64,000 nucleotides of DNA from Minisyncoccota bacterium (GTDB lineage Bacteria > Patescibacteriota > Minisyncoccia > Phycocordibacterales > CAIJYI01), in the NCBI GenBank assembly GCA_023229825.1, contig JALNYN010000007.1, positions 2,596-66,595 on the forward strand, written 5' to 3'. This document shows, one piece after another, positions 1 through 64,000 of the stretch (its first letter is position 1; each line of letters opens with the position of its first letter). The position numbers and the translations under genes are program-made. The notes beneath the pieces were generated by a model, which saw nothing but the letters and a program-made list of their open reading frames with translations, had not been told where the DNA came from and ran no database searches.

Positions 1-630
1 GGTTTCGTATAAGATAACGGGAGTTACGTTGGCAAAGCCTGTTATGTGATCGCTCGCAAATCGGAGCGCTTCATTTATCAGTGTTTCCTGCAAAGTGATA
101 TCTTGTATTTCTTCGTCAAACAGTGTACGTATGGCTACATGCCCGATGCAATAATGGGTTGTTTCGGGAGACATGTTCTCTGCCGCAAAATCTCTCGCAA
201 TGTCCGTTACTTCGGGAGTGAAATCCGTCATGGCATTTTCTTCCGAACGGATCCTCACGAAATAATCGCGATAGGGCTGCCAAACCATAAGTCCGAAATC
301 AGTATCATCGGATACGGTTTTTGCACGGTCGCTGCGGAGTGAATTGACCGGAATGCCGCCTTTGCAAAAATTTGCGAAGACTTGCGCGTACCGGTTCGTT
401 TTTTCCGCAAGGCCGATGCCTTTGATAAACGTATTCGGGTTAGGCATCACCGAAGGTGCGCCGTTCGGCATGAAGACAGGCTGACTCGCGTTCGTTACCG
501 GGGCGTAATTGATCCCGCCCGTAGTTGCCGTAGCGCCCGCCCCCGCGTTCGTCTCAATGTTTTGGTCGGCAAAAGCGCTAAACGCAACAGCAAACCATAA
601 ACACAGTACAATCAACAGATTTTTTTTCAT
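1..630 (-). CDS. secreted hypothetical protein, 3' end cut by window start (signal peptide MKKNLLIVLCLWFAVAFSAFA)
   Basis: Minus-strand frame is open for 210 codons from ATG (rc of cat 628-630) to position 1. It is absent from the ORF track only because no stop lies in the window. N-terminal signal peptide, then a Gly/Ala/Thr-rich linker. The overlapping plus-strand ORFs 46-342, 382-600 and 509-952 are judged spurious. Confidence 0.5.
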   Translation of the reverse strand, partial: MKKNLLIVLCLWFAVAFSAFADQNIETNAGAGATATTGGINYAPVTNASQPVFMPNGAPSVMPNPNTFIKGIGLAEKTNRYAQVFANFCKGGIPVNSLRSDRAKTVSDDTDFGLMVWQPYRDYFVRIRSEENAMTDFTPEVTDIARDFAAENMSPETTHYCIGHVAIRTLFDEEIQDITLQETLINEALRFASDHITGFANVTPVILYET

Positions 631-666
631 GTATTACTCGCTTTTTCAGTTCAGAAATAAAAGGGA

Positions 667-692
667 GAAGGGGGGAACCCCCTTCTCAATTA
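667..692. terminator. GC hairpin gagaagggggg-aa-cccccttctc with flanking T/A runs (rho-independent, bidirectional)
   Basis: Perfect 10-bp stem followed on the minus strand by TTTTATTT, downstream of CDS 711-1244. Confidence 0.5.
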
Positions 693-710
693 TCGGTTTA
701 TTGCGGACGA

Positions 711-1244
711 TTAGTGGTGAACAGCCATATCGAGCCAAACCTTTCCGCCGTTTTCACCGGCAGAATGGGTCAGGTCGACCGCTTTATCAAAAGAAACAGC
801 CGCAGCCTCTCCTTGGATATATATCGGGTCGATCCAGCCGTTCAACATCGTTTTACCTTGTACTTTTGTTAAGCTGTGGTTTATTGTTCCTTGCGGAGTT
901 ATGTTGGCGATTTGCGCTGTTCCGGCTTCGCCGGTTACATGTTTCGCATTGAGAGAGAGATCAACACCTCCTACAACACCGCTTTGTGCGGCAATAGAAC
1001 CGGAACCTTGGGCAAAAGTGCCCGCCATTCCGGTGGTTAATCCTTCCACTCCGTTTCCGCCTTTATAAATACCTGCGTTAATTTCCACTGAGTTGTGTGT
1101 TGCGACCTGCGAAGATTGTCCCAAAGCCGTAGCATAGGAGACACTTCCGCCGGAAATATTCACTGTCGACGTCCCATGTTCCCCATGCGCGAAAAGCGGA
1201 GAGGAAGACAGTAGGAGCGTTATTGCAATGAGAATACTTTTCAT
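711..1244 (-). CDS. secreted Gly/Ser/Thr-rich hypothetical protein
   Basis: The listed ORF 711-1364 begins at a non-ATG codon. The internal ATG at 1244 gives MKSILIAITLLLSSSPLFA, a canonical signal peptide. The rest is low-complexity and glycine-rich. Confidence 0.55.
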   Translation of the reverse strand: MKSILIAITLLLSSSPLFAHGEHGTSTVNISGGSVSYATALGQSSQVATHNSVEINAGIYKGGNGVEGLTTGMAGTFAQGSGSIAAQSGVVGGVDLSLNAKHVTGEAGTAQIANITPQGTINHSLTKVQGKTMLNGWIDPIYIQGEAAAVSFDKAVDLTHSAGENGGKVWLDMAVHH

Positions 1245-1735
1245 TTTTTTTTCCTTTTCAAAGGTTGGTTGCAGAATTTGCCCGCGAAAACATTTTCTTG
1301 GACATGGTTTCCTTTGCGGATTACCGCAAGGATTTCTTGTTTTTGGCCGGATGGCCTTAAACAAAGATCGGTGTAATTTTTTCGCGTGTTCAACGAAAAA
1401 ATGCCTTGTTTTTACTGCATTTTATTGCATATGTAGATATTTTAATTTTCAAAGGACAATGCTTGTCAACACGAATATATGACTTTAGCAAGCACGTTTC
1501 GGTGTGTATTGTATCAAATAGGATAATATTTGTCAATACTAGCCTTCCAGAAAATCGCTATCCTTACTGAGTAAGCTATTCACTCATGAAAACAGCATGA
1601 AGTAAGAGCTTTACGGCAAGTCTTTTTCATGAACCCTTCATTCTGTCTCGTATACTGATGGATGGAGATCGATTTCCTCCCAGTCTGAGGAAAGTCATCA
1701 CTGATGTTTTAAAACAACAACCGGAGAAAAAAATT

Positions 1736-3577
1736 ATGTGTGGAATAGTTGGCGGCGTTTCAAATACGAACGTAATCCCCATCCTCATCGATGGGCTTGA
1801 ACGTCTTGAGTATCGCGGATATGATTCTGCCGGCGTGGCAGCCGTTACCCCCGAAGGTATTTCATGCCTTCGCCGCCTCGGCAAGATCGAGGTACTGAGG
1901 GAAGCGCTTGAAGAAAATCCAATGAGCGCACTCGCCGGCATTGTGCATACCAGATGGGCGACGCACGGAAAACCGTCGGAAAAAAATGCTCACCCGCACG
2001 TGTCGCAAGCGGCGATCGCGGTGGTGCACAACGGGATCATCGAAAATCACGTGGCGCTTCGTGCTGTGCTCCGGGAAAAAGCTTATGAGTTTTCTTCGGA
2101 CACGGACACCGAAGTGATCGCGCATCTCGTGAACGAGCAGTGGAAGGGAGGAGGTTCTCTTTTATCGGCCGTGCAAAACGCGGTACAAGAACTTGAAGGC
2201 GCGTATTCCATTGCCGTCATCAGCAAGAACGATCCTGAAAATATCGTGGCGGTACGAATGAAAAGCCCGCTCGTTATCGGTATAGGAAAGAACGGAAATT
2301 TTGTGGCTTCGGACGTGTCGGCGCTTATTTCCATCACGAATCAATTCGTATATCTGGAAGACGGCGATGTGGCCGACATTTATCAGGCGCACTTCGTCGT
2401 GTATGATAAGACCGGAAAAAAAGTCGAACGTCCGATCAAAGTGAGCGATCTTTCACCGGAAGATGTCAGCCGGGGCGGATTTCTCCACTTCATGCAAAAA
2501 GAGATACACGAGCAGCCGGATGCGGTGTCTCGAGTACTCGACGGCCGGGTGAAAGACGGAAAAGTTTTGATCGAGGAAGCTTTCGGAAACAAAGCGGCGA
2601 AAATATTCGCCCGAACGGAAGCGGTCCAGATCATCGCGTGCGGCACCAGCCACTATTCTTCTCTCGTTGCTCGGTATTGGATGGAGATGGAGTCGCTTGC
2701 GGATATACCATGTCATGTGGATGTCGCGAGCGAGTGGCGTTATCGTAATCCGCGGCTGCATTCGCGCACGCTGTACGTATTCATCTCTCAATCGGGAGAA
2801 ACCGCGGACACGCTCGCCTGTCTCAACATGGTAAAAGAGGGAAAACCGGAGGCGCATACCATCACGATATGCAACGTGCCGGAAAGTTCCATGACGCGCG
2901 AAGCGGAGTTGACCTTTTTAACAAAAGCGGGAGCGGAGATCGGAGTGGCATCGACGAAAGCGTTTACCACGCAGCTCGCGGCGCTCATGCTGCTTACGCT
3001 CGCCCTTGGACGCACGCGCGGAATGACGGCAAAAAAAGAAGCTGAGGTTATCGTTTCGCTTCTCACGGTTCCCGAAAAATTGCGCGAGGCGCTCTTGCTC
3101 GATGGAGAGCTCCGGCTGCTCGCGCCGGGATTTGGAAAGAAAGAACATGCGCTCTATCTCGGACGCGGATCGGAATATCCGATCGCGCTCGAAGGATCGC
3201 TGAAGATGAAAGAAATTTCTTACATTCACGCGGAAGGATATCCGGCGGGAGAATTAAAACACGGACCGCTCGCGCTCGTCAATGAAGAGATGCCGGTCAT
3301 CGCCGTCGCTCCGAATGACGTCCTTGTTGAAAAATTACAGTCGAACCTTAAGGAGGTTCGCGCCAGAAACGGACAATTATTTATTTTTGCATCTCCTGAT
3401 GTGAAGATCGATCTCGATGAAGGTACGACGGTTATCGCACTGCCTCGCGTTGACGAGCTGGTAGCGCCGATCGTTTATGTAGTTCCTTTACAGTTGCTTG
3501 CCTACCACGTTGCCGTAGCGCGCGGCAATAATGTAGACCAGCCGAGAAATTTGGCAAAATCAGTAACGGTGGAATAG
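1736..3577 (+). CDS. glmS: glutamine--fructose-6-phosphate aminotransferase (isomerising)
   Basis: MCGIVGG N-terminus (Cys2 nucleophile) at the ATG at 1736, preceded by GGAG. Class-II glutamine amidotransferase domain plus two SIS domains, length about 613 aa. The ORF upstream extension in the track is not needed. Confidence 0.95.
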   Translation: MCGIVGGVSNTNVIPILIDGLERLEYRGYDSAGVAAVTPEGISCLRRLGKIEVLREALEENPMSALAGIVHTRWATHGKPSEKNAHPHVSQAAIAVVHNGIIENHVALRAVLREKAYEFSSDTDTEVIAHLVNEQWKGGGSLLSAVQNAVQELEGAYSIAVISKNDPENIVAVRMKSPLVIGIGKNGNFVASDVSALISITNQFVYLEDGDVADIYQAHFVVYDKTGKKVERPIKVSDLSPEDVSRGGFLHFMQKEIHEQPDAVSRVLDGRVKDGKVLIEEAFGNKAAKIFARTEAVQIIACGTSHYSSLVARYWMEMESLADIPCHVDVASEWRYRNPRLHSRTLYVFISQSGETADTLACLNMVKEGKPEAHTITICNVPESSMTREAELTFLTKAGAEIGVASTKAFTTQLAALMLLTLALGRTRGMTAKKEAEVIVSLLTVPEKLREALLLDGELRLLAPGFGKKEHALYLGRGSEYPIALEGSLKMKEISYIHAEGYPAGELKHGPLALVNEEMPVIAVAPNDVLVEKLQSNLKEVRARNGQLFIFASPDVKIDLDEGTTVIALPRVDELVAPIVYVVPLQLLAYHVAVARGNNVDQPRNLAKSVTVE

Positions 3578-3584
3578 AAACTCA

Positions 3585-3618
3585 ACCGTCAGTGAAAATT
3601 CACTGACGGTTTTTTTTG
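3585..3618 (+). terminator. rho-independent terminator after glmS
   Basis: accgtcagtg-aaaatt-cactgacggt followed by TTTTTTTT. Confidence 0.75.
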
Positions 3619-3643
3619 AAAAATATCGTTTTCGTCATTCCGG

Positions 3644-3717
3644 GCCGCGACCCGGAATCCACGTTTGTCGCGCACACTCTGGATTCCGGGTCGTAGCCCG
3701 GAATGACGGTATGGTGA
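3644..3717. repeat. GTCATTCCGG palindromic repeat element (forward unit plus inverted unit)
   Basis: gtcattccgggccgcgacccggaatccacg ... ggattccgggtcgtagcccggaatgac. Member of a family recurring at nine intergenic loci. Confidence 0.8.
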
Positions 3718-3732
3718 GCGGTCACACTACGA

Positions 3733-4467
3733 TCATTTTTTCGGAAAGAATGCCGATTCTTTTTTGCTCACTTTGATCGATGTTTCAAGAAGCGACTCGA
3801 TCGTTCCCGCATCGTACCAATCGCCTTTCACGACAAAAAACTCCATCATGCCAGCATCAACATATTGATTCACCGCGTCGGTGACTTCGAGCTCTCCTCT
3901 TTTTGACGGCGTTAATTTTTTTATGAATGAGAAGATGCGGCTGTCGAAAAAATACAAACCGGTCTGCGCAAAATCCGACTTCGGTTTTTTCGGCTTCTCC
4001 TCGATCCGTACGATCTTCTTTCCTGTTCTGTCGAAAACTGGGACGCCGTACCGTTCCGGGTCTTTTACTTTTTTCAAAAAAATTCTCGCGCCGTCGGTAA
4101 AGGTTTCCGCCGATCTCGAAAAATCATCTTCAAAAATATTGTCCCCCAGAATAACAGCGACGTTTTCATTGTCCGAAAAATCCTCTGCGCACGAAAGCGC
4201 GTCGGCGATACCGGCATTGTTTTTATCTTGCACGGCAAAAGAAAGTTTCACTCCGCTTTCTTTTCCGGAACCGAGAAAATTGATGAAGTGTCCGACATGT
4301 TCGCGTCCGCAGACGATCATGATCTCGGTGATCCCCGCGCGCCGAAGGGTTTCAATAGGGTAGGAGATCATCGGCCGGCCGTATACCGGCAGGAGATGTT
4401 TGTTGGTGATGAGCGTCAGAGGACGAAGGCGCGTGCCAAGCCCTCCCGCAAGTACGATCCCTTTCAT
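3733..4467 (-). CDS. sugar-phosphate nucleotidyltransferase (glucose-1-phosphate thymidylyltransferase-like, short form)
   Basis: MKGIVLAGGLGTRLRPLT N-terminal pyrophosphorylase motif. Lies adjacent to the dTDP-glucose dehydratase gene. Confidence 0.75.
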   Translation of the reverse strand: MKGIVLAGGLGTRLRPLTLITNKHLLPVYGRPMISYPIETLRRAGITEIMIVCGREHVGHFINFLGSGKESGVKLSFAVQDKNNAGIADALSCAEDFSDNENVAVILGDNIFEDDFSRSAETFTDGARIFLKKVKDPERYGVPVFDRTGKKIVRIEEKPKKPKSDFAQTGLYFFDSRIFSFIKKLTPSKRGELEVTDAVNQYVDAGMMEFFVVKGDWYDAGTIESLLETSIKVSKKESAFFPKK

Positions 4468-4472
4468 AAAAA

Positions 4473-5528
4473 TTATTTTATTTTTTTATTCCGCTTAATT
4501 TTTTGAGTAATGTGCGTATTAAAACCGGAGGTTTTTTTTCGTATCGCGCGGAGCCATTTTTCATTCGACAAGTACCAGCCGATCGTTTCCCGGAACGCTT
4601 TTTCAAAATCATATTCCGGAACCCAGCCGAGTTCCCGGCGAATTTTTGAACTGTCGATCGCGTATCGCCGGTCATGTCCGGGACGATCCGCCACAAATTC
4701 GAGGTGAGAATCATTCCGCTTGAAATACGAAAGGATCATGCGGGCGATAGTCAAGTTATCGAGTTCCGTATCTGCGCCGATACCGTAAGTTTCTCCGGGA
4801 ATTCCTCGAATAAGGCAAAGCTCAAGCGCACGGCAATGATCCATGACATATATCCAGTCGCGCACATTTTTTCCGTCGCCGTATATCGGCAGCTTCTTAT
4901 TCTCCATCATGCGGGTAATACAGAAGGGTATTAATTTTTCCGGATATTGATTCGGCCCGTAATTATTGGAACAGTGCGTGACGACAACCGGAATTTTCCA
5001 TGTCGAGAAATAGGAGCGACACAAAAGATCACCGCCCGCTTTGGTGGCAGCGTAGGGAGTATTCGGAGCAAAAACAGTTGTCTCCTCGAATTTTTGTTTA
5101 GAGCCGAGCGGTAAGCTGCCGAACACTTCATCGGTGCTGACCTCGACATATTTGAGGATTTTTTTTGATTCCTTTACCGATTCCAGAATATTGAATACTC
5201 CTTCCACATTCGTGCGGACGAACTCAAGCGCTTCGCCGTGCACGCTTCGATCGACGTGAGTTTCTGCGGCAAAGTTTATGACAAAGTCAGGTTTGTATTC
5301 GGAAAAAACGGAGCGCACGTGTTTTTGATCTGCAATATCTCCTTTACTGAAAGAATATCGTTTGTCTTTGCTTACGTCTTTTACATTTTCCAAATTTCCG
5401 GAATAGGTGAGTTTATCGAAATTCACCGCTTTCACTTTTGGATATTTTGACAGGATAAGGCGAATAAAATTGGACCCGATAAATCCGGCTCCCCCAAAAA
5501 CAAGGACGGTTTTGCGATTGAGATCCAT
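4473..5528 (-). CDS. rfbB: dTDP-glucose 4,6-dehydratase
   Basis: GGAGFIGSN Rossmann motif and a YAATKAGGD (YxxxK) catalytic motif, about 350 aa. Extended SDR family, RmlB-like. Confidence 0.85.
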   Translation of the reverse strand: MDLNRKTVLVFGGAGFIGSNFIRLILSKYPKVKAVNFDKLTYSGNLENVKDVSKDKRYSFSKGDIADQKHVRSVFSEYKPDFVINFAAETHVDRSVHGEALEFVRTNVEGVFNILESVKESKKILKYVEVSTDEVFGSLPLGSKQKFEETTVFAPNTPYAATKAGGDLLCRSYFSTWKIPVVVTHCSNNYGPNQYPEKLIPFCITRMMENKKLPIYGDGKNVRDWIYVMDHCRALELCLIRGIPGETYGIGADTELDNLTIARMILSYFKRNDSHLEFVADRPGHDRRYAIDSSKIRRELGWVPEYDFEKAFRETIGWYLSNEKWLRAIRKKTSGFNTHITQKIKRNKKIK

Positions 5529-5586
5529 TTTGTTGGTTTAAGATAAACGATAATAGAGTTCTTTCAAAAGTTATGTCATTTATTCT

Positions 5587-5658
5587 GTCATTCCGGACTT
5601 GATCCGGAATCCACGTCCTGTGATATAACGTGGATCCCGGGTCGCTGCCCGGGATGAC
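5587..5658. repeat. GTCATTCCGG palindromic repeat element (forward plus inverted unit)
   Basis: gtcattccggacttgatccggaatccacg tcctgtgatata acgtggatcccgggtcgctgcccgggatgac. Confidence 0.8.
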
Positions 5659-5759
5659 GACGGGCGACTTTTTAAAGAGATCTAATATACGCGTATCATA
5701 TCCCATTATATTTTACAATGCAAAAAAAACGGGAGGGTGTTAAACCCTCCCGCGTGACA

Positions 5760-6953
5760 TTAGTGGTTCAATTGCATAGCAAGATTTTCCATATCTTTAC
5801 TCGCACTCTGCAGCGCCAATGCCAGAGGACTGCAATTTGAGGGAGAAAATGTCGTTTCGTTCACCACAAGGATCGGATCCTTGAGGTAAGCGGTGTTGGT
5901 TTCAATACGCTGTATGACTCGGGCAAACAATTCATTGGCGCTCTTTGATGCAACGGCTTTTCTCGCATCAACGCGAAGCGCCTTGAGCACTTGAACGGCA
6001 GTATATAAACTTCCTTGTCCGTGGTAATAGGCGTTATCCATCTCATTCCATGATATGTTTTCCGGAGCATTATCTTGTCTCGCAGACTTTCCAGATGAAT
6101 CCTCATGTGTCGACAAAAGAGGAATCCTTGTTTTTTCGACAGACTCAAGCCTTCGTGCCGAGTTTGCCAGTACCGCCGCCATAGTCTTCAGGAGTTCGCC
6201 TGAATTATAGGTGGTCGGATAAATATGTGCCTTTCCTTTTTCTAAAGAGAATCGGAAAGCTTTAATCGCATTTAAACCATCTTTATAGACTCCTTCGGTT
6301 CTTGGAAATGCCCAGCTGTCGGAATCCCAAGCAAATTTATTATATGCTCTTTCTATGAACGGATTAAACGCATCATTTTTTCCGTTTTTCGTAAAGTTAT
6401 CGCGCATTTCCTGCAGAACGAAACGGACCATTTGGAGCTGCCCGATCTGAAAGTTCCGCGGATTGTCTACTCCGAATATCCCTGTTTTTGATGAGGCCCA
6501 AGGAAGGTCGTTATCCTGCCAATTCACTATCATTTCACTGGTTATACTTATCATCGTATCCGCTAACGCCGTGCCCTGATTTTCGTTGTACTCCGCCAAT
6601 TGCTGAGACGATTCAATGGGCATTACGTTGGGTATTTCTTTGGGATAGATGACGCTGGTGTAATTATACGCATACGTACCGACCCAAACCGCGGGGTAGG
6701 TGGACCAAAGGGGACCGAGGACAAGCGCTATAAGGATGATGACCGCCGGAATTCCCGCCAATAAATAGCGATATTTCCAGTCTGCTGCTCCATTATGCCA
6801 CCAGTGCCAAAATGGCGATATTTGTTTCCATGGCCACTTGATCATCCTCCAGAGGAGGTGAAAGGTCGCACCGTATAAGAAATGAATAGTTCGACTCATA
6901 TGGCCTTTTTTGGCGGCAAGGGAGCCTGTTTGTGGGGCTGTCTTTTCTGTCAT
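5760..6953 (-). CDS. membrane-anchored hypothetical protein (possibly DUF2333-like)
   Basis: The ATG at 6953 has GAGGTG 5 nt upstream. The track start at 6971 is also an ATG but has no RBS. One N-terminal TM segment, then a large soluble domain. Confidence 0.5.
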   Translation of the reverse strand: MTEKTAPQTGSLAAKKGHMSRTIHFLYGATFHLLWRMIKWPWKQISPFWHWWHNGAADWKYRYLLAGIPAVIILIALVLGPLWSTYPAVWVGTYAYNYTSVIYPKEIPNVMPIESSQQLAEYNENQGTALADTMISITSEMIVNWQDNDLPWASSKTGIFGVDNPRNFQIGQLQMVRFVLQEMRDNFTKNGKNDAFNPFIERAYNKFAWDSDSWAFPRTEGVYKDGLNAIKAFRFSLEKGKAHIYPTTYNSGELLKTMAAVLANSARRLESVEKTRIPLLSTHEDSSGKSARQDNAPENISWNEMDNAYYHGQGSLYTAVQVLKALRVDARKAVASKSANELFARVIQRIETNTAYLKDPILVVNETTFSPSNCSPLALALQSASKDMENLAMQLNH

Positions 6954-7035
6954 TTTCGCACCTCGCTTCATTGTTTCAAAAAACTATCTCCGACTTATTC
7001 TATACCATAGAATATAAAAAAAAGGAAGCCGACAA

Positions 7036-7064
7036 CTTGACTTTTTTATAAAAATGGTGTATAA
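7036..7064 (+). promoter_or_regulatory. sigma70-like promoter (TTGACT-17 nt-TATAAT) upstream of the sensor kinase gene
   Basis: ttgact tttttataaaaatggtg tataat: perfect -35 and -10 hexamers with 17-nt spacing, about 80 nt upstream of the ATG at 7143. Confidence 0.55.
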
Positions 7065-7142
7065 TGAAGCCGTTTAATTAATACACAAAAAATGGTGTAA
7101 TTGTTCCGATCAAAAGGGCGTTATTTACGCAAGACTTATTTT

Positions 7143-9047
7143 ATGACTGAGCCTTTACCAAAACATCAATTCAATATTCCAACGCTGAAAAAAGCATTGA
7201 TATGGGGATTTTTTCTCATCCCGTTTTTCATTCTGAGCGTATACAACTATCCCGCTTTTCACAGTTTTGCCGACATGGCGACCGTCTTTATTGCGGGCAG
7301 CGTGTTTGTCGTCGTCTGGAACAGGCGGCACGTATTGGATAACCACTATTATCTCTTCGTCGGTATCGCTTTTGTTTTTTACGCCTTTCTGGACTTCATG
7401 CACCTGCTCGGCAATAAAGGAATAGGAATCTTTCCGGGATATGGCAATCTCGGCCCCACATTTTACATTGCCAGTCGATATCTGCTCGGCATTTCGCTTC
7501 TCCTTGCGCCGGCATTCATTAAGCGCAAAGTAAATGTTTTTGCCATGTTCAGCGTGTATTTGTTTGCCGCCACGCTGATCCTGCTTTCTGTTTTTTTGTG
7601 GCGCTCATTTCCGGCCACGTTTATAGAAGGGGTCGGATTGACTCCCTTTAAGATTTTCAGCGATTATCTCATTTGCGCCACGATACTCGGTGCCATTGCC
7701 GTATTATACTTGAATCGACGAGCATTCGATCCGAGGGTATTCCGTCTTTTCATTCACTCACTCCTTTTGTCCGTTGCATCCGGACTGGCTTTTACTTTTT
7801 ATGCGGATCCTTTCGATATAACCAACACGATCGGGCACGTATTTCAGGTCGCGTCGTTTTATCTGATCTATCGCGCATTCGTGGAAACGATCCTGAATAA
7901 GCCTCAGGATATTTTGTACCGCAGCTTGAGAATGAGCGCTGAAGAAAATTTAAAACTTAATACCAAACTGAAAAATACAAATTTCTATCTGAAGCAGAAA
8001 GAAGCCGAGCTTCGCGAAGCTCAGCGTATCGCGCATATCGGAAGCTGGTCTTGGGATTCCGCGACGGATACGATGGCATGGTCGGATGAATTTCTCCGTA
8101 TTTACGGTTTTGATCCGGAAACGGAAACCATGCCTGACTTTAAGGATCAAAGAGGGCGATGTTATCCGATACCGGACTGGGAACGCATAAACAGCGCCGC
8201 AAAAAATACTATAAAAACGGGAGTCGGTTATGAGATCGAAGTTCAGGCGTTCCGCAACGGCGTTCCGATATGGATCACTACGCGCGGCGAAGCGGTGCAC
8301 GATGACGCCGGAAAGGTTATCGGTCTTCGCGGAACGGTTCAAGATACCACGTATCGCAAGATGGGCGAAGAACGGCTCAGAAATTTTATTTCAGTTCTGG
8401 CTCATGAATTGCGCAATCCTTTGTCGCCGATCGTACTCGAAGTTGAAATGCTGAAAATGCGGGAAAATACTGATCGGGAGGTGAAGGAATCATACGAAGT
8501 AATAGAGCGGCAGGCCGCTAATATGACGAAACTGTTGAAAGAGCTTCTCGACGTCTCGCGCATAGAAAGAGGCAAGGTTGAGTTGAGTAAAAAAGACGTG
8601 GAATTATCAACGATCATCGAGGGTGCGGCGGAGGCTTCGAAACCGCTCATTACGAAAGCGAAACAGGAGCTGAAGATCACCATGCCGGAAGGATCGATGC
8701 TGATCCATGCAGATCAGCTGCGAGTGGGACAGATCATAACAAATCTGCTCAATAACGCCTCAAAATATTCGGAGGAAAATAAACTCATTGAGATGATCGT
8801 GGAAAAACTTGGCGATAAAGCCGTCATTAAGATCAAAGATTATGGGGTCGGAATTTCTACGGAAGCACAGAAAGATATCTTTGCACTCTTTTCTCAAAAT
8901 GAGACCATGAGCCGAGTGAAAGGAGGGCTTGGCGTCGGGTTGTATCTGTCGAGAGAACTTGCACAGCTTCATGGCGGTTCAATAACCGTCAAAAGCGCCG
9001 GTCTCGGAAAGGGAAGTGAATTCATTGTTACGCTGCCTCTTAAATGA
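7143..9047 (+). CDS. sensor histidine kinase (multi-TM N-terminal sensor, PAS, HisKA, HATPase_c)
   Basis: The track ORF begins at TTG 7101; the first ATG is 7143. About 8 TM segments, a PAS domain, the H-box HELRNPLSPI, and a C-terminal ATPase (GGLGVGLYLSRELAQLHGG). Confidence 0.85.
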   Translation: MTEPLPKHQFNIPTLKKALIWGFFLIPFFILSVYNYPAFHSFADMATVFIAGSVFVVVWNRRHVLDNHYYLFVGIAFVFYAFLDFMHLLGNKGIGIFPGYGNLGPTFYIASRYLLGISLLLAPAFIKRKVNVFAMFSVYLFAATLILLSVFLWRSFPATFIEGVGLTPFKIFSDYLICATILGAIAVLYLNRRAFDPRVFRLFIHSLLLSVASGLAFTFYADPFDITNTIGHVFQVASFYLIYRAFVETILNKPQDILYRSLRMSAEENLKLNTKLKNTNFYLKQKEAELREAQRIAHIGSWSWDSATDTMAWSDEFLRIYGFDPETETMPDFKDQRGRCYPIPDWERINSAAKNTIKTGVGYEIEVQAFRNGVPIWITTRGEAVHDDAGKVIGLRGTVQDTTYRKMGEERLRNFISVLAHELRNPLSPIVLEVEMLKMRENTDREVKESYEVIERQAANMTKLLKELLDVSRIERGKVELSKKDVELSTIIEGAAEASKPLITKAKQELKITMPEGSMLIHADQLRVGQIITNLLNNASKYSEENKLIEMIVEKLGDKAVIKIKDYGVGISTEAQKDIFALFSQNETMSRVKGGLGVGLYLSRELAQLHGGSITVKSAGLGKGSEFIVTLPLK

Positions 9048-9060
9048 TCGATCTCTCATA

Positions 9061-9101
9061 AAAAAAATAACGTTTGGTAAAAACCAAACGTTATTTTTTT
9101 A
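9061..9101. terminator. bidirectional rho-independent terminator
   Basis: A-run, then ataacgtttggt-aaaa-accaaacgttat, then T-run. Sits between the convergent kinase gene and the holin-like gene. Confidence 0.75.
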
Positions 9102-9107
9102 TCAGCT

Positions 9108-9443
9108 TTATTTTGCGGCTGAATCAAAAAGAATGTTGATAAGCGATATCACGAGCCCGAAGAGGAGGGCGATAAGGAACGAACCCGGCACAAATCCCGG
9201 TACGATCGCTCCCGCGATCAAAACAAGAATGGTGTTGATAACGAGCGTAAAAAGCCCGAGGGTCATAATGTTCAACGGAAGCGTCAGCGCCAAAAGGACC
9301 GGCTTGACGAAAAGATTGAGCAGTCCGAGGACGACCGCTACGACGAAAGCGGTAAACCATCCGCTGACCATTACTCCGGGGATAAGATACGCTGCCACCA
9401 TGACCGCGATGGTATTGATCGCGAAATGAAAAAACATGTTCAT
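9108..9443 (-). CDS. phage-holin-family-4-like (PF04020-type) small membrane protein
   Basis: 111 aa with 4 TM helices. Pattern INTIAVMVAAYLIPGV...LLGLLNLFVKPVLLALTLPLNIMTLGLF is typical of this family. Confidence 0.6.
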   Translation of the reverse strand: MNMFFHFAINTIAVMVAAYLIPGVMVSGWFTAFVVAVVLGLLNLFVKPVLLALTLPLNIMTLGLFTLVINTILVLIAGAIVPGFVPGSFLIALLFGLVISLINILFDSAAK

Positions 9444-9455
9444 AAAGTTAGTTTT

Positions 9456-9647
9456 TTATTTTTTATGTTTAACTTTTAATGGGATCGTGCTTCGCTTCGT
9501 CTTCGCGATCTTACGCAAATCCTTTTCGCTCATGGAACTCGCCATTTTTTTTGACGCTCCTTTAAGCTTTCTTTTTGATATTTGTCCGCGTTTCGCGGAC
9601 AGAGCCGCACCCGCGGCCATCTGTTGTTTTTTTGATCTTGCCGGCAT
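9456..9647 (-). CDS. DUF3008 family small basic protein
   Basis: 63 aa. MPARSKKQQMAAGAALSAKRG...MASSMSEKDLRKIAKTK matches the conserved DUF3008 pattern. Confidence 0.6.
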   Translation of the reverse strand: MPARSKKQQMAAGAALSAKRGQISKRKLKGASKKMASSMSEKDLRKIAKTKRSTIPLKVKHKK

Positions 9648-9742
9648 AGTACCTTTTATTACCGCCGGCTTATGAAATATTCATGAAAATAAAAAAAGCA
9701 GGCCGTTTGACCTGCTCCAAATTTTTATCATCTATACAATGC

Positions 9743-9772
9743 GTCATCCCGGGCCGCGACCCGGGATCCACG
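9743..9772. repeat. GTCATCCCGGG palindromic repeat unit (single)
   Basis: gtcatcccgggccgcgacccgggatccacg. Confidence 0.75.
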
Positions 9773-9779
9773 TCGTGCT

Positions 9780-10334
9780 TCACCTTGCCGCAATTAACAT
9801 GAGATGAAGATCTTCGCAGCATAGACCAACATCTATAAATTCGTAGCGAACGTGCAGTTCTCCGCTGTCGATACATTCTACCAAACGGTGCGCTCTCTTT
9901 ATCTGGCACTGAAAGTATGCAGCCTGTTCCGCAGCAAAATCTCTTTCACTATCGCGCATTTTAGGATTGTTGCTGTATTTTGCTTCAAGATAGCCTTGGG
10001 CCCAATCGCTCATACGGGCAATGTGTGCGGCAAGAAGCGATCTTTTAAAAGAGCGGACAGCTTCTTTGTCGATCGCGTGGTTGATCACTGCTTGATATCG
10101 GCTTGTCGCGTCCTCCGTGCGTTGATCCTCTCCATTGGGCAAACGGATCGGATACGCCATCTCGGAACGGGTCACGGAGACGCGCATCTTGCTTTGGACG
10201 CGTCCGTCTTCTTCAGTGATCCCTCCCGTTGGATAACATTCTTGTTCCACGACAAGAGAATGGTCGAGCAAATGCAGGGTATCTAAATTGCGTTCCAGCT
10301 GCTCCGAAATAGTTTCCGGAATGTTTGTTTTCAT
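9780..10334 (-). CDS. hypothetical protein
   Basis: The ATG at 10334 has AGGTGA upstream. The track ORF extends further to a non-RBS start. No recognised family. Acidic protein with a C-terminal Cys pair. Confidence 0.5.
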   Translation of the reverse strand: MKTNIPETISEQLERNLDTLHLLDHSLVVEQECYPTGGITEEDGRVQSKMRVSVTRSEMAYPIRLPNGEDQRTEDATSRYQAVINHAIDKEAVRSFKRSLLAAHIARMSDWAQGYLEAKYSNNPKMRDSERDFAAEQAAYFQCQIKRAHRLVECIDSGELHVRYEFIDVGLCCEDLHLMLIAAR

Positions 10335-10405
10335 GTTTTCACCTCGTTTTGTTGTTGAAATTCTGTTGCAGACTATATCATAGAAACAATTGTAAGTCAA
10401 GGTAT

Positions 10406-10665
10406 CCGTTAGTATCTCCTCACATCTATCCGTCATTCCAGCCCGCGAGCTGGAATCCACGGCGTAACGACGTGGATTCTGAATCGCACCACAAGAGTAT
10501 TTCCATTTTTATGGTCGCTTCACTCCTTCACCACAAGAGTATTTCCAATTTTATACTCCCTACGGTCGTTAAAATTTAGGTCAAAAATTAGGTCAGTTCA
10601 GAATGACGACGAACGAGTTTTAGCGATTTTTCGGTAAAACATGATGATGGTGTGAGGAATTACGT
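10406..10665. mobile_element. MITE-like intergenic element with TATCTCCTCACA terminal inverted repeats, an internal GTCATTCC unit and two 25-bp direct repeats
   Basis: Left end ccgttagtatctcctcacatc, right end ggtgtgaggaattacgtccg (inverted). Internal gtcattccagcccgcgagctggaatccacg ... cgtggattctgaatcg. Direct repeats caccacaagagtatttcca[t/a]ttttat at 10488-10512 and 10529-10553. Confidence 0.5.
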
Positions 10666-10767
10666 CCGTTATGGTTCAATAGCTTGGAAACGCTCCATCA
10701 TAAAATATCGATTTGCTTTTATTTATGCGCCGGTGTATAAATTAACTATGGTTAACTTATTTACGCG

Positions 10768-11175
10768 ATGAAAAATCAAAGCCAAGAAGATTACTTGAGA
10801 GCGATCTATCGTGAATACGAAAAAAGCGGACAGTCGCCCCATGCCGTTCTTATCGCAGATCGAATGTCGGTGTCAAAACCGGCCGTATCAAAGATGCTGA
10901 AAAAACTGTCCGAAAGAAAGCTTTTGAAAGCGCAGCCGTATTCGAAAATTTCTTTAACGGCAAAAGGGCTAAAAGCCGCTCAAAACCTCACTTACAAGCA
11001 CCGGATAATCGAAGTTTTTCTTTCAGATGTTCTTCGCGTCGATAAAGAGCGTGTACACGATGAGGCACATGTGCTTGAGCATGCCTTTTCAGATACGACC
11101 ATTAAAAAACTCGCAGCCTTTTTAAATGATCCGACCGTTTCTCCCCATGGCAGGAAAATACCGAAACCAAAATAG
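10768..11175 (+). CDS. DtxR/MntR-family metal-dependent transcriptional repressor
   Basis: EDYLRAIY N-terminal wHTH signature, 135 aa (short MntR-like form). Confidence 0.85.
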   Translation: MKNQSQEDYLRAIYREYEKSGQSPHAVLIADRMSVSKPAVSKMLKKLSERKLLKAQPYSKISLTAKGLKAAQNLTYKHRIIEVFLSDVLRVDKERVHDEAHVLEHAFSDTTIKKLAAFLNDPTVSPHGRKIPKPK

Positions 11176-11216
11176 CAGCGACGGAAAAATGATTATTATA
11201 TAATTTTATTAATTTT

Positions 11217-12047
11217 ATGTTTGCACCATTCGTACTCTCATTTCGGGAGATATTGGAGATAGGGCTGCTCTCTATCCTTATTATTACCTATCTTTCTCGC
11301 GCAGGACTGGGGCATCTGGTAAAGTATGTCTGGCACGGGATCATCGGCGGAGCTGTGATCAGCGTTATTCTGGGAGCGATCGCATGGCAAGTTTTTGGGG
11401 GACTTCCCGAGCCGTATGAAAAATTATTTGAAGCCGTCGCTTCGGTTATTGCCGCGGTTGTTCTTACCGTTGTGTTCTTTTGGCTCGCGAGGCATCGCGG
11501 CGACTTGCTGGAACAAAAGCTTCAAAAGCACGTTGATGCATTCAAAGAAAGGGAGGCCATCAGCGGAATTTTCTTTTTTGCCTTTTTGGTCGTTTTGCGC
11601 GAAGGCCTTGAGATCGTACTTTTTCTTTTTCCGTATCTGATCAAAGATCCGGCAAATACGATCTTGGGATTTTCGGCGGGTACTTTTACGGCGCTTGTTC
11701 TTTCTTTTGCCATGTATCGATACGGCACGCATATCGACGTGAATAAAATATTTTATTATTCAAGCCTCATTATCGTTCTCATCGTGGCCGGCATGCTCGG
11801 ATACGGCGTGCATGAATTCATCGAATTTCTCGCATTCAGAGGAATTGAAATAGGATGGCTCGGACAGTTCGTCTATGATCTCCATATCCCAAGCAGCAGT
11901 ATCTGGTCGCACAAAGGAATTCTCGGCGCTCCTTTCGCGATACTTTTCGGCTATTCCACAAAAATGGAATGGGCTCGTCTTCTGATCCAGATCGCCTATC
12001 TCTCCATTTTCATACCGCTCACCGTGCGGATGTACAGACAGAGATAA
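11217..12047 (+). CDS. FTR1/EfeU-family high-affinity iron permease
   Basis: Two REGLE-type motifs (REILEIG and REGLEIV) in a 7-TM protein, immediately downstream of the DtxR-family regulator. Confidence 0.8.
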   Translation: MFAPFVLSFREILEIGLLSILIITYLSRAGLGHLVKYVWHGIIGGAVISVILGAIAWQVFGGLPEPYEKLFEAVASVIAAVVLTVVFFWLARHRGDLLEQKLQKHVDAFKEREAISGIFFFAFLVVLREGLEIVLFLFPYLIKDPANTILGFSAGTFTALVLSFAMYRYGTHIDVNKIFYYSSLIIVLIVAGMLGYGVHEFIEFLAFRGIEIGWLGQFVYDLHIPSSSIWSHKGILGAPFAILFGYSTKMEWARLLIQIAYLSIFIPLTVRMYRQR

Positions 12048-12050
12048 AAT

Positions 12051-12080
12051 AAAAAAACCGTCCCAACGTGGGACGGTTTT
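12051..12080. terminator. bidirectional terminator between convergent permease and transporter genes
   Basis: aaaaaa ccgtccca-acg-tgggacgg tttt. Confidence 0.7.
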
Positions 12081-12093
12081 GAATAAAAAAGGA

Positions 12094-13311
12094 CTAGTTT
12101 TGTTTCGACCAATAGAGGGCGGTAAGCGATACGGCTGCGACTCCCCAGAGGAACATAAAGGCGGTGGTATAAATACCGGTATAGTCGAGGATCGCTCCAA
12201 AGATTATCGGCAAGAGATATCCGCCCAAACCGCCGCCGAGACCAATGGCCCCAAAAACGGCTCCGGTATTTTTTGGAAAATCGTCGGCCGCATATTTGAA
12301 GATCGAGGCATTGCCGATACCAAGCGCCAGTCCGAGAACCATAAGAACCCCGGTAAAGACCCACATGTTGATGTGAATGGGGATCACGATATCGCCGTTC
12401 AGCGTATGGAAGATAACATCCGAAGGCGGATATGAGATTATCGTAAGACAGAAGAGCGCCACCCACATAATCGAGCGTGTCACTTTGAACGCTCCATATT
12501 TATCTGCAAGCCATCCGCCGTATGCCCGTATCAGACTTCCCGGCAGAGCGAATACCATCGCCATCAGAGCGCCGTCTTGGAGAGTAAATCCGTATGCGCT
12601 CATGTAATAGGAAGGCATCCAAAGAGCGAGTGCGATAAATCCTCCGAACGTAAGCGAGTAATATTGAAAATATCTCCACGCTTTGGGATCTTTCATCACA
12701 GCAAATTGTTCCGAGATCTTTGTGTTTGTCCGGTGGCTTTCGTCCGTAAAAGTGAACAAAAGAAAAATGATCGCAACCATGAGCAGGATGACCGCATACA
12801 CTTTTGGCACCATTCTCCACCCGTAGGCAGCGATCAAGATCGGCGCCGCGAATTGCGTGAGAGCCGTCCCGACATTACCTGAACCAAAGATCCCCATGGC
12901 AAATCCTTGCCGTTCTTTCGGGAACCATTTTACTACATAGCTGATCCCGACAGCGAATGACGTTCCCACGATGCCGACGAACAGACCCAAAACAAGAAAA
13001 TGCCAGTAAGCAGAAGCCCATCCTCCGATCAAATAAAGCGGAGGCAATGCCGAGATCATGAGAAGGAAAAATACCCGCCGTCCGCCGAAGCGATCTGATA
13101 AGGCGCCGAAAAGCGGACGAAGGAATGCGCCGGTTAATATCGGCGTACCGATGAGAACGCCGAACTCGGTGTTTGAAAGTCCGAGTTCCGCTTGTATTGG
13201 TTTGCCGATGATGGAAAAAATGACCCATACGGCGAAACAGACGACAAATCCGAACGTGCTCATGGAGAGCACCAGATTTCTTTTTGTTTCATTGGAAGTG
13301 AATAGCTCCAT
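12094..13311 (-). CDS. narK: MFS transporter, nitrate/nitrite porter (NarK-like)
   Basis: The track start is TTG. The ATG at 13311 has AGGGG upstream. FGGRR, G-x-FGSGN-x-G and YGGWLADKYG motifs parallel E. coli NarK. Lies in the nar gene cluster. Confidence 0.7.
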   Translation of the reverse strand: MELFTSNETKRNLVLSMSTFGFVVCFAVWVIFSIIGKPIQAELGLSNTEFGVLIGTPILTGAFLRPLFGALSDRFGGRRVFFLLMISALPPLYLIGGWASAYWHFLVLGLFVGIVGTSFAVGISYVVKWFPKERQGFAMGIFGSGNVGTALTQFAAPILIAAYGWRMVPKVYAVILLMVAIIFLLFTFTDESHRTNTKISEQFAVMKDPKAWRYFQYYSLTFGGFIALALWMPSYYMSAYGFTLQDGALMAMVFALPGSLIRAYGGWLADKYGAFKVTRSIMWVALFCLTIISYPPSDVIFHTLNGDIVIPIHINMWVFTGVLMVLGLALGIGNASIFKYAADDFPKNTGAVFGAIGLGGGLGGYLLPIIFGAILDYTGIYTTAFMFLWGVAAVSLTALYWSKQN

Positions 13312-13467
13312 AATAAACCCCTGAAATTTCAATGTTCAAAAATAACGGATCAAAAAATTTCGATCGATACCTCAACACATGTAAACGTAAAAAACAGTTT
13401 CTGTCAATTTTTTATAAAAAAATCACCCGGCTTGCGTCGGGTGACCTCATGAAGACATCATCTTCGA

Positions 13468-13836
13468 TTAAAGAGCGTGGATCTTCTCTTTTACCTCGCC
13501 GTAGAGTCGTTCCGCGTCAGCGGGGTCGAAGTCAGTATTCTGTATTTTCTTTACGCCCATCTCGGCAAGCTTAATGTGCAGAGTCGGTTTTACGCCGTGG
13601 CGTTTCAAACAGGATTCAACGCAGACCAGCGGACAGCCGTCGATCGCTACGATCTTTCTGTCCGGTTCCGTCGCCTTTTTTACCAAAGCGGGAACATCGC
13701 CGCCAACGCCCGCGATGCATGACATTTCTGCGGTGCCGTCTTTATTCAATTGCAGAGCGAGAAAATTTGCCAGTTGCGCGGCGCTTGAACATCCGGAGCA
13801 CGAATAGACGAGCGGAGTTTCTTTTTTTGCTTTCAT
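13468..13836 (-). CDS. DGC-domain putative metal-binding protein
   Basis: 122 aa with AIDGCPLVC (DGC motif) and multiple Cys. Upstream of narK on the same strand. Confidence 0.6.
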   Translation of the reverse strand: MKAKKETPLVYSCSGCSSAAQLANFLALQLNKDGTAEMSCIAGVGGDVPALVKKATEPDRKIVAIDGCPLVCVESCLKRHGVKPTLHIKLAEMGVKKIQNTDFDPADAERLYGEVKEKIHAL

Positions 13837-13933
13837 AATAACCTCATTCTATCTTGGAAAAAACAAGAGGGATCGAAAAAATCGAGAATTATTGATCGAT
13901 CATCCATACCTAAACTAAACAAAAAAGCTCATG

Positions 13934-13955
13934 TTGTCAATAGACAGCTTGACAA
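13934..13955. promoter_or_regulatory. perfect inverted repeat TTGTCAA-N8-TTGACAA in the divergent DGC/narK to narG intergenic region (candidate operator)
   Basis: ttgtcaatagacagcttgacaa, about 165 bp upstream of the narG ATG and about 100 bp upstream of the DGC gene start. Confidence 0.4.
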
Positions 13956-14117
13956 TTTAGGTGAAATCTAACATTGTAGAAGCATATGTATATTTCGGGA
14001 ACATGACCGTAAAGAAGATGAATGGCAAAGAGCACGATTTGTTGCGAATTTTTTGTTTTGAGATATACCGCTCTTTGACATAATGAAATTGACTGCAAAA
14101 CAGAAGGAGAAAAATAG

Positions 14118-17100
14118 ATGAAGAGAACCTTAGATAAACTTTCGCGTTTGTTTGGAAAAACTTCGAACGAACACGAGGTAGTGACAGAAGAAAGCCGTGA
14201 TTGGGAAAGACTCTATCGGGATCGGCTCGGCGTTCAAAAGACCGTGCGTTCGACGCACGGGGTAAATTGCACCGGCTCATGCAGCTGGGAAATACAAGTA
14301 AAAAACGGACTGGTGATCGGAGAAGTTCAAAAAACGGATTATCCTCGGACCAGACCCGGACTTCCGAACCATGAACCGCGCGGCTGCCCTCGAGGTGCCA
14401 GCGCATCGTGGTATTTATACAGCGCGGCGCGTCTCAAACATCCTCTTGCTCGAGGCGCATTGGTACGGATATGGCGTGAGGCGAGAAAAACGCTTGACCC
14501 TGTTTCCGCATGGGCATCGATCGTTGAGGATCCCGAAAAAACAAAAAGCTATAAGACGAAACGAGGAATGGGCGGTTTTGTTCGTTTGACGTGGGACGAG
14601 GCTATGGAGATCATCGCCGCGGCCAACATTTACACGATCAAAAAATACGGACCCGACCGGGTGGTCGGATTCTCACCCATACCCGCTATGTCTATGGCAA
14701 GCTACTCCGGGGGAACGAGATATCTTTCTCTTATCGGCGGCGCGAACCTTTCATTCTATGATTGGTATTGCGATCTGCCTCCGTCTTCGCCTCAAGTCTG
14801 GGGCGAGCAAACGGATGTTCCCGAAAGCGCGGATTGGTACAATTCCAAATACATTTTGGTTTGGGGTTCGAATGTCCCGCAAACGAGAACGCCTGATGCG
14901 CACTTTCTTTCGGAATCTCGATATAACGGCACGAAGTCTGTCGTCGTTTCATCGGATTACAGCGAAGCGGTAAAATTTGCCGATCTCTGGATGCACCCGA
15001 AACAAGGACACGATGCCGCTCTTGCTATGGCAATGGGGCACGTGATCTTAAACGAGTATCACTCAAAAAACCGGAGCTTATATTTTTCCGAATACTGCAA
15101 AGCCTATACCGACATGCCGCTGCTCGTGGCGCTCGAAGAGAAAGACGGAACCTTTCAAGCCGGAAGATTCCTTCGCGCTTCAGACTTCGATCAAACCATG
15201 AAAGAAGAGAAGAGCGAGTGGAAAACGGTACTTATAAATGAACGTACCGGAAATATTGCCGTTCCGAACGGAAGCATCGGTTTTCGCTGGGACGAAAGTG
15301 GAAAGTGGAATCTTCTTTCTGAAGAGATCACGCCGCGCCTTTCGCTTCTCGGAACAGAGGACGAGACCGTGAAGGTTTCCATGCCTTATTTCGGAGGCGA
15401 CGAGAGCGAGAATATTCTCTTGCGCAGCGTTCCGGTAAAGAAATTTTTCTTAAATGGAAAAGAAGTGCTTGCCGCAACGGTGTACGATCTGCTTTTGGCC
15501 AATTACGGCGTGAGCAGAGATCCCGATGTCACAGAAGAGAGTTATAACGAAGTCGCACCGTATACGCCTGCATGGGCTGAAAAACATTGCGGCGTAAGCA
15601 AAGAGCTCATCATAAAAGTCGCGCGCGAATTCGCTGAAAACGCGGATAAAACGCTCGGCAGATCGATGATCATTCTCGGTGCGGCTATCAACCACTGGTA
15701 CCATTCCGATATGACCTATCGCGGCATTATGAATATGCTCATGATGTGCGGATGCGTCGGACAATCCGGAGGCGGATGGGCTCACTATGTGGGACAGGAA
15801 AAACTCCGACCTCAAACCGGCTGGGCGCCGCTTGCGTTTGCGACCGACTGGTCGCGTCCTCCGCGGCAGATGAACGGAACTTCATTTTTTTACACACACT
15901 CAGATCAGTGGCGTTTTGAAAAACTGAAAGTTTCGGAAATTTTGTCGCCGCTCGCGGATACATCGCTGGGCAATAGTCATTTGTATGACTGGAACACCCG
16001 TGCTATTCGCATGGGATGGCTGCCGACACTGCCGGCTTTGGACGTAAATTCGCTTGAAATTGCAAAGAAGGCGGATAGGGCGGGAATATCTCCGTCCGAA
16101 TACGTGGTATCCGGACTGAAGGATGGTACGATCCGATTCGCATGCGAAGACCCTGACAAAGAGGAAAATTATCCTCGCAACCTGTTTCTTTGGCGTTCAA
16201 ATCTTTTGGGATCGAGCGGCAAAGGACATGAATATCTTTTGAAATATTTGCTGGGAACGCAATCCGCGGTCTTGGGCAACGAATCGAAAGATATGAAACC
16301 GACCGACTCCGAATGGAGAGAGGATCCCCCTGAGGGAAAACTCGACCTGTTCGTTGTTTTGGACTTCCGAAAATCAACATCCGTTCTGTATGCCGACATC
16401 GCGCTTCCTTCCGCCACGTGGTATGAAAAAGATGATATGAACACATCGGATATGCATCCGTTCATTCATCCGCTGCAAGCCGCCGTAGATCCTCTTTTTG
16501 AATCGAAAACGGACTGGGAAATTTTCCGGAGCGTCGCGAAGAAATTTGCGGAACTCACGGAAGGAAATCTCGGAGTGGAAAAAGACGTGGTGCTTACTCC
16601 GCTGCTTCATGATTCTCCGGGGGAACTCGGACAGCCGTTCGGCGAAGTGAAGGATTGGAAAAAAGGAGAGTGTGAACCGGTTCCCGGAAAAACGATGCCG
16701 AACATTACCGTGGTCGAAAGAGACTATCCGAACACGTACAAGAAATTTACGTCGGTCGGTCCGCTTCTGTCGAAACTTGGTAACGGAGGAAAAGGAATTT
16801 CGTGGAATACGGAAAAAGAAGTCGATGGTCTTAAAGCCATAAACGGCTGTGTGGAAGAAGAAGGCGTTTCAAAAGGAATGCCGAAGATCGAAAGCGCAGT
16901 GCAAGCGTGCGAAATGATCCTCGAGTTCGCTCCGGAAACGAACGGTGCGGTCGCGGTGAGATCATGGGAAGCGCTTGAAAAGATAACCGGTCTTTCTCTC
17001 GCCGACCTCGCCAAACCGAGAGAGGCGGACAAGATACGGTTCAAAGATATCGTTGTTCAGCCGAGGAAGATCATTTCTTCTCCGATCTGGAGCGGTATCG

Positions 17101-17756
17101 AATCTGAGGAAGTATGTTATACCGCTTTCTGGACCAACGTCCACAAACGGATACCATGGCGTACGCTCACGGGTCGCCAGCAATTCTATCAAGATCACGC
17201 ATGGATGATCGCGTTCGGTGAAGGTTTCGCGGTATACAAACCGCCGATCGACACGAAAACGATCGAGTCTGTGCTGGGATTTTCCAAGAATGGAAATAAA
17301 GAAATAGTTTTGAATTGGATCACCCCGCATCAAAAATGGGGAATTCACTCGAACTTTTCCGATAACCTGAGAATGCTGACGCTCTCGCGCGGAGGTCCGA
17401 ATGCATGGATTTCCGAAGATGATGCAAAAGAGGCGGGTATCGTCGATAACGATTGGATCGAGATATGGAATGAAAACGGTACGCTCGCGGTTCGCGCGGT
17501 TTTAAGCCAGCGCGTTCCTCGGGGAATGATCCTTATGTATCACGCTCAGGAAAAGAACGTGAATATGCCGCAAGCGGAGATGAGCGGAAAACGAGGAGGG
17601 ATACACAACAGCGTCACTCGCACGGTCGTGAAGCCGACGCACATGATCGGCGGCTACGCGCAGCTTTCTTACGGTTTCAATTATTACGGAACCGTCGGAT
17701 CGAATCGCGATGAGTTCGTCATCGTGCGCAAAATGAAACAAGACGTAAAATGGTAA
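14118..17756 (+). CDS. narG: respiratory nitrate reductase alpha subunit
   Basis: 1212 aa. N-terminal HGVNCTGSCSW cluster motif. Molybdopterin oxidoreductase family. AGGAGA RBS. Confidence 0.95.
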   Translation: MKRTLDKLSRLFGKTSNEHEVVTEESRDWERLYRDRLGVQKTVRSTHGVNCTGSCSWEIQVKNGLVIGEVQKTDYPRTRPGLPNHEPRGCPRGASASWYLYSAARLKHPLARGALVRIWREARKTLDPVSAWASIVEDPEKTKSYKTKRGMGGFVRLTWDEAMEIIAAANIYTIKKYGPDRVVGFSPIPAMSMASYSGGTRYLSLIGGANLSFYDWYCDLPPSSPQVWGEQTDVPESADWYNSKYILVWGSNVPQTRTPDAHFLSESRYNGTKSVVVSSDYSEAVKFADLWMHPKQGHDAALAMAMGHVILNEYHSKNRSLYFSEYCKAYTDMPLLVALEEKDGTFQAGRFLRASDFDQTMKEEKSEWKTVLINERTGNIAVPNGSIGFRWDESGKWNLLSEEITPRLSLLGTEDETVKVSMPYFGGDESENILLRSVPVKKFFLNGKEVLAATVYDLLLANYGVSRDPDVTEESYNEVAPYTPAWAEKHCGVSKELIIKVAREFAENADKTLGRSMIILGAAINHWYHSDMTYRGIMNMLMMCGCVGQSGGGWAHYVGQEKLRPQTGWAPLAFATDWSRPPRQMNGTSFFYTHSDQWRFEKLKVSEILSPLADTSLGNSHLYDWNTRAIRMGWLPTLPALDVNSLEIAKKADRAGISPSEYVVSGLKDGTIRFACEDPDKEENYPRNLFLWRSNLLGSSGKGHEYLLKYLLGTQSAVLGNESKDMKPTDSEWREDPPEGKLDLFVVLDFRKSTSVLYADIALPSATWYEKDDMNTSDMHPFIHPLQAAVDPLFESKTDWEIFRSVAKKFAELTEGNLGVEKDVVLTPLLHDSPGELGQPFGEVKDWKKGECEPVPGKTMPNITVVERDYPNTYKKFTSVGPLLSKLGNGGKGISWNTEKEVDGLKAINGCVEEEGVSKGMPKIESAVQACEMILEFAPETNGAVAVRSWEALEKITGLSLADLAKPREADKIRFKDIVVQPRKIISSPIWSGIESEEVCYTAFWTNVHKRIPWRTLTGRQQFYQDHAWMIAFGEGFAVYKPPIDTKTIESVLGFSKNGNKEIVLNWITPHQKWGIHSNFSDNLRMLTLSRGGPNAWISEDDAKEAGIVDNDWIEIWNENGTLAVRAVLSQRVPRGMILMYHAQEKNVNMPQAEMSGKRGGIHNSVTRTVVKPTHMIGGYAQLSYGFNYYGTVGSNRDEFVIVRKMKQDVKW

Positions 17757-17811
17757 AACAAATCGCGTCCGGCGGCAGCGTCGGACGCCACTCTGAACAA
17801 AGGAGGCAACT

Positions 17812-19341
17812 ATGAAGATCAGAGCGCAAATTGCCATGGTTTTGAATCTCGACAAATGCATCGGCTGCCACACCTGTTCCGTCGTCTGCAAGAATTTGTG
17901 GACATCGCGGAAAGGCGCCGAGTACCAATGGTGGAACAATGTCGAAACGAAACCGGGCACGGGATTTCCCACGAATTGGGAAGACCAAGAAAAATTTCAA
18001 GGAGGATGGGTTCTCAACAAAGCGGGAAAACTGGAATTGAAACAAGGCGCGAAACTTAAACTTCTCGCCAATATCTTTGATAATCCGAATATGCCAAGCC
18101 TGGCGGAGGACTATTATGATCCGTTCACTTTCGATTATGATTATTTGGAAACTGCTCCGGAAGGTCTCACGACCCCGCCGACGGCGAAACCGCGGTCGGT
18201 AGTCACGGGCGAACCGATGAAAAAGATCGAAAAAGGTCCGAACTGGGAAGATGATCTCGGAGGAGAATTTGAAAAACGAGGAAAAGATAAAAACTTTGAA
18301 GGTATTCAAAAAGAGATGCATTCTTTATTTGAAACCACCTTCATGGCGTATCTGCCTCGGCTTTGCGAACATTGTCTTAATCCCTCGTGCGTCGCTTCGT
18401 GCCCAACGGGTTCGATCTACAAACGCGCGGAAGACGGCATTGTTCTCATCGATCAGGACAAATGCCGAGGCTGGCGCATGTGCGTTTCGGGGTGTCCTTA
18501 TAAAAAGATATTCTTTAACTGGGATACGAAAAAATCCGAAAAGTGCGTTTTCTGTTTTCCTCGGATCGAGGCGGGTCTTCCGACCTTGTGTTCGGAATCC
18601 TGCGTAGGACGTATTCGATATCTTGGCGTTATTCTTTATGATGCCGATCGTATCGAAGAAGCCGCCAGCGCCGCGAACGAGCAAGACCTGTACGAAGAAC
18701 AGCTGAAAATATTCCTTGATCCGCACGATGGCAACATTGCGCGCATTGCGGAAGAACAAGGCATTCCTCCGTCTTGGATCGAAGCGGCGAGAAGATCGCC
18801 CGTCTATAAAATGGCGGTCGAGTGGAAGATCGCGTTTCCTCTCCACCCCGAGTGGAGAACGATGCCCATGGTATGGTATGTACCGCCGCTTTCTCCGATC
18901 ACGTCGGCCGCGGAAAATGGGCTTATCGCAAAAAAAGGATTTTTCCCCGATATAGAATCGCTTCGAATTCCGGTGAGATATCTCGCCAATCTGTTAACGG
19001 CGGGAAGTGAGGCTCCTATTGTGCTGGCGTTGAAACGTTTGATCGCGATGCGGGAATACCGGCGCGAAAAAACGCTGAACAGCGAAGAAAAGAGCGAATT
19101 TTTGCGGGAGGCCGGACTGACGGAAAAGCAAGCCGAAGAAATGTACCGATATCTCGGTATCGCAGACTATGAAGATCGGTTCGTCATTCCGACGAGCCAT
19201 AAAGAATATGCTCTGAATGCTTTTGATGAAAAGGGCGCGTGCGGGTTCACTTCCGGAAACGGTTGTGCGCACGGCGAAACTCCTTCATTGGAAGACCTTT
19301 CGGTCCGCTTGGGTCATCGAAAGAAAAAAATGGAGATATGA
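17812..19341 (+). CDS. narH: respiratory nitrate reductase beta subunit
   Basis: 509 aa with four Cys clusters (CIGCHTCSVVC ...). AGGAGG RBS. Confidence 0.95.
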   Translation: MKIRAQIAMVLNLDKCIGCHTCSVVCKNLWTSRKGAEYQWWNNVETKPGTGFPTNWEDQEKFQGGWVLNKAGKLELKQGAKLKLLANIFDNPNMPSLAEDYYDPFTFDYDYLETAPEGLTTPPTAKPRSVVTGEPMKKIEKGPNWEDDLGGEFEKRGKDKNFEGIQKEMHSLFETTFMAYLPRLCEHCLNPSCVASCPTGSIYKRAEDGIVLIDQDKCRGWRMCVSGCPYKKIFFNWDTKKSEKCVFCFPRIEAGLPTLCSESCVGRIRYLGVILYDADRIEEAASAANEQDLYEEQLKIFLDPHDGNIARIAEEQGIPPSWIEAARRSPVYKMAVEWKIAFPLHPEWRTMPMVWYVPPLSPITSAAENGLIAKKGFFPDIESLRIPVRYLANLLTAGSEAPIVLALKRLIAMREYRREKTLNSEEKSEFLREAGLTEKQAEEMYRYLGIADYEDRFVIPTSHKEYALNAFDEKGACGFTSGNGCAHGETPSLEDLSVRLGHRKKKMEI

Positions 19342-19342
19342 A

Positions 19343-19873
19343 ATGAAAACTTATCTTATTCTCTCGCTTCTTCTCGAATATCCGAGCGCGGAATGCGTCG
19401 AAAACATCGGAGGTCTTGAAGATATCCTCCACGAAGAAGCTGATGAAAACAAAGGGGCGGCGGAAGTGCTTGCCCCGCTCTTTGAGAAATTAAAGGCGGA
19501 ACCTTTGCTTTCTCTTGAAATGCATTACACTGATACTTTTGAACAGGGAAGAGGCAATTCGCTTTTTCTCTATGAACATCTGTACGGCGAGGATGCCGCG
19601 CGAGGACTGGCGCTTTCCGATCTTCTGGAGAAGTACGCTTCGCACGATTTCGTCGCGCAAAGCGGAGAGCTGCCGGATTTTGTTCCGGACGTCTTGGAAT
19701 ATCTTTCCGTTCTTTCAAAAGAAGAAGCGGAAGAAATTCTGGGAAGGACGATACACTTGTTTGCCGTTATAAAGAATAATCTCATGAAGAGGGAAAGCGC
19801 ATACGCAGCAGTATTTGAAGTACTGGAGAGTATGTCGCCGATCGCTCCGCAACCACTGGAGGCCTTGCTATGA
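19343..19873 (+). CDS. narJ: nitrate reductase delta subunit / molybdenum cofactor assembly chaperone
   Basis: The ATG at 19343 is 1 nt after the narH stop, with GGAG upstream. TorD/NarJ-like, about 177 aa. The track ORF upstream extension is not needed. Confidence 0.8.
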   Translation: MKTYLILSLLLEYPSAECVENIGGLEDILHEEADENKGAAEVLAPLFEKLKAEPLLSLEMHYTDTFEQGRGNSLFLYEHLYGEDAARGLALSDLLEKYASHDFVAQSGELPDFVPDVLEYLSVLSKEEAEEILGRTIHLFAVIKNNLMKRESAYAAVFEVLESMSPIAPQPLEALL

Positions 19874-20562
19874 ATTATTTTCTTTTCGGCATTTATCCGT
19901 ATATCGCACTCGCCATCTGCATCGTGGGATGCCGGTATCGCTACCGTCATTATCCTGAAAGCTGGAAGGCGAGTTCAGATATGTTTCTCGAAACCGACCG
20001 GCTGCATCGGCTCAGCTTAAGGATCCTCCATTGGGGCATTTTCTTGCTCCTCGGCGGACACGTAGTCGGACTGTTAACTCCGCATGAGATATACGAGCCC
20101 TTTATTTCCATCGCTCACAAGCAAATGCTGGCGATGGTCGGAGGAGGCGTATTTGGAGGAATGGTTCTCGTAGGCCTTTCGCTTTTGCTTTTTCGAAGAA
20201 TATATTTTCTGAGAGTTCGCAGAACGAGCGTGCCGATGGATTATGTAGTTCTCGTTTCGCTTTTACTAAGCGTTATGACAGGACTCGCAACCATTCCCGT
20301 TTCAGCCGGTCATCCTCATGGAGACGTTATGATCGCACTCTCAAGCTGGGCGCAGAATATAGTCACCTTTCAGCCGGGCGCTGCCGATCTGGTCGCCGGT
20401 GTTCCGTTGATCTACAAGATCCATATCTTTATTGGAATGACAACGCTCTTTACGCTTTTGCCGTTCGGACGGCTGATACATGCAATAAGCGGTGTTGCCG
20501 CCATTGCGGTCTATCCGTTCCGTCCTTGGCAGGTCGTTCGTCTCTTGAGGTGGCGAAAATAG
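19870..20562 (+). CDS. narI: respiratory nitrate reductase gamma subunit (cytochrome b)
   Basis: 230 aa, 5 TM, conserved His ligands. Overlaps the narJ stop (ATGA). Confidence 0.9.
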   Translation: MNYFLFGIYPYIALAICIVGCRYRYRHYPESWKASSDMFLETDRLHRLSLRILHWGIFLLLGGHVVGLLTPHEIYEPFISIAHKQMLAMVGGGVFGGMVLVGLSLLLFRRIYFLRVRRTSVPMDYVVLVSLLLSVMTGLATIPVSAGHPHGDVMIALSSWAQNIVTFQPGAADLVAGVPLIYKIHIFIGMTTLFTLLPFGRLIHAISGVAAIAVYPFRPWQVVRLLRWRK

Positions 20563-20594
20563 CCAAACAGTATAATTGTTCTTTTAACTTATCC

Positions 20595-20624
20595 CCGCTC
20601 CGACATTCGTCGGAGCGGTTTTTT
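20595..20624 (+). terminator. rho-independent terminator after narI
   Basis: ccgctccgac-attc-gtcggagcgg tttttt. Confidence 0.75.
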
Positions 20625-20634
20625 ATGTCCGAAT

Positions 20635-21840
20635 TTATCTCTTTTTCACGGTAAACACGAATTGATATGCGGACGGTTCGATCTTTACTCCGGCAACGGC
20701 GGCGGGCAATACTTCGATGAGCGTGACCTCTTCCGCTTCGGTCGTGATCATTTTTCCGAGCGCAAACTCTTGCAGCGCTGTTCCGAGCCCGCTTATCATG
20801 AGAGCTTTCATGCGGACGGTACCCGCCTGAATGCATTGTACGTTCGCCGGGCATCGGCTGTCTTCGAGCAGTTCTCTCGGGGCGATCGAAACATCCGACG
20901 CGGTTTTTTTCTCACCGATACTTACCATTACGGTTTCTTTTTGGGAAGCTTTCGCCGCAGCCAGAAAATTTACGCTTTTGAGAATACTCTCCTGCACCGC
21001 ATCTTTTTCGGTTCGGTTCGTAAAGACAAAAGTGTATCGCGTGCCGTTCTTGGTGGTTTGATAAGCGACGAACGGGGGATCCATAGAGAGAGAAATATCC
21101 CATCGGACGGAACCGACCTCGTCCGATTCCTGAAAGATCGAGCCTTTAAAGTATTTTGGAATTCCCGGCCGGATCGGCTGGATCATGAAAGTAAATTCCG
21201 TTCCGATGCTTCGAAATGAAACTTCAATACCGGTCGGCATGGTTCTTATTTCCGGGGGAAAATTCGAACCGGCGCTCGCGGGATATTTAAACGAAACTCC
21301 TTTTTCGTCGTTCGTATAGATCGCCCAGTTTTTTATTATTTCCGGATCGGATGCCGGATCAGGGGCGGGGCACACGACATTATCGACGAACCATCCGTCT
21401 GCGGTTTTTTTGACATATGCGCGAACATCGAGACTTTGATCGCCGAAAGATTCTTTTACCGTAACTATGGATGATCGCTCGTCGACAGCTTTGACATCGC
21501 CCATCAAAATACTCTCGGGAAGGTTTTGCGCACAGACGATCGGATCGGCTCCGAGTTTGGCGATGCCCGCGGCGGCAATATTCTTTTCAAGATCGACTGT
21601 CGAAACTCCGGTATGGCTTTGGCAGTATTCGGAAACTTTCTCTTTTGCCTCGCGCGGAGGATCTTTCACGCAATTCTGATAATTATTATAAAATGCAAGT
21701 ACCGCTGTTTTAGGGTCTTCTGTCGGTGCGGTATTATTCGGCGAGAAATAAAAAAAATACAGAACCGATCCGACCGCCGCCAGCACGGCCGCAAAAATTA
21801 TTTTTTTTGTGTAGGTATTCATGGAAATACTATACCACAT
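20635..21840 (-). CDS. membrane-anchored/secreted hypothetical protein
   Basis: Signal-anchor N-terminus (alternative ATG at 21822 gives MNTYTKKIIFAAVLAAVG). No recognised domain. Confidence 0.5.
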   Translation of the reverse strand: MWYSISMNTYTKKIIFAAVLAAVGSVLYFFYFSPNNTAPTEDPKTAVLAFYNNYQNCVKDPPREAKEKVSEYCQSHTGVSTVDLEKNIAAAGIAKLGADPIVCAQNLPESILMGDVKAVDERSSIVTVKESFGDQSLDVRAYVKKTADGWFVDNVVCPAPDPASDPEIIKNWAIYTNDEKGVSFKYPASAGSNFPPEIRTMPTGIEVSFRSIGTEFTFMIQPIRPGIPKYFKGSIFQESDEVGSVRWDISLSMDPPFVAYQTTKNGTRYTFVFTNRTEKDAVQESILKSVNFLAAAKASQKETVMVSIGEKKTASDVSIAPRELLEDSRCPANVQCIQAGTVRMKALMISGLGTALQEFALGKMITTEAEEVTLIEVLPAAVAGVKIEPSAYQFVFTVKKR

Positions 21841-22013
21841 TCGATCTACCGCACAAAAAGTTTTTGCCGCCGGACGGGGGTTGTACCCCCGTTCGAAACG
21901 TTTGAACTGACAGATAAGCTTTTGTTTTTCGCACCCAACTTTTAGCAGACATCACAAACGTCATGAACGGGAGTGCAACTCCCGTCCGGCGGACGACGTA
22001 CGGAATGTGAGTA

Positions 22014-22048
22014 AAAAAGAAGACCTTTAAAAAAGGTCTTCTTTATAA
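22014..22048. terminator. bidirectional terminator hairpin
   Basis: aaaaaagaagaccttt-aaaaa-aggtcttcttt. Confidence 0.6.
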
Positions 22049-22055
22049 ACTAAGT

Positions 22056-22550
22056 TTAATTTCCGTAACCGGCTGGCGACGCGTGCGCGAACCAGAGGTG
22101 TCCCGGGCCGTAGGAAAGGTCCTTGCCCTGATCCATGATCACGGCAAATTGTCCCCAGATACCATATCCGCCCTCGGGGATCAAAGTAGGATCTGCGACG
22201 TAATCGCCGACCCATTTGATCTTATAATGCCAAACGGCTCCGGATCCGTCCTTTCCGCTGCCGTTCCATTCATTATTTTCCCAAGCATCATAGCCGTTGG
22301 GATCGGTCCAGCCTTCGGCATTACCCCTATCCCATTCCGCGTTCCATTTCATGATCAGCTTGTCGTTTGCATAGTCGCCGAGATAATCGGCCGGCAAGCC
22401 TTTTTCAAGAGACCAGCTTTCTCCCGTTCCATTAAATATTCGCGCGGTATCGTTATAACCGAATTCATCGAATCCTCCTCCTGCAAGCGCGGAACCCGCA
22501 CCGGCAAAAATAACTCCAGCGATCGCTAATGTAAATAATGTTTTGTTCAT
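22056..22550 (-). CDS. secreted hypothetical protein (Gly/Trp/Asn-rich)
   Basis: Signal peptide MNKTLFTLAIAGVIFAGAGSALA. Confidence 0.55.
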   Translation of the reverse strand: MNKTLFTLAIAGVIFAGAGSALAGGGFDEFGYNDTARIFNGTGESWSLEKGLPADYLGDYANDKLIMKWNAEWDRGNAEGWTDPNGYDAWENNEWNGSGKDGSGAVWHYKIKWVGDYVADPTLIPEGGYGIWGQFAVIMDQGKDLSYGPGHLWFAHASPAGYGN

Positions 22551-22657
22551 AAGATATTTATTTGTTTATCAAACTTGAATAAGTATCGACCGCATCCGTT
22601 CGTCCGAACGTCGTAACTATTATAACGCTTGATTGATGTAAATAAAATGAGAATAAA

Positions 22658-22686
22658 AAAGCTCCGACCTCGTCGGAGCTTTGCGG
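22658..22686 (-). terminator. rho-independent terminator
   Basis: gctccgac-ctc-gtcggagc followed by a T-run on the minus strand. The stem is the same sequence as the narI terminator. Confidence 0.6.
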
Positions 22687-23229
22687 TTACTTGTACCAGT
22701 TTATCGTTGTGCCATGTTTTTCAAGATCGGCGCGAACTTCGTCCCAATTTTTCCAGACGATGTATACTGTCTGAAGCAGAGGAAGGACGGTCCTTCCTTC
22801 GACCGGAAAATACAGCCATATGCCGCCTGATCGCGATTTAGCATCGTAGAAGGGGCTGAACACAGAGCGGGCTATCTCAATATTGCAGATATCTTCCGCT
22901 TTGAGTAAACCTTCCTGCAATGCCGTTGCCACAGAAGAGAACTTCATGGATTTCTTAAACCACTCGCTTTCATCTGCCGGTTCAAAAAGTTCAAAATCCT
23001 CAAAATACATGTCGGGATTTGGGACAGGTATTTTTGTCGACCGTAAGTCGTCTTTGGTGGGCCAGCCAAATTGACCATAGAGCACATAGAGCCTTAACTC
23101 CGGCTTGGTATCGAGCACTTTAAAAGTTTCTTTTCCGTTTATTTTCGCATAGTCCGCATTTCTTCCTATGTAGATCTGATTGTATACGCGTCCTTTTTGA
23201 AGTTCTTTCCAGCTATTTAATTTCTTCAT
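22687..23229 (-). CDS. hypothetical protein
   Basis: ATG at 23229 with GGTGGA RBS. No recognised family. Confidence 0.5.
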   Translation of the reverse strand: MKKLNSWKELQKGRVYNQIYIGRNADYAKINGKETFKVLDTKPELRLYVLYGQFGWPTKDDLRSTKIPVPNPDMYFEDFELFEPADESEWFKKSMKFSSVATALQEGLLKAEDICNIEIARSVFSPFYDAKSRSGGIWLYFPVEGRTVLPLLQTVYIVWKNWDEVRADLEKHGTTINWYK

Positions 23230-23338
23230 TTTTCCACCTTCGGAGAACAATTCCGAACTAGAGAATATCACTAAAGACTTGCTTTGTCAAAGTGCACGCG
23301 CCGACACCCCCCTCGTTCATTAATTTATCATATTCATC

Positions 23339-26300
23339 ATGAAGAATCGTTATCTATTATTAAATTTTATCAAAATTAAGATCACCTATATGAACGCAAG
23401 AAGTAAACGCTACGCACTGCCGGTATTGTCCGGCGTTGTTTTGTCCTCAATGCTTTTTTATTTAAGCGATGATAGTATCGGAGCTCCGATAAATCTCGTG
23501 CAAAATCCTTCGGTGGAGAATGGCACCGCCGTTCCTAACTCGTGGCAAAAAGGCCGCTGGGGTGCGAACACTGTGACCTATACCTATCCCGAAGCCGGAC
23601 TCGCCGGAACGAAGTCGGTTCGTGTCGACATGACGGCACATACTGATGGAGATGCGAAATGGTATTTTTCCGAAGTAGCGGTGAAGCCGTCAACGAAATA
23701 TGTATTTTCAAATAAATATATTTCCAATGTTTCAACGACCTACACCATTCAATATAAAAATACCAGCGGAGCGTTCTCATATGCCGCGCTCGGAACAGTT
23801 CCGGCTGTTCCATCCGCGACGCAAAAACAATTTACTTTTACCACTCCTGCAAATGCGGTTGCGATGACAGTTTTTCATCATATCAATGCGGTCGGTTATC
23901 TGATCACCGACGACTATTCCCTTATGGAAGAAACAGCCGTCGCTGATACGGTTTCTCCAAGCACCTCCATTCTCGCACCGGGAAATGGAAATGAAGTGTC
24001 AGGTATCGTGGCGGTAAACGCAAGCGCAAGCGATAACGTCGGCGTCGTCGGCGTATCGCTGCTTGTAGATGGGGCGGTAATTGGCGCCGAAGATCTTTCT
24101 TCTCCTTATGAATTTTCTCTTGATACCCGCGCTTTTTCGAACGGTTCTCATTCGCTCGCGGCCAGAGCAAGAGATGCGGCCGGAAATATCGGAACGAGTA
24201 CGCCGGTTAATGTCAGTATCAATAACTCGGTTTCCGGAAGCAACCTAATACAAAACGACTCGCTGGAAACCGCAGGCACAAATGGCAACCCGCTTTCATG
24301 GATGCGCGGAGGCTGGGGGCAAAATACTCCCGTATTCACTTATCCCGTAACCGGTCAGCAAGGAGCGAAAGCGGCAAAGCTCGAGATCACCTCATACGTG
24401 AGCGGCGATGCCAAATGGTATTTTTCGGAAGTGCCGGTAACGGCGGGTGCGATCTATAATTTCAAGGATATGTATCGGTCCACGGTCGCGAGTTCGCTCG
24501 TTGCTCAATTTGCCGTGTCCGGCGGATACCAATATCAGTTCATCGCCGATCTTCCGGTTGCCGCCAACTGGACGGAGACAAATTACAATATTACCGTACC
24601 GGCCGGAGCTGCAAAGATGACCGTTTTTCACCTGCTTTCTTCTGTCGGCACGCTTGAAACCGACGCGTTCTCTTTGATGAGCAACTCGGCAGATCTTACG
24701 GCTCCCTCTGTAAACATTACTTCTCCGGTTCCGCTCTCGACGATCTCGGGAACGGTGACTGTTAATGCCTCATCGACCGACAATGTCGCCGTTGCCGAAG
24801 TGGAACTTTTTGTTGACGGCGCGCCTGCGGGGGTTAAAGATATTTCTTCCCCTTACGCGTTCGTTATCGATACTGCTGCTTTTTCCAACGGTTCGCATAC
24901 GCTGCTTGCTAAAGCAAAAGATACTTCCGGAAATATCGGATCGAGCGAAGGCGTGTCGGTTACGGTTTCAAATACTCCATCAGGCACTCCCGGTTTTGAA
25001 GCACAGACCATAGCAGGAGGTTTGATGCTTCCGACCAGCATGGCTTTTTCTCCGGACGGACGAATTTTTATCGCAGAAAAGAACGGAATCATCCGCGCCG
25101 TTAAGAACGGTGCTTTGCTTCCGAATCCGGTGATCACCCTTACGGATGTGAATACGTACGGCGATCGCGGTTTGATCGGCATCGCCGCGGATCCGAATTT
25201 CATCGACAACGGGTATTTGTATTTGTCGTATACTTTTGAAAACTCTCCGGGGGCGAACTTTTCCGGTTCGAAGACCGCGAGGATCGTACGGGTTACCGTC
25301 ATCGGCGACGAAGCGAGTGAATCAAGCAAGAAGATCCTTGTCGGCAGCGTAGGCGGCACAGCGGGATCTCCTTCCTGCGACAATTTCGCGGTGACGTCTG
25401 ATTGCATCCCGTCCGATTCTTCCAGCCATAGTGCGGGAGGACTTCGATTCGGTCCGGACGGCAAACTGTACGCTTCTCTCGGAGAGGGAGCAAGTTTCGA
25501 TTATGTCGACGTTAGAGCCCTTCGCTCGCAGAATCTCGACAGCCTTGGCGGAAAGATCTTGCGGATCAATGCCGACGGCACCGCACCTTCTGATAATCCG
25601 TTCTATAACGGCGATCCGAATTCGAATCGCTCGAAGGTTTACGCCTATGGAATGCGCAACACGTTTCGATTCAATTTCCGGCCGTCCGACGGAGCGCTTT
25701 TCGCAGGAGACGTTGGATGGAGCACTTGGGAAGAGATCAATAGGATCCTTCCCGGGAAAAATTACGGGTGGCCCTGCAAAGAAGGCAATGCGCCGACAAC
25801 GATAGCGCCCGGCGGTCCGGGGTACAATTGTCAGGCAGCAGGAGCTGTTGATCCCATATATTTTTACCAGCATGATCAGGCGGGTGCGGGAGCCGTAACG
25901 GCGGGAGCATTTCCTACCGGCTCCGCTTATCCGGCGGAATATTCGAACTCGCTCTTCTTCGGAGACTTCGCTCAGAATTTCATTCGACGCATTACTCTCG
26001 ATGAGAACAATAATGTTTTATCTGTCCGAGAAGACATCATCGATAACCCCGGAGGTCCCGTCGATCTGTCAACGGGTCTCGACGGAAACGTCTATTATAT
26101 TTCCATTTATAAAGGAACGCTCGAAAGACTGGTGTATACGACGGGGAACAGGAATCCTTCGGCCGTGATAAACGCATCGCGCACCTCGGGCCTCGCTCCT
26201 CTTTCCGTGCAATTTTCTTCGGAGGGATCGTCTGATCCGAACGGTGACGCTCTTGAATATCGCTGGACATTCGGCGACGGTGCGACTTCAAACAGCGACA

Positions 26301-27979
26301 GTCCTTTTCACGTTTTTAGCGATAACGGAACGTATTCGACCGTGCTGAAAGTGACCGATGGAAAAGGAGGCGTCGATATTAAAACGATCAAGATCACTGT
26401 CGGTAATCAATCGCCGAGTGCGGAGATAGTATCTCCTGCGAGCGGAACCCTCTATACTTCCGGAAGTCCGATAAATTTGCGCGGACAGGGAACGGATGCC
26501 GAAGACGGCGCGCTTCCGGCATCGTCGATGCACTGGTCGATCATTCTTCATCACAATATTCACACGCATGTTCTTGAAGAGTTCGATGGCGTATCAGCTC
26601 CGACATTCAATGCTCCTGATCACGGAGGCGAACTCGATGTGTATACCGAAGTGCTCCTCACTGTCACCGACAGCGCAGGACTTATCGGTACGCAAAGCAT
26701 CAATCTGTATCTGAACAACGGCCAGCAAAGCGGCGGCGGAAATCTCATAAAGAACGGATCGATGGAAACCGTCGACCCGAACGCAGCGGAAAGACCGTTG
26801 TATTGGATGAGCGACTTCTACGGCAGTATGAGTCAAAAGTTCACCTATCCGGTCGCCGGACTGGATGGAATGTCCGCCGGAAAAGTTGAGGTGAGTAATT
26901 ATGTCAGCGGTTCGGCAAAATGGTATCACGATCCGGTATTCGTAACGCCGGGCGCGGAATATGATTTTTCCGGATACTATACTTCAACTGCCGATACTGA
27001 TCTTATCGCTGAATTCGGATTCGCGAACGGCACCTATGATTATGTATTTCTCGATAGCATCCCGCCGGCCGCATCTCCGACGCAGATAAAAAAGACGATC
27101 GCGATCCCCGCCAATGTTCAGCGCCTTTCTGTTATTCAAGAATTGGTAGGGAACGGAACCTTGATCACTGATAATTATTCTCTTACATTAAAACAGTCCG
27201 ATCCGGGAGGAGGAGAAATAAATCTGATCTCAAATGGCACCTTTGAAGAGGTTGCCGCGAACGGTGATCCTTCCGGCTGGTTCCGCGGAGCATGGGGAAG
27301 CCAGACAACTTCCTATTTCTATCCGGTCGAAGGAAGGAACGGAGGGAAAGCGGCGAGCGTTGCAATAACATCATATCCGGAGTCCGGGGGAGGCGATTCC
27401 AAATGGTCTTTCGCCGGGATCCCCGTAGAGAGCGGAACTCGGTATACCTATTCCGATTGGTACAAAGCAGGCGACATTTCCGATGTGATCGGAGGATATG
27501 TCATGACGAATGGGCAAGAACACTATTTCGGAGTGGCGAAAGAATTGGTTCCGACCGATACATGGAAAGCCGCCACCGGAAGTTTCTGTCCGCCGGTCGG
27601 AGTATCGACCGTTTCGCTCTACCATATCATCAGCAGCGAAACCACGCTTTCCGTTGATGACGTTTCTCTGACGGCGGGAGGTTCGTGCACCCCCGCGGAG
27701 ACGACCGCTCCAAGCGTTGCTTTTACTGATCCGCTCGAAGGACAAACCGTTTCCGGAGTTGTCACGCTGCAAGCCGCGGCAACCGACGAGTCGGGAGTTT
27801 CCAACTTCTTCTTTGCCGTCGACGGAATTCCGCTCGGAGAAAACTACCCGACCGGACCCTACACTATTCAATGGGACACAACGACCGTCCCGAACGGCAC
27901 GCACACCTTGAAAGCAACCGCAACCGATCCTCACGGAAACAACGACCGCCAGATCATAAGCGTTATTGTGAACAATTAA
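23339..27979 (+). CDS. giant secreted multidomain protein (CBM4/9-like x4, Ig-like x3, GSDH-type beta-propeller, PKD)
   Basis: 1546 aa. N-terminal signal (alternative ATG at 23390). Repeated N(L/G)(V/I)QN..(V/L)E carbohydrate-binding-like modules. Ig-like repeats with NASA(S/T)DNVGV...VDG...SSPY.F..DT...SNGSH.L.A.A.D.AGN. A quinoprotein glucose/sorbosone-dehydrogenase-like propeller (GGLMLPTSMAFSPDGRIFIAEKNG...). A PKD domain (WTFGDGATS...YSTVLKVTDGKGG). Confidence 0.8.
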   Translation: MKNRYLLLNFIKIKITYMNARSKRYALPVLSGVVLSSMLFYLSDDSIGAPINLVQNPSVENGTAVPNSWQKGRWGANTVTYTYPEAGLAGTKSVRVDMTAHTDGDAKWYFSEVAVKPSTKYVFSNKYISNVSTTYTIQYKNTSGAFSYAALGTVPAVPSATQKQFTFTTPANAVAMTVFHHINAVGYLITDDYSLMEETAVADTVSPSTSILAPGNGNEVSGIVAVNASASDNVGVVGVSLLVDGAVIGAEDLSSPYEFSLDTRAFSNGSHSLAARARDAAGNIGTSTPVNVSINNSVSGSNLIQNDSLETAGTNGNPLSWMRGGWGQNTPVFTYPVTGQQGAKAAKLEITSYVSGDAKWYFSEVPVTAGAIYNFKDMYRSTVASSLVAQFAVSGGYQYQFIADLPVAANWTETNYNITVPAGAAKMTVFHLLSSVGTLETDAFSLMSNSADLTAPSVNITSPVPLSTISGTVTVNASSTDNVAVAEVELFVDGAPAGVKDISSPYAFVIDTAAFSNGSHTLLAKAKDTSGNIGSSEGVSVTVSNTPSGTPGFEAQTIAGGLMLPTSMAFSPDGRIFIAEKNGIIRAVKNGALLPNPVITLTDVNTYGDRGLIGIAADPNFIDNGYLYLSYTFENSPGANFSGSKTARIVRVTVIGDEASESSKKILVGSVGGTAGSPSCDNFAVTSDCIPSDSSSHSAGGLRFGPDGKLYASLGEGASFDYVDVRALRSQNLDSLGGKILRINADGTAPSDNPFYNGDPNSNRSKVYAYGMRNTFRFNFRPSDGALFAGDVGWSTWEEINRILPGKNYGWPCKEGNAPTTIAPGGPGYNCQAAGAVDPIYFYQHDQAGAGAVTAGAFPTGSAYPAEYSNSLFFGDFAQNFIRRITLDENNNVLSVREDIIDNPGGPVDLSTGLDGNVYYISIYKGTLERLVYTTGNRNPSAVINASRTSGLAPLSVQFSSEGSSDPNGDALEYRWTFGDGATSNSDSPFHVFSDNGTYSTVLKVTDGKGGVDIKTIKITVGNQSPSAEIVSPASGTLYTSGSPINLRGQGTDAEDGALPASSMHWSIILHHNIHTHVLEEFDGVSAPTFNAPDHGGELDVYTEVLLTVTDSAGLIGTQSINLYLNNGQQSGGGNLIKNGSMETVDPNAAERPLYWMSDFYGSMSQKFTYPVAGLDGMSAGKVEVSNYVSGSAKWYHDPVFVTPGAEYDFSGYYTSTADTDLIAEFGFANGTYDYVFLDSIPPAASPTQIKKTIAIPANVQRLSVIQELVGNGTLITDNYSLTLKQSDPGGGEINLISNGTFEEVAANGDPSGWFRGAWGSQTTSYFYPVEGRNGGKAASVAITSYPESGGGDSKWSFAGIPVESGTRYTYSDWYKAGDISDVIGGYVMTNGQEHYFGVAKELVPTDTWKAATGSFCPPVGVSTVSLYHIISSETTLSVDDVSLTAGGSCTPAETTAPSVAFTDPLEGQTVSGVVTLQAAATDESGVSNFFFAVDGIPLGENYPTGPYTIQWDTTTVPNGTHTLKATATDPHGNNDRQIISVIVNN

Positions 27980-27995
27980 ATAAATCAAACAAAAA

Positions 27996-28028
27996 AGCCA
28001 TCGATCACTTGATGGCTTTTTTGTTATT
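27996..28028 (+). terminator. rho-independent terminator
   Basis: aaaaaa gccatcgatcacttgatggc tttttt. Confidence 0.75.
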
Positions 28029-28114
28029 GAACTTTCGTCTCGGTCTGGGTGGGACTAAAACCCGTCTCAGGTGGAGTCTTTCGTATCGCTTATTTCTGCC
28101 TTCAACTTACCTGT

Positions 28115-28144
28115 CGTCATACCGGACAGGGATCCGGTATCCAC
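28115..28144. repeat. GTCATACCGG palindromic repeat unit
   Basis: gtcataccggacagggatccggtatccacg. Confidence 0.7.
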
Positions 28145-28172
28145 GTCGTCGCGCGAGGTATCGGAGTTCACC

Positions 28173-28460
28173 TCAGAAAAAAAGAGAAGACACAATAAGT
28201 CCTTGAACGATGAGCCCGATAATTCCGTACACTACAGCATTTTCCCCCAGTTTTCTATCCAATGGTGCCGATTTTGTTAGGTAGACAATCCCGAGAATGA
28301 TTCCGGCATAGGGAAGGATTAAACCTAATAGGCAAGATGTTCCGTAAAGGGGGTGTTTATCAACTTTTACTGTGTAGGTCGACAATAACGCGGAGCCGCA
28401 ATGTCTGCATTTTATCGCCTCATCTTTTATCTCTTCAGCACAATAAGGACATTTTTTCAT
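28173..28460 (-). CDS. zinc-ribbon domain small membrane protein
   Basis: ATG at 28460 gives [23 protein letters not shown], followed by 2 TM segments. Longer track forms start at TTG and would overlap the upstream gene. Confidence 0.45.
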
Positions 28461-28488
28461 TTTTTTCCAGCTTTGTTTTAAGTTCAAA

Positions 28489-29703
28489 TTATTTTTTTGT
28501 TTGATTGGTCCTGCACACATCATTCGGATGCAACACAAAAGTGTGGGTATCAGTCGCGACAATAGTCATTGGTTCTATGACACCATTAGACGTTGTGGCG
28601 GCGCTTTTAATGGTAGCGCTTTCTGTCAACAATAGTTTGTCGGGAAATGGTGGCCACTTGAAATAATACAAGGAATACATGGATACCGGAAGGTGATCTG
28701 GTGTCGCTCTGGCAAATATTCTGTATGATATGTCCTTTGTCGAATCGATGGGGGATCCTGCTGTAGGTAGTCCTGCTGCATGTGTGTAAAGTTGCACACC
28801 AGTTGTGTTGTGTATTTTATAATGCACTGTCATATCCGCAAATTGTAATACATCGTTCTCACACGTATATGTCAATTTTGGGTCTATCCGTACTTTGTTT
28901 GAAACCGAACGAAAAATTTTCGCTGCATTATTGACTTTTATGGAAACAGTAGCACTCACACCGATATTCCCCGCAGTATCGCGTGCTTGTGCCACAAGTT
29001 TGTGTTTGCCATTCGTAATAGACGAGGTATTCCATTGGAATTCATAACGACCGCCGCGCGAAATTGTTGCTTCTCCAACATTGAGAGGTTCACCATCGAG
29101 CTTGAGGGTGACCTCGGAAACTCGTCCGGGGCATTGATCATTCGCTATCACGGAAATAGTGCTTGTTCCCGAAACAGTGCTTCCGGAGATCGGTGCCGTT
29201 ATGGAAACCGTCGGCGCGTTGACATCGGGGTTGCTCACCACGATGGAAACCGGCGCGCTTGTGGCGATATTTCCCGCGGCATCTCGTGCGACCACTGTGA
29301 GAACATGGGTTCCATCGCTATACAGACGACCTTTGCATCCGCCGGAATTTTCAGCATACGCCGAAGTATCCCACGTAAATTCGAATGGGGGAATAGTATC
29401 TTCAATGTCCTGCGTTCCATAGGGGCCCACGCGCATCGGTTCTCCGTCGATCCGAAGTTTCACTCCGGCAACGCCGACATTGTCCGTCGCGGCTACCCTG
29501 ACGGTGATCGTTGCCGACGTTGTGGCACCTGCTGTTGCTGAAGTTATGGCGACCTCCGGGGGTTGTGTATCTATGGTTTTGGCGTTAGGAAAAAAGATCC
29601 GTCTGTGAGTACTCGCACTTTCCGCTACATGAGGAAAATATGGAGACAATAAAACAACGCCGAGAAACAAAAAGAAAAGAAACTTTAAATTTGTATTTTT
29701 CAT
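28489..29703 (-). CDS. secreted protein with three Ig-like domains of the same type as in CDS 23339-27979
   Basis: Signal peptide [19 protein letters not shown]. Repeats contain [11 protein letters not shown](I/L)DGEP and ARD(A/T)AGNI. Confidence 0.65.
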
Positions 29704-29769
29704 AGAAATTTAAGATTATTTCTAATATCTGCGTTTCTTAGTACGCCATATAATCGTTCGATATTATTT

Positions 29770-29805
29770 TAATGACGTACAAAAAATCCATCGAGTGATC
29801 GATGG
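29770..29805 (-). terminator. rho-independent terminator after rsgA (inverted copy of the 27996 hairpin)
   Basis: aaaaaa tccatcgagtgatcgatgga tttttt. Confidence 0.7.
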
Positions 29806-29816
29806 ATTTTTTGTGG

Positions 29817-30926
29817 TTAGCGGTCTTCGAACTTTTTTAATTCTTCCTTTGCTGTTTTTATGAACTTTCCGAAACGGCGGTCCTTATTTCTTTTTTCGAC
29901 ATCGGTCATCTCATAGAATTCCGTTTCTTTTTTCAGACTGATGTAATTGGAATATTTCCGCTCGTCGAGTTCTCCCGCTTTGATACGCGCCAGAACGCGG
30001 CAGCCCGGTTCGTGGACGTGCGTACAATCGGCGAATTTACACTGCGCATCAGACGCGATATCTCTTTCAAAGAGATCGTCCACGCCGGCCGCTCCATCGC
30101 TCATTCCCACTTCGCGCATGCCGGGATTGTCTATCACTATGCCTCCGTCCTTCAAAAAATACATTTCTCGTTTCGTGGTGATATGCTTTCCTCTTTCGGC
30201 GCTTGCGCTGATGTCTTCCGTTTTGATAATATCTTTTCCGAGCAATTTATTGATCAAAGAGGATTTTCCCACGCCGGACGAACCGAGAAAACAATAGGTC
30301 TTTCCTTTTTTGATATAGTCTCTCAATTCCATTAAACCCCCATCGGTCACAATGCTGGTTAAGGTATGATCAATGTCTCCGAACCTTTTTTTGATCTGGC
30401 CCAATTTTTCATCCAATTCTTCTTTTGAGACAAGATCAATTTTATTCAATACCGCAACGGGCGTAATGCCTCCCGCATTCGCAAGAGAAAAATACCGTTC
30501 AAAACGGTTCAAATTAAAATCACGGCCGACCGATTCGACGACCAGTGCGGCATCAATATTTGCGGCGATGATCTGCGTATCACTGCTGTTTATACTCTTC
30601 CTTTTTATGCACGTTTTTCTCGGGAGGATAGTATGGATCACGGCTTGTTCTTCGTTGATCGGAAGAATGGCCACCCAGTCGCCCACGGCAGGATAATCTT
30701 CTCTTCTGACCGATTCAAACATTTGTTTTCCGGTGACTTTCGCCGCGTATTCCCCGTCCTCATTTTTGACCTTGTAAGATCCGCGATACTCCGCCGTAAC
30801 TCTTGCCGGGCGGAGATCATTCGTTCCTTCCGTGTGTTTTAAATGAGTTTCAAAATTATCATCAAAGCCGATATCTTCATTGGTTATTTTTTTGTTTTCA
30901 TCGTTCGTATGGCGGCTGTTGTTCAT
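29817..30926 (-). CDS. rsgA: ribosome small subunit-dependent GTPase A
   Basis: OB-fold, circularly permuted GTPase (GSSGVGKSSLIN) and a C-terminal CxH..EPGC zinc knuckle. Confidence 0.85.
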   Translation of the reverse strand: MNNSRHTNDENKKITNEDIGFDDNFETHLKHTEGTNDLRPARVTAEYRGSYKVKNEDGEYAAKVTGKQMFESVRREDYPAVGDWVAILPINEEQAVIHTILPRKTCIKRKSINSSDTQIIAANIDAALVVESVGRDFNLNRFERYFSLANAGGITPVAVLNKIDLVSKEELDEKLGQIKKRFGDIDHTLTSIVTDGGLMELRDYIKKGKTYCFLGSSGVGKSSLINKLLGKDIIKTEDISASAERGKHITTKREMYFLKDGGIVIDNPGMREVGMSDGAAGVDDLFERDIASDAQCKFADCTHVHEPGCRVLARIKAGELDERKYSNYISLKKETEFYEMTDVEKRNKDRRFGKFIKTAKEELKKFEDR

Positions 30927-30968
30927 AATGATAGTAGTATACTAGACGATCGCTCATATATATAGAGG

Positions 30969-31131
30969 GTAAGCGGTATCTCCTCACGCCCCTATCCGTC
31001 ATTCCGGACAGGGCTCCGGAATCCACGGCGTAAACGGAACGACCAACGTGGATCCTGAATCCCGGTTCAGGATGACGACGAATGAATTTTAAAGCTTTTT
31101 TGGTTAAAAAATAAGGGGTGTGAGGAGATAC
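30969..31131. mobile_element. MITE-like element: TATCTCCTCAC terminal inverted repeats enclosing a GTCATTCCGG forward plus inverted unit pair
   Basis: Left end taagcggtatctcctcacgcccc, right end ggggtgtgaggagatacggtaagc (inverted). Internal gtcattccggacagggctccggaatccacg ... cgtggatcctgaatcccggttcaggatgac. Confidence 0.6.
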
Positions 31132-31143
31132 GGTAAGCTTTTA

Positions 31144-32436
31144 CTATGCTTCTCGATATAATTTTGCCAGCAGCTGATAAGCAGGCGAACGCATCGAGAT
31201 GAGCGTTACCGCAAGCCCGGCAAAACCCGCCATGATGAATACGAGCGCCATCCCGCGTCCCGGGCCGGTCCCGAACCAGCCGCCGATGAGCGATACTCCC
31301 GCTCCCGTGGTCATGAAGGGAATGAAAATAAATTCGGCGATCGGACCGATGAGAAAAGCAGCAAGGGGGGAGGCTGCCACTTCGACGCTTTGGGAAAAAC
31401 CGAATACGCGCCCCTGCCGTTCTAGCGGAACGATCTTTTGGATGACCGTGTGCTCGGCCGCTTCAATGAAAGGAGCAAGGCAGACCCAAATAAAAATACC
31501 GATCGCAAGGATGATGATCGAATGACGGATCGGAAAAAGAATGGTTGTGATCCAAATGACGATGTTGATCATAAACAGCGTTCGAAGTGGATCCGGACCG
31601 AGACCTTTCTTTGCGATATACAGACCGCCCAGAATAAATCCCGCGCTTAGTACGCCCCAAAGTACGCTCCACGTCTGCACGTTTACCAGTGTCAATCCAT
31701 AAGGGTCCATGAGCGACATGAATACTCCTCCCAGAAAATTATTGAAAGTGGTAAAGAAAATAAGCGCGAAAAGGCCGGGCATGGTCCGCATGAGATCTAT
31801 CGTTCCGCGAAGATCGATCTTGCCGGCTCCTGCGCCGGTACTCACGATATTGGCTTCGGGGATCTCAAGGAAATAAAGATGGATGAGTGCGAGCGCGGTG
31901 AGGACCACGCCGATAAGCAAGACATAATAAAGACCGGCATATGCCAGAGCAAATCCGCTTGAGAGGCCGGCTCCCATGGATGAAAATCCCATTACCATTC
32001 CGACCATGCCATTCGCGCGATCGCGTTCCTCTTTTGGGACGGTTATCGTAACTATCGTTGACAGTGCGATGCCGCGAAGATTACTTGCCAGCATACCAGA
32101 GAGAACTAAAGCGGCAAGGATCCACAAAGACGGGCTCGTCATCTCTCGAAAGTTCTCCGCCGGGGTCGACGCGTAAAACAGAAATGCGGCGATAAAGAAA
32201 GCAAACGTGATGCTCGTTGACGTCGCCATTACTCGTTTCTTTTTGTGATGATCGACGATCGATCCGAACCAGAAACTCGAGAATGACATCGCGAGCATAA
32301 ACACACCGCCCGAAATAGAGGTCGCAAGAACGGAACGGGTTTCGAGATACATCCAAAAAATGAACGCGAACCACACGAAAAAGTTCGTCACCGTGACAAA
32401 AAGGGAATTGGAAAGAATGTGGTAAAAAATTTTCAT
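31144..32436 (-). CDS. MFS transporter
   Basis: 12 TM. The track start is TTG; the ATG is at 32436. Confidence 0.75.
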   Translation of the reverse strand: MKIFYHILSNSLFVTVTNFFVWFAFIFWMYLETRSVLATSISGGVFMLAMSFSSFWFGSIVDHHKKKRVMATSTSITFAFFIAAFLFYASTPAENFREMTSPSLWILAALVLSGMLASNLRGIALSTIVTITVPKEERDRANGMVGMVMGFSSMGAGLSSGFALAYAGLYYVLLIGVVLTALALIHLYFLEIPEANIVSTGAGAGKIDLRGTIDLMRTMPGLFALIFFTTFNNFLGGVFMSLMDPYGLTLVNVQTWSVLWGVLSAGFILGGLYIAKKGLGPDPLRTLFMINIVIWITTILFPIRHSIIILAIGIFIWVCLAPFIEAAEHTVIQKIVPLERQGRVFGFSQSVEVAASPLAAFLIGPIAEFIFIPFMTTGAGVSLIGGWFGTGPGRGMALVFIMAGFAGLAVTLISMRSPAYQLLAKLYREA

Positions 32437-32530
32437 CAAACAAGTCTATGAGTGCATCATGTAGATACTATTAATTTTATATGGAGGATTCCTTAAAAGC
32501 AAACTCTGATCATGAGTCTCTCGTAAAAAG

Positions 32531-33004
32531 CTATGATGCTTTCGTGTCTCGCTTGGGCGGTTCATTTAAAAGCAGCCAATAGAGTCCTGTTTCGCTGACT
32601 GCGGCGACGAACTTTTCGAACTCTACCGGTTTGACGATGTAGCTGTTCGCCCCGAGACTATAACAGACGTCGAGGTCTCGATTTTCTTTTGATGAAGTGA
32701 GAACAACGACGGGGATGGTTTTTGTTTGCTCATCGGTTTTAATTTTTCGCAGTATCTCAATGCCATTAACTTTCGGAAGTTTCAGGTCGAGCAGGATCAC
32801 TTTTGGGGGATAATGGATATTTCTTGCGGAATATTCTCCCGTGCAAAAGATAAAATCAAGAGCTTCCTCGCCATCTTTTACCCATAACAGGTTGTTGGCG
32901 AGATTATGTTTTGTCAGCGCACGAATGGTGAGTTCTGCGTCGTTGCTGTCGTCTTCAACAAGAAGTATTTCTACTTCTTTCATTTTTTTTTCATAGCCGG
33001 TCAT
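32531..33004 (-). CDS. response regulator, receiver domain only (CheY-like)
   Basis: ILLVEDD...VILLDLKLP...K phosphoacceptor pocket motifs, 157 aa. Confidence 0.85.
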
Positions 33005-33043
33005 AATTGTTTGTTGAAAATTAATATTTGGTTGATGCTTGGA

Positions 33044-33295
33044 TCATTCAGCGTTTGCAGGCGTTCGCACAAGCGCAAGAATGTTTTCGTGAAGAGCGGA
33101 GATCGTTTTCTTGTCATCAGTAATGGCGTTTATCGACGCAACGATTTTTTGGGCGAGGAACGGGATATCATCAAGAGAGAGATCCTCCGGTTTTTTTTGC
33201 AGATGCGTTTCTATATGCCGGACGACGAAACGCCGTGATACCGGTCCCAAAAAAGGTTTTGTAGCTCGAATAACTTGTTCGTAAAGCATTTGCAT
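33044..33295 (-). CDS. small hypothetical protein in the two-component cluster
   Basis: 83 aa, tightly spaced between same-strand genes. No recognised family. Confidence 0.4.
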   Translation of the reverse strand: MQMLYEQVIRATKPFLGPVSRRFVVRHIETHLQKKPEDLSLDDIPFLAQKIVASINAITDDKKTISALHENILALVRTPANAE

Positions 33296-33315
33296 GAATA
33301 TTCAATTATGTTTGG

Positions 33316-34260
33316 CTATACCGATGTGACTGTTTCTATTTTGCGCAATTTTTCAGCCCCTATGGCAATGAGTCTATATCCGGCCGCCTGGACCCCCAAA
33401 AAAATATACAGAACCGCGAGAATCGGCAAAAGTGCGAGATGTCCCAACCTCAACGTTCCTGTCGAAAGGAGCAGGTTGAGTATGATCGCCGCCGCGATGA
33501 GAAGAGAAAACCCTTTCAGCCATTGTCCAAACATTTCTCTGTAGACCGTACCCGTAACGCCATTATAGTATTTTCTCGCATTTAAAATTGCGCATATTCC
33601 GGCCCAAATAGCGGAGAGGAAGGGTATCGCGATGGTAAATAATATATACATATCGGAGAGATAGTATGTAGGAGTAGTACATCCGTTGATGACCGAAAAT
33701 TGGCGGCAATTGTCTGTGACGATGAGCGCAATATAAAGGGACGCGAATGGCAGCATAAAAAGGAAGGAGTGCAAAACAGTTGATCCGCTTTCGACTTTTA
33801 CTGAGTTAACAAGCCGCCGCGTACCGAGAAAAAGGAACGTAAAACCTATCAGAGGAAACCATATAAAAGAGAAAATTTGAATGACCGTTATCGGGGCTGC
33901 GATATTGGAGAAAATATTTTTTAAGGGACCGAGAAAGGGGGTGATAAGGATTCCAATAAAAAGGGCAAAAAGTCCTTTGGCTATCAGGTCGAAACCTTTC
34001 CCGTCCGGATGTTCGGCGATCGTTTTTGCGTAATTTGAGACCCTCATCCATCCGAGTAATGCCATGATCCAAGTAAGCAAATAAGGTACTGCAAATGTGA
34101 TCTGGAGAAATCGGAGTTTTATTCCTACGATCCCGGCGCTGACAGCTCCCGGGGATGGAGGCGATAAAAACAGCATGACAATATATACTACCCACAATAC
34201 GGATGTGGCAAATAAAATAATGCTTTCTTTTCTGTTCATTAAATTGTTCATTGATAGCAT
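33316..34260 (-). CDS. polytopic membrane protein, unknown function
   Basis: About 9 TM segments. Confidence 0.6.
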   Translation of the reverse strand: MLSMNNLMNRKESIILFATSVLWVVYIVMLFLSPPSPGAVSAGIVGIKLRFLQITFAVPYLLTWIMALLGWMRVSNYAKTIAEHPDGKGFDLIAKGLFALFIGILITPFLGPLKNIFSNIAAPITVIQIFSFIWFPLIGFTFLFLGTRRLVNSVKVESGSTVLHSFLFMLPFASLYIALIVTDNCRQFSVINGCTTPTYYLSDMYILFTIAIPFLSAIWAGICAILNARKYYNGVTGTVYREMFGQWLKGFSLLIAAAIILNLLLSTGTLRLGHLALLPILAVLYIFLGVQAAGYRLIAIGAEKLRKIETVTSV

Positions 34261-34290
34261 GTTATAATGATCGACGGCGTGCTTTTGTCA

Positions 34291-35433
34291 TTACGCGGAC
34301 AATTCAAAATAAAATGTTGCTCCGCGCAAAACTGCAGCATCCGCCCATATCCGGCCCCCATGACGTTTAATAATACGCTCCGTGATCGCAAGACCCACTC
34401 CCGTTCCTTCAAATTCGCTTGCGCTGTGAAGACGTTGGAACACTCCAAAAAGTTTATCCGCGTATTTCATGTCGAATCCCACGCCGTTATCTTCTACGAA
34501 GTAGATGCTTTTTCCATCTTTCACGTGTCCGCTTATTCGGATCTTTGCGTGTTCATTTTTGCGTGTAAATTTTACCGCGTTCGAGAGAATGTTAAACCAT
34601 ACCTGTCGTATGAGTGAAACATCCGCTTTGGCATCGGGAAGGCTGTCGATATCCCACTTGATCTTTCGGCCGGGAAAAGCATCCATAAGATCTTTTGTAA
34701 CCGTTTGCACCACATGATCCATATTGGTGTTTTTCAGATCCAGAGCTTGTCGGCCGAGCCGTGAAAATGACAGAAGGTCATCAATGAGATTACTCATTCT
34801 CTGTGCGTTTTTACGGATCGTAGCAATAATACGTTTTCCCTCCGAGTCGAGTTTTTCAGCGTAGTCTTCCTCCAGCATCTGTGAAAAACCATCGATGGCA
34901 CGGAGAGGGGCACGAAGATCATGCGACACGGAATAGCTGAAGGATTCAAGCTCTTTATTGGCCTCTTGCATCGAGAGAATGGCTTTCTTGATCGGAGTGT
35001 AGTCGCGGGCTACAAACAAAACACCGATGATCTCTCCCGCGGCATCCTTATAGACATTTGCCGAAAGGAGCACGTCCATCGAGGTTCCGTTTCGGGAGCG
35101 TAGGCCGAGGGAAGAGTCGATGGAAAAACCTTTTATCAGCGCCTCATTGAATTTTTTTATCGCTATATCTTGGTCAGTGAAGTATGAAGAAAAATGGATC
35201 CCAATGATCTTTTCTCTCGGGGCATTCGTGATTTGTTCCATGGCGCCGTTTATGTCGATGATCATCCCGTCCGTATTGACATTGATGATCGGATCGCGAA
35301 TTGCCTCGAGAAGCGCCCGAGCGTATCCCCCGATCTGTTTCTTGGCAAGTGCCATTATTTGATCATTTTCCTTCATTGAGGCATGGCGGAGTGTTTCTAA
35401 TATTTTCACTCGCGTCCTAATATTTCTCATCAT
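34291..35433 (-). CDS. PAS-domain sensor histidine kinase
   Basis: PAS domain. HisKA H-box SHDLRAPLRAIDGF. HATPase_c with G-boxes. Confidence 0.85.
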   Translation of the reverse strand: MMRNIRTRVKILETLRHASMKENDQIMALAKKQIGGYARALLEAIRDPIINVNTDGMIIDINGAMEQITNAPREKIIGIHFSSYFTDQDIAIKKFNEALIKGFSIDSSLGLRSRNGTSMDVLLSANVYKDAAGEIIGVLFVARDYTPIKKAILSMQEANKELESFSYSVSHDLRAPLRAIDGFSQMLEEDYAEKLDSEGKRIIATIRKNAQRMSNLIDDLLSFSRLGRQALDLKNTNMDHVVQTVTKDLMDAFPGRKIKWDIDSLPDAKADVSLIRQVWFNILSNAVKFTRKNEHAKIRISGHVKDGKSIYFVEDNGVGFDMKYADKLFGVFQRLHSASEFEGTGVGLAITERIIKRHGGRIWADAAVLRGATFYFELSA

Positions 35434-35458
35434 GATGAATTTAGAATGAGCAGTGATC

Positions 35459-37006
35459 TTATTCTTGCGCGATAGCCTTCAAGTCCTTAATACTGACCGG
35501 TTTAACAAGATAGAGATCAAATCCGCTTTCAAATGCGCGGTGTTTGTCTTTCTCTTGCCCATAACCGCTTATGGCGATGATCTTGATATCGTTTCCGAAT
35601 TTTTTTCGAATGGATTGAGCAACGGCGAAACCGTCAAGAAGGGGGAGTCCTATATCGATAAGAGCAATGTCAGGATGCAGTTTGATTGATTCAGACACCG
35701 CTCCCTCTCCATCATAGACGACACTGACATCCGCACCGAGTTTTTGCAAAATTTCACCGATGGCGTCGGCAAGATTCCGGTTGTCGTCAGCGACAAGCAC
35801 CTTTTTTTTCTTTATCGATGTAACGGCACCCATTTGTGATTCAAGAGTTTTTTTTGATGATGCGGTATCTGCTTGTTTTTCAGCGCTATCCAACGCCGGT
35901 AGCACAACGGTAAATTCACTCCCTTTGCCAATACCATCACTTCTTGCGGCAACATTCCCGCCATGAAGTACCGCCAGCTTTCTGGCAAGGGTGAGGCCGA
36001 TTCCGAGCCCGCCTTCCGCGCGTGCAAGCGACTGGTCGGCGCGAATGAAGAGATTAAAAATTTTAGGGAGCATCTCGGCGGCAATTCCCATTCCCGTATC
36101 TTTTATGCGAATGATCGCGTTGGCGTTTTGTTTTTCCGTATCCATTCTGATATACCCTCCCTCCCCGGTATACTTTACTGCGTTGGTTAGAATATTGATC
36201 AGTATTTGTTCTAATCGTACCGGATCCGCTATCAAACGTACTGGTTCAAAGTGAAGCTCGATAGTTTGTTTTTTTGATTCCGCCAAGGGCCGGATGCTCT
36301 CTATTACTCTGAGCGCTATTTTCTCGAGATCGACATTCTCTTTTTTTAAAGCGATCGTCCCCTTTGTGATCCGGGTGATATCTAAAAGGTCATCTAATAA
36401 TCTGGTAATATGCCTGACTTGCTGATAGATCGTTCCTATCCGATCCATCGTGTCCGGATCTTTCACCTTTTCCGCGATGATCTCGACATTGAGAGCGAGG
36501 GCGCCCAATGGATTTCGCAGTTCGTGAGAGAGAAGAGCCAGAAATTCATCTTTGGCGCGGTTTTCCGAAATGAGTTGCTGCTCAATTCGCATTCTCTCCC
36601 TCTCTGTCTGGAGAAGTATTTTTTTTTCACCGGACTCTTTCAGGGCGCGAGAAACGGCCGGCCCAAGTCGAAAAAGTCCGTCTTTGAGAACATAGTCGGT
36701 CGCTCCGCGCTTCAGCGTTTCGACGGCTATCTCTTCGCCGATAGCACCCGAAACAAAAATGATCGGTGTCTCCGGGCAATATTTTTTTCCCAGTTCAACG
36801 GCTTCCAGTCCATGGAATGAGGGTAATGAATAATCTGCCAATATGATGTCAGGAATATGTTCTGAAGAACTGATCGCTTCAATAAAATCTTTTTTTGTGC
36901 CGACTATTTTGGCAGAAAAGACGATCTCTGTTTTTTTTAATGCTCGTAGGACTATTTCTGCGTCAGTCGGCGAATCTTCCAATACGAGAATATTGTATGA
37001 ATTCAT
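35459..37006 (-). CDS. hybrid sensor histidine kinase / response regulator (REC-HisKA-HATPase-REC)
   Basis: N-terminal receiver (ILVLEDSPTD...D), H-box SHELRNPLGAL, ATPase domain, and a C-terminal receiver (VLVADD...DIGLP). Confidence 0.85.
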   Translation of the reverse strand: MNSYNILVLEDSPTDAEIVLRALKKTEIVFSAKIVGTKKDFIEAISSSEHIPDIILADYSLPSFHGLEAVELGKKYCPETPIIFVSGAIGEEIAVETLKRGATDYVLKDGLFRLGPAVSRALKESGEKKILLQTERERMRIEQQLISENRAKDEFLALLSHELRNPLGALALNVEIIAEKVKDPDTMDRIGTIYQQVRHITRLLDDLLDITRITKGTIALKKENVDLEKIALRVIESIRPLAESKKQTIELHFEPVRLIADPVRLEQILINILTNAVKYTGEGGYIRMDTEKQNANAIIRIKDTGMGIAAEMLPKIFNLFIRADQSLARAEGGLGIGLTLARKLAVLHGGNVAARSDGIGKGSEFTVVLPALDSAEKQADTASSKKTLESQMGAVTSIKKKKVLVADDNRNLADAIGEILQKLGADVSVVYDGEGAVSESIKLHPDIALIDIGLPLLDGFAVAQSIRKKFGNDIKIIAISGYGQEKDKHRAFESGFDLYLVKPVSIKDLKAIAQE

Positions 37007-37211
37007 AGATGTATTTAAACGCGTGTTACAAAAACAAAAACCATCCCATGGATGAAGGTGATGGTCTGGAGATTAAGCGTATCTGTTGTCATCCTGCGTA
37101 AAATTATGTTTTTGAATGTTAAAGTTACTGTGAAGATTTTTTCACCATAAAAACCAATGTTGTTGTAGTCAACATTGTCAAACCCACATGATCTTTCTCC
37201 CGCTACTTATT

Positions 37212-37772
37212 TCAAACCTTGAGCGAGCCGCGGAAGCCCCTGCCGGCGTAATATGAATCCGCGCCGTTGTGATACAAGAAAACATGATCGTAGCGCCGAT
37301 CGCAAAAAACGGCACCGCCGAGTTTCCGAATTTCATCGGGTGTTTTCACCCAGCTTGATGTCTTCGTATCGAAATTTCCCAGTTTCTGCAATTCTCGATA
37401 TTCTTCCTCCGTTAAAAGCTCAACACCCATGTCTTCCGCCATACCGACAGCGCTATTTTTTGGTTTATTTTCTTTCCTGTCTTTGAGCGCCTTACGATCA
37501 TAACAAAAACTTCTGCGACCGCTTGGGCTTTCCGCGGAGCAATCATAAAAAATATATTCACCCGTCTTTTTATCGTGACCGACCACATCCGGTTCGCCGC
37601 CGGTCTGTTCCATGAGATACAGCGATCGGAGCTTGTCCGGACGGGCGAGAAGTTTTGCATTGATCTTGTCCCAATCGAGTTCCTTATGGCGAAACGCATT
37701 TTCTTCAAACCGCATCTTCAGTGTAAGAAGCAGCTCATCAATATTTTTTTTGGATAAATTTAATTTTGTCAT
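37212..37772 (-). CDS. DUF4256 family protein
   Basis: ATG at 37772 gives MTKLNLSKKNIDELLLTLKMRFEEN. Family assignment from memory of the conserved N-terminus. Confidence 0.5.
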   Translation of the reverse strand: MTKLNLSKKNIDELLLTLKMRFEENAFRHKELDWDKINAKLLARPDKLRSLYLMEQTGGEPDVVGHDKKTGEYIFYDCSAESPSGRRSFCYDRKALKDRKENKPKNSAVGMAEDMGVELLTEEEYRELQKLGNFDTKTSSWVKTPDEIRKLGGAVFCDRRYDHVFLYHNGADSYYAGRGFRGSLKV

Positions 37773-37784
37773 GGTTTTATAAAC

Positions 37785-37827
37785 GTCATTCCGGCCCGCG
37801 ATCCGCCAGCTGGCGGAGGAATCCACG
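37785..37827. repeat. GTCATTCCGG palindromic repeat unit (long-loop variant)
   Basis: gtcattccggcccgcgatccgccagctggcggaggaatccacg. Confidence 0.7.
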
Positions 37828-37982
37828 TTTTAGTTTACTTATTACTACGCAGAATAATAAAAAAAGTTGAGAATATGCATCCATTTTGACGACACTTTCC
37901 GCTCGTGTCAATATTGCACCCCTCTTCATGAAGGGGTAGTATTTGTGCAAAACCGCCATATTATCAGGTTAATTTCTACATA

Positions 37983-40900
37983 ATGAAAATAAAAATTTCT
38001 CTGCTTACACTCGCATTCTTTTTTGCCCCTTCACTCGTCTTCGCCTCCACTCCAGTCTGGGGTACTATAAATTCCGATACCGTTTGGACAGCAGAAAGCG
38101 GTCCGTACCTTGTAGACTTCTCGATAGTCCCGGAAGGAATAACGCTTACCGTGGAAGAAGGAACCGTAGTTAAATTTACCGGACAGCGTTCAATGCTTGA
38201 AGTTTCCGGAAACCTTGTCGTTTCGGGAACCGAATTGAGTCCTGTCGTTTTTACCTCCATAAATGACGATTCTGTCGGCGGCGATACCGGCACGGGGGCG
38301 AATGAGTGGGGAAACATTCTGATAAAAAACGGAGGAGTGGCAACGATTGATCATGCGGAAATTCGCCACGGCGGATGGACCGGATGGCTTTCTTCCGCCG
38401 CTCCGTCCAACATTTGGAACAACGGGGGAAACCTCACCCTAACAAACTCGAAGATCAGCAATGCATGGACAGGCATAACGCATTCAGCTGGAAATACCGC
38501 GCTCACGGAAAACATATTTACGGAAAACAACACCGGTATTTCTGTCAGTGGAACGGGAAGGGTCCATTTCGATCATAATAATTTTTTTAATAATACCGGC
38601 AATGTGGCTTGGTTCGACCTCACTAACGGCGTTTCCCTTACCCATTCGGATAATACCGCATGGGGAGGAACTCCGGGATTGGTTCTCGCAGGCGAGGCCG
38701 GCGCAGATTATGTTTTTGAGAAAGACGGAGCGCCATACGTCATCGATCACTTCACGGTTCCCGCGGGCAAAACCGTCACCGCACGTCCCGGAACCGCATT
38801 CAAATTATTGAACCCAGTCAGCGAAATATTTATTTCCGGAACTTGGAACACTGAAGGAACCTCGGATGATCCTGTCTATTTCACTTCCATTAAAGATGAT
38901 ACCGTTCTGGGAGATACCAACGGCGACGCCGACAGCTCTCAACCCGCAAACGATGATTGGGAAGGAATCTTTGTTTTGGAAGGCGGTGAAGCGAATTTTG
39001 ATCATGCCATACTGCGCTACGGCGGATACAGTGGCTGGCTGCAAAGTACCATGTTTTCGAATATTTCGAACAACGGCGGCATCCTCAACATTTCCAATTC
39101 TGAGATATCACGCAGCTGGTATGGTATTCATCATGAAAAGGGAACGACAAATATCGACTCGAGTACTATTTCGCAAAGCAGTATCGGAATTTATGCAGGA
39201 GGAACGGGATCGATAACCATCAACAACAATACTTTTTTCAATAATGACCGTCCGGCATTGCTTGATCTTTCAAGTGTTATTCTAACCAATGCGAACAACA
39301 CGGCGCACGGTACAGGAAAAAAAGGTTTGGAACTCGGGGGTGCGATCTCTGTCGATCAAACACTTACAAAAGATCTGCCATATTTGATCGACCATCTCAC
39401 CATTCCAGCAGGAAGAACACTAACAGTACGATCCGGATCAGTATTCAAATTTTTGAACAACGTAAGCGAGATGTTTGTCTCGGGAAAAATGAATGTCGAA
39501 GGAAGCGGAAATGAACCGGTCTATTTCACTTCCGTCAAAGATGATACCGTTCTCGGCGATACCAATGGCGATGCCGATGCCTCTCAACCCACAAACGATG
39601 ATTGGGAGGGGATCCTCGTTTTATCCGGCGGTGAAGCGAACTTCGATCATTCCGTCCTTCGCTACGGCGGATACAGCGGTTGGCTGCAAAGCTATATGGC
39701 TTCGAATATTTCAAATGACGGGGGAATTCTCAATATTTCTCACTCCGACTTCTCGAACAGCTGGTTTGGCATTCACCACGAAAAGGGAACCACCACCATT
39801 TCGCAAAGTTCGATACATGATAATCCGGGTTATGGAGTATACAACGGTTCCGCTCAAACCTTAAACGCCGAAAACAATTATTGGGGATCCGTAAACGGCC
39901 CGACTCATCCAAGCAACCCGCTCGGGACAGGAGACAAGGTGACTGACCGCGTTGATTTCATGCCGTATTTGGGTTTTGATCCGACGGTTCCGGTATCAGT
40001 AGCACTTACCAATGGCGGCGAAACGGAAAATGATGATTTGCAGGACGGAAAAGGAGTGGCGGATAAAACTCAGTTTACGTTTTCTGTTGTTGCATCGGAA
40101 AATCTAGTGGACATAAAACTTGTAACCGATTCATCGGACGTCGGCATAAATCCGGGTCAATTCTTTTTGTACGCTTCAGGAACCGAAGGTGTTTACTCTC
40201 GCGCTCTTACCTTTCCGAAAGGACACTATCGTTACCATTTTGAAGCGGTAGACGGAAACGGCGGCGTGTACCGTTACCCGGAGACAGAGGAGTTGAAATT
40301 CACGACAGGGTATTCAAATGTCGCGTTTTTGCCCGGGATCGAAGCAAGTAGACTTTATGGCGGAACCGGAGAACAGCTTTGGGAACCGGAATATTTTGGA
40401 AATCCATCCGTTCTCGCTCTCGATGAAAACGGTAGCTCGACCCGTTCCGATATTTACACGAAAGATGTCATTGATAATGCCTACCTCGCGTTTAAAGGAA
40501 ATATTTATTCCTCGTTTATTTCTTCAATGAACGATCTGAAAAGCAATGGAACGATTGCGGATTGGGAACCGTTGCCGTACGACTGGCGTCTTTCTTTTGA
40601 CGACATTTTGAATAACGGTGCTGAACTCTCGGATGGCAGGATTTATTACACAGGGAGTCTCGCCGCGACTGGTACGCCATATATCATTCAGGAAATCCGA
40701 CGGCTTGCCGCGACCTCCGACACAGGAAAAGTTACTATCATCTCTCATTCCATGGGCGGACTTGTCGCAAAGAATCTCACGGTTAAACTCGGAACGGAAG
40801 AATCTTCAAAACTTATCGATCAAATGATATTTATCGATTCTCCCCAAACAGGAACGCCTCAAACCATCGGCGTTTTGCTTCATGGTTTTGATCAAGGACT

Positions 40901-42488
40901 TCCGGCCGCATGGCTTCCCGCTGCCCTTACTGCCGAAGAAACACGCGATTTGTCGCAAAACATGCCTTCGATCTACAACCTGCTTCCTTCCTCAAAATAT
41001 TTCGCCTACACGGATGATCCGGTGGTAACATTTGACGACTCGCCACTGCTTGCTTCGTGGAGAACAAAATATGGAGCGCAAATTCATTCAAGTTTTTATC
41101 TTTCCAAATTTTTAACGGACCCGGCGAGAGAACCGCTTTTAACGAAAGAAGCGCTCAACGACCCGCCGATCGTAAATCCATTGTTGCTTGAAAAAGCCAA
41201 AACGCTACATACTGTTCTCGATTCTTGGATTCCTCCGGTAAATGTGCGAATATCTGAGATCATCGGATGGGGAGAAATGACCGCAAAGACGATCGAGTAC
41301 AAACAGGGAACGAAGGGTGTGTGTATTGAATGGAACGAAAACAACACTTGCAAAAAAGGGGAGCAAAGACCCGCTCTTGAATATGATGTTGCGGAAACAA
41401 TGGACGGCGACGGGACGGTGGTTGCTCCGAGCGCGCTCTATACGACGGGGTCGGAGAGGTGGTGGGTGGATTTGAAAAAGTATGATACACCTCTTACTCT
41501 TCAAAGAAAACATGCCGATATACTCGAAGTTCCCACCCTGCGAACTCACATTCAAAACGTCATTACTCGCACAGAAGGTTCTGTGTCACTTGATTTTATA
41601 AGCAGAAACAAACCGATAAACACAGAAGATCCAAAAACCCGCCTTCGCTTCACACTTCATTCGCCGCTGTCGATTTTAGTTTGTGATAACCTCGGAAATT
41701 GCACCGATCGAACGGAACAAAACATCCTCGAAAGCGATTACCGCGAATATGGTTCGCTGAAAATTATCGATGTTCCGAATACGTCGGATCTTCACCTTGA
41801 GCTGAAAGGAATTGCGCCTGGATCGTTTACTCTCAACATGCAAGAATTTATGGGCGATGCGGAAATCGCGAGTACGACCTTCGCCGGCATACCATCGCTC
41901 GCCGAAACAATCGCAACGCTCAATATTCCTGCAAACGGTGGAATTGCAGGTTCATCTCCGCTTTTGGTTGACGAAAACGGCGACGGAACGATTGACCTTA
42001 CACTTGCGCCAAAACTCGGTGAAGTGATTTTGCCTGATTTTACGTATCCAGAAGCGAAAATCTCCGTTGATCCAATAACAAAAGATCTGAAAATCGAAGG
42101 AATCGATGAAAATCCGACAACGGTTTCAAAAAACGGAAGCAATTATACGATTACCGATTCGTCGGGAAACACGACAACTCTCTTCTTTCAAAAAACCTTC
42201 ACCGCAAAGCGTCTCACTTTTGCAAAATTGACAGGTGTTCAATACGGAACAGATCCGAAAATATCACTCCCATCGTCTTCATTTCTGTATCTTTGGAATC
42301 CTGCTCTTATCAGTCAAACCATCTCGGTGAAAAAAGATTTCGTTATTGAAGCGATGTACAACAAGAAAAAAGACGAAACGACCGTTTGGATAAAAAAGGA
42401 AGGAGAGAAAACACAAAAACAGATATTCACGGGATTGAAGGTTGTAGAATTGACTGTGGACAAAGGGGTGGTGGGATATGAGATGTAG
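37983..42488 (+). CDS. giant secreted protein: three tandem right-handed parallel beta-helix modules plus an alpha/beta-hydrolase (lipase/esterase-like, GHSMGG) domain
   Basis: 1501 aa. Signal peptide MKIKISLLTLAFFFAPSLVFA. Three ~215-aa modules with NxxGxLxIxNSxISxSWxGIHH beta-helix repeats. VTIISHSMGGLVAKNL nucleophile elbow at about aa 920. Confidence 0.8.
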   Translation: MKIKISLLTLAFFFAPSLVFASTPVWGTINSDTVWTAESGPYLVDFSIVPEGITLTVEEGTVVKFTGQRSMLEVSGNLVVSGTELSPVVFTSINDDSVGGDTGTGANEWGNILIKNGGVATIDHAEIRHGGWTGWLSSAAPSNIWNNGGNLTLTNSKISNAWTGITHSAGNTALTENIFTENNTGISVSGTGRVHFDHNNFFNNTGNVAWFDLTNGVSLTHSDNTAWGGTPGLVLAGEAGADYVFEKDGAPYVIDHFTVPAGKTVTARPGTAFKLLNPVSEIFISGTWNTEGTSDDPVYFTSIKDDTVLGDTNGDADSSQPANDDWEGIFVLEGGEANFDHAILRYGGYSGWLQSTMFSNISNNGGILNISNSEISRSWYGIHHEKGTTNIDSSTISQSSIGIYAGGTGSITINNNTFFNNDRPALLDLSSVILTNANNTAHGTGKKGLELGGAISVDQTLTKDLPYLIDHLTIPAGRTLTVRSGSVFKFLNNVSEMFVSGKMNVEGSGNEPVYFTSVKDDTVLGDTNGDADASQPTNDDWEGILVLSGGEANFDHSVLRYGGYSGWLQSYMASNISNDGGILNISHSDFSNSWFGIHHEKGTTTISQSSIHDNPGYGVYNGSAQTLNAENNYWGSVNGPTHPSNPLGTGDKVTDRVDFMPYLGFDPTVPVSVALTNGGETENDDLQDGKGVADKTQFTFSVVASENLVDIKLVTDSSDVGINPGQFFLYASGTEGVYSRALTFPKGHYRYHFEAVDGNGGVYRYPETEELKFTTGYSNVAFLPGIEASRLYGGTGEQLWEPEYFGNPSVLALDENGSSTRSDIYTKDVIDNAYLAFKGNIYSSFISSMNDLKSNGTIADWEPLPYDWRLSFDDILNNGAELSDGRIYYTGSLAATGTPYIIQEIRRLAATSDTGKVTIISHSMGGLVAKNLTVKLGTEESSKLIDQMIFIDSPQTGTPQTIGVLLHGFDQGLPAAWLPAALTAEETRDLSQNMPSIYNLLPSSKYFAYTDDPVVTFDDSPLLASWRTKYGAQIHSSFYLSKFLTDPAREPLLTKEALNDPPIVNPLLLEKAKTLHTVLDSWIPPVNVRISEIIGWGEMTAKTIEYKQGTKGVCIEWNENNTCKKGEQRPALEYDVAETMDGDGTVVAPSALYTTGSERWWVDLKKYDTPLTLQRKHADILEVPTLRTHIQNVITRTEGSVSLDFISRNKPINTEDPKTRLRFTLHSPLSILVCDNLGNCTDRTEQNILESDYREYGSLKIIDVPNTSDLHLELKGIAPGSFTLNMQEFMGDAEIASTTFAGIPSLAETIATLNIPANGGIAGSSPLLVDENGDGTIDLTLAPKLGEVILPDFTYPEAKISVDPITKDLKIEGIDENPTTVSKNGSNYTITDSSGNTTTLFFQKTFTAKRLTFAKLTGVQYGTDPKISLPSSSFLYLWNPALISQTISVKKDFVIEAMYNKKKDETTVWIKKEGEKTQKQIFTGLKVVELTVDKGVVGYEM
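38740..39810 (+). repeat. intragenic tandem duplication (645-bp period, about 85% nt identity) within the beta-helix protein gene
   Basis: ctatttcacttcc[a/g]t[t/c]aaagatgataccgttct[g/c]gg[a/c]gatacca... at 38876 and again at 39521. A third, more diverged copy lies at about 38110-38530. Confidence 0.75.
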
Positions 42489-42529
42489 GGTGGTATAATG
42501 GAAGGGTAAAAGAAGCATCAAAAAAATAT

Positions 42530-42940
42530 ATGACAAAAAAACAAAATTTATTTTATTCATTAATTCCAGTTACTCTCTTTATGTTTCTGGCGTGGCTACA
42601 ATCAGAGAGCTCTTGCTATGATATTATTTGGTGTAACAGATTATGGGGATTGATTAACGTGATTGGCATCTTCCTTTATATTTTTTTGGCGCATTTCCTC
42701 CTCTCCCTCATCACCTATAAACTTCGCGAAGAAACTTTCCGCACTTGGTTTCGTTTCGCTTGCGGTTTCGTTCCGCTTTCCATTTTTCTCATTTTTCTTG
42801 CTCGCAACAGCCACGGCGGTTCCATGGGGATTCCGAACATTTTGGATCAGGAAACCGTTGCGTTTCTTCTCTCTCTTTTGTTTCTCGTAATTTCCCTTAT
42901 TCTCATCCTCTACAAATCTTGGAACCTCCGAGGGAAGTAA
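42530..42940 (+). CDS. small membrane protein, hypothetical
   Basis: 136 aa with 4 predicted TM segments. Confidence 0.45.
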   Translation: MTKKQNLFYSLIPVTLFMFLAWLQSESSCYDIIWCNRLWGLINVIGIFLYIFLAHFLLSLITYKLREETFRTWFRFACGFVPLSIFLIFLARNSHGGSMGIPNILDQETVAFLLSLLFLVISLILILYKSWNLRGK

Positions 42941-43028
42941 TCTTGCTAAAAAAATCCACAAAAAGCGAGCCGATGGGTTCGTTTTTTTTGTTTGACGAAA
43001 ACGGAAATGTGAATCCTGATTACTACTT

Positions 43029-43493
43029 TTAACTATTTTTTTCTTCGTTCTTTTTCATTCTTGCCTTTATTAATTTCTTTATAAGGCCAACAGGAAGTTT
43101 TTTGTCGAGTGAAAAATGAACGGCGGATTTTGTGGTCGTGTAGCCGATCAGATCCTTCCCATGCTCCGCTACGACCGGAGGGGGAAGATATAATCCGATA
43201 TGATGTTTCGCGAGCGCAAACCACGCCAGCCGGCCGTGATACTTATAATACGGCATCTGATAGCTGAAACTTTCTTCTGCGCGAGGCGCGGCCTGTCGTA
43301 TAATTTTTCTCATCTCGGAGAGCTTCGGCTGCAATTCTTTCGGCGCATGTGAGATATACCGATCCACATCTTTCGATGAAGCCGAATTCTTTATTCGTCC
43401 GGGCCAGCAGATCGGACAAGGTCCGGGTCCCGTGTAAGAATGCCCGCGGCTGCAGATCTTTATTGCATTGTCTTTTTTCATAGCAATTACCAT
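43029..43493 (-). CDS. DUF1801 (YdhG-like) domain protein with N-terminal Cys cluster
   Basis: YISHAPKELQPKLSEMRKIIRQAAPRAEE...HIGLYL matches DUF1801. Alternative ATG at 43481. Confidence 0.5.
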   Translation of the reverse strand: MVIAMKKDNAIKICSRGHSYTGPGPCPICWPGRIKNSASSKDVDRYISHAPKELQPKLSEMRKIIRQAAPRAEESFSYQMPYYKYHGRLAWFALAKHHIGLYLPPPVVAEHGKDLIGYTTTKSAVHFSLDKKLPVGLIKKLIKARMKKNEEKNS

Positions 43494-43544
43494 TCTACCA
43501 CTTTGTAAATGAGCAATCTATCAAAATGATGAAGAGGTAAAAAG

Positions 43545-43760
43545 TGTCGTTACGTCCGGCGGTACAACGTGGATCCCGGGTCCATCCTTCGCCAAGGCTA
43601 CGGCAAGGCACGGCGTTGCCCGGGATGACGACAGACAATTTTAAAGTCTTTTATCGTCATTCCGGACTTGATCCGGAATCCACGTCTGTCAGCTCACGTG
43701 GATCCCGGGTCCATCCTTCGCCAAGGCTACGGCAAGGCACGGCGTTGCCCGGGATGACGA
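43545..43760. repeat. cluster of GTCATTCCGG-family units including two identical 62-bp long-variant copies
   Basis: acgtggatcccgggtccatccttcgccaaggctacggcaaggcacggcgttgcccgggatgac at 43567-43628 and 43696-43757, with gtcattccggacttgatccggaatccacg between them. The ORF-track ORF 43544-43807 is a translation of these repeats. Confidence 0.8.
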
Positions 43761-43775
43761 ATAGGTACGGAACAA

Positions 43776-43800
43776 AGAAAAAGCCCGACTTTGCAGCCGG
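43776..43800 (-). terminator. rho-independent terminator after pntB
   Basis: Minus-strand gcccggctgcaaagtcgggc followed by ttttt. Confidence 0.65.
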
Positions 43801-43817
43801 GCCATAATTGAGGATCC

Positions 43818-45209
43818 TTATCCTCTTAAAGTTTTCAATACTTCCTGCATGGTTGCATTGGCATCGCCAAAGAGCATTCTGGTATTTTCCAATACGAACA
43901 GGGGATTACCCACGCCCGCATAGCCTGTCGCCATGCTGCGTTTCAGAACGATCGTGGTTCCGCCTTTCCAACATTCGAGCACCGGCATTCCGGCGATCGG
44001 GCTGTTTGGGTCATTGAGAGCCGAAGGGTTCACGATGTCGTTCGCTCCGATGACGATCGAAACATCGACATCGCCCCAATCATCATTGATCTCGTCCATC
44101 TCGTACACGATGTCGTACGGCACTTTCGCTTCCGCGAGCAGCACGTTCATATGTCCGGGCATCCTTCCCGCAACCGGGTGAATGCCGAATCCGACTTTTT
44201 TGCCTTTATCGCGCAAAAGTTTCGTGATCTCGTAGACCGTATGCTGAGCTTGCGCCACCGCCATTCCGTAGCCGGGAATGATCATGATGCTTTTTGCTTC
44301 GAGCAGCAATTGCGCGGTGTCTCCGGCAGAAACGCTTTGCACTTCGCCTTCGATCTCCGCCGCTTTTCCTCCGGTCGAACCGAAGCCCCCGGCTATTACG
44401 CTGATAAAGTGGCGGTTCATCGCACGGCACATGATGTAACTCAATATCGCGCCGCTTGATCCGACCAATGCACCGGTAACGATCAGAAGATCATTGCCGA
44501 GCATAAAACCGGTCGCTGCCGCCGCCCATCCCGAATAGCTGTTAAGCATCGAGATAACCACCGGCATATCCGCGCCGCCTATCGCCATGACCATATGCAC
44601 GCCGAGTACGAGCGCGATCGCGGTCATAATAAGCAGAACAACAAATCCTCCGTCGCTCTCAGCTTGTTCCAAAAACAACCAACCGAGGAAAACGGTCAGA
44701 ACGACCATTCCCAAATTCAGCCAATGACGAGCGGGAAGCGTTAAAGGTTTTCCGCCGATCCGTTCGCTCAGTTTTCCGAACGCAATGACCGAACCGGAAA
44801 AAGTAACGGCACCGATAAAAATGCCCAAATAAATTTCCAGTTCGTGGATCGTTTTTTCCGCGCCCGAAAGGCTCGCGGAATTATCCATGAAAGTGGCATA
44901 GGCCACGAGCACGGCTGCGAGACCGACCAAGCTGTGCATGATCGCGACGAGTTCCGGCATTTGCGTCATTTCGACCTTCAATGCGGCTCTTGTTCCGATC
45001 AATCCGCCGACAGCAAGCGCGGCGATCAAAACGCCATACGAGCTGACGGAAGCGCTGAACGCGGTCGCCGTAACAGCGATCGCCATGCCGATCATTCCGT
45101 AATAATTTCCTTTGCGCGCCGTTTCCTGACTGCTTAAACCGCTCAGGCTTAAGATGAAAAGAATGAAGGCGACAATGTATGATATGACAACTAAATTTTG
45201 CGACATCAT
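43818..45209 (-). CDS. pntB: NAD(P) transhydrogenase subunit beta
   Basis: 463 aa. N-terminal TM bundle plus C-terminal dIII NADP(H)-binding domain. AGGAG RBS. Confidence 0.9.
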
Positions 45210-45218
45210 CTTCTCCTC

Positions 45219-46778
45219 TTATTTCTTGAACATTTGGAGCATGCGGCGAGTGACCAAAAAGCCACCGAAAATATTGATCGCCGCTAAGAATATCCCCGCA
45301 CCCGCAAGAACGGCGACGGGAAGACTTAGACTCGATACCTGTATGATCGCACCGATGACAATAATACTGCTGATGGCGTTCGTCACGCTCATGAGCGGCG
45401 TATGCAGCGAATGCGAAACATTCCAGATAACCTGATAGCCCACAAAGCACGCAAGCACGAACACCGTAAAGTGCGTCATGAATGATGCCGGAGCATACAG
45501 CCCCAGTCCGTACATCGCAAGACCTGCGACCGCGTACGGCAGTAATGTTTTCAATACTTTTCGGAAGACAGAAGGTTTCTTCTCAGGTTTTTCCTCGGAA
45601 GGTTTCTTCTCGTCCGGTTTTGGAGTGACGCTGATCGTCGGAGGGGGAGGCGGCCAGGTGATCTTTCCTTCTTTTATAACCGTGGTTCCTCGTATGACCT
45701 CATCTTCCATATTGACGTTGATCTCTCCTTTTTTCTCGGGAGTGAGCTCGGTCAATAAATGCCGCAAGTTGGTCGCATACAATTGGCTTGATTGATTCGC
45801 GAGACGGCTCGGCAAGTTGCTGTAACCGATGATCGTTACGCCGTGTTTTACGACGACGGCATCTTTCTCGGTCAATTCGCAATTTCCGCCCTGTTCCGCG
45901 GCTAAGTCCACGACTATGCTGCCTTGGCGCATGGTGCGCACCATTTCTTCGGTGATGAGCTTCGGTGCCGGTTTTCCCGGAATAAGCGCAGTAGTGATGA
46001 TGATATCAACCTCTTTCGCTTGCTTGGCGAAAAGCGCCATCTCAGCTTCAATGAATTCTTTGGACATGGTTTTTGCATAACCGCCCGTGCCCGAACCTTC
46101 TTCTTTGAAGTCGAGCATCAAGAATTCCGCGTCCATGCTTTCTATCTGTTCTTTCACTTCCGGTCTCGTGTCGAATGATCTGACGATCGCGCCCATGCTT
46201 TTTGCCGCGCCGATCGCAGCCAACCCGGCCACGCCCGCGCCGATCACCAAAACTTTTGCCGGCGGAATTTTTCCCGCGGCGGTAATTTGCCCGGTAAAAA
46301 ATCGTCCGAAATGCTGCGCCGCTTCGACGACCGCACGATAACCGGCAATGTTCGCCATCGAGCTCAGAGCATCAAGCTTCTGCGCTCTCGAAATACGCGG
46401 AACGCTGTCCATCGCAAGTACCGTAACATGTTTCGCCGAAAGTTTCGCCATCAGGTCCGGATTTTGCGCCGGCCATATAAAGCTGATCAAACAGCGGCCG
46501 TCTACTAAAAGTTCCGTTTCGTCGAGCCCGAGTTCCGGATGATGTTCCGGCGCTCTGACTTTCATGACGATATCCGATCCGCTCCACAGAGCTTTCGCAT
46601 CGGCCACGATCGCAACGCCCGCTTTTTCATAATCCGCATCGGAAATATCCGCGCCCGTTCCGGCACCGCTCTCAAGCAATACCGAAAAGCCAAGCTTGAT
46701 CAGCTGCCCAGCCGATTCCGGCGTAAGTGCCACGCGTTTTTCATCAATATGAACCTCTCTAGGTACGCCAATTTTCAT
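45219..46778 (-). CDS. pntA: NAD(P) transhydrogenase subunit alpha (dI plus membrane dII part)
   Basis: ATG at 46778 with GGAGG gives MKIGVPREVHIDEKRVALTPE. Ala-dehydrogenase-like dI, Pro/Lys-rich linker, 4 C-terminal TM segments. Confidence 0.9.
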   Translation of the reverse strand: MKIGVPREVHIDEKRVALTPESAGQLIKLGFSVLLESGAGTGADISDADYEKAGVAIVADAKALWSGSDIVMKVRAPEHHPELGLDETELLVDGRCLISFIWPAQNPDLMAKLSAKHVTVLAMDSVPRISRAQKLDALSSMANIAGYRAVVEAAQHFGRFFTGQITAAGKIPPAKVLVIGAGVAGLAAIGAAKSMGAIVRSFDTRPEVKEQIESMDAEFLMLDFKEEGSGTGGYAKTMSKEFIEAEMALFAKQAKEVDIIITTALIPGKPAPKLITEEMVRTMRQGSIVVDLAAEQGGNCELTEKDAVVVKHGVTIIGYSNLPSRLANQSSQLYATNLRHLLTELTPEKKGEINVNMEDEVIRGTTVIKEGKITWPPPPPTISVTPKPDEKKPSEEKPEKKPSVFRKVLKTLLPYAVAGLAMYGLGLYAPASFMTHFTVFVLACFVGYQVIWNVSHSLHTPLMSVTNAISSIIVIGAIIQVSSLSLPVAVLAGAGIFLAAINIFGGFLVTRRMLQMFKK

Positions 46779-46804
46779 GTACAACCTCCAATAAAATTTT
46801 GAAT

Positions 46805-46945
46805 TCGTCGTCATTCGTCGTCACATTTTGTCGTCATTCGTCGTCATTTTGTCGTCATTCTGAACTAGATTCAGAATCCACGTCCGTAGTCGTTCGCCGT
46901 CGTTCGTCGTCATTCCGGACTCGATCCGGAATCCACGTTCGTCGT
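46805..46945. repeat. degenerate cluster of TCGTCGTCATTC tandem motifs plus two GTCATTC...GAATCCACG units
   Basis: tcgtcgtcattcgtcgtcacattttgtcgtcattcgtcgtcattttgtcgtcattctgaactagattcagaatccacg ... gtcattccggactcgatccggaatccacg. Confidence 0.7.
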
Positions 46946-47294
46946 CTAAAACGTCCTAACACATGGTTTTCCTCGTTCGTAATTTTGATAAATGGAAATA
47001 CGTGTTTCCTTTTTGACAAAGTGCAATCAAGAAACATCCGCTACCAAACTACCGCATTATGTATGTTTCGTCAACATTGAAATTTGGTGAAATAAGTGGT
47101 GTTGTTCTTTATTCACCAAGTTAATTATTTCATTGTAAAAGCGGTCTTTTCGGAGTATTATTTTAATAATTCAAGGTTTTTCTTTGCGAGGAATTATAAT
47201 ACGAATTTACAGATGAAAATAAAAAATCGGAAAAATTCGCAAAAACATAGATGTTGCCGGAAATGAAGATTTAACTTTTTAGTCAAAATTTATT

Positions 47295-48146
47295 ATGAAA
47301 AGATCAAATTCAATAATACTATTTAATCAAAAACAAATTCGCCGTGTGTGGGATGAAGAAAAAGAACTTTGGTATTTTTCGGTAATTGATACGATCGGTG
47401 TGTTAAGCGAAAGTCAAGACCCGAGAAATTATTGGAAAGTGTTAAAAATTCGCTTAAAACAAGAAGGAAACGAGTCGGTTACAAAATGTAACCAACTGAA
47501 AATGCAGTCATCAGACGGTAAATATTATCTTACCGATGTTGCCGACACGGAAACGATGTTTCGCCTTATCCAATCAATTCCTTCTCCGAAAGCGGAACCA
47601 TTCAAGCTCTGGCTTGCGAAAGTTGGATATGAAAGGATGGAAGAAATGGAAGATCCGGAACTTTCTTTTGATCGTGCAGTGAAAACATACTTACAGAAAG
47701 GATACTCCGAAAAATGGGTGAATCAAAGGATCAAAAGCATTGAGGTGCGGAAAGATCTGGTTACCGAATGGGGAGAACGCGGAATAAACGAAAATTCAGA
47801 ATATGCCTTATTAACCGACGAGATTACGCGAGCATGGGCGGATAAAAGCGTGAAAGATTATAAAAAATTTAAGGGATTGAAAAAAGAAAATCTCCGCGAC
47901 AATATGACGAATCTTGAATTGGCTTTGAATACGCTTGCGGAAGTTTCCACAACGGAAATCTCCAAAAAGAAAAAACCGCAAGGGTTGGCAAGCAACAAAC
48001 AAGTCGCGCGTGCAGGAGGGCTTGCTGCGAAAAAAGCGAGGATCGAGATCGAAAAACAGATAGGCGAAAGCGTGATTACACCAAGAAATGCAAAAATTTT
48101 AATGAGTAAACAAAATCCGGCTTTATCGGCTAAAAATAAGAAATAG
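47295..48146 (+). CDS. Bro-N / DinD-like (antirepressor-family N-terminal domain) protein
   Basis: N-terminal ILFNQKQIRRVWDEEKELWYFSVIDTIGVLSES resembles the Bro-N/DNA-damage-inducible D fold. Lys-rich C-terminus. Sits in an AT-rich stretch. Confidence 0.5.
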   Translation: MKRSNSIILFNQKQIRRVWDEEKELWYFSVIDTIGVLSESQDPRNYWKVLKIRLKQEGNESVTKCNQLKMQSSDGKYYLTDVADTETMFRLIQSIPSPKAEPFKLWLAKVGYERMEEMEDPELSFDRAVKTYLQKGYSEKWVNQRIKSIEVRKDLVTEWGERGINENSEYALLTDEITRAWADKSVKDYKKFKGLKKENLRDNMTNLELALNTLAEVSTTEISKKKKPQGLASNKQVARAGGLAAKKARIEIEKQIGESVITPRNAKILMSKQNPALSAKNKK

Positions 48147-48185
48147 GCATGTCAATCCAAATTTTAACAGACAAAGGTAAAATTT

Positions 48186-48377
48186 ATGGAGGTCGATAAA
48201 AAATTACGAAATAAATATTTTTACGAAAGACCGAAACTTGTAAATAGAGCTCGGTGTAAAAATTATAACCCAGAAAAAGGATGCTTGTATTGCGGAAGCA
48301 AAACTTTTCGTTTTTATTCCAGTGTTTATGGTAAAAAATATTATCAGTGCGAAAAGTGCCACGGAATAAATCATTGA
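48186..48377 (+). CDS. small zinc-ribbon protein (possible IS1595-type transposase N-terminal Zn-ribbon remnant)
   Basis: 63 aa with CLYCGS...YQCEKCH (CxxC-N17-CxxC). Immediately followed by a REP-like repeat copy. Confidence 0.4.
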   Translation: MEVDKKLRNKYFYERPKLVNRARCKNYNPEKGCLYCGSKTFRFYSSVYGKKYYQCEKCHGINH

Positions 48378-48393
48378 GATCAAAGAGCGATCC

Positions 48394-48445
48394 GTAATAA
48401 AGGGGACAGCCACCATTGTTTGTTAAAATATGTGTTGTAATTTAT
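48394..48445. repeat. REP-like repeat, direct copy of the left flank of the RAYT gene
   Basis: aataaaggggacagccaccattgtttgttaaaatatgtgttgtaat versus 51937-51992. Confidence 0.75.
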
Positions 48446-48543
48446 TTATAAAAAAGAAAAACGCCAACTTAACTTGTGGGGTATTTTATTTTTGCATATA
48501 TTTCTATCCCCTCTCTTGGCATCCGTGATATAATGGAAGACAT

Positions 48544-49098
48544 ATGAACATCTTCGACATATTTCTCACGGGGTTCAGCCTTTCGCTTGATGCGGTGGCT
48601 ATCGCTGTGGCGGCGGGGGCGTTGCATAAGATCGATCTTCGGCATGCGGTGAAGATCGCGGTGTTTTTTGGCGGGTTTCAAATGTTCATGCCGCTTATCG
48701 GATGGATGGCCGGTTTGGGGTGGAGCGGATATTTGGAATCTTATGGAAATATGATCGGGTTCGTTCTTCTCTTTGCTGTCGGGCTGAAAATGCTTTTGGA
48801 GACGTTCAAGAAAGAAACAAAAGAAGAGGTCAAACAAGAAAAACATCTGGCGGAAACCAAAACGCTCACCATCATGGCGGTCGCGACGAGTATCGATGCT
48901 CTCGTCGTCGGGATAACTTTCAACTTCGTTCCCGTCAATATCCCGCTTGCGGTCGGTATCATCGGAGCCGTCACGTTCGTCCTATCCCTCGCCGCCGTTT
49001 ACATCGGAGAAAAATTCAAACGCATCATCGGCAAAGAGATCGAATGGCTGGGCGGCCTGGTCTTGATCGGCCTTTCCATAAAAATTCTGTTAAGCTGA
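48544..49098 (+). CDS. mntP: manganese efflux pump MntP
   Basis: 184 aa, 6 TM, with duplicated SLDA(V/L)(A/V)(I/V)G DUF204 motifs. Confidence 0.8.
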   Translation: MNIFDIFLTGFSLSLDAVAIAVAAGALHKIDLRHAVKIAVFFGGFQMFMPLIGWMAGLGWSGYLESYGNMIGFVLLFAVGLKMLLETFKKETKEEVKQEKHLAETKTLTIMAVATSIDALVVGITFNFVPVNIPLAVGIIGAVTFVLSLAAVYIGEKFKRIIGKEIEWLGGLVLIGLSIKILLS

Positions 49099-49281
49099 TA
49101 AAATTAAAATAATTAAAATATCCAGAACCTCCAAAATTTGCGATTAAAACCGCTAGTTGGCGGTTTTGCTTTTAATTACAGTATTCCTCTTCTATTGTTT
49201 GTTTATTGCAGTACCTAAATTACATCTATTTCTGGGGAGCATTGTTTAGACAATATTCTCTTTTTTAGATATACTTTCATT

Positions 49282-49893
49282 ATGGAAAAACAACAAATAC
49301 TTGTCATTCACGGAGGAAATGCTTTTACTACCAACGAACAATATATCAATTCTCTCCAAAATTCACGCTTGGATCTAGACAAATTGCGAATGAAAAAAGA
49401 TTGGAAAGATTCGCTTCAAGAAAAACTCGGGGGAGCTTTTGATGTCCTTCAACCGAGGATGCCGAACGCTTCCAACGCACAATATGAGGAGTGGAAATTA
49501 TGGTTTGAAAAAGCGGCAGTATTGCTGGATGACGACATTATTCTTGTAGGGCATTCGCTCGGCGGAATTTTCCTTGCCAAATATCTTTCAGAAAATGATT
49601 TTCCAAAAAAGATCAAAGCAACATTCTTGATTTCGGCCCCCTTTAGCAATGGGGAAGATGAACCTCTCGGCTCATTTGTTTTGTCGAAACCATTAAAAAA
49701 AATGGAGAAACAAGGAGGAAAAATTTTCTTGTATCACAGTAAAGATGACAAGGTTGTACCTTTTACCGAAGTAAAAAAATACATAGATCAATTGGCTGGA
49801 GCGACCACTCATTTCTTTGAAGATCGCGGTCATTTTAATCTGGAAAGTTTTCCGGAATTGATACAGGAAATACAAAATATCTCCAGCTATTGA
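49282..49893 (+). CDS. alpha/beta hydrolase, RBBP9/YdeN-type serine hydrolase
   Basis: ILVIHGG...LVGHSLGG nucleophile elbow, about 200 aa. Confidence 0.65.
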   Translation: MEKQQILVIHGGNAFTTNEQYINSLQNSRLDLDKLRMKKDWKDSLQEKLGGAFDVLQPRMPNASNAQYEEWKLWFEKAAVLLDDDIILVGHSLGGIFLAKYLSENDFPKKIKATFLISAPFSNGEDEPLGSFVLSKPLKKMEKQGGKIFLYHSKDDKVVPFTEVKKYIDQLAGATTHFFEDRGHFNLESFPELIQEIQNISSY

Positions 49894-49972
49894 AATTTTT
49901 GACATATTAGGATAATGTGTCTTTTATAGGTTCTTTTTAAGACCAAAATTTATATAGAAAGGAGAATAATCA

Positions 49973-51025
49973 ATGAATAAGCCAAAACGTCTTGAAAAAG
50001 GCGATACTATTGCTTTGGTCAACCCGGCGGGATTGCCGCCATTAAGATTTAGACACTTTATTCCATTGATGAAGCAATATCTGGAGAAAGAAGGTTTTTT
50101 CGTAAAACTGTACTTAGCTGAAGAAACAGCTACCGCTGAACGACTTGGTAATGTTTTTACAGAAGCATGGCTTGATTCTGAAGTTCAGGCCGTTTTTCCC
50201 ATTTGTGGAAGCTCTGTCATTTTTGAAGTATTGCCTTGTCTTTACAGTGATCTCTTAAAACAAAAAAAGGTAATATTTTGCGGATCAAGTGTTTTATCTT
50301 CGTTATCTATCTGGTTAAGTCAGCACGCTCAAGTTGTAACATTCTTTGGACCACACATTCCTTTCATTCATTCTTGTGCGCCTCAAAGAGAAAATGAATT
50401 TACCGTGCAAAGTTTTTGGGATATGATAATGTGGAAAAAGGGAAAAGCGAATAATATGTCTTCAGTCCATGAGCGACATAATTTTTTCAGCGTTAATGAT
50501 TCAAACACTCAAGATATTAAGATTAAGAATCTCTATTTACGCCCAGACTTAATCAAAGATAAACAAAAACGAGTTGCACTGTTTTTTTCATTAACAGAAA
50601 AAGTTGTTAGCGGAAAAACCTTTTGCATCACAATGGAGTGTCTACTCAGTATGGCGCGCTTGGGTTTATTGCCGAGCGTGACAAATTCGATTATCTTCAC
50701 GGAAACAATGGATTGGAATTTGGAACAGATAAAAAATACTTTCGAAGAGCTCTCGAGGCTAGATGCTTTTCATGGGGCAAATGCAGTATTCATTACGGCC
50801 TTCACCGAAAGGACTGACCGCAAAGAATTAGACTTCCCTGAATTGAGAGACCCAGCGAAAGTAAAAATTCTATGTTCTTCTATTTCCGAAAGAATCCAGT
50901 TACCTGTTCTTTATGGGTTTCCCATGGGGCATGGTTCATATAAATTAACTTTACCTCAAAACATTTCTTGTTCAATAAATCCAGAAGACGGCAGTGTTTA
51001 CTTATTGGAGCGTCCAGTTGCATAA
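49973..51025 (+). CDS. peptidase S66 family (LD-carboxypeptidase / MccF-like), divergent
   Basis: N-terminal L.KGDTIALVNPAGLP pattern and overall length and layout fit S66. The catalytic-Ser region is divergent (GSSVLSSLS). AAGGAG RBS. Confidence 0.5.
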   Translation: MNKPKRLEKGDTIALVNPAGLPPLRFRHFIPLMKQYLEKEGFFVKLYLAEETATAERLGNVFTEAWLDSEVQAVFPICGSSVIFEVLPCLYSDLLKQKKVIFCGSSVLSSLSIWLSQHAQVVTFFGPHIPFIHSCAPQRENEFTVQSFWDMIMWKKGKANNMSSVHERHNFFSVNDSNTQDIKIKNLYLRPDLIKDKQKRVALFFSLTEKVVSGKTFCITMECLLSMARLGLLPSVTNSIIFTETMDWNLEQIKNTFEELSRLDAFHGANAVFITAFTERTDRKELDFPELRDPAKVKILCSSISERIQLPVLYGFPMGHGSYKLTLPQNISCSINPEDGSVYLLERPVA

Positions 51026-51061
51026 TAATTATCCCCCGAGAAATTTTCTCGGGGGATTATT

Positions 51062-51838
51062 TTATTTTTTTAACTTTGCTATCTCGGCAAGAATTCGGAT
51101 GTGCGATCTATCTCCTAGTCCATGCCTTTCACCAAGTATCTTTCTAAGATTGTCTTGAGTGAACGGGGGTGTTCCAAAATTTTCTCCGACCATCTTCACA
51201 AGTGATTTGGTCTCGTTTTTGTATTCAAGAGTTTTTGAATATACAAGGTTTCTTAACAGGGTAACGACCTTTTCTTCTTTTGAGAGATTGGCAAACTTTT
51301 TTAGATCCAGTTGATTTGCAAGAACATTTCGTATTCTCTCGATAAGCACCACATAAAGATCGTTGGCGTCACAAGTATTACCACTTTCAATTGTTTTGAG
51401 TAACTCACCGATGATATCTGAAAAATCAACACTGGTGTTTAATGTAGCACATCCAAATGATATATCCGTCGTCCCAATATCGAGTGTCGTATTTTCGAAT
51501 AACAATGTTGGAATATGTATTTGTGTTAAATACTCAAAAAAAGATGAAGTTTCATTCGGTGTATCTGCTGTACCGAGAATAAAAATTTCCTCACCTGCAG
51601 GTAAAAAGTTGCATTCAAAAAATTTGTGCGGTCTTTTGTTGAGATACTGATAATATATCGAGCCAACCACACGATTATAGCTGTCAACTAAAACTTCTGC
51701 TTTGGCTCTGCCGTTTTTTGCCACATATACTCCGAGATTATCAATGTCTCCGGTTACACCAAAAAGAGTAACATGCGGATTCAGATAAAAGTAACGTAAT
51801 ACCGCAACGATTTTCTTACTCCAGATTCGAATTTTCAT
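51062..51838 (-). CDS. standalone divergent GGDEF-like (nucleotidyl cyclase palm) domain protein with uncharacterised C-terminal region
   Basis: GDIDNLGVY...GRAKAEVLVDSYNRVVGSIYY...FLPAGEEIFILG parallels GGDEF DIDHFKxIND...GHxxGDxVL...RYGGEEFxxLL, with AGEEI in place of GG(D/E)EF. No sensor domain. GGAGG RBS. Confidence 0.45.
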   Translation of the reverse strand: MKIRIWSKKIVAVLRYFYLNPHVTLFGVTGDIDNLGVYVAKNGRAKAEVLVDSYNRVVGSIYYQYLNKRPHKFFECNFLPAGEEIFILGTADTPNETSSFFEYLTQIHIPTLLFENTTLDIGTTDISFGCATLNTSVDFSDIIGELLKTIESGNTCDANDLYVVLIERIRNVLANQLDLKKFANLSKEEKVVTLLRNLVYSKTLEYKNETKSLVKMVGENFGTPPFTQDNLRKILGERHGLGDRSHIRILAEIAKLKK

Positions 51839-51936
51839 GGGTTCCTCCGATTTTTTAATTTTTCTACATCAATAGTACATAAAAATAAATAAATGTCAAA
51901 AAACCGACCATTTCTGGTCGGCTGTACTTAGTCTAA

Positions 51937-52714
51937 GAATAAAGGGGACAGTCACCATTGTTTTATAAAAAATATGTTGTAATATATAAGATATGCCAAG
52001 AAACGCAAGAACAGATGTCGGCGGTGAGATCTATCACGTCATCAACCGAGCAAACGGTCGCATGGTGATCTTTAATACTCCGGAGGATTATCTTCTATTC
52101 GAAAATCTTTTGTTTGATACAAAAGAACTGACTGGAATGAGGATCCTCGCTTACACCATTATGCCGAATCATTGGCACTTTATTCTACATCCGCAAAAAG
52201 ATGGGGACCTTGGTATATTTATGCATCGTCTTTCAAATGCGCATACACGAAAAGTTCACGCACTAACAAACACTAATGGGACAGGCCATCTCTACCAGGG
52301 TCGCTACAAATCTTTTCTCGTTGATTCCGACAGTTATTTTCTCACACTTTTGAAATATGTCGAAAGAAATCCGGTCAGATCAAAGACGGTAGAACATTGC
52401 GAAGATTGGCAATGGGGAAGCGCATGGCGGAGAATAAACGGTTCAAAAGCGGAAAAAAAGTTGATCGATCCGCCGATCGTGGAACTTCCTCATGGATACA
52501 AAAAATGGATAAATACACCGGATAAGGAAGATGACCTCGCTGTCATCCGCACTTCTGTAAACAAAAGCGTGCCGTTCGGAAGAGATAAATGGGTGGATCA
52601 AATGGTGACAAAGTTTCATCTTGAATCAACGCAAAAAAAACAGGGCAGACCGAAGAAAAGATAAACATTAGAACACGTGAAATGCAAAACAATGGTGGCT
52701 GTCCCCTTTATTGG
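51937..52714. mobile_element. REP-associated tyrosine transposase (RAYT) unit: Y1 HUH transposase gene flanked by inverted REP-like repeats
   Basis: Left flank aataaaggggacagtcaccattgtttt (51937-51964), right flank aaaacaatggtggctgtcccctttatt (52688-52714), in inverted orientation around the gene. Confidence 0.7.
51993..52664 (+). CDS. IS200-like HUH Y1 transposase, REP-associated (RAYT / TnpA_REP) type
   Basis: YHVINRANGRMVIF, HUH motif HWHFIL, catalytic-Tyr region YQGRYKSFLV. 223 aa. Confidence 0.8.
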   Translation: MPRNARTDVGGEIYHVINRANGRMVIFNTPEDYLLFENLLFDTKELTGMRILAYTIMPNHWHFILHPQKDGDLGIFMHRLSNAHTRKVHALTNTNGTGHLYQGRYKSFLVDSDSYFLTLLKYVERNPVRSKTVEHCEDWQWGSAWRRINGSKAEKKLIDPPIVELPHGYKKWINTPDKEDDLAVIRTSVNKSVPFGRDKWVDQMVTKFHLESTQKKQGRPKKR

Positions 52715-52751
52715 AATGACGGCTTATTCCGTGGTTGCGTATAAACGTCAC

Positions 52752-53237
52752 TTACACTTCCGCAAACAGAAGCACGTAGTTGTGTTGGTATTTTTTGGCG
52801 CATTTCGGGCAGTAGGCATAATGCACATAATAGTCTTTGGCTTTCTTTCCGCTGCTCGCGAGATGCGCATCCATTTCCTTGATGAATTTCGGTATCGCGT
52901 TGTATGACCCGTCAAAGACCTTGCTCACGAATGTTCCCGATATCTTCGCGTTGTCGGCACCGGGGATCTCTTTCGTTACGCTAAAATACAGTTCGGATCG
53001 AAACGCCGACGGGTCGCGAAAGAGGATCAAAACTTCCTCTTTGTTCTCCGGCATCGCTTTCGCATCTTCCGCCGTTTTACTCATTTTGGTTATCTTTGAT
53101 CCGATCATCGGAGGGAAAGGAATATGGAACAGAGTCGGAACTGTTTCTTTGATAAAAAGTTTGTCTTTCCACTCCAAGGTTTTGCCATCCCATTTTTCGG
53201 GATGAAACTCGACGCAGCAAATATTGTTTTGATCCAT
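52752..53237 (-). CDS. hypothetical protein (possibly GyrI-like effector-binding fold)
   Basis: 161 aa. Fold guess is weak and no family motif was recognised. Confidence 0.4.
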   Translation of the reverse strand: MDQNNICCVEFHPEKWDGKTLEWKDKLFIKETVPTLFHIPFPPMIGSKITKMSKTAEDAKAMPENKEEVLILFRDPSAFRSELYFSVTKEIPGADNAKISGTFVSKVFDGSYNAIPKFIKEMDAHLASSGKKAKDYYVHYAYCPKCAKKYQHNYVLLFAEV

Positions 53238-53450
53238 AAAATTTATTCATATTTATTGATAATTATGAAACTATGATCGAGAATAAAAGCATCAAACTGA
53301 ATCAAGTTTTGCATGACTAACTTTATTTATAAATATAACATACAAACCATGAAGCTAGAATGGATATGTAGGTGGCCATCATTGCATTTTTATGAAAATA
53401 TGTCAGTATGGGTTCAACGAATTCTGTAAATTGACACACAGAGGTTTCTT

Positions 53451-54758
53451 ATGAAAACACTTAAAACGTGGACTACCGATCCGAACGGCGATCGTCTGGA
53501 ACGGAGGAAAACAGTCTTTTTCCGTAAGCGTTCCCAAAATACGGATCGGATCGTCGTTCGAAAAGATGAACGATTCCAGTCCATGGACGGTTTTGGTTTC
53601 TCATTGACAGGCGGAAGCGCTTATCACATCATGCGGCTGCCGGCAAAAAAAAGAAAAGCTCTTTTAAAAGAACTGTTCTCGAAAAGCGGGATCGGTGTGA
53701 GCGCGTTGCGTCTTACGATCGGTGCATCCGATCTGGACATGGCACCATACTCATACGCCGATACGCCTTCGGACGATCTCGCGAACTTTGATCTGTTTGC
53801 TGGAGGAAAGGAAGTCGTTCCGTTACTTCAGGAGATCTTGAAGATCGCACCGGATATCAGAATTTTTGCGTCCCCGTGGTCGGCGCCTCCTTGGATGAAA
53901 ACAAACAATAGTTTCGTCAGCGGACGTTTAAAAAATGAATGTTACTCGGTGTATGCCGAGTACTTCGTTCGATATATTTTGGCGATGCGCGAACAGGGAA
54001 TAAACGTGTACGGCGTAACGGTCCAGAACGAACCGCTGAACGATCTGAACGAACCGTCCATGCTCATGGACCCGTCGGAACAGATCGACTTCGTCGGCAA
54101 TCATCTCGGTCCCGTGTTTCGTGATCGTAAGATCAATACAAAGATCTATTGCTGGGATCACAATTGTGACCGGCCCGATTATGTACTGCGCGTGCTGAAA
54201 GATGAAAAAGCGCGTGAGTATGTAAACGGTTCGGCTTGGCATCTCTACGGCGGATCGATCGATATTTTGGACTACATTCACGAAGAGCATCCGGAGCACG
54301 AGATCATTTTTACCGAGCAGTGGGTAGCGAAGAAAAGCGATTTCGGCGGCAATCTCTCCTGGCATGCCAAGAACATCATCATCGGCGCACCGCGCAACTT
54401 TGCGAAAGCTGTTTTTGAATGGAACCTCGCCAACGACCCCGAATGTAATCCGCACACAGAAAAAGGCTGTGCGGAATGCCTCGGAGCTTTAACGATCGAT
54501 GAGAACGGGGAAGTCACACGAAACGTCGCCTATTACCTCATTGCTCACGCTTCAAAATTCGTCCCGCTCGGATCGCATCGGATAGGATCAAATGTCGAGA
54601 AAGGTCTGCCGAACGTCGCCTACGAAACCTCCGGTGGAAAGCTCGTACTGATCGTGTTCAACGAAGAACCACAACTCCGTTCGTTCGCAATACAAGAAGG
54701 CGAATATTTTGCGGAAGTAAGTTTACCCGCAGGAACGCTCGCCACATATATGTGGTAA
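53451..54758 (+). CDS. glycoside hydrolase family 30 (glucosylceramidase-like)
   Basis: GFGFSLTGGSAYHI, FASPWSAPPWMKTNN and VTVQNEP motifs characteristic of GH30. Confidence 0.75.
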   Translation: MKTLKTWTTDPNGDRLERRKTVFFRKRSQNTDRIVVRKDERFQSMDGFGFSLTGGSAYHIMRLPAKKRKALLKELFSKSGIGVSALRLTIGASDLDMAPYSYADTPSDDLANFDLFAGGKEVVPLLQEILKIAPDIRIFASPWSAPPWMKTNNSFVSGRLKNECYSVYAEYFVRYILAMREQGINVYGVTVQNEPLNDLNEPSMLMDPSEQIDFVGNHLGPVFRDRKINTKIYCWDHNCDRPDYVLRVLKDEKAREYVNGSAWHLYGGSIDILDYIHEEHPEHEIIFTEQWVAKKSDFGGNLSWHAKNIIIGAPRNFAKAVFEWNLANDPECNPHTEKGCAECLGALTIDENGEVTRNVAYYLIAHASKFVPLGSHRIGSNVEKGLPNVAYETSGGKLVLIVFNEEPQLRSFAIQEGEYFAEVSLPAGTLATYMW

Positions 54759-54770
54759 TTTGAAAAAGAA

Positions 54771-54810
54771 AAATCCCTCGTCCGACAACGGACGGGGGAT
54801 TGTATTTTTG
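54771..54810. terminator. bidirectional terminator hairpin
   Basis: aatccctcgtccg-acaa-cggacgggggatt followed by TGTATTTTT. Confidence 0.6.
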
Positions 54811-54824
54811 AACTGTGGTCGCTT

Positions 54825-55253
54825 CTATTTTTCTTGTTGAGCGATTCGCATTTCCATTTCTGCGATGGCTTCCGACATCTCTCCGTTTTTTGGATTGTTC
54901 GGATATATCTCTATCGCTTGTTTATAATGTTCGATCGCTTTTTTCGTGTCTTTTTCAAAACGTCCGAGATTTATCATCGCTTCCGCGGCTCGGTGGCGCA
55001 ACATAAAGTTAAACATATCATGTGCGAAAAGAGCCGAGCGTTCTTCGTAATAATTTGGAAGTCGCTCTGTCTGTTTTAAGAAGTGTTTACGATACTCTTC
55101 AGAGTCGAATGGTCTCATTTCTGAAAGATAGTAATCGCGGACCTTGATCCAGAACGGCAGCGCCGCATCGAAGTCAAAGTTTTTTACGGCTTCTATCATT
55201 GCCAGCCGTTCTTCTTCGGTCGGCATGGCAGGATATTTGTTGTCATGAGTCAT
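54825..55253 (-). CDS. TPR-like helical hypothetical protein
   Basis: ATG at 55253 with GGAGG. The track start is TTG. Confidence 0.5.
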   Translation of the reverse strand: MTHDNKYPAMPTEEERLAMIEAVKNFDFDAALPFWIKVRDYYLSEMRPFDSEEYRKHFLKQTERLPNYYEERSALFAHDMFNFMLRHRAAEAMINLGRFEKDTKKAIEHYKQAIEIYPNNPKNGEMSEAIAEMEMRIAQQEK

Positions 55254-55416
55254 GACGGTCCTCCAGTTTGGTGAAAAATACAAATATTACAGGTAATATT
55301 TACTAATGTTAATTATACATTAAATATGTTATTTGTCAATTTTTATTATCTTTTAATTTAGTGTAGGATAAAGAGCTATAGTAAAAATATAATTTATTAA
55401 ATTGTGATCTACTATT

Positions 55417-56121
55417 ATGCCTGATCCCGTTCCATTTGATGCCGTTATCGATACCGATGAAATATTTGTAAAAATTTACGACAAATGCAAAAAATACACG
55501 ATGACCTCCAAGGAGAGAATGTATGCTTTGTATAGATCGGTCGAATATATAGTGAAGAACGATATTCAAGGCGATCTGTTGGAATGCGGCGTTTGGCGAG
55601 GGGGAAGCGCGATGCTGATGGCTTATACTCTTCTTGAATTCAATGTCAAAGACAGAAAGATCTTTCTCTATGATACATTTGAGGGGATGAGTGAGCCGAC
55701 GGAGTTTGATCATAAAGTGGGAAACGATCGCGCTCGCGCTTTTGACAAATGGAAGGAGCAACAAAAAACGGATCATAACAGGTGGTGTTACGCCTCTTTA
55801 CCAGAAGTCCGAAACAACATGTCTTCGACCGGCTATCCGGAAGAAAATATTGTTTTTGTTGAAGGCAAAGTAGAAGAAACCATTCCCAAGATCTCACCCT
55901 CTCGGATAGCTATACTGAGATTGGATACCGATTGGTATGAATCAACGAAACATGAATTAATTTATTTCTATCCGATATTATCCACACACGGCGTCTTAAT
56001 AATAGACGATTACGGACATTGGGCCGGGGCAAAAAAAGCCGTCGATGAATATTTTTCTCGCGGACAAATATTATTGAACCGGATCGATTATACCGGAAAG
56101 ATCGGCATCAAAATCGAATAA
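55417..56121 (+). CDS. TylF/MycF-family (macrocin O-methyltransferase-like) SAM-dependent methyltransferase
   Basis: GDLLECGVWRGGSAMLMA and LRLDTDWYEST motifs. Confidence 0.75.
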   Translation: MPDPVPFDAVIDTDEIFVKIYDKCKKYTMTSKERMYALYRSVEYIVKNDIQGDLLECGVWRGGSAMLMAYTLLEFNVKDRKIFLYDTFEGMSEPTEFDHKVGNDRARAFDKWKEQQKTDHNRWCYASLPEVRNNMSSTGYPEENIVFVEGKVEETIPKISPSRIAILRLDTDWYESTKHELIYFYPILSTHGVLIIDDYGHWAGAKKAVDEYFSRGQILLNRIDYTGKIGIKIE

Positions 56122-56191
56122 ATCGGCGGACGCTCTTTCTTGAAAAAGTGTCGTAATTTATTCTTAACGTTCATTGCGTTTTTTCTTTTGG

Positions 56192-56213
56192 CTTCGAGCT
56201 TGGGACGATATTC
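56192..56213 (+). repeat. partial copy of the CGAGC(N)TGGGACGAT repeat motif (motif A)
   Basis: cttcgagcttgggacgatattc. Fuller copies at 57472 and 60954. Confidence 0.5.
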
Positions 56214-56279
56214 AAAATGTATTAATTAAAAACGACCATCGGAGTTGGATCCGACAGTCGTTTACTTTTTGGAAAATTA

Positions 56280-57161
56280 TTACGGTGTAGCAGGAGTGGT
56301 CGGTTCTTCGGCCGGTGGTAGAGTTTCGGAAGTTGTTTCCTGCTTTAGATTTATTACCGACATACCAATTAAAATGATGGTGAAGAGAAAAGGTACGGAC
56401 AAAGGTGATCCGGGGATGAGATTCAAGATCGGCATTAAGATGATCGGCGCAGTCATGAGATGAATACCGAGTCGGTAGGATTTTTTGTAGGTCATCTCGA
56501 TCTTTCTTATTTTACTAACCAGCCAGATAACAAATGCTCCGAATATCAGATACAATAGATATCCGGCGTAGATGAAGAAAAATACGATCAACAATAATGT
56601 GAACAAAATAGGTAACACGAATTTCAGATACGGTTCTGCCTTGCCGATAAAAGATTTGACGTCGGTTTTGTTTACGGTCAAATTGAGATCGGCGGGAATT
56701 TGTACGATCTTCATGCTGTTGTTATTGTCGTAACACGTAAAAGATGTTTGATTGAGAAGGCATGCTGTTTTGTAACCCTTGAAGGTTTCAACCGAAAACG
56801 GATCCTTGGTATCTATGACAAGCATGTTTTCAATATCGTTTGGTTTGGAGTGCTCGTTTGATCTCCATTCCTTCGGCATTTGGATAAAATATGGTTGTGG
56901 AACAGAAGCTGAAGTCTTTCCTTTTGTTATGACGATCTCTAGTTCGGAGGGGTATTGCTTTAAAATTTTTTCACCCAATGTGCTTAAAAATGTGTTGATC
57001 TGCGGAAAAAAAGTAACGGAAAATACCGCGACGGAAAGAATTGACATCAACAACGAAAATAGCAGAAAATATTTTATGGAGTAAGAAGAAGGTTTGTCTG
57101 AAAGTTCTTTATAATAATCAGGGTTATAAACACTATTTTTTATTTTTTGAAAAATGTTCAT
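56280..57161 (-). CDS. DUF1189-like membrane protein
   Basis: ATG at 57161 gives MNIFQKIKNSVYNPDYY. The track start is TTG. 2-3 TM segments. Pro/Thr-rich C-terminus. Confidence 0.45.
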   Translation of the reverse strand: MNIFQKIKNSVYNPDYYKELSDKPSSYSIKYFLLFSLLMSILSVAVFSVTFFPQINTFLSTLGEKILKQYPSELEIVITKGKTSASVPQPYFIQMPKEWRSNEHSKPNDIENMLVIDTKDPFSVETFKGYKTACLLNQTSFTCYDNNNSMKIVQIPADLNLTVNKTDVKSFIGKAEPYLKFVLPILFTLLLIVFFFIYAGYLLYLIFGAFVIWLVSKIRKIEMTYKKSYRLGIHLMTAPIILMPILNLIPGSPLSVPFLFTIILIGMSVINLKQETTSETLPPAEEPTTPATP

Positions 57162-57269
57162 AAAATTTTGTGAGTGAATAACATAGTTATCTTTATCTAG
57201 ATTATAAGAACAAAACAAATAAAAAGCCAGGGAATTGCACTTTAATCTACGCCGGCTCAGTGAATTTCG

Positions 57270-57475
57270 CCTGAGGAATTTCTCGGCTTACCGCCGCAGT
57301 ACCCCTTTCCGATTTGTTCACAGCGACCACGCCGCTCACAAATATCGGAGAAGGGTGGAGTTTATACTCCGTAGCGCAGCGGAGGGGTGAATCCTACCTC
57401 GCGAGTGACGCAGGTCACTCGCTCGCGGAGCAAATGAAAAAACACCCGATCAAAGGTGTTTTCTCATTTGCTTCG
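57270..57475 (+). ncRNA. structured ~200-nt repeat element, copy 1 (homologous to 61558-61740); candidate ncRNA or tRNA-end-derived mobile remnant
   Basis: Shares blocks aggaatttctc, gcagtacccctttccgatttgttc, ctcacaaata.cggagaagg, gaatcctacc.cgcgag and ctcgctcgcggagcaa with copy 2. The internal hairpin tgac-gcag-gtca versus acaa-gcag-ttgt shows compensatory changes. Ends in a 17-bp hairpin gcaaatga.aaaacacc. Confidence 0.5.
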
Positions 57476-57510
57476 AGCATGGGACGATGTTCGGCAAGCG
57501 ATTATTGAGG
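57472..57510 (+). repeat. motif A repeat (ttcgagcatgggacgatgttcggcaagcgattattgagga)
   Basis: Near-identical to 60954-60992. Confidence 0.6.
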
Positions 57511-57589
57511 AAGGAGAGTAAATTCTGGCTTGCGAGATATCCACATTTTACTTTCCCGTGTTTTCTTTTTTTTTGTGTATAATTACTTT

Positions 57590-58816
57590 ATGAAAGAAAA
57601 ACTCTCGCGAATTCGTAAACACCCGAAGACACCGGGTTTTTTAACAGCACTTCTTTTTACTGGTGTTACGGTAGCCACTCTTCATAACATCCCCAAACCC
57701 CCGCTTTTCCCAAATACCGATAATTTCGTCATCTTCGCCGAACAATCGTTTACTTTTGAAGATGAAGCGTCGGTTTCAAGTGGAGATATCGGAACGAACG
57801 GCAATCTTGATATCGGAAAAGATACAACAGTAAACGGCAATATTTTCGCCAACAAAATCACTATCGCAAAAAATACGACGATAAACGGCAATGCAAATTA
57901 CAACAAACTTTCCAACAAAGGAGAAATTCTCGGTACGAAAACAACACCTGTATCACTGCCGATTGCTAATCTTCCCCCAATTTCCAATTTCACCATCGGA
58001 ACGCAAGACAAAATATTCACCGGAAATGTAAACACACTACCACCAGGAAATTACAAGAATATCACTCTACAAAAAGATTCCACCCTCACTCTTTCCGGCG
58101 GAACTTACAACCTGAACATCCTCGACCTCAAAGAACATTCCACCCTCATTTTCACCGCACCAACCACGCTCAATATCCAATTCAAACTTCGCGGACGAGA
58201 TGCTGTTTCAATTTTAAACGGAGCAAATGTAAAACCAACCGATTTGCACATTAATTATATCGGGATACGGAATGAACAAAAGAGCAATAAAACAATGGAA
58301 CAGGATGACGAAGACGAAGTAATGGCGTTTCTTGATAAACAAGAAAAAGCAGACTGCAAAAACCAGAAAATCGGGAGACCGATACTTTTCGGCAAAAACT
58401 CGTTTCTCAATTTTACACTGATTGCGCCGAAAGCGAATGTGAACATTGAAAGAGATTCTACGCTGCGAGGGCAGATGTTGGCGAGGAAGATAAGAGTGAG
58501 GAACGGGGTAAGTTTAAGTAAAAATGAGTTTTTTTCTAAAAATGCCGATCCAAAAAAAGTAGTTGGCGATACTGGTGCACGATTTATCGTTAATGAGGTT
58601 GTTATACGATTGACCGCGGAAGCATCTTTGGGAGACATCCAACAGGTCGTTGGTACAGTAAATGGAAAAATAACGGGATTTCTTGATATTTTGGGGATGG
58701 TAAAAATAGAAATTCCAGCCAAAACGGTTGCAGAATTGAATCTGTCGGTTGATAAATTAAAAGCGTTACATAGTCCATACATTCAAGATGTTATGATTAA
58801 TTTTGTTTATAATTAG
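57590..58816 (+). CDS. secreted/anchored protein with bactofilin-like (polymer-forming) beta-helix repeats
   Basis: The ATG at 57590 gives a signal-anchor. GDIGTNGNLDIGKDTTVNGNIFANKITIAKNTTINGNANYN repeat pattern. The C-terminal ~90 aa is loosely propeptide (I9)-like. Confidence 0.55.
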   Translation: MKEKLSRIRKHPKTPGFLTALLFTGVTVATLHNIPKPPLFPNTDNFVIFAEQSFTFEDEASVSSGDIGTNGNLDIGKDTTVNGNIFANKITIAKNTTINGNANYNKLSNKGEILGTKTTPVSLPIANLPPISNFTIGTQDKIFTGNVNTLPPGNYKNITLQKDSTLTLSGGTYNLNILDLKEHSTLIFTAPTTLNIQFKLRGRDAVSILNGANVKPTDLHINYIGIRNEQKSNKTMEQDDEDEVMAFLDKQEKADCKNQKIGRPILFGKNSFLNFTLIAPKANVNIERDSTLRGQMLARKIRVRNGVSLSKNEFFSKNADPKKVVGDTGARFIVNEVVIRLTAEASLGDIQQVVGTVNGKITGFLDILGMVKIEIPAKTVAELNLSVDKLKALHSPYIQDVMINFVYN

Positions 58817-58819
58817 TGT

Positions 58820-59137
58820 ATGAAAAAATTTGCAAATGTCTCCGGATTTTATCTGGCATTGTCTGTTGTGGCTCCGATCGTTCTTCTTCCGATGCTTTTA
58901 CTCTCTATGTCCGGATTTTTTGATGGTGTTTTTGGGTCAAATATTGAAGTTGTAACCGGTTGTATTATTGTTCTTTCAGTAATAACATTGCCGTCAGTGG
59001 GTTTTTATTTAAAAGAAAAATTTAAAAATGAAAATGAGCAGTTGCAAAATATAAAAAAAGGTCTTCGGTATAATATAATCTTTATTATTATTTTATTACT
59101 TATATCTTATTCGATTTTTGGCGCACATTTAGATTGA
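58820..59137 (+). CDS. small membrane protein, hypothetical
   Basis: 105 aa, 3 TM. Confidence 0.45.
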   Translation: MKKFANVSGFYLALSVVAPIVLLPMLLLSMSGFFDGVFGSNIEVVTGCIIVLSVITLPSVGFYLKEKFKNENEQLQNIKKGLRYNIIFIIILLLISYSIFGAHLD

Positions 59138-59142
59138 TTATT

Positions 59143-60849
59143 ATGAAACAAAAAACACGTTACAAATATACGATTCTTTTGGTGTTTTTTCTTCTTTTTA
59201 CGCAAGCAAACGCCGAAGAAAACTTTTCCATTGACTTTTTAAATCTGGTACAGACAAATAGTATTTTTTTTGAACCGTTGAATAAAATAAAAATGAAGGA
59301 AACTTGGGGAAAAATGAATCTTACCACGCCTATTCGGTTTGTAAAAATTGGGATAATTGATTCTGGTTTGGATGCATCTGGAGAAAGGCATCCGGAATTC
59401 CGCGGAGTAGATTTGGGAAATACTCCAAACGATGCCAAAGTCGATACCGAACCATCAGATATTCCAGGCGCCACAGCAGGTCACGGGACACAAATTGCAG
59501 GCATTATCGGAGCCAACAATATATCGGCCAGTGGAGTTGATTTTTACGAACACCCTCAAATGAACGGAATTTTAAGTGGTGTAAAGAATTTAAATTATAC
59601 TTTGGAAATACGAAGGCCCACTTTTGCTTCGGTGTTCACAACAGATGCATGGTCGGTATTTGCAGAAATAAACAAACTTGAAAGCGAAGGGGTGGATATT
59701 ATAAATATAAGTAGCGGTTCTCCGTATTTGCCAGGCATTCATGATATTTGGTATATACCAACCTTTACGATGTTAAACAAAACCTTGTTCGTTGTATCCG
59801 CTGGTAATGATGACAGATCAGCAGAACTACAGATACCAGCAAATTATGGTGATAATTTTAATAATGTAATAACCGTCGGGTCAACAATTTTTGATGATAC
59901 GAGATTGAGTTACGGTAATTACGGAAGCGCGGTAAGTATTTCCGCACCGGGGTTAGGTCTTTACTCTCCATCACCGAGAGGAAAAGGTGATTATCCAACA
60001 GAGGTTCCAGGAATAAAAAATTATGATACCAATTTCTCCGGCACCTCCGCCTCCGCCCCTCTCGTCACCGGTGTCGCGGGACTTTTAAAAGCAATCAAAC
60101 CCTCGCTCACCCCCGCGCAAATCAAACAAATCCTCATTCGCACCGCCGACCCGATACAAACAGGGGAAACTGACAAGCGTCTCGGCGTGGGTTGTTATTT
60201 AAACCCAAACGACACGTTAAAAACCGGCTGTCGTTTAAACGCCTACCGCGCCGTCTGCGATTCGGAAGTCGGACTCAATTGCGCACCTTCCGTCATTGCC
60301 GTCAGCGATGCGACCACCATGGTAGGAACATCACCCGCCGTCCCCCTTTCTTTTATTCATCCGTCATGGTCCGCCGACCTCGACGGAGGACACGACCCGC
60401 TTCGAAACGACGGCACGTTCGATGGTTCAAAATGGATATGGGCAACTGACGGTCCAACTGATCCAACGGTTGCCGAAATCTTCACTTTTGAAAAAACATT
60501 TACAGTAAACAATCCCGTCTCTACTTCCACTTTGTATTTTGCCGTAGACGATAGCGCGACCGTCCGTCTAAATGGAAACAACATCCCCGTATCGTCCGGT
60601 AACAGTTACTCCGCCTCAACCGAAGGAGTATACGTTGTTCCGGCAAGTAATTTTGTTCTCGGGCAAAACGTTCTTTCTGTCACGGCGACAAATTATGCGG
60701 GCGGGTATGACCCGCAAGCAAATCCCGCCGGAATTCTTTTTAAACTCGTTGAGGGAACACCCGCGAGTGAAGCATTTTCCGCTTCGGCAAAATCATTGAT
60801 GTCGAATGTTGGCGCTCTTACTGTCAGTACCGATCTTTCCGGTGAATGA
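59143..60849 (+). CDS. secreted S8 (subtilisin-family) serine peptidase with C-terminal extension
   Basis: The track start is TTG; the ATG is at 59143. Signal peptide. Asp (IIDSGLD), His (HGTQIAG) and Ser (GTSASAPLVTG) catalytic motifs. Confidence 0.8.
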   Translation: MKQKTRYKYTILLVFFLLFTQANAEENFSIDFLNLVQTNSIFFEPLNKIKMKETWGKMNLTTPIRFVKIGIIDSGLDASGERHPEFRGVDLGNTPNDAKVDTEPSDIPGATAGHGTQIAGIIGANNISASGVDFYEHPQMNGILSGVKNLNYTLEIRRPTFASVFTTDAWSVFAEINKLESEGVDIINISSGSPYLPGIHDIWYIPTFTMLNKTLFVVSAGNDDRSAELQIPANYGDNFNNVITVGSTIFDDTRLSYGNYGSAVSISAPGLGLYSPSPRGKGDYPTEVPGIKNYDTNFSGTSASAPLVTGVAGLLKAIKPSLTPAQIKQILIRTADPIQTGETDKRLGVGCYLNPNDTLKTGCRLNAYRAVCDSEVGLNCAPSVIAVSDATTMVGTSPAVPLSFIHPSWSADLDGGHDPLRNDGTFDGSKWIWATDGPTDPTVAEIFTFEKTFTVNNPVSTSTLYFAVDDSATVRLNGNNIPVSSGNSYSASTEGVYVVPASNFVLGQNVLSVTATNYAGGYDPQANPAGILFKLVEGTPASEAFSASAKSLMSNVGALTVSTDLSGE

Positions 60850-60909
60850 GAAGGGAACAAAGGAATGAGGTGACCACATCTTTCAATTAGGTTCGATATT
60901 TCTAAAAGA

Positions 60910-60992
60910 TAGTACAAAAATTACCCCTATAAATAAGGGTATTTTTGACTGTTCCGAGCCTGGGACGATGTTCGGCAAGCGATAATAGAGGA
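60910..60992 (+). repeat. composite repeat: motif B (tagtacaaaaattacccctataaataagggtattttt hairpin) followed by motif A
   Basis: B at 60910-60946, A at 60954-60992. B recurs at 61516-61550. Confidence 0.6.
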
Positions 60993-61055
60993 ATAAAAAA
61001 GAAAAAGCCGAGGGAGGGTTTACAACCTCACTCGGCAGAACAATTATGTGTCTAT

Positions 61056-61400
61056 TTAGGACAAGAAAATGATCTTGGGTTTTTTGATTTGTTCAATCTC
61101 ACTTCCAATGACTTCTGTGCCTCCGAATATCCGCTTTATTCGTTTGTTAAGTTGCTTTAGAGATATCTGATTGATTAGAGTGGTAACCGGAAGCCCGGCC
61201 CATTCTTTTGGAATTTTGGCCGCGTTGTTCTGGGTCAATACACCAAGTCCCACGATCTCCGTCTTGACTAATCCAATGGCGATATATGAAATTCCTGACC
61301 CTTCAAGATATTCTTTCAGATGGTCGCGGTCTTTCAAAAGTTCTTCTATTGTTTTCGGTAGAAGATTTGTTGTTTCGTTCTCTTTTTCTATGTTATTCAT
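61056..61400 (-). CDS. hypothetical protein flanked by motif-A and motif-B repeats
   Basis: 114 aa. ATG at 61400. No recognised family. Confidence 0.4.
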   Translation of the reverse strand: MNNIEKENETTNLLPKTIEELLKDRDHLKEYLEGSGISYIAIGLVKTEIVGLGVLTQNNAAKIPKEWAGLPVTTLINQISLKQLNKRIKRIFGGTEVIGSEIEQIKKPKIIFLS

Positions 61401-61497
61401 TCTATTTTTCTCCTTTCAAAGTCTATGGTGCAAATATTTTTTTATAGGCACTCCACACTTGTTTATATCATTAAATATAAAGTAAGTCAAGTTGCGC

Positions 61498-61550
61498 TCC
61501 GAGCTTCGCAAAAGGTAGTACAAAAATACCCCTATAAAAAGGGTATTTTG
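61498..61550 (+). repeat. partial motif A plus motif B repeat
   Basis: ccgagct ... tagtacaaaaatacccctataaaaagggtattttg. Confidence 0.55.
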
Positions 61551-61557
61551 TTTGGCT

Positions 61558-61740
61558 CCGCAGGTAGGAATTTCTCTCCTTACTGGAGCAGTACACCTTT
61601 CCGATTTGTTCGGATTGCTATCCTCACAAATAGCGGAGAAGGTTTTCGAATCCTACCGCGCGAGACAAGCAGTTGTCTCGCTCGCGGAGCAATACAAAAA
61701 AGACACTTTATATAAAGTGTCTTTTTTGTATTGCTCCGCG
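61558..61740 (+). ncRNA. structured repeat element copy 2, abutting the tRNA-Asn 3' end; terminates in a 28-bp perfect palindrome
   Basis: Homologous to 57270-57475. Contains ggttttcgaatcctaccgcgcgag, which mimics the tRNA-Asn T-arm plus acceptor in the opposite orientation. A direct repeat of the tRNA 3' end (tcctacctgcggagcc, minus sense) lies at 61551-61567. The palindrome at 61683-61740 overlaps the tRNA acceptor 3' strand. Confidence 0.5.
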
Positions 61741-61771
61741 GGTAGGATTCGAACCTACGACCAATCGGTTA

Positions 61772-62359
61772 CACTTGTCCTTGTGTTACCACTAGGGGTG
61801 GACTATATCATCTCCTTGTTTGTCTTGCGACAAGTTTAGGAGTGGGGCGCTTCGGGCTGAAATGTTTTTTAAAATATTCCAGGCCTACTCCCTTGCGGGA
61901 TAGTCTCTGAACCTTTCCTGCTTCGCTAAAGCTTCACAGGACTTGGCTGCTGATTGCCCCTCAATTACTCTCGGGGTTTCCAGCAATTCACCTCATTTTT
62001 CAACCTAAGTTTCCTTAGGAAGCTGCGTGAGACCATCGTGCACTTCCATGTGACAGTTTGCGCACAAGAGAACGCATTTCGCGATCTCCTTTTGAATTTT
62101 TTCCCACGATTTCGTGAGCCCTCTAGCCGACAACCCAAAATCTTTTTTCTTTGGATCTCGGTGATGAAAACTCAATGCCCGAGGGCATTTATCGTAACCG
62201 CAGATTGCACACTTATCACCTTTATATTTGCGTGCCATTTCTCGAAGCTTTTTACGGCGTTCAGAAACAGCCTTTTTCAAATACTCTGCACGATCGGCAT
62301 AAGTTCTTGTTTCTGGCATATACATCGTAGTATACCATAGAAAAACTTATTACGTGTCC
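61772..62359 (-). mobile_element. group I intron (about 588 nt) with internal HNH endonuclease ORF
   Basis: Conserved core elements on the minus strand in canonical order: P AATTGCTGGAAA (61988-61977), Q AATCAGCAGCC (61955-61945), R GGTTCAGAGACTATCCCGC (61913-61895), S GATGATATAGTCCAC (~61812-61798). The 5' exon ends in U and the intron ends in G. Confidence 0.7.
62005..62325 (-). CDS. HNH homing-type endonuclease (intron-encoded)
   Basis: 106 aa. CAICGY...HHRDP...N...LLCANCH HNH/His-Me finger motif. Located between the 5' splice site and the P element of the intron. Confidence 0.75.
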   Translation of the reverse strand: MYMPETRTYADRAEYLKKAVSERRKKLREMARKYKGDKCAICGYDKCPRALSFHHRDPKKKDFGLSARGLTKSWEKIQKEIAKCVLLCANCHMEVHDGLTQLPKET

Positions 62360-62473
62360 ACAGCCGATTGCTCTACCGCTGAGCTACCGCGGAATGTTGT
62401 GTAGCTCTTTGTGCTTTTTGGCACTTTTTGATAATAGCAAAAAAACTCCCGAAATGCAACGAACTGGAGGGAT

Positions 62474-63316
62474 ATGTTTTATTGTATTCTTTGCGGGTCA
62501 TTTGATATAATATGGGGCATGAACGAACAATTTTTTCCTCCTGTCGAAAACGAACGGCCCGAAAACGGTTTGGGGGCGGAGTTGAATACGCTGAAGTCCG
62601 AACATTTGAACGAGGGTGTTCGCCCGATAATTGCCGGGGTGGGAACGTTAAGCGAGTTTTATCAGGAAGAAGACAGTATTGTCAGAAAAATATTTAAAGG
62701 TCCGGAGAACGATACAACACTCGACGATGTTAATTATTTTGACAGCCCCGAAAATCTGACCAACAGGAATTACAAAAATCCCAGCGAGGACTCTTACGTT
62801 ATTTCACCCGTAAACGACAAAGATAAAATATCGCGGTCATACAGAGATTGCACAGGAATAGCGGTTTCGGGCGTGGATAAAGAAACGGGAAAGAATATTT
62901 CTTTTTTAAGCCACCAGGATCCGAAGTATTTTTTGTCGGAGCAAAATACTGATGCGTTTTTTAAAGATCTCGAAGGGCAGATAGCTGAATTGAAAAAACA
63001 ATGCCTCCCCGGAACGATAGACGCCGTCATATTTGGGGGCAACTACTACGTTGGCAGAAAGGGCGGCAAGTTCAGTAAAAATTATATTGGATCGATCAAC
63101 ATTCTTTCGACAAAAATTTCTCCGCTTCTCGGATTTACTCCCGCCGTTATAACCGGACCAAAGACCGGAGACGGCGGTGAGAGCATTTATTTTGATAATG
63201 AAAATCGCCGGCTGTATATTGTCCGGCTAAGAGTGGGAGATTCTGGTACGGAAAGCTACATGCCGGCCGACATTAAGGATCAAGAAGCGAAATGGAAAAA
63301 AGACGCCGAGTGGTAG
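62474..63316 (+). CDS. hypothetical protein
   Basis: ATG at 62474 with GGAGGG RBS, 280 aa. No recognised family. Confidence 0.5.
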   Translation: MFYCILCGSFDIIWGMNEQFFPPVENERPENGLGAELNTLKSEHLNEGVRPIIAGVGTLSEFYQEEDSIVRKIFKGPENDTTLDDVNYFDSPENLTNRNYKNPSEDSYVISPVNDKDKISRSYRDCTGIAVSGVDKETGKNISFLSHQDPKYFLSEQNTDAFFKDLEGQIAELKKQCLPGTIDAVIFGGNYYVGRKGGKFSKNYIGSINILSTKISPLLGFTPAVITGPKTGDGGESIYFDNENRRLYIVRLRVGDSGTESYMPADIKDQEAKWKKDAEW

Positions 63317-63334
63317 AAAAAGGGATGCCCGACT

Positions 63335-64000
63335 TTAAATATCGTCCCCATATACTCCGCGCAACAGATCAAGATCTTTTCCGCTGGTTTTGAGAAGATG
63401 ATTATTTTTCTTTTCAAAAGATCGAAGCGCTTCCGTTCCTCGCGGATCGTCGAGTAATTTTTCGTACAGATTTGCGAAGGCGGCGAAGTCTTTGATGAAA
63501 CAGTGTCCGCCCGCGCCGCGGCCGCTTTTGTGGACCGGGTCAAGGTGGGAATCTCCGATCCTTGGGTCCGCTTTCATTGCATCGCGCACGGTTTCGTATT
63601 TCACATTCGGAATTTGCTGCGAGAGATCGTGGAGCATATTCACGAAAACGACTTTCACATACAGCCAGCAATTGCCTCCGTATTTTACCAGTTCGGCTTC
63701 CTCGGCGGTGCACACCTTTTCAAACGGCGCTTTCGGCATCACACTGAGCGCTTTTTCCGCAGCCGTCCGATATTTTTTATTATCGACCGGAATGCCGACG
63801 ATGTTGCGGTCGGGATTCGCCGTGTCGAACTTTGCGGAAACTTCGCGCAGGAATTCCGGGGAGTGCATTAATATAATATCCGGAAACTTTTTTTGCAGCT
63901 TTGCGGTCGTGCCCGGAAGGAGTGTGGATTTCAAAACGACAATTTTTCCCTTCCCGACGAGCGGAAGAACTTTGCGCAAAATGGAGTCGTCAAACCCTTT
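63335..64000 (-). CDS. UDP-glucose/GDP-mannose dehydrogenase family protein, C-terminal part (gene continues beyond the window end)
   Basis: GRGAGGHCFIKD catalytic-Cys motif and a UDPG_MGDP_dh C-terminal domain. The reading frame stays open to position 64000. Confidence 0.7.
   Translation of the reverse strand, partial: KGFDDSILRKVLPLVGKGKIVVLKSTLLPGTTAKLQKKFPDIILMHSPEFLREVSAKFDTANPDRNIVGIPVDNKKYRTAAEKALSVMPKAPFEKVCTAEEAELVKYGGNCWLYVKVVFVNMLHDLSQQIPNVKYETVRDAMKADPRIGDSHLDPVHKSGRGAGGHCFIKDFAAFANLYEKLLDDPRGTEALRSFEKKNNHLLKTSGKDLDLLRGVYGDDI

Follow-up and report, generated by a model that had tools for sequence, protein, structure and literature searches.

Why does one stretch of bacterial DNA carry, at two places close together, a structured repeat that ends in a long hairpin and contains pieces of a tRNA gene? 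The question is raised by a 64,000-nt sequence from a Minisyncoccota bacterium (GCA_023229825.1, JALNYN010000007.1:2596-66595), which as a whole is called the window here. A sequence-only reading had described two copies and had offered two explanations, a small non-autonomous element that duplicates tRNA 3' ends (a MITE or an att-site remnant) or an unrecognised ncRNA family. The two copies are real and lie on the same strand (about 57270-57475 and 61555-61740), and their blocks lie in a common order. In particular, a repeat finder pairs 57274-57319 with 61566-61611 (block D4, 87% identity), 57335-57354 with 61623-61642 (D15, 95%) and 57389-57445 with 61648-61704 (D3, 81%). One 24-nt block has two exact matches in the 64 kb, where 0 are expected by chance, and a second block, of 16 nt, also occurs exactly twice. 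A covariance model built from relatives elsewhere finds 61563-61657 with 89.5 bits and 57271-57371 with 34.8 bits, and no third place in the window. Compared with shuffled sequence, the folding of both copies is far more stable (z = -6.8 for copy 1 and -11.2 for copy 2). When strain variants of the locus were looked for, the contigs that matched were all 100% identical.

Searches for known RNAs return little from this DNA. Rfam 15 at its gathering threshold reports only a group I intron in the window, and relaxing the search to E values up to 10 adds only spurious miRNA and sRNA matches to the long palindrome, all far below threshold; the earlier judgement that the repeat is not tmRNA, 6S, SRP or RNase P RNA is thus upheld. 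ARAGORN calls neither a tRNA nor a tmRNA in the window, and it misses the tRNA-Asn adjoining copy 2 owing to a group I intron of 588 nt, with an HNH ORF, that interrupts the gene. The parts of this gene are as follows.

61734-62393, minus strand: tRNA-Asn(GUU) gene (Rfam RF00028, Pfam HNH, exons read in the sequence)
62393-62360, minus strand: 5' exon
62359-61772, minus strand: group I intron, between U35 and U36 (Rfam RF00028, 89.5 bits)
62005-62325: HNH ORF inside the intron (Pfam)
61771-61734, minus strand: 3' exon

Intron-less orthologues of this gene are called as tRNA-Asn by ARAGORN. The intron HNH protein has 737 homologues, the named ones coming from Kaiserbacteria, Nomurabacteria and Paceibacterota, which assigns the window to the Patescibacteria, and contigs reached through these homologues carry the same element directly behind tRNA-Asn in other organisms (loci L021 and L018).

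The two window copies can be divided into the following parts.

61555-61569, plus strand: copy 2, 5' arm, a direct repeat (14/15) of the tRNA-Asn 3' end in the plus-strand reading
61570-61651, plus strand: copy 2, core (model match of 89.5 bits, fold, covariation of hairpins A and B)
61652-61691, plus strand: copy 2, 3' arm, an inverted copy of the tRNA end (sequence, repeat D3)
61683-61740, no strand: perfect palindrome of 29+29 nt without a spacer (repeat finder I1, 100% complementary)
57271-57432, plus strand: copy 1 (model match of 34.8 bits, alignment, fold)
57426-57475, no strand: copy 1, terminal hairpin with 21-nt arms, 90% complementary (I4)

The 5' arm of copy 2 reads as the complement of the 3' strands of the acceptor and T stems together with the discriminator. 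It is one half of a direct repeat (61555-61569 against 61733-61747; 14/15; GCTCCGC[A/G]GGTAGGA) of the tRNA end that had been recognised before and exists, about 3 nt from where it had been placed. The core then consists of AATTTCT, hairpin A (61576-61588, loop TTACT), the junction CAGTACA, hairpin B (61595-61642), which has bulges on its 3' strand, and the T-loop-like TTTTCGAAT. The 3' arm follows with CCTACC (T-stem 3' strand), hairpin C (61660-61681, loop GCAG) and CGCGGAGCA (acceptor 3' strand and discriminator). Hairpin C is the internal hairpin whose differences between the copies had been called compensatory, and they are: GCGAGTGAC-GCAG-GTCACTCGC at 57401-57422 corresponds to GCGAGACAA-GCAG-TTGTCTCGC at 61660-61681. 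A further compensatory hairpin, CGGC-TTACC-GCCG in one copy and CTCC-TTACT-GGAG in the other, had been overlooked. The tRNA-like stretch, described earlier as a T-arm joined to an acceptor strand of tRNA-Asn, is real; its order, however, is T-loop and T-stem 3' strand, an inserted hairpin, and then the acceptor 3' strand CGCGGAGCA, so that a hairpin intervenes between the T-stem and acceptor strands. The terminal hairpins, once given as perfect over 17 bp and 28 bp, also needed correction: that of copy 2 is perfect, with arms of 29 nt rather than 28, whereas that of copy 1 has 21-nt arms that are 90% complementary. The outer 9 nt on either side of the copy 2 palindrome are the acceptor end of the tRNA and its complement, and the palindrome is a bidirectional terminator common to copy 2 and the tRNA. 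Copy 1 is an older, degraded unit. Its 5' arm has shrunk to ..TGAGGA, its core retains hairpins A and B, it carries an additional 34-nt insertion (57355-57388), and the remainder is GAATCCTACC, hairpin C (57401-57422) and CGCGGAGCA (57424-57432).

Copies of the element occur well beyond this locus. Sequence comparison places the window pair as local members of a large family of hairpin-forming DNA elements, 110-190 bp long, directly behind tRNA genes of Patescibacteria (CPR bacteria); they look like small insertion elements without cargo, which mark those tRNA ends that serve as hot spots of integration. Of 29 matches to a three-block pattern in a genome scan, 5 are real members (in Nomurabacteria, Paceibacterota and other CPR MAGs); a less tRNA-specific pattern gave 88 stretches in one metagenome scan; and the core covariance model, R1, has 117 matches in 95 fetched loci, often 2-6 per locus. 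The hosts are Paceibacteria and related Patescibacteria, and the element is specific to tRNA 3' ends. Three scans of the IMG/VR viral collection returned nothing relevant: 14 matches to a 16-mer were discarded, all being chance matches within coding DNA. A match at 9574-9587 of L020 was likewise discarded as a chance occurrence inside a gene. No account of such elements was found in the literature searched, and the family is apparently undescribed.

The pattern and model scans yield a large family at tRNA 3' ends rather than two isolated copies. Among 71 distinct units, the ARAGORN calls for the neighbouring tRNA comprise Tyr (18), Ser (10), Asn (6), Trp (4), Val (4), Ile (2) and Arg (1). Every one of them lies on the opposite strand immediately behind the unit, i.e., convergent with it, and the distance from the unit end to the tRNA is about 44 nt. 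The 26 units without a tRNA call are each explained by an intron-split tRNA-Asn, an island junction or a contig end. The mimicry of tRNA-Asn seen in the window is a special case, because each unit copies its own neighbour tRNA, across seven amino-acid types.

A unit and its surroundings have a fixed layout: a direct copy of the tRNA end, the core, an inverted copy of the tRNA end, a palindromic terminator of ~44 nt, and the real tRNA end. The 5' arm is a direct repeat, in the antisense reading, of the final ~15 nt of the tRNA gene beside it, and the flanking direct repeat consists of perfect runs, typically of 14-17 nt, that end at the tRNA terminus. When 44 units are compared with their tRNAs, the 5' arm is 100% identical over the first 7 nt; identity is then ~80% up to and including the discriminator, and 43% at two nt outside the tRNA. 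Complementarity of the 3' arm is 89-100% and then 75-86%. The 5' arm fuses the acceptor 5' strand straight onto the T-stem 5' strand, and the 3' arm runs from TTCGAATCC through the remaining T-stem 3' strand and, usually, hairpin C to the acceptor 3' strand. Pairing between the arms extends over 15 bp (median). Between them the core has the order AATTTCT, hairpin A (4 bp, loop YTACA), CAGTAY, a long hairpin B with 3'-strand bulges, and TTTTCGAAT. The spacer between unit and tRNA is a symmetric palindrome of an A-run, a GC stem-loop and a T-run, as in a bidirectional terminator; since it is symmetric and the 3' arm is inverted, 3' arm, spacer and tRNA end make one long palindrome.

Several simple identities for such a unit were considered and set aside. 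It is not a tRNA gene or pseudogene, given that ARAGORN makes no call at either window copy and that the acceptor 5' strand is joined directly to the T-stem 5' strand. Core lengths range from 80 to 103 nt and do not change in steps of three; a coding role was rejected because the core length is not a multiple of three and the overlapping ORFs are mechanical. A primer-binding site was rejected as a general explanation, since a complement of the CCA end is present only in window copy 2 and in L136.

The direct, inverted, direct order of the three tRNA-end copies could also be the product of template switching, during replication, at the T-arm and terminator hairpins, with the resulting triplication kept as a bidirectional terminator or insulator and homogenised by gene conversion. 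Its junctions would fall at the T-loop (TTCGAA, a palindrome) and in the terminator loop, the copy 2 palindrome is perfect and lacks a spacer, no recombinase has been found, and the flanks are housekeeping genes in conserved synteny, all of which would suit such an origin. However, independent switches would not make a homologous core of 75-100 nt with conserved loops at the T-loop junction of at least 7 tRNA types. Cores common to loci with unrelated arms and the presence of tandem arrays of units also speak against it, and template switching is judged to be a rather improbable source of the family. The same low probability attaches to the insulator, which would sit between a highly transcribed tRNA and its convergent neighbour.

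The arrays and the cores themselves indicate how the family behaves. Beside a single tRNA there may be three units in tandem (L135 and L139) or up to six matches (L126), and the distal units of an array are usually weaker or truncated; the window offers a parallel, with 89.5 bits for the proximal copy 2 and 34.8 bits for the distal copy 1. In 30 of 58 units the closest core is found at a different tRNA type. For example, L099, with Asn arms, and L137, with Ser arms, have cores that are 96% identical and arms that are unrelated, and hairpin C types are also common to different tRNA types. Since cores do not track the tRNA type while arms do, the core appears to be exchanged between loci and the arms are always local. 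It may be observed that gene conversion among resident copies, together with local conversion from the adjacent tRNA, could yield shared cores without transposition.

A search for an enzyme that might move these units gave no candidate. No recurring recombinase, integrase, transposase or relaxase is present within 4 kb of units, whose flanks are housekeeping genes in conserved synteny, and the 64-kb window contains no tyrosine recombinase and no other recombinase or transposase apart from an unrelated RAYT-like gene. (Conserved synteny of the flanks suits a stable resident feature as well as an old insertion.) The RAYT-like gene (51993-52664; Pfam Y1_Tnp; NF047646, 65.9 bits) encodes a Y1 transposase 5 kb upstream, and it raises the idea that the units are REP/REPIN-type elements moved by this protein. 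REPs have a layout of GTAG plus a hairpin, which CAGTAY and a bulged hairpin superficially recall. The gene is, however, flanked by inverted 20-mers of its own that are unrelated to the units (51941-51960 and 52690-52709; a further copy lies at 48399), units elsewhere have no recurring Y1 transposase in their vicinity, and REPs lack target-derived arms; this origin is scarcely credible. Like MITEs and REPINs in general, the element is short, non-coding, multi-copy, hairpin-forming and non-autonomous. In contrast to them, its terminal inverted repeats are target-derived and vary by locus, its placement is strictly at tRNA 3' ends, its repeat extends over 14-17 nt to the tRNA terminus rather than being a short duplication of fixed length, and no cognate transposase has been found.

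Folding of a single strand of the element is under selection. In the core alignment, 90.2% of cells are paired, compared with 73.9% after shuffling; the covariation score is 0.362 compared with 0.095 in the shuffles, a value reached by 0 of 500 of them, and the signal collapses when the partners are slid out of register as a control. Hairpin A alone appears with at least 11 different Watson-Crick stems. The earlier argument for selection on secondary structure, which had relied on one hairpin, is therefore strengthened, as covariation reaches beyond it to hairpins A and B.

Whether the folded strand is RNA or DNA was addressed by counting G-U against A-C mismatches in helices that had been called with a scoring that treats the two alike. 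The counts, which make a weaker test if most mismatches sit in decaying units, are 6:2 in hairpin A, 28:27 in B, 6:13 in C and 35:34 in the arms, for a total of 75 versus 76. In a control on tRNAs from these loci, the acceptor and T stems have 56 G-U and 6 A-C. An asymmetric count had hinted at an excess of G-U, a bias that vanishes under symmetric scoring. Choosing the strand by folding energy was also rejected: the opposite strand appeared better by a mean of 2.5 kcal/mol, an artefact of asymmetric scoring. Since G-T and A-C are equally disfavoured in the stems, pairing seems to matter in single-stranded or extruded DNA. The element would then act as DNA and not RNA, the missing G-U bias being the one pointer to a single-stranded state.

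These counts bear on the second of the two earlier proposals, a structured ncRNA made from the element strand. In such an RNA the paired ends would form the acceptor stem of the neighbour tRNA stacked on its T stem, a 'minihelix', with the T-loop opened by hairpins A and B. It would be a possible substrate of RNase P and of 3'-processing enzymes, and could serve as a mimic, decoy or regulator for tRNA-specific factors. Much of the anatomy fits: the 5' arm is an acceptor 5' strand fused to a T-stem 5' strand; the 3' arm has UUCGAAU and the 3' strands of the T and acceptor stems, with the discriminator; similarity to the tRNA ceases at the mature 3' end; and unpaired motifs are conserved while stems covary. 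In addition, about half of the units have a downstream palindrome with a T-run on the element strand, one position of hairpin B has a recurrent U-G on that strand (12/68), and both window copies fold strongly. Against this reading, neither strand prefers G-U to A-C, whereas the tRNA stems of these loci have a ratio of 9:1. No promoter-like site was found upstream of either window copy, and a consensus search of 68 members, for a group (CPR) whose promoters are poorly known, found no -10 or -35 element at a fixed distance; instead, the 5' arm is usually abutted upstream by a terminator tail. The acceptor-like part is kept less well, with CUCGGCGAGACA and a G-A mismatch in the Tyr lineage, the distal units of arrays decay, and Rfam has no match, with tmRNA, YrlA and T-box included. 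The ncRNA proposal is weakened by the lack of a G-U excess on either strand and of a promoter signal, and is now regarded as unlikely. On paper, the element strand does resemble the tRNA-like domain of tmRNA or YrlA in having an acceptor stem on a T stem, UUCGAAU and a discriminator, i.e., the 'top half' of a tRNA. Those RNAs, however, mimic one fixed shape, have promoters and G-U pairs, and are not located beside the tRNA they resemble, whereas the T-loop of the element is opened by two hairpins and its helices are without G-U enrichment.

The best reading of these findings, which is put forward tentatively and at somewhat less than an even chance, is that of a non-autonomous DNA element whose folded single strands rebuild a duplex copy of the tRNA gene end. 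In a single-stranded form the two arms would pair to give this duplex, which would be a folded mimic of an att site by analogy with integron attC and with CTX-phage attP(+). A recombinase supplied in trans, or strand exchange linked to replication, would join the fold to the tRNA gene end. More exactly, a folded circle consisting of arm, core, inverted arm and spacer would exchange a single strand with that end. The order predicted from single-strand exchange is distal repeat, core, inverted arm, terminator or cargo, and tRNA, which is the order seen; for integron attC and CTX-phage attP(+) such an exchange is an established principle. An intact tRNA with its own terminator would be regenerated, making the site reusable, and repeated use would build arrays in which the newest unit is next to the tRNA. 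A process of this kind would account for the target-matching inverted arm, the DNA-like pairing, the conserved bulges, the regenerated tRNA and terminator, the arrays and the absence of an encoded enzyme. By itself it leaves unexplained how the arms come to be rewritten at a new tRNA, as does simple site-specific integration, and neither an enzyme nor a circular form was seen. A broader formulation is possible but more doubtful, namely that the family is a class of tRNA-templated elements with a mobile core of ~80-100 nt at the T-loop position and both arms written from the local tRNA; its members would be either folded single-stranded DNA sites that hijack tRNA-gene recombinases or RNAs that mimic the acceptor/T-stem minihelix of one tRNA.

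Both of the systems named above share much with the folded DNA element. The attC sites of integrons are imperfect inverted repeats that fold in single-stranded DNA, with the pairing kept while the stem sequence varies, and they have bulged bases on one strand, as has hairpin B on its 3' strand. Integron cassettes, too, accumulate in arrays beside a fixed primary site, the newest being proximal, and some units are without cargo. In contrast to integrons, the primary site of the element is a tRNA gene 3' end and not attI, the stems copy the target itself, the unit ends are tRNA-derived, neither the R''/R' core (RYYYAAC / GTTRRRY) nor an integron integrase has been found, and the units bear a terminator for the tRNA. 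The attP(+) site of CTX phage, an IMEX that exploits XerCD, comes close in another way: two inverted copies resembling the host site, ~90 nt apart, pair to mimic the duplex host site, single-strand exchange predicts the order distal repeat, loop, inverted arm, cargo and host site, and the recombinase is not encoded by the element. Unlike it, the present element targets a tRNA gene end rather than dif, and is only about 0.15-0.2 kb long, without phage genes.

If the units are folded-DNA recombination substrates, they would extend the attC/CTX principle to tRNA targets and to the tiny genomes of Patescibacteria; if RNA, they would be the first family of locus-specific tRNA minihelix mimics; and a tRNA-templated element of either kind would add a new layer to tRNA-gene biology in CPR bacteria. 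The 3' ends of tRNA genes are classic landing sites for prophages and genomic islands, and the tRNA genes examined in these loci carry a conserved hairpin module with spare direct and inverted copies of the landing site. Folded-DNA substrates would also account for cassette-like hot spots such as that of the window, where the DNA between the two copies is occupied by the following features.

57469-57512, plus strand: D2 junction, left end of island 1, inserted after GCTTCG (repeat finder D2)
about 57476-60957: island 1, with bactofilin-like, membrane-protein and S8 peptidase genes (Pfam)
60903-60947, no strand: right-end hairpin module of island 1, AAAAGATAGTACAAAAATTACCCCTATAAATAAGGGTATTTTTG (D5, D11, D14, I5)
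60950-60993, plus strand: second D2 junction, left end of island 2, 89% identical to 57469-57512
about 60958-61553: island 2, with a 114-aa ORF on the minus strand
61509-61548, no strand: right-end hairpin module of island 2, directly upstream of the copy 2 5' arm (D5, D11, D14, I5)

The two window islands thus have like ends, D2 on the left and the hairpin module on the right. D2, which recurs at 57469-57512 and 60950-60993 and weakly at 56190-56233, opens with ~6 nt from the start of the tRNA end (GCTYCG) and continues as AGCNTGGGACGATGTTCGG. It was considered as a decayed tRNA half and is better regarded as a cargo-island junction with its crossover ~6 nt inside the tRNA end. Junctions of the D2 type lie behind units in many loci (e.g., L045, L099, L126 and L117). 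In L045 the junction delimits an island of 0.77 kb that separates the unit from an intact tRNA-Asn, and in L117 the island it delimits is prophage-like, with ParB-methylase and terminase genes.

That prophage-like and serine-recombinase islands occupy the same tRNA ends, and that a direct repeat of the tRNA 3' end flanks each unit, would be expected if the units were ordinary att remnants of decayed prophages or integrative elements that once resided in the tRNA gene. Yet all 87 of 87 pattern-defined units are complete and compact, without prophage-sized DNA between core and 3' arm, covarying stems are not expected of neutral remnants, and the viral collection has no match. True island junctions (the D2 type and the LSR type, GGAGCC|AAGTAGGAC) are unlike the unit ends, and their crossover lies elsewhere in the tRNA end. 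A remnant of this sort is highly improbable. The non-autonomous element that duplicates tRNA 3' ends is supported in outline by the placement at tRNA ends, the 14-17-nt flanking repeats and the arrays; the labels MITE and att remnant, which the sequence-only reading had attached to it, do not suit units with target-matched arms, a core shared among unrelated arms and no splitting by prophage-sized DNA, and the comparison gave no match to a known IS or integrase end. CIMEs likewise have flanking direct repeats that are the tRNA 3' end, lack an integrase of their own and accrete in tandem at a regenerated tRNA site. They are, however, kilobases long and visibly derived from ICEs or IMEs, whereas no unit lies inside a larger element, and they are without an inverted target copy, covarying hairpins or a core common to different tRNA targets.

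The most economical history of the window would begin with copy 1 as an old unit, followed by the later entry of two cargo islands at tRNA-end sequence, with copy 2 as the newest arrival. Comparison with the island junctions identifies the end of the 3' strand of the copy 1 terminal hairpin, GCTTCG, as the opening 6 nt of a tRNA-end copy that once stood there. Pairs of empty and filled sites were found for cargo islands only and not for the element itself. In practical terms, tRNA-like fragments and long palindromes can break assemblies and mislead predictors of tRNAs, att sites and islands in CPR genomes, and the covariance model from this analysis is usable for genome-wide surveys. Mobility or exchange at these tRNA ends is also indicated by L045 and L058, which are 100% identical on the tRNA side and wholly different at the hot spot.

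A recurrent junction motif, GCTYCG followed by AGCNTGGGAYGATGTTCGG, is found at the left ends of the two cargo islands that lie between copies 1 and 2 of the tRNA-end element (the repeat D2); AGCNTGGGAYGATGTTCGG is itself an inverted repeat, CCGARC..GTTCGG. This motif marks the left boundary of cargo islands or prophages whose insertion points lie some 6 nt into the 3' ends of tRNAs. Among the contigs fetched from other genomes and metagenomes, it is present in L045 (1801-1840), L099, L117, L126, L130, and L132; the island in L117 carries genes for a ParB-methylase and for subunits of a terminase. The right end of each small island in the window has a copy of a hairpin module of about 45 nt, AAAGRTAGTACAAAAAT(T)ACCCCTATAAA..GGGTATTTT, which together with D2 would constitute the circular junction of the two small islands. 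The features of this region are as follows:

56190-56233, junction motif, weak
57355-57388, 34-nt insertion in copy 1, between hairpin B and GAATCC
57469-57512 and 60950-60993, junction motif
60903-60947 and 61509-61548, right-end hairpin modules
61734-62393, minus strand, tRNA-Asn(GUU) gene with a group I intron
62005-62325, HNH endonuclease ORF, inside this intron

The 588-nt intron interrupts the anticodon of tRNA-Asn(GUU) at U35/U36, and because it splits the gene, ARAGORN called zero tRNAs in the entire window. Homologues of the HNH protein are common across Paceibacteria (737 matches, 70-86% identity). In contig L018, the HNH gene is located outside the intron and is oriented divergently from the tRNA.

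Islands of large serine recombinases directly adjoin the extreme end of tRNA-Asn in other strains, with junctions of the form GGAGCC|AAGTAGGAC or GGAGCA|AGGTAGGAAC (L019, ~550; L020, 6597-8300; L023/L025). L018 and L019 have the same HNH protein, yet are not alike in this use of the tRNA-Asn end. These islands are a third, distinct mode of exploiting the tRNA-Asn end.

The element itself varies. The insertion in copy 1 (GTGGAGTTTATACTCCGTAGCGCAGCGGAGGGGT) folds into a small hairpin of its own and includes GTAGCGCAGCGG, which resembles a tRNA D-arm. In some arrays, truncated units are joined head to tail, with the fusion point either within hairpin A or at the copy of the T-stem (L058, 766-830, oriented; L135, 6620-6870), as in ..GCAG|GTAGGAATTTCG..; these fusions suggest recombination between units at short common motifs. 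A shorter variant lies beside tRNA-Asn in L027 (3518-3720). In this variant the tRNA end recurs as a perfect direct repeat of 19 nt, and an inverted copy resembling a T-arm is also present; it lacks hairpin C and is not matched by R1, the covariance model of the core, and could be distantly related to the family.

Further loci of the window are as follows:

51993-52664, RAYT-like Y1 transposase gene (65.9 bits against NF047646, short of the cut-off of 80)
14118-20562 and 43818-46814, respiratory nitrate reductase operon and transhydrogenase genes pntAB

Inverted copies of AAAGGGGACAGYCACCATTG stand on both sides of the RAYT-like gene (51941-51960 and 52690-52709), with a third copy 3.5 kb upstream (48399-48418). 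Gene and repeats constitute a REP-like system that is separate from, and unrelated to, the tRNA-end element. The nitrate reductase operon is complete (narG, narH, narJ, and narI), and with pntAB and the several histidine kinases that accompany them in the window, it represents an uncommon respiratory repertoire for a Patescibacteria genome.

Follow-up and report, generated by a model that had tools for sequence, protein, structure and literature searches.

A tRNA-Asn(GUU) gene of a Patescibacteria bacterium interrupted in its anticodon by a group I intron with an HNH endonuclease gene

The interrupted tRNA-Asn gene

Analysis of a 64-kb stretch of DNA from a Patescibacteria (CPR) bacterium, hereafter the window, confirmed that it carries a real tRNA-Asn(GUU) gene whose anticodon is interrupted by a group I intron containing an HNH gene. 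The organism is placed in Candidatus Paceibacterota by exact and near-exact protein matches to MAGs of this group, among them those encoding MCK9351728.1 and MFA6494412.1, and in Patescibacteria also by the genomes that hold HNH relatives (see below). All parts of the gene lie on the minus strand: (i) the 5' exon (tRNA positions 1-35; 62360..62393, 34 nt) ends in CUGU, with U35 as the last exon base, (ii) the IA-like intron at anticodon position 35/36 (61772..62359, 588 nt) is recognized by the Rfam model RF00028, by covariation and by homology to published introns, and (iii) the 3' exon (tRNA positions 36-73; 61734..61771, 38 nt) starts with UAA and ends with the discriminator G, the CCA end not being encoded. 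The initial annotation, made from the sequence of the window, had described two tRNA halves that join into a canonical tRNA-Asn(GUU). Its coordinates proved exact, and ARAGORN folds the joined exons into a standard cloverleaf, tRNA-Asn(gtt), with the stems that had been listed, namely a 7-bp acceptor stem and arms of 4, 5 and 5 bp. Searched against annotated E. coli records, the joined exons match tRNA-Asn genes best (88% identity over 60 nt). An intron-less tRNA-Asn gene in related genomes, suggested earlier as a check, was found at the homologous locus L067; this uninterrupted gene has the same body, and its acceptor and T arms are identical to those of the window.

The 3' flank of the gene contains a perfect 58-bp palindrome (61683..61740, unstranded), into which fall the last 7 nt of the tRNA as well as a U-rich terminator-like hairpin. 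The T arm has another inverted copy at 61645-61657. Inverted copies of a similar kind, made up of the acceptor 3' strand, were observed at 3 of 71 other loci (L003, L041 and L055).

Structure of the group I intron core

A search with RF00028, which had been proposed to verify the intron, yielded a match at 61779-62093 on the minus strand (89.5 bits against a gathering threshold of 50, E=1.5e-21, model positions 1-253), the sole gathering-level match in the 64 kb. Folding of P1-P9 had likewise been recommended, and P2-P9 are supported by covariation in an alignment of 53 homologues. For the 62 base pairs of the 12 helices, 92.0% of the alignment cells are paired, compared with 35-48% when the partners are slid against each other, and compensatory changes occur in 44 of the 62 pairs. 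The covariation score is 0.482 versus 0.05-0.12 for slid partners and 0.152 for shuffles, and none of 500 shuffles reached it. In addition, 50 of 53 sequences show co-variation of the J6/7 dinucleotide with the P4 variant, which is the classic signature of base triples. All invariant core positions are intact in the intron of the window.

The core begins with the P2 hairpin CCUAAG-GAAA-CUUAGG (62004..62019, as all following elements on the minus strand), in which all six pairs show compensatory changes. It is followed by the 5' strand of P3 (61989..61995), a helix that is 98.9% paired and whose 3' strand (61843..61849) was identified in the covariation alignment, and by the P4-P5-P6-P6a domain (61911..61985; helices 3-6 of the covariation analysis). 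The 5' strand of the guanosine-binding helix P7 (61901..61907) is 100% paired without variation, its partner being the 3' strand at 61800..61805 within GAUAUAGUCC. P8 and P8a (61812..61842; helices 10 and 11) and the P9 hairpin (61779..61796; helix 12) complete the covariation-supported core. Of the P, Q, R and S elements, which the initial annotation had placed in the right order, P is the 5' strand of P4, Q comprises the 3' strand of P4 together with P6, R spans J6/7 and the 5' strand of P7, and S spans J8/7 and the 3' strand of P7. Each of these assignments is borne out by covariation.

Two further helices, P7.1 (61900-61889, compensatory changes in 2 of 4 pairs) and P7.2 (61885-61854, 6 of 6 pairs), are present between P7 and the 3' strand of P3. 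Their presence is typical of subgroup IA, and the intron is classified on this predicted structure as IA-like. Among published introns at 35/36, 25 of 28 were assigned to IA, and none of the Patescibacteria tRNA introns was assigned to IC (Nakagawa et al. 2026, PMC13011429).

Splice register

Repetition of TGT at the two junctions leaves the splice register formally ambiguous. ARAGORN at default settings found no tRNA within the 64-kb window. Its intron-detection mode (-i), another check that had been put forward, did recover the split tRNA but failed to reproduce the Asn 35/36 assignment, reporting Thr(tgt) i(33,588), that is, an intron after position 33. A rival reading follows from this output, in which the gene is a tRNA-Thr(UGU) gene with an intron after U33 (33/34). 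In the window, such a register also places U before the 5' splice site and G at the end of the intron, and exon UCGGCU could pair over 6 bp with GGUUGA at 62005-62000 as P1.

Comparison of the homologues distinguishes the two registers. The exon end CTGT precedes every intron (66 of 66 resolved introns, plus 9 further ones), and the last intron base is a G followed by exon UAA in all 66, so that the terminal bases noted initially, U for the exon and G for the intron, hold throughout these homologues. In the window, this terminal guanosine (omega-G) is located at 61772 on the minus strand. Under the Thr register, the position of omega-G is occupied by G in 43 of the 66 homologues and by A in the other 23; with the G before UAA invariant, the Thr(UGU) 33/34 register is therefore excluded. 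GGUUGA, on which the Thr register would rely for P1, belongs as the 3' strand to the P2 hairpin, which is backed by covariation. In its body, the tRNA agrees with annotated tRNA-Asn genes and with the uninterrupted gene of L067, and ARAGORN calls across the homologues are inconsistent (Asn, Thr, His, Glu and Ser). An identical mis-call has been documented, and the homologue in which splicing was sequenced uses 35/36 (Nakagawa et al. 2026, PMC13011429). Thus, the Thr reading is effectively refuted, and the comparative data settle the predicted register as Asn 35/36.

The main value of the locus concerns annotation, as the gene is either overlooked by standard tools or mis-called by them as tRNA-Thr. 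Such errors distort the tRNA complements and completeness estimates of CPR genomes. The annotation problem posed by tRNA genes of this kind has already been pointed out by Nakagawa et al. 2026 (PMC13011429).

Internal guide sequence and P1

The internal guide sequence, which had been missed in the earlier reading, is GCAGCU (62021..62026, minus strand). It is situated after most of the ORF, inside the Thr-Gln-Leu codons of the HNH gene, and the HNH gene therefore sits in the P1 loop. With exon GGCUGU (62360..62365, minus strand), the 5' strand of P1, it is predicted to form six contiguous pairs in which U35 is engaged in a U.G wobble at the splice site. The sequence GCAGC(U/C) was found in 75 of 75 introns and is always followed by P2 and then by P3. 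Its distance from the 5' splice site is 5-27 nt in the ORF-less introns and 318-354 nt in the ORF-bearing ones. Four pairs of P1 are invariant; 49 homologues have a P1 of just 4 bp, and 26 have one of 5-7 bp. As CUGU never changes and exon position 31 may be G, C or A with the guide unaltered, covariation has no bearing on P1, which is supported by sequence and position.

Three other candidate guides were rejected. GGUUGA (62005-62000) is the P2 strand already mentioned, GCAGCC at 61950 is the 3' strand of P4 plus P6, and GCGGUU at 62201, in mid-ORF, is without an equivalent among the ORF-less introns. A convincing P10 was sought in the window and not found (0-1 pairs); UUA upstream of the guide, which could pair with exon UAA, is present in many homologues and absent from the window.

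The weak P10 is one of several features that could mark the locus as a decaying relic, in which splicing of the intron has been lost or is poor, leaving the tRNA a pseudogene and the cell reliant on another intact tRNA-Asn. P1 has to close over a 333-nt loop, P3 of the window contains one A.C mismatch, and the odd palindrome overlaps the 3' end of the tRNA; the view was also limited to the 64-kb window, and a second, uninterrupted tRNA-Asn gene could lie elsewhere in the genome. However, the P3 mismatch is shared with L043 and L076, L1 is equally long in 60 other ORF-bearing homologues, the invariant core is intact, and the HNH ORF is likewise intact with all catalytic residues kept. We consider decay very improbable and retain the reading of a self-splicing intron within a genuine tRNA-Asn gene.

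HNH ORF, its cassette and the start-codon hairpin

The 106-aa ORF (62005..62325, minus strand) lies between the 5' splice site and P3/P4, as had been stated, and ends with a UAG stop in the 3' strand of P2; its second AUG (62319) is the start in many homologues. Its assignment to the HNH family, also made initially, is upheld by a match to PHROG 2255 (E=3.5e-30). The match to Pfam HNH (PF01844; E=8e-4) scores 19.9 bits, just below the cut-off of 21.4, and a profile search against solved structures gave nothing stronger than a weak match (6ME0, E=0.005), which falls in a group II intron maturase, in its HNH (En) domain. Residues C39, C42, H54, H55, C88, N90, C91, H92 and H96 are invariant in 15 aligned homologues, and the Cys4 and His/Asn/His residues occur at every one of the 81 loci apart from a single copy cut short by the end of its contig. 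From the PHROG 2255 match and these invariant residues, the product is a predicted HNH endonuclease.

Most of the ORF, together with the upstream hairpin and its -10-like motif, forms an HNH cassette in the P1 loop (L1; 62033..62350, minus strand). The cassette is 79% identical in nucleotide sequence to the free-standing HNH gene of the homologous locus L001. There, the cassette is on the opposite strand upstream of the tRNA, whereas the ribozyme (86% identity) and the exons (95%) are collinear with those of the window, the difference between the two loci being the presence of the HNH cassette in L1. The intron-borne ORFs end in TQLP, and the free-standing ones have diverged at exactly those codons. 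Since the reading frame continues into the guide sequence and P2, it is the RNA that dictates the C-terminal TQLP and the stop codon.

A conserved hairpin, UGGUAUA...UAUGCCA (62314..62337, minus strand), overlaps both candidate AUG starts of the ORF. Its 5' arm reads TGGTATACT, an extended -10-like box, and this motif occurs in 63 of 81 loci. The hairpin is predicted in 69 of 74 loci versus 43% of shuffles, with alternation between U.G and U-A pairs and a few swaps of G-C to A-U. A scan for consensus promoters and terminators gave no -35/-10 promoter for the tRNA or the HNH gene, and none at the position of the hairpin. The conservation of the -10-like hairpin suggests that it may control expression of the HNH gene.

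Distribution and possible roles of the HNH family

Relatives of the HNH protein were found in at least 520 species genomes, nearly all of Patescibacteria, with 62-85% identity among the best 80. Thus, the HNH-bearing form is far commoner than the four cases in complete genomes suggest. At each of the 77 resolved loci, the HNH gene is either intron-borne or no more than 284 nt away from the tRNA-Asn gene, and in 15 of 81 loci, about a fifth of those sampled, it is free-standing beside an ORF-less intron. Relatives on viral contigs show 43-63% identity only. In phages, the gene is found in tRNA arrays, adjoining intron-less tRNA-Asn genes; no group I intron was detected at the viral loci by a motif search of all 80 or by an Rfam search of 20 of them. 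A split tRNA flagged by a regular expression in the viral locus L129 was spurious. The location of the gene in or near tRNA-Asn, together with the phage relatives, suggests that intron-less tRNA-Asn is the probable target of the endonuclease.

The family evolves under strong purifying selection (dN 0.03-0.17, dS high or saturated); for pairs of intron-borne and free-standing genes, synonymous sites are saturated, so no dN/dS value is available. Such constraint, the retention of the gene across so many species genomes at the identities given above, and the persistence of its linkage to tRNA-Asn even outside the intron would all be expected if the protein were not, or no longer, a selfish homing endonuclease and were kept for a role in the host or the intron, for example, as a splicing helper or as a nuclease with a different role. 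Once fixed, an endonuclease gene that is purely selfish would usually be expected to decay in the course of the homing cycle. Nevertheless, tight linkage to a single gene in many configurations is the classic pattern of free-standing homing endonucleases, and the phage relatives beside intron-less tRNA-Asn in tRNA arrays conform to the same pattern. An ORF-less homologue splices alone in vitro, and we know of no HNH-family maturase. A host or splicing role is therefore judged unlikely, though less so than decay of the locus, and we continue to regard the product as a probable homing endonuclease.

More tentatively, and with a chance that we put slightly below even, the HNH lineage may be specific for tRNA-Asn genes, being free-standing in phage tRNA arrays and having moved repeatedly in CPR between the flanks of the gene and the P1 loop of the intron. 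If so, many "endonuclease-less" tRNA-Asn introns of Patescibacteria would be served in trans by a neighbouring HNH enzyme (collaborative homing), and the published inference of little mobility for these introns would need revising. The family would also provide a natural series from a free-standing gene to an intron ORF whose C-terminus is fused to the guide sequence. The position of the ORF in L1, the flanking HNH copies and the phage relatives constitute a testable example of collaborative homing and of invasion by endonuclease genes in cellular tRNA genes.

Proposed mechanism

With high confidence, we interpret the locus as a Patescibacteria tRNA-Asn(GUU) gene with a self-splicing IA intron at 35/36 and an HNH homing-endonuclease gene in the P1 loop, given the observed tRNA, intron core, register, guide sequence, ORF position and homology to published elements. 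The gene would be transcribed as a pre-tRNA, in which GCAGCU, about 330 nt downstream, would pair with exon ...GGCUGU, giving a P1 that has the U.G wobble at the splice site. Folding of the P3-P9 core would follow, exogenous guanosine would attack after U35, and the terminal G (61772) would direct exon ligation, producing CUGUUAA, the anticodon loop of tRNA-Asn. Splicing of the copy in the window is expected by analogy with a homologue for which accurate self-splicing at 35/36 has been demonstrated. The HNH cassette (62350-62033) appears to be an insertion whose own -10-like element probably drives its expression, whereas in read-through pre-tRNA the hairpin containing this element would mask the start codon. 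The enzyme probably cuts intron-less tRNA-Asn genes, into which the intron, the cassette or both would be copied (homing).

Comparison with known systems

The initial annotation had implied that an intron at 35/36 of tRNA-Asn is novel. This is not upheld, as the class is already known and has been published with splicing in vitro. Group I introns of this class, located at 35/36 of tRNA-Asn(GUU) in Patescibacteria and in some cases bearing HNH genes, were described by Nakagawa, Amikura, Omae and Suzuki (bioRxiv 2025; mSystems 11:e01536-25, 2026, PMC13011429), according to whom the site was first listed in Williams 2020 (bioRxiv 10.1101/2020.01.27.920355). For the homologue from GCA_016700035.1, they observed GTP-dependent splicing in vitro and sequenced the ligated tRNA-Asn, and a mutation of omega-G to C abolished ligation (Nakagawa et al. 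2026, PMC13011429). The intron validated in vitro is an ORF-less Saccharimonadia form (PMC13011429).

The published class and the window agree in the tRNA, the site, the phylum and the IA core with P7.1 and P7.2, as well as in the HNH domain (PF01844) of some members and in the mis-call of Thr(UGU) 33/34 by ARAGORN/tFind. A published Paceibacteria sequence (GCA_016699425.1) has the same layout, with exon CTGT followed by GGACAT, the TGGTATAC hairpin, an ORF starting with MPDTRTYADR..., GCAGC, P2 and P3. In the validated intron, guide sequence, P2, P3 and P4 follow one another in the same order, and its identity to the ribozyme of the window is 62%. With the three published sequences used for comparison, the ribozyme of the window shares only 61-66% identity. 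The copy in the window comes from a draft or metagenomic genome, outside the set of 95 complete genomes of Nakagawa et al. The guide sequence, the position of the ORF in L1 and the free-standing HNH genes are not described in that work (PMC13011429).

Most tRNA introns outside Patescibacteria belong to subgroup IC (Nakagawa et al. 2026, PMC13011429). Among known systems, the cyanobacterial tRNA-fMet(CAU) intron with the PD-(D/E)XK enzyme I-Ssp6803I and the tRNA-Arg(CCU) introns with LAGLIDADG enzymes are likewise anticodon-loop group I introns carrying a homing endonuclease gene (PMC13011429); they differ from the window in the tRNA, the position (33/34 and 36/37, respectively), the endonuclease family and the phylum.

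The TGGTATACT hairpin (62337-62314) resembles in its geometry that of the phage T4 td intron with I-TevI, a likeness drawn from sequence and of modest statistical support. In T4, read-through transcripts reportedly form a hairpin that masks the translation start of the intron ORF, and transcripts initiated from a promoter at the hairpin are said to be unable to form it.

The arrangement seen in 15 of the 81 CPR loci corresponds to collaborative (trans) homing in phages, exemplified by T4 mobE with the nrdB intron and by F-CphI of S-PM2 with the psbA intron (Hausner, Hafez, Edgell 2014, PMC3984707; Wilson and Edgell 2009, PMC2790892). Similarly to the CPR family, mobE of T4 encodes an HNH enzyme. 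The mobE and F-CphI systems reside in phage protein-coding genes, whereas the CPR family, known from sequence alone, is associated with a cellular tRNA gene, and in the window the endonuclease gene is itself intron-borne.

Split tRNA-Asn gene and its splice register

Two exons on the minus strand, TCCGCGGTAGCTCAGCGGTAGAGCAATCGGCTGT (62393-62360) and TAACCGATTGGTCGTAGGTTCGAATCCTACCCGCGGAG (61771-61734), are separated by 588 nt and, when joined, are folded by ARAGORN into the canonical cloverleaf of tRNA-Asn(GUU), in agreement with the coordinates and identity proposed in the initial annotation. At default settings, ARAGORN reports no tRNA genes in the whole 64-kb window. When introns are allowed, it does recover the split gene with its 588-nt intron, but as CU/UGUAA, that is, tRNA-Thr(UGU) interrupted at position 33/34, rather than as tRNA-Asn. 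The identical intron can be placed two bases upstream because both junctions carry TGT (CTGT/GG and AAGTG/TAA). The tRNA-Thr(UGU) register was rejected, as its required terminal G is A in 23 of 66 homologous introns. ARAGORN assigns the homologous loci inconsistently, as Asn, Thr, His, Glu, or Ser.

Sequence comparison places the insertion site at position 35/36 of tRNA-Asn, based on three observations: (i) in all 66 introns first resolved among the best 80 homologous loci and the window, the exon ends with CUGU, the intron ends with G, and UAA follows, (ii) the top annotated matches of the spliced tRNA in E. coli records are tRNA-Asn genes, and (iii) in the related locus L067, an uninterrupted tRNA-Asn(GUU) shares its acceptor and T arms with the window tRNA. 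The site originally suggested, 35/36, is therefore retained. The locus is very probably an intron-split tRNA-Asn(GUU) gene with an HNH gene borne in L1, the loop of the intron helix P1, and the window copy is presumably spliced.

The 3' end of the tRNA gene overlaps a perfect 58-bp palindrome (61683-61740) formed by the final 7 nt of the tRNA together with 22 nt of trailer and including a U-rich terminator-like hairpin. A further inverted T-arm copy (61645-61657 versus 61741-61753) is found past an inserted hairpin of 25 nt (61657-61684). In three related loci (L003, L041, and L055), the terminator is likewise followed by inverted copies of the acceptor 3' strand.

Ribozyme core and guide sequence

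The covariance-model search bore out the group I assignment: the Rfam group I intron model matches 61779-62093 on the minus strand (89.5 bits, gathering threshold 50, E=1.5e-21), and no other Rfam family reaches the gathering level in the window. The structure was tested on 53 aligned ribozyme cores, from the guide sequence through the 3' exon, using an explicit model of P2, P3, P4, P5, P6, P6a, P7 (pseudoknot), P7.1, P7.2, P8, P8a, and P9. Standard pairs occupy 92.0% of the cells, compared with 35-47.5% after sliding the 3' partners by 1-3 columns, and 44 of the 62 pairs show both-sided changes. The covariation score of 0.482 exceeds the values for slid partners (0.05-0.12) and shuffles (0.152), and none of 500 shuffles reached the observed value. 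P7 is invariant, and the alignment supports both P7.1 and P7.2, which are characteristic peripheral helices of subgroup IA. In 50 of the 53 sequences, the identity of the J6/7 dinucleotide (UC or GU; window 61910-61909) follows that of the P4 variant (GCU/AGC or CGG/CCG; window 61984-61982/61951-61949), a classic base-triple signature that is consistent with the J6/7-P4 triples of group I introns. The sole flaw in the window core is an A.C mismatch in P3, common to L043 and L076.

The P1 guide sequence, which could not be identified by eye in the initial annotation, was obtained from a scan for pairing with the exon end. GCAGCU at 62026-62021 forms six pairs with the exon GGCUGU, including a U.G wobble at the splice site, and is directly followed by the perfect P2 hairpin CCUAAG-GAAA-CUUAGG and then by P3. 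The ORF-less homologues settle this assignment, exemplified by the L001 intron, which reads from the 5' splice site AAGUUAGUU-GCAGCU-UU-(P2)-...-GAGGUG-AAUUGCUGG; GCAGC(U/C) was observed in 75 of 75 introns examined. Only four pairs of P1 are invariant, exon position 31 can be G, C, or A with no compensating change in the guide, and the window shows at most a weak P10. The guide lies 5-27 nt (median 8) from the 5' splice site in ORF-less introns, whereas in ORF-bearing introns this distance is 318-354 nt (median 330), which locates the HNH gene in the P1 loop.

HNH gene as a cassette fused to the ribozyme

The 106-aa HNH ORF noted earlier within the intron (62325-62005, minus strand) matches phage HNH families (PHROG 2255, E=3.5e-30), and its match to Pfam HNH is slightly below the model cut-off. 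The window has no second HNH copy. More than 737 clusters are related to the protein, which is encoded in at least 520 GTDB species genomes, nearly all of them Patescibacteria. The Cys4 and His/Asn/His residues are invariant in the homologues of this putative endonuclease, which probably targets intron-less tRNA-Asn genes.

The closest HNH protein among the listed relatives is that of L001 (85% amino acid identity). The exons and ribozymes of the two loci are collinear, being 95% and 86% identical, respectively. The HNH segment (window 62350-62033) shows 79% nucleotide identity to L001, where it is encoded on the opposite strand, upstream of the tRNA. This comparison identifies the window ORF as a cassette fused to the ribozyme. 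Beyond the cassette, the ORF reads through the guide sequence and the P2 5' strand (aCG CAG CUU CCU, i.e. TQLP), and its UAG stop is in the P2 3' strand. Intron-borne homologues almost always end with ...TQLP... (rarely TQPP, SQLP, or MQLP), whereas free-standing genes differ from this at precisely the same residues (SILP, TLLP, TKIP, VQLK, RKIK, TVL, and others); hence, these residues are imposed by the RNA. The C-terminal TQLP (window 62005-62032 and homologues) is a clear example of protein sequence being set by an RNA element.

An extended -10-like box, TGGTATACT (TGGTATA(C/A)T), is found just 5' of the HNH start in 63 of 81 loci, free-standing copies among them. In the window, the box doubles as the 5' arm of a predicted hairpin (62314-62337), and the opposite arm, UAUGCCA, extends over the start codons. 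Folding gives this hairpin in 69 of 74 loci but also in 43% of shuffled controls; it shows U.G/U-A alternation and a few G-C to A-U swaps. In phage T4, the start codon of I-TevI is masked in read-through transcripts, and a promoter at the hairpin yields translatable transcripts. The window hairpin resembles this system in geometry, and a consensus promoter scan neither supports nor excludes such control. A possible role of the box and hairpin is to control transcription start and translation, as for I-TevI.

Free-standing and phage relatives

The arrangement survey covered 81 loci, namely the window and the best 80 of at least 520 species genomes. The HNH gene is inside the intron in 61 loci and outside it, adjoining a tRNA-Asn with an ORF-less 192-344-nt intron, in 15 (L001, L023, L031, L032, L034, L048, L050, L055, L064, L068, L069, L073, L076, L077, and L080); four loci are cut off by contig ends. 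In most of the 15, the gene is at about 1501-1800 of the locus, with tRNA-Asn within 284 nt. Rfam detected the intron at the gathering level in 10 of 14 such loci sampled. Between the outside genes and the tRNA lie 14-284 nt, except for one 12-nt overlap. These genes occur in four configurations: divergent upstream, same-strand upstream, same-strand downstream, and convergent. They retain all catalytic residues, with dN of 0.09-0.17 and saturated dS relative to intron-borne sisters. On a neighbour-joining HNH tree, which is approximate given the protein length of 100 aa, loci with an outside gene are dispersed, with at least 11 changes by parsimony.

A single one of the 81 loci, L067 (1501-1916), has HNH 36 nt upstream of the uninterrupted tRNA-Asn(GUU) (1843-1916), with no group I intron found by Rfam. 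Possibly the allele is immune, or else the enzyme is tolerated. CPR-type HNH/tRNA-Asn introns were also observed in two MAGs labelled as non-Patescibacteria, L016 (JAMPXW010000003.1, Burkholderiales) and L076 (JBEBJM010000055.1, Nitrospira sp.), which are either mis-binned contigs or real transfers.

The HNH relatives on IMG/VR viral contigs (L081-L160) are more distant (43-63% identity), and nearly all are within phage tRNA arrays. No group I intron was found near them by motif search (80 of 80 loci) or Rfam (20 loci). Of the 70 loci with a tRNA within 1.5 kb, 40 have an uninterrupted tRNA-Asn as the closest one (median gap 63 nt). After clustering of the proteins at 80% identity, tRNA-Asn is nearest in 18 of 38 clusters versus ~12% expected (binomial p=8e-8).

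Comparison with published introns and homing systems

The tRNA-Asn 35/36 site was, according to PMC13011429, first listed by Williams 2020. In complete Patescibacteria genomes, group I introns of subgroup IA occupy position 35/36 of 15 tRNA-Asn(GUU) and 3 tRNA-Asp genes, with HNH (PF01844) genes in four of the tRNA-Asn introns and a few 35/36 introns also in Nitrospirota and Pseudomonadota (Nakagawa et al. 2026, PMC13011429). GTP-dependent self-splicing was demonstrated in vitro, with sequencing of the ligated tRNA, and mutation of the terminal intron guanosine (omega-G) to C blocks ligation (PMC13011429). The initial view that no such intron had been described is thus out of date, and the window intron is a further member of the published class. 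The element order in the published supplementary sequences is the same as in the window. The validated 234-nt Saccharimonadia intron starts with UAAAG-GCAGCC-(P2)-...GGGUGAAUUG and is 62% identical to the window ribozyme. The HNH-bearing Paceibacteria intron of GCA_016699425.1 has in common with the window the GGACAU start, the TGGTATAC hairpin, the MPDTRTYADR... ORF, and GCAGC; its corresponding guide/P2 RNA is read in another frame (...LRSLSEK...). The window proteins have exact or near-exact matches in Candidatus Paceibacterota MAGs.

The guide sequence, the ORF position, and free-standing HNH genes are not mentioned in PMC13011429; beyond the literature, the present analysis adds only side observations on free-standing and phage HNH relatives. 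The pattern of outside, intron-borne, and phage HNH genes fits the pathway of collaborative or trans homing followed by invasion, known from two phage systems (PMC3984707, PMC2790892). This match suggests, as a hypothesis, that the published limited mobility of HEG-less tRNA-Asn introns may be too strong a conclusion.
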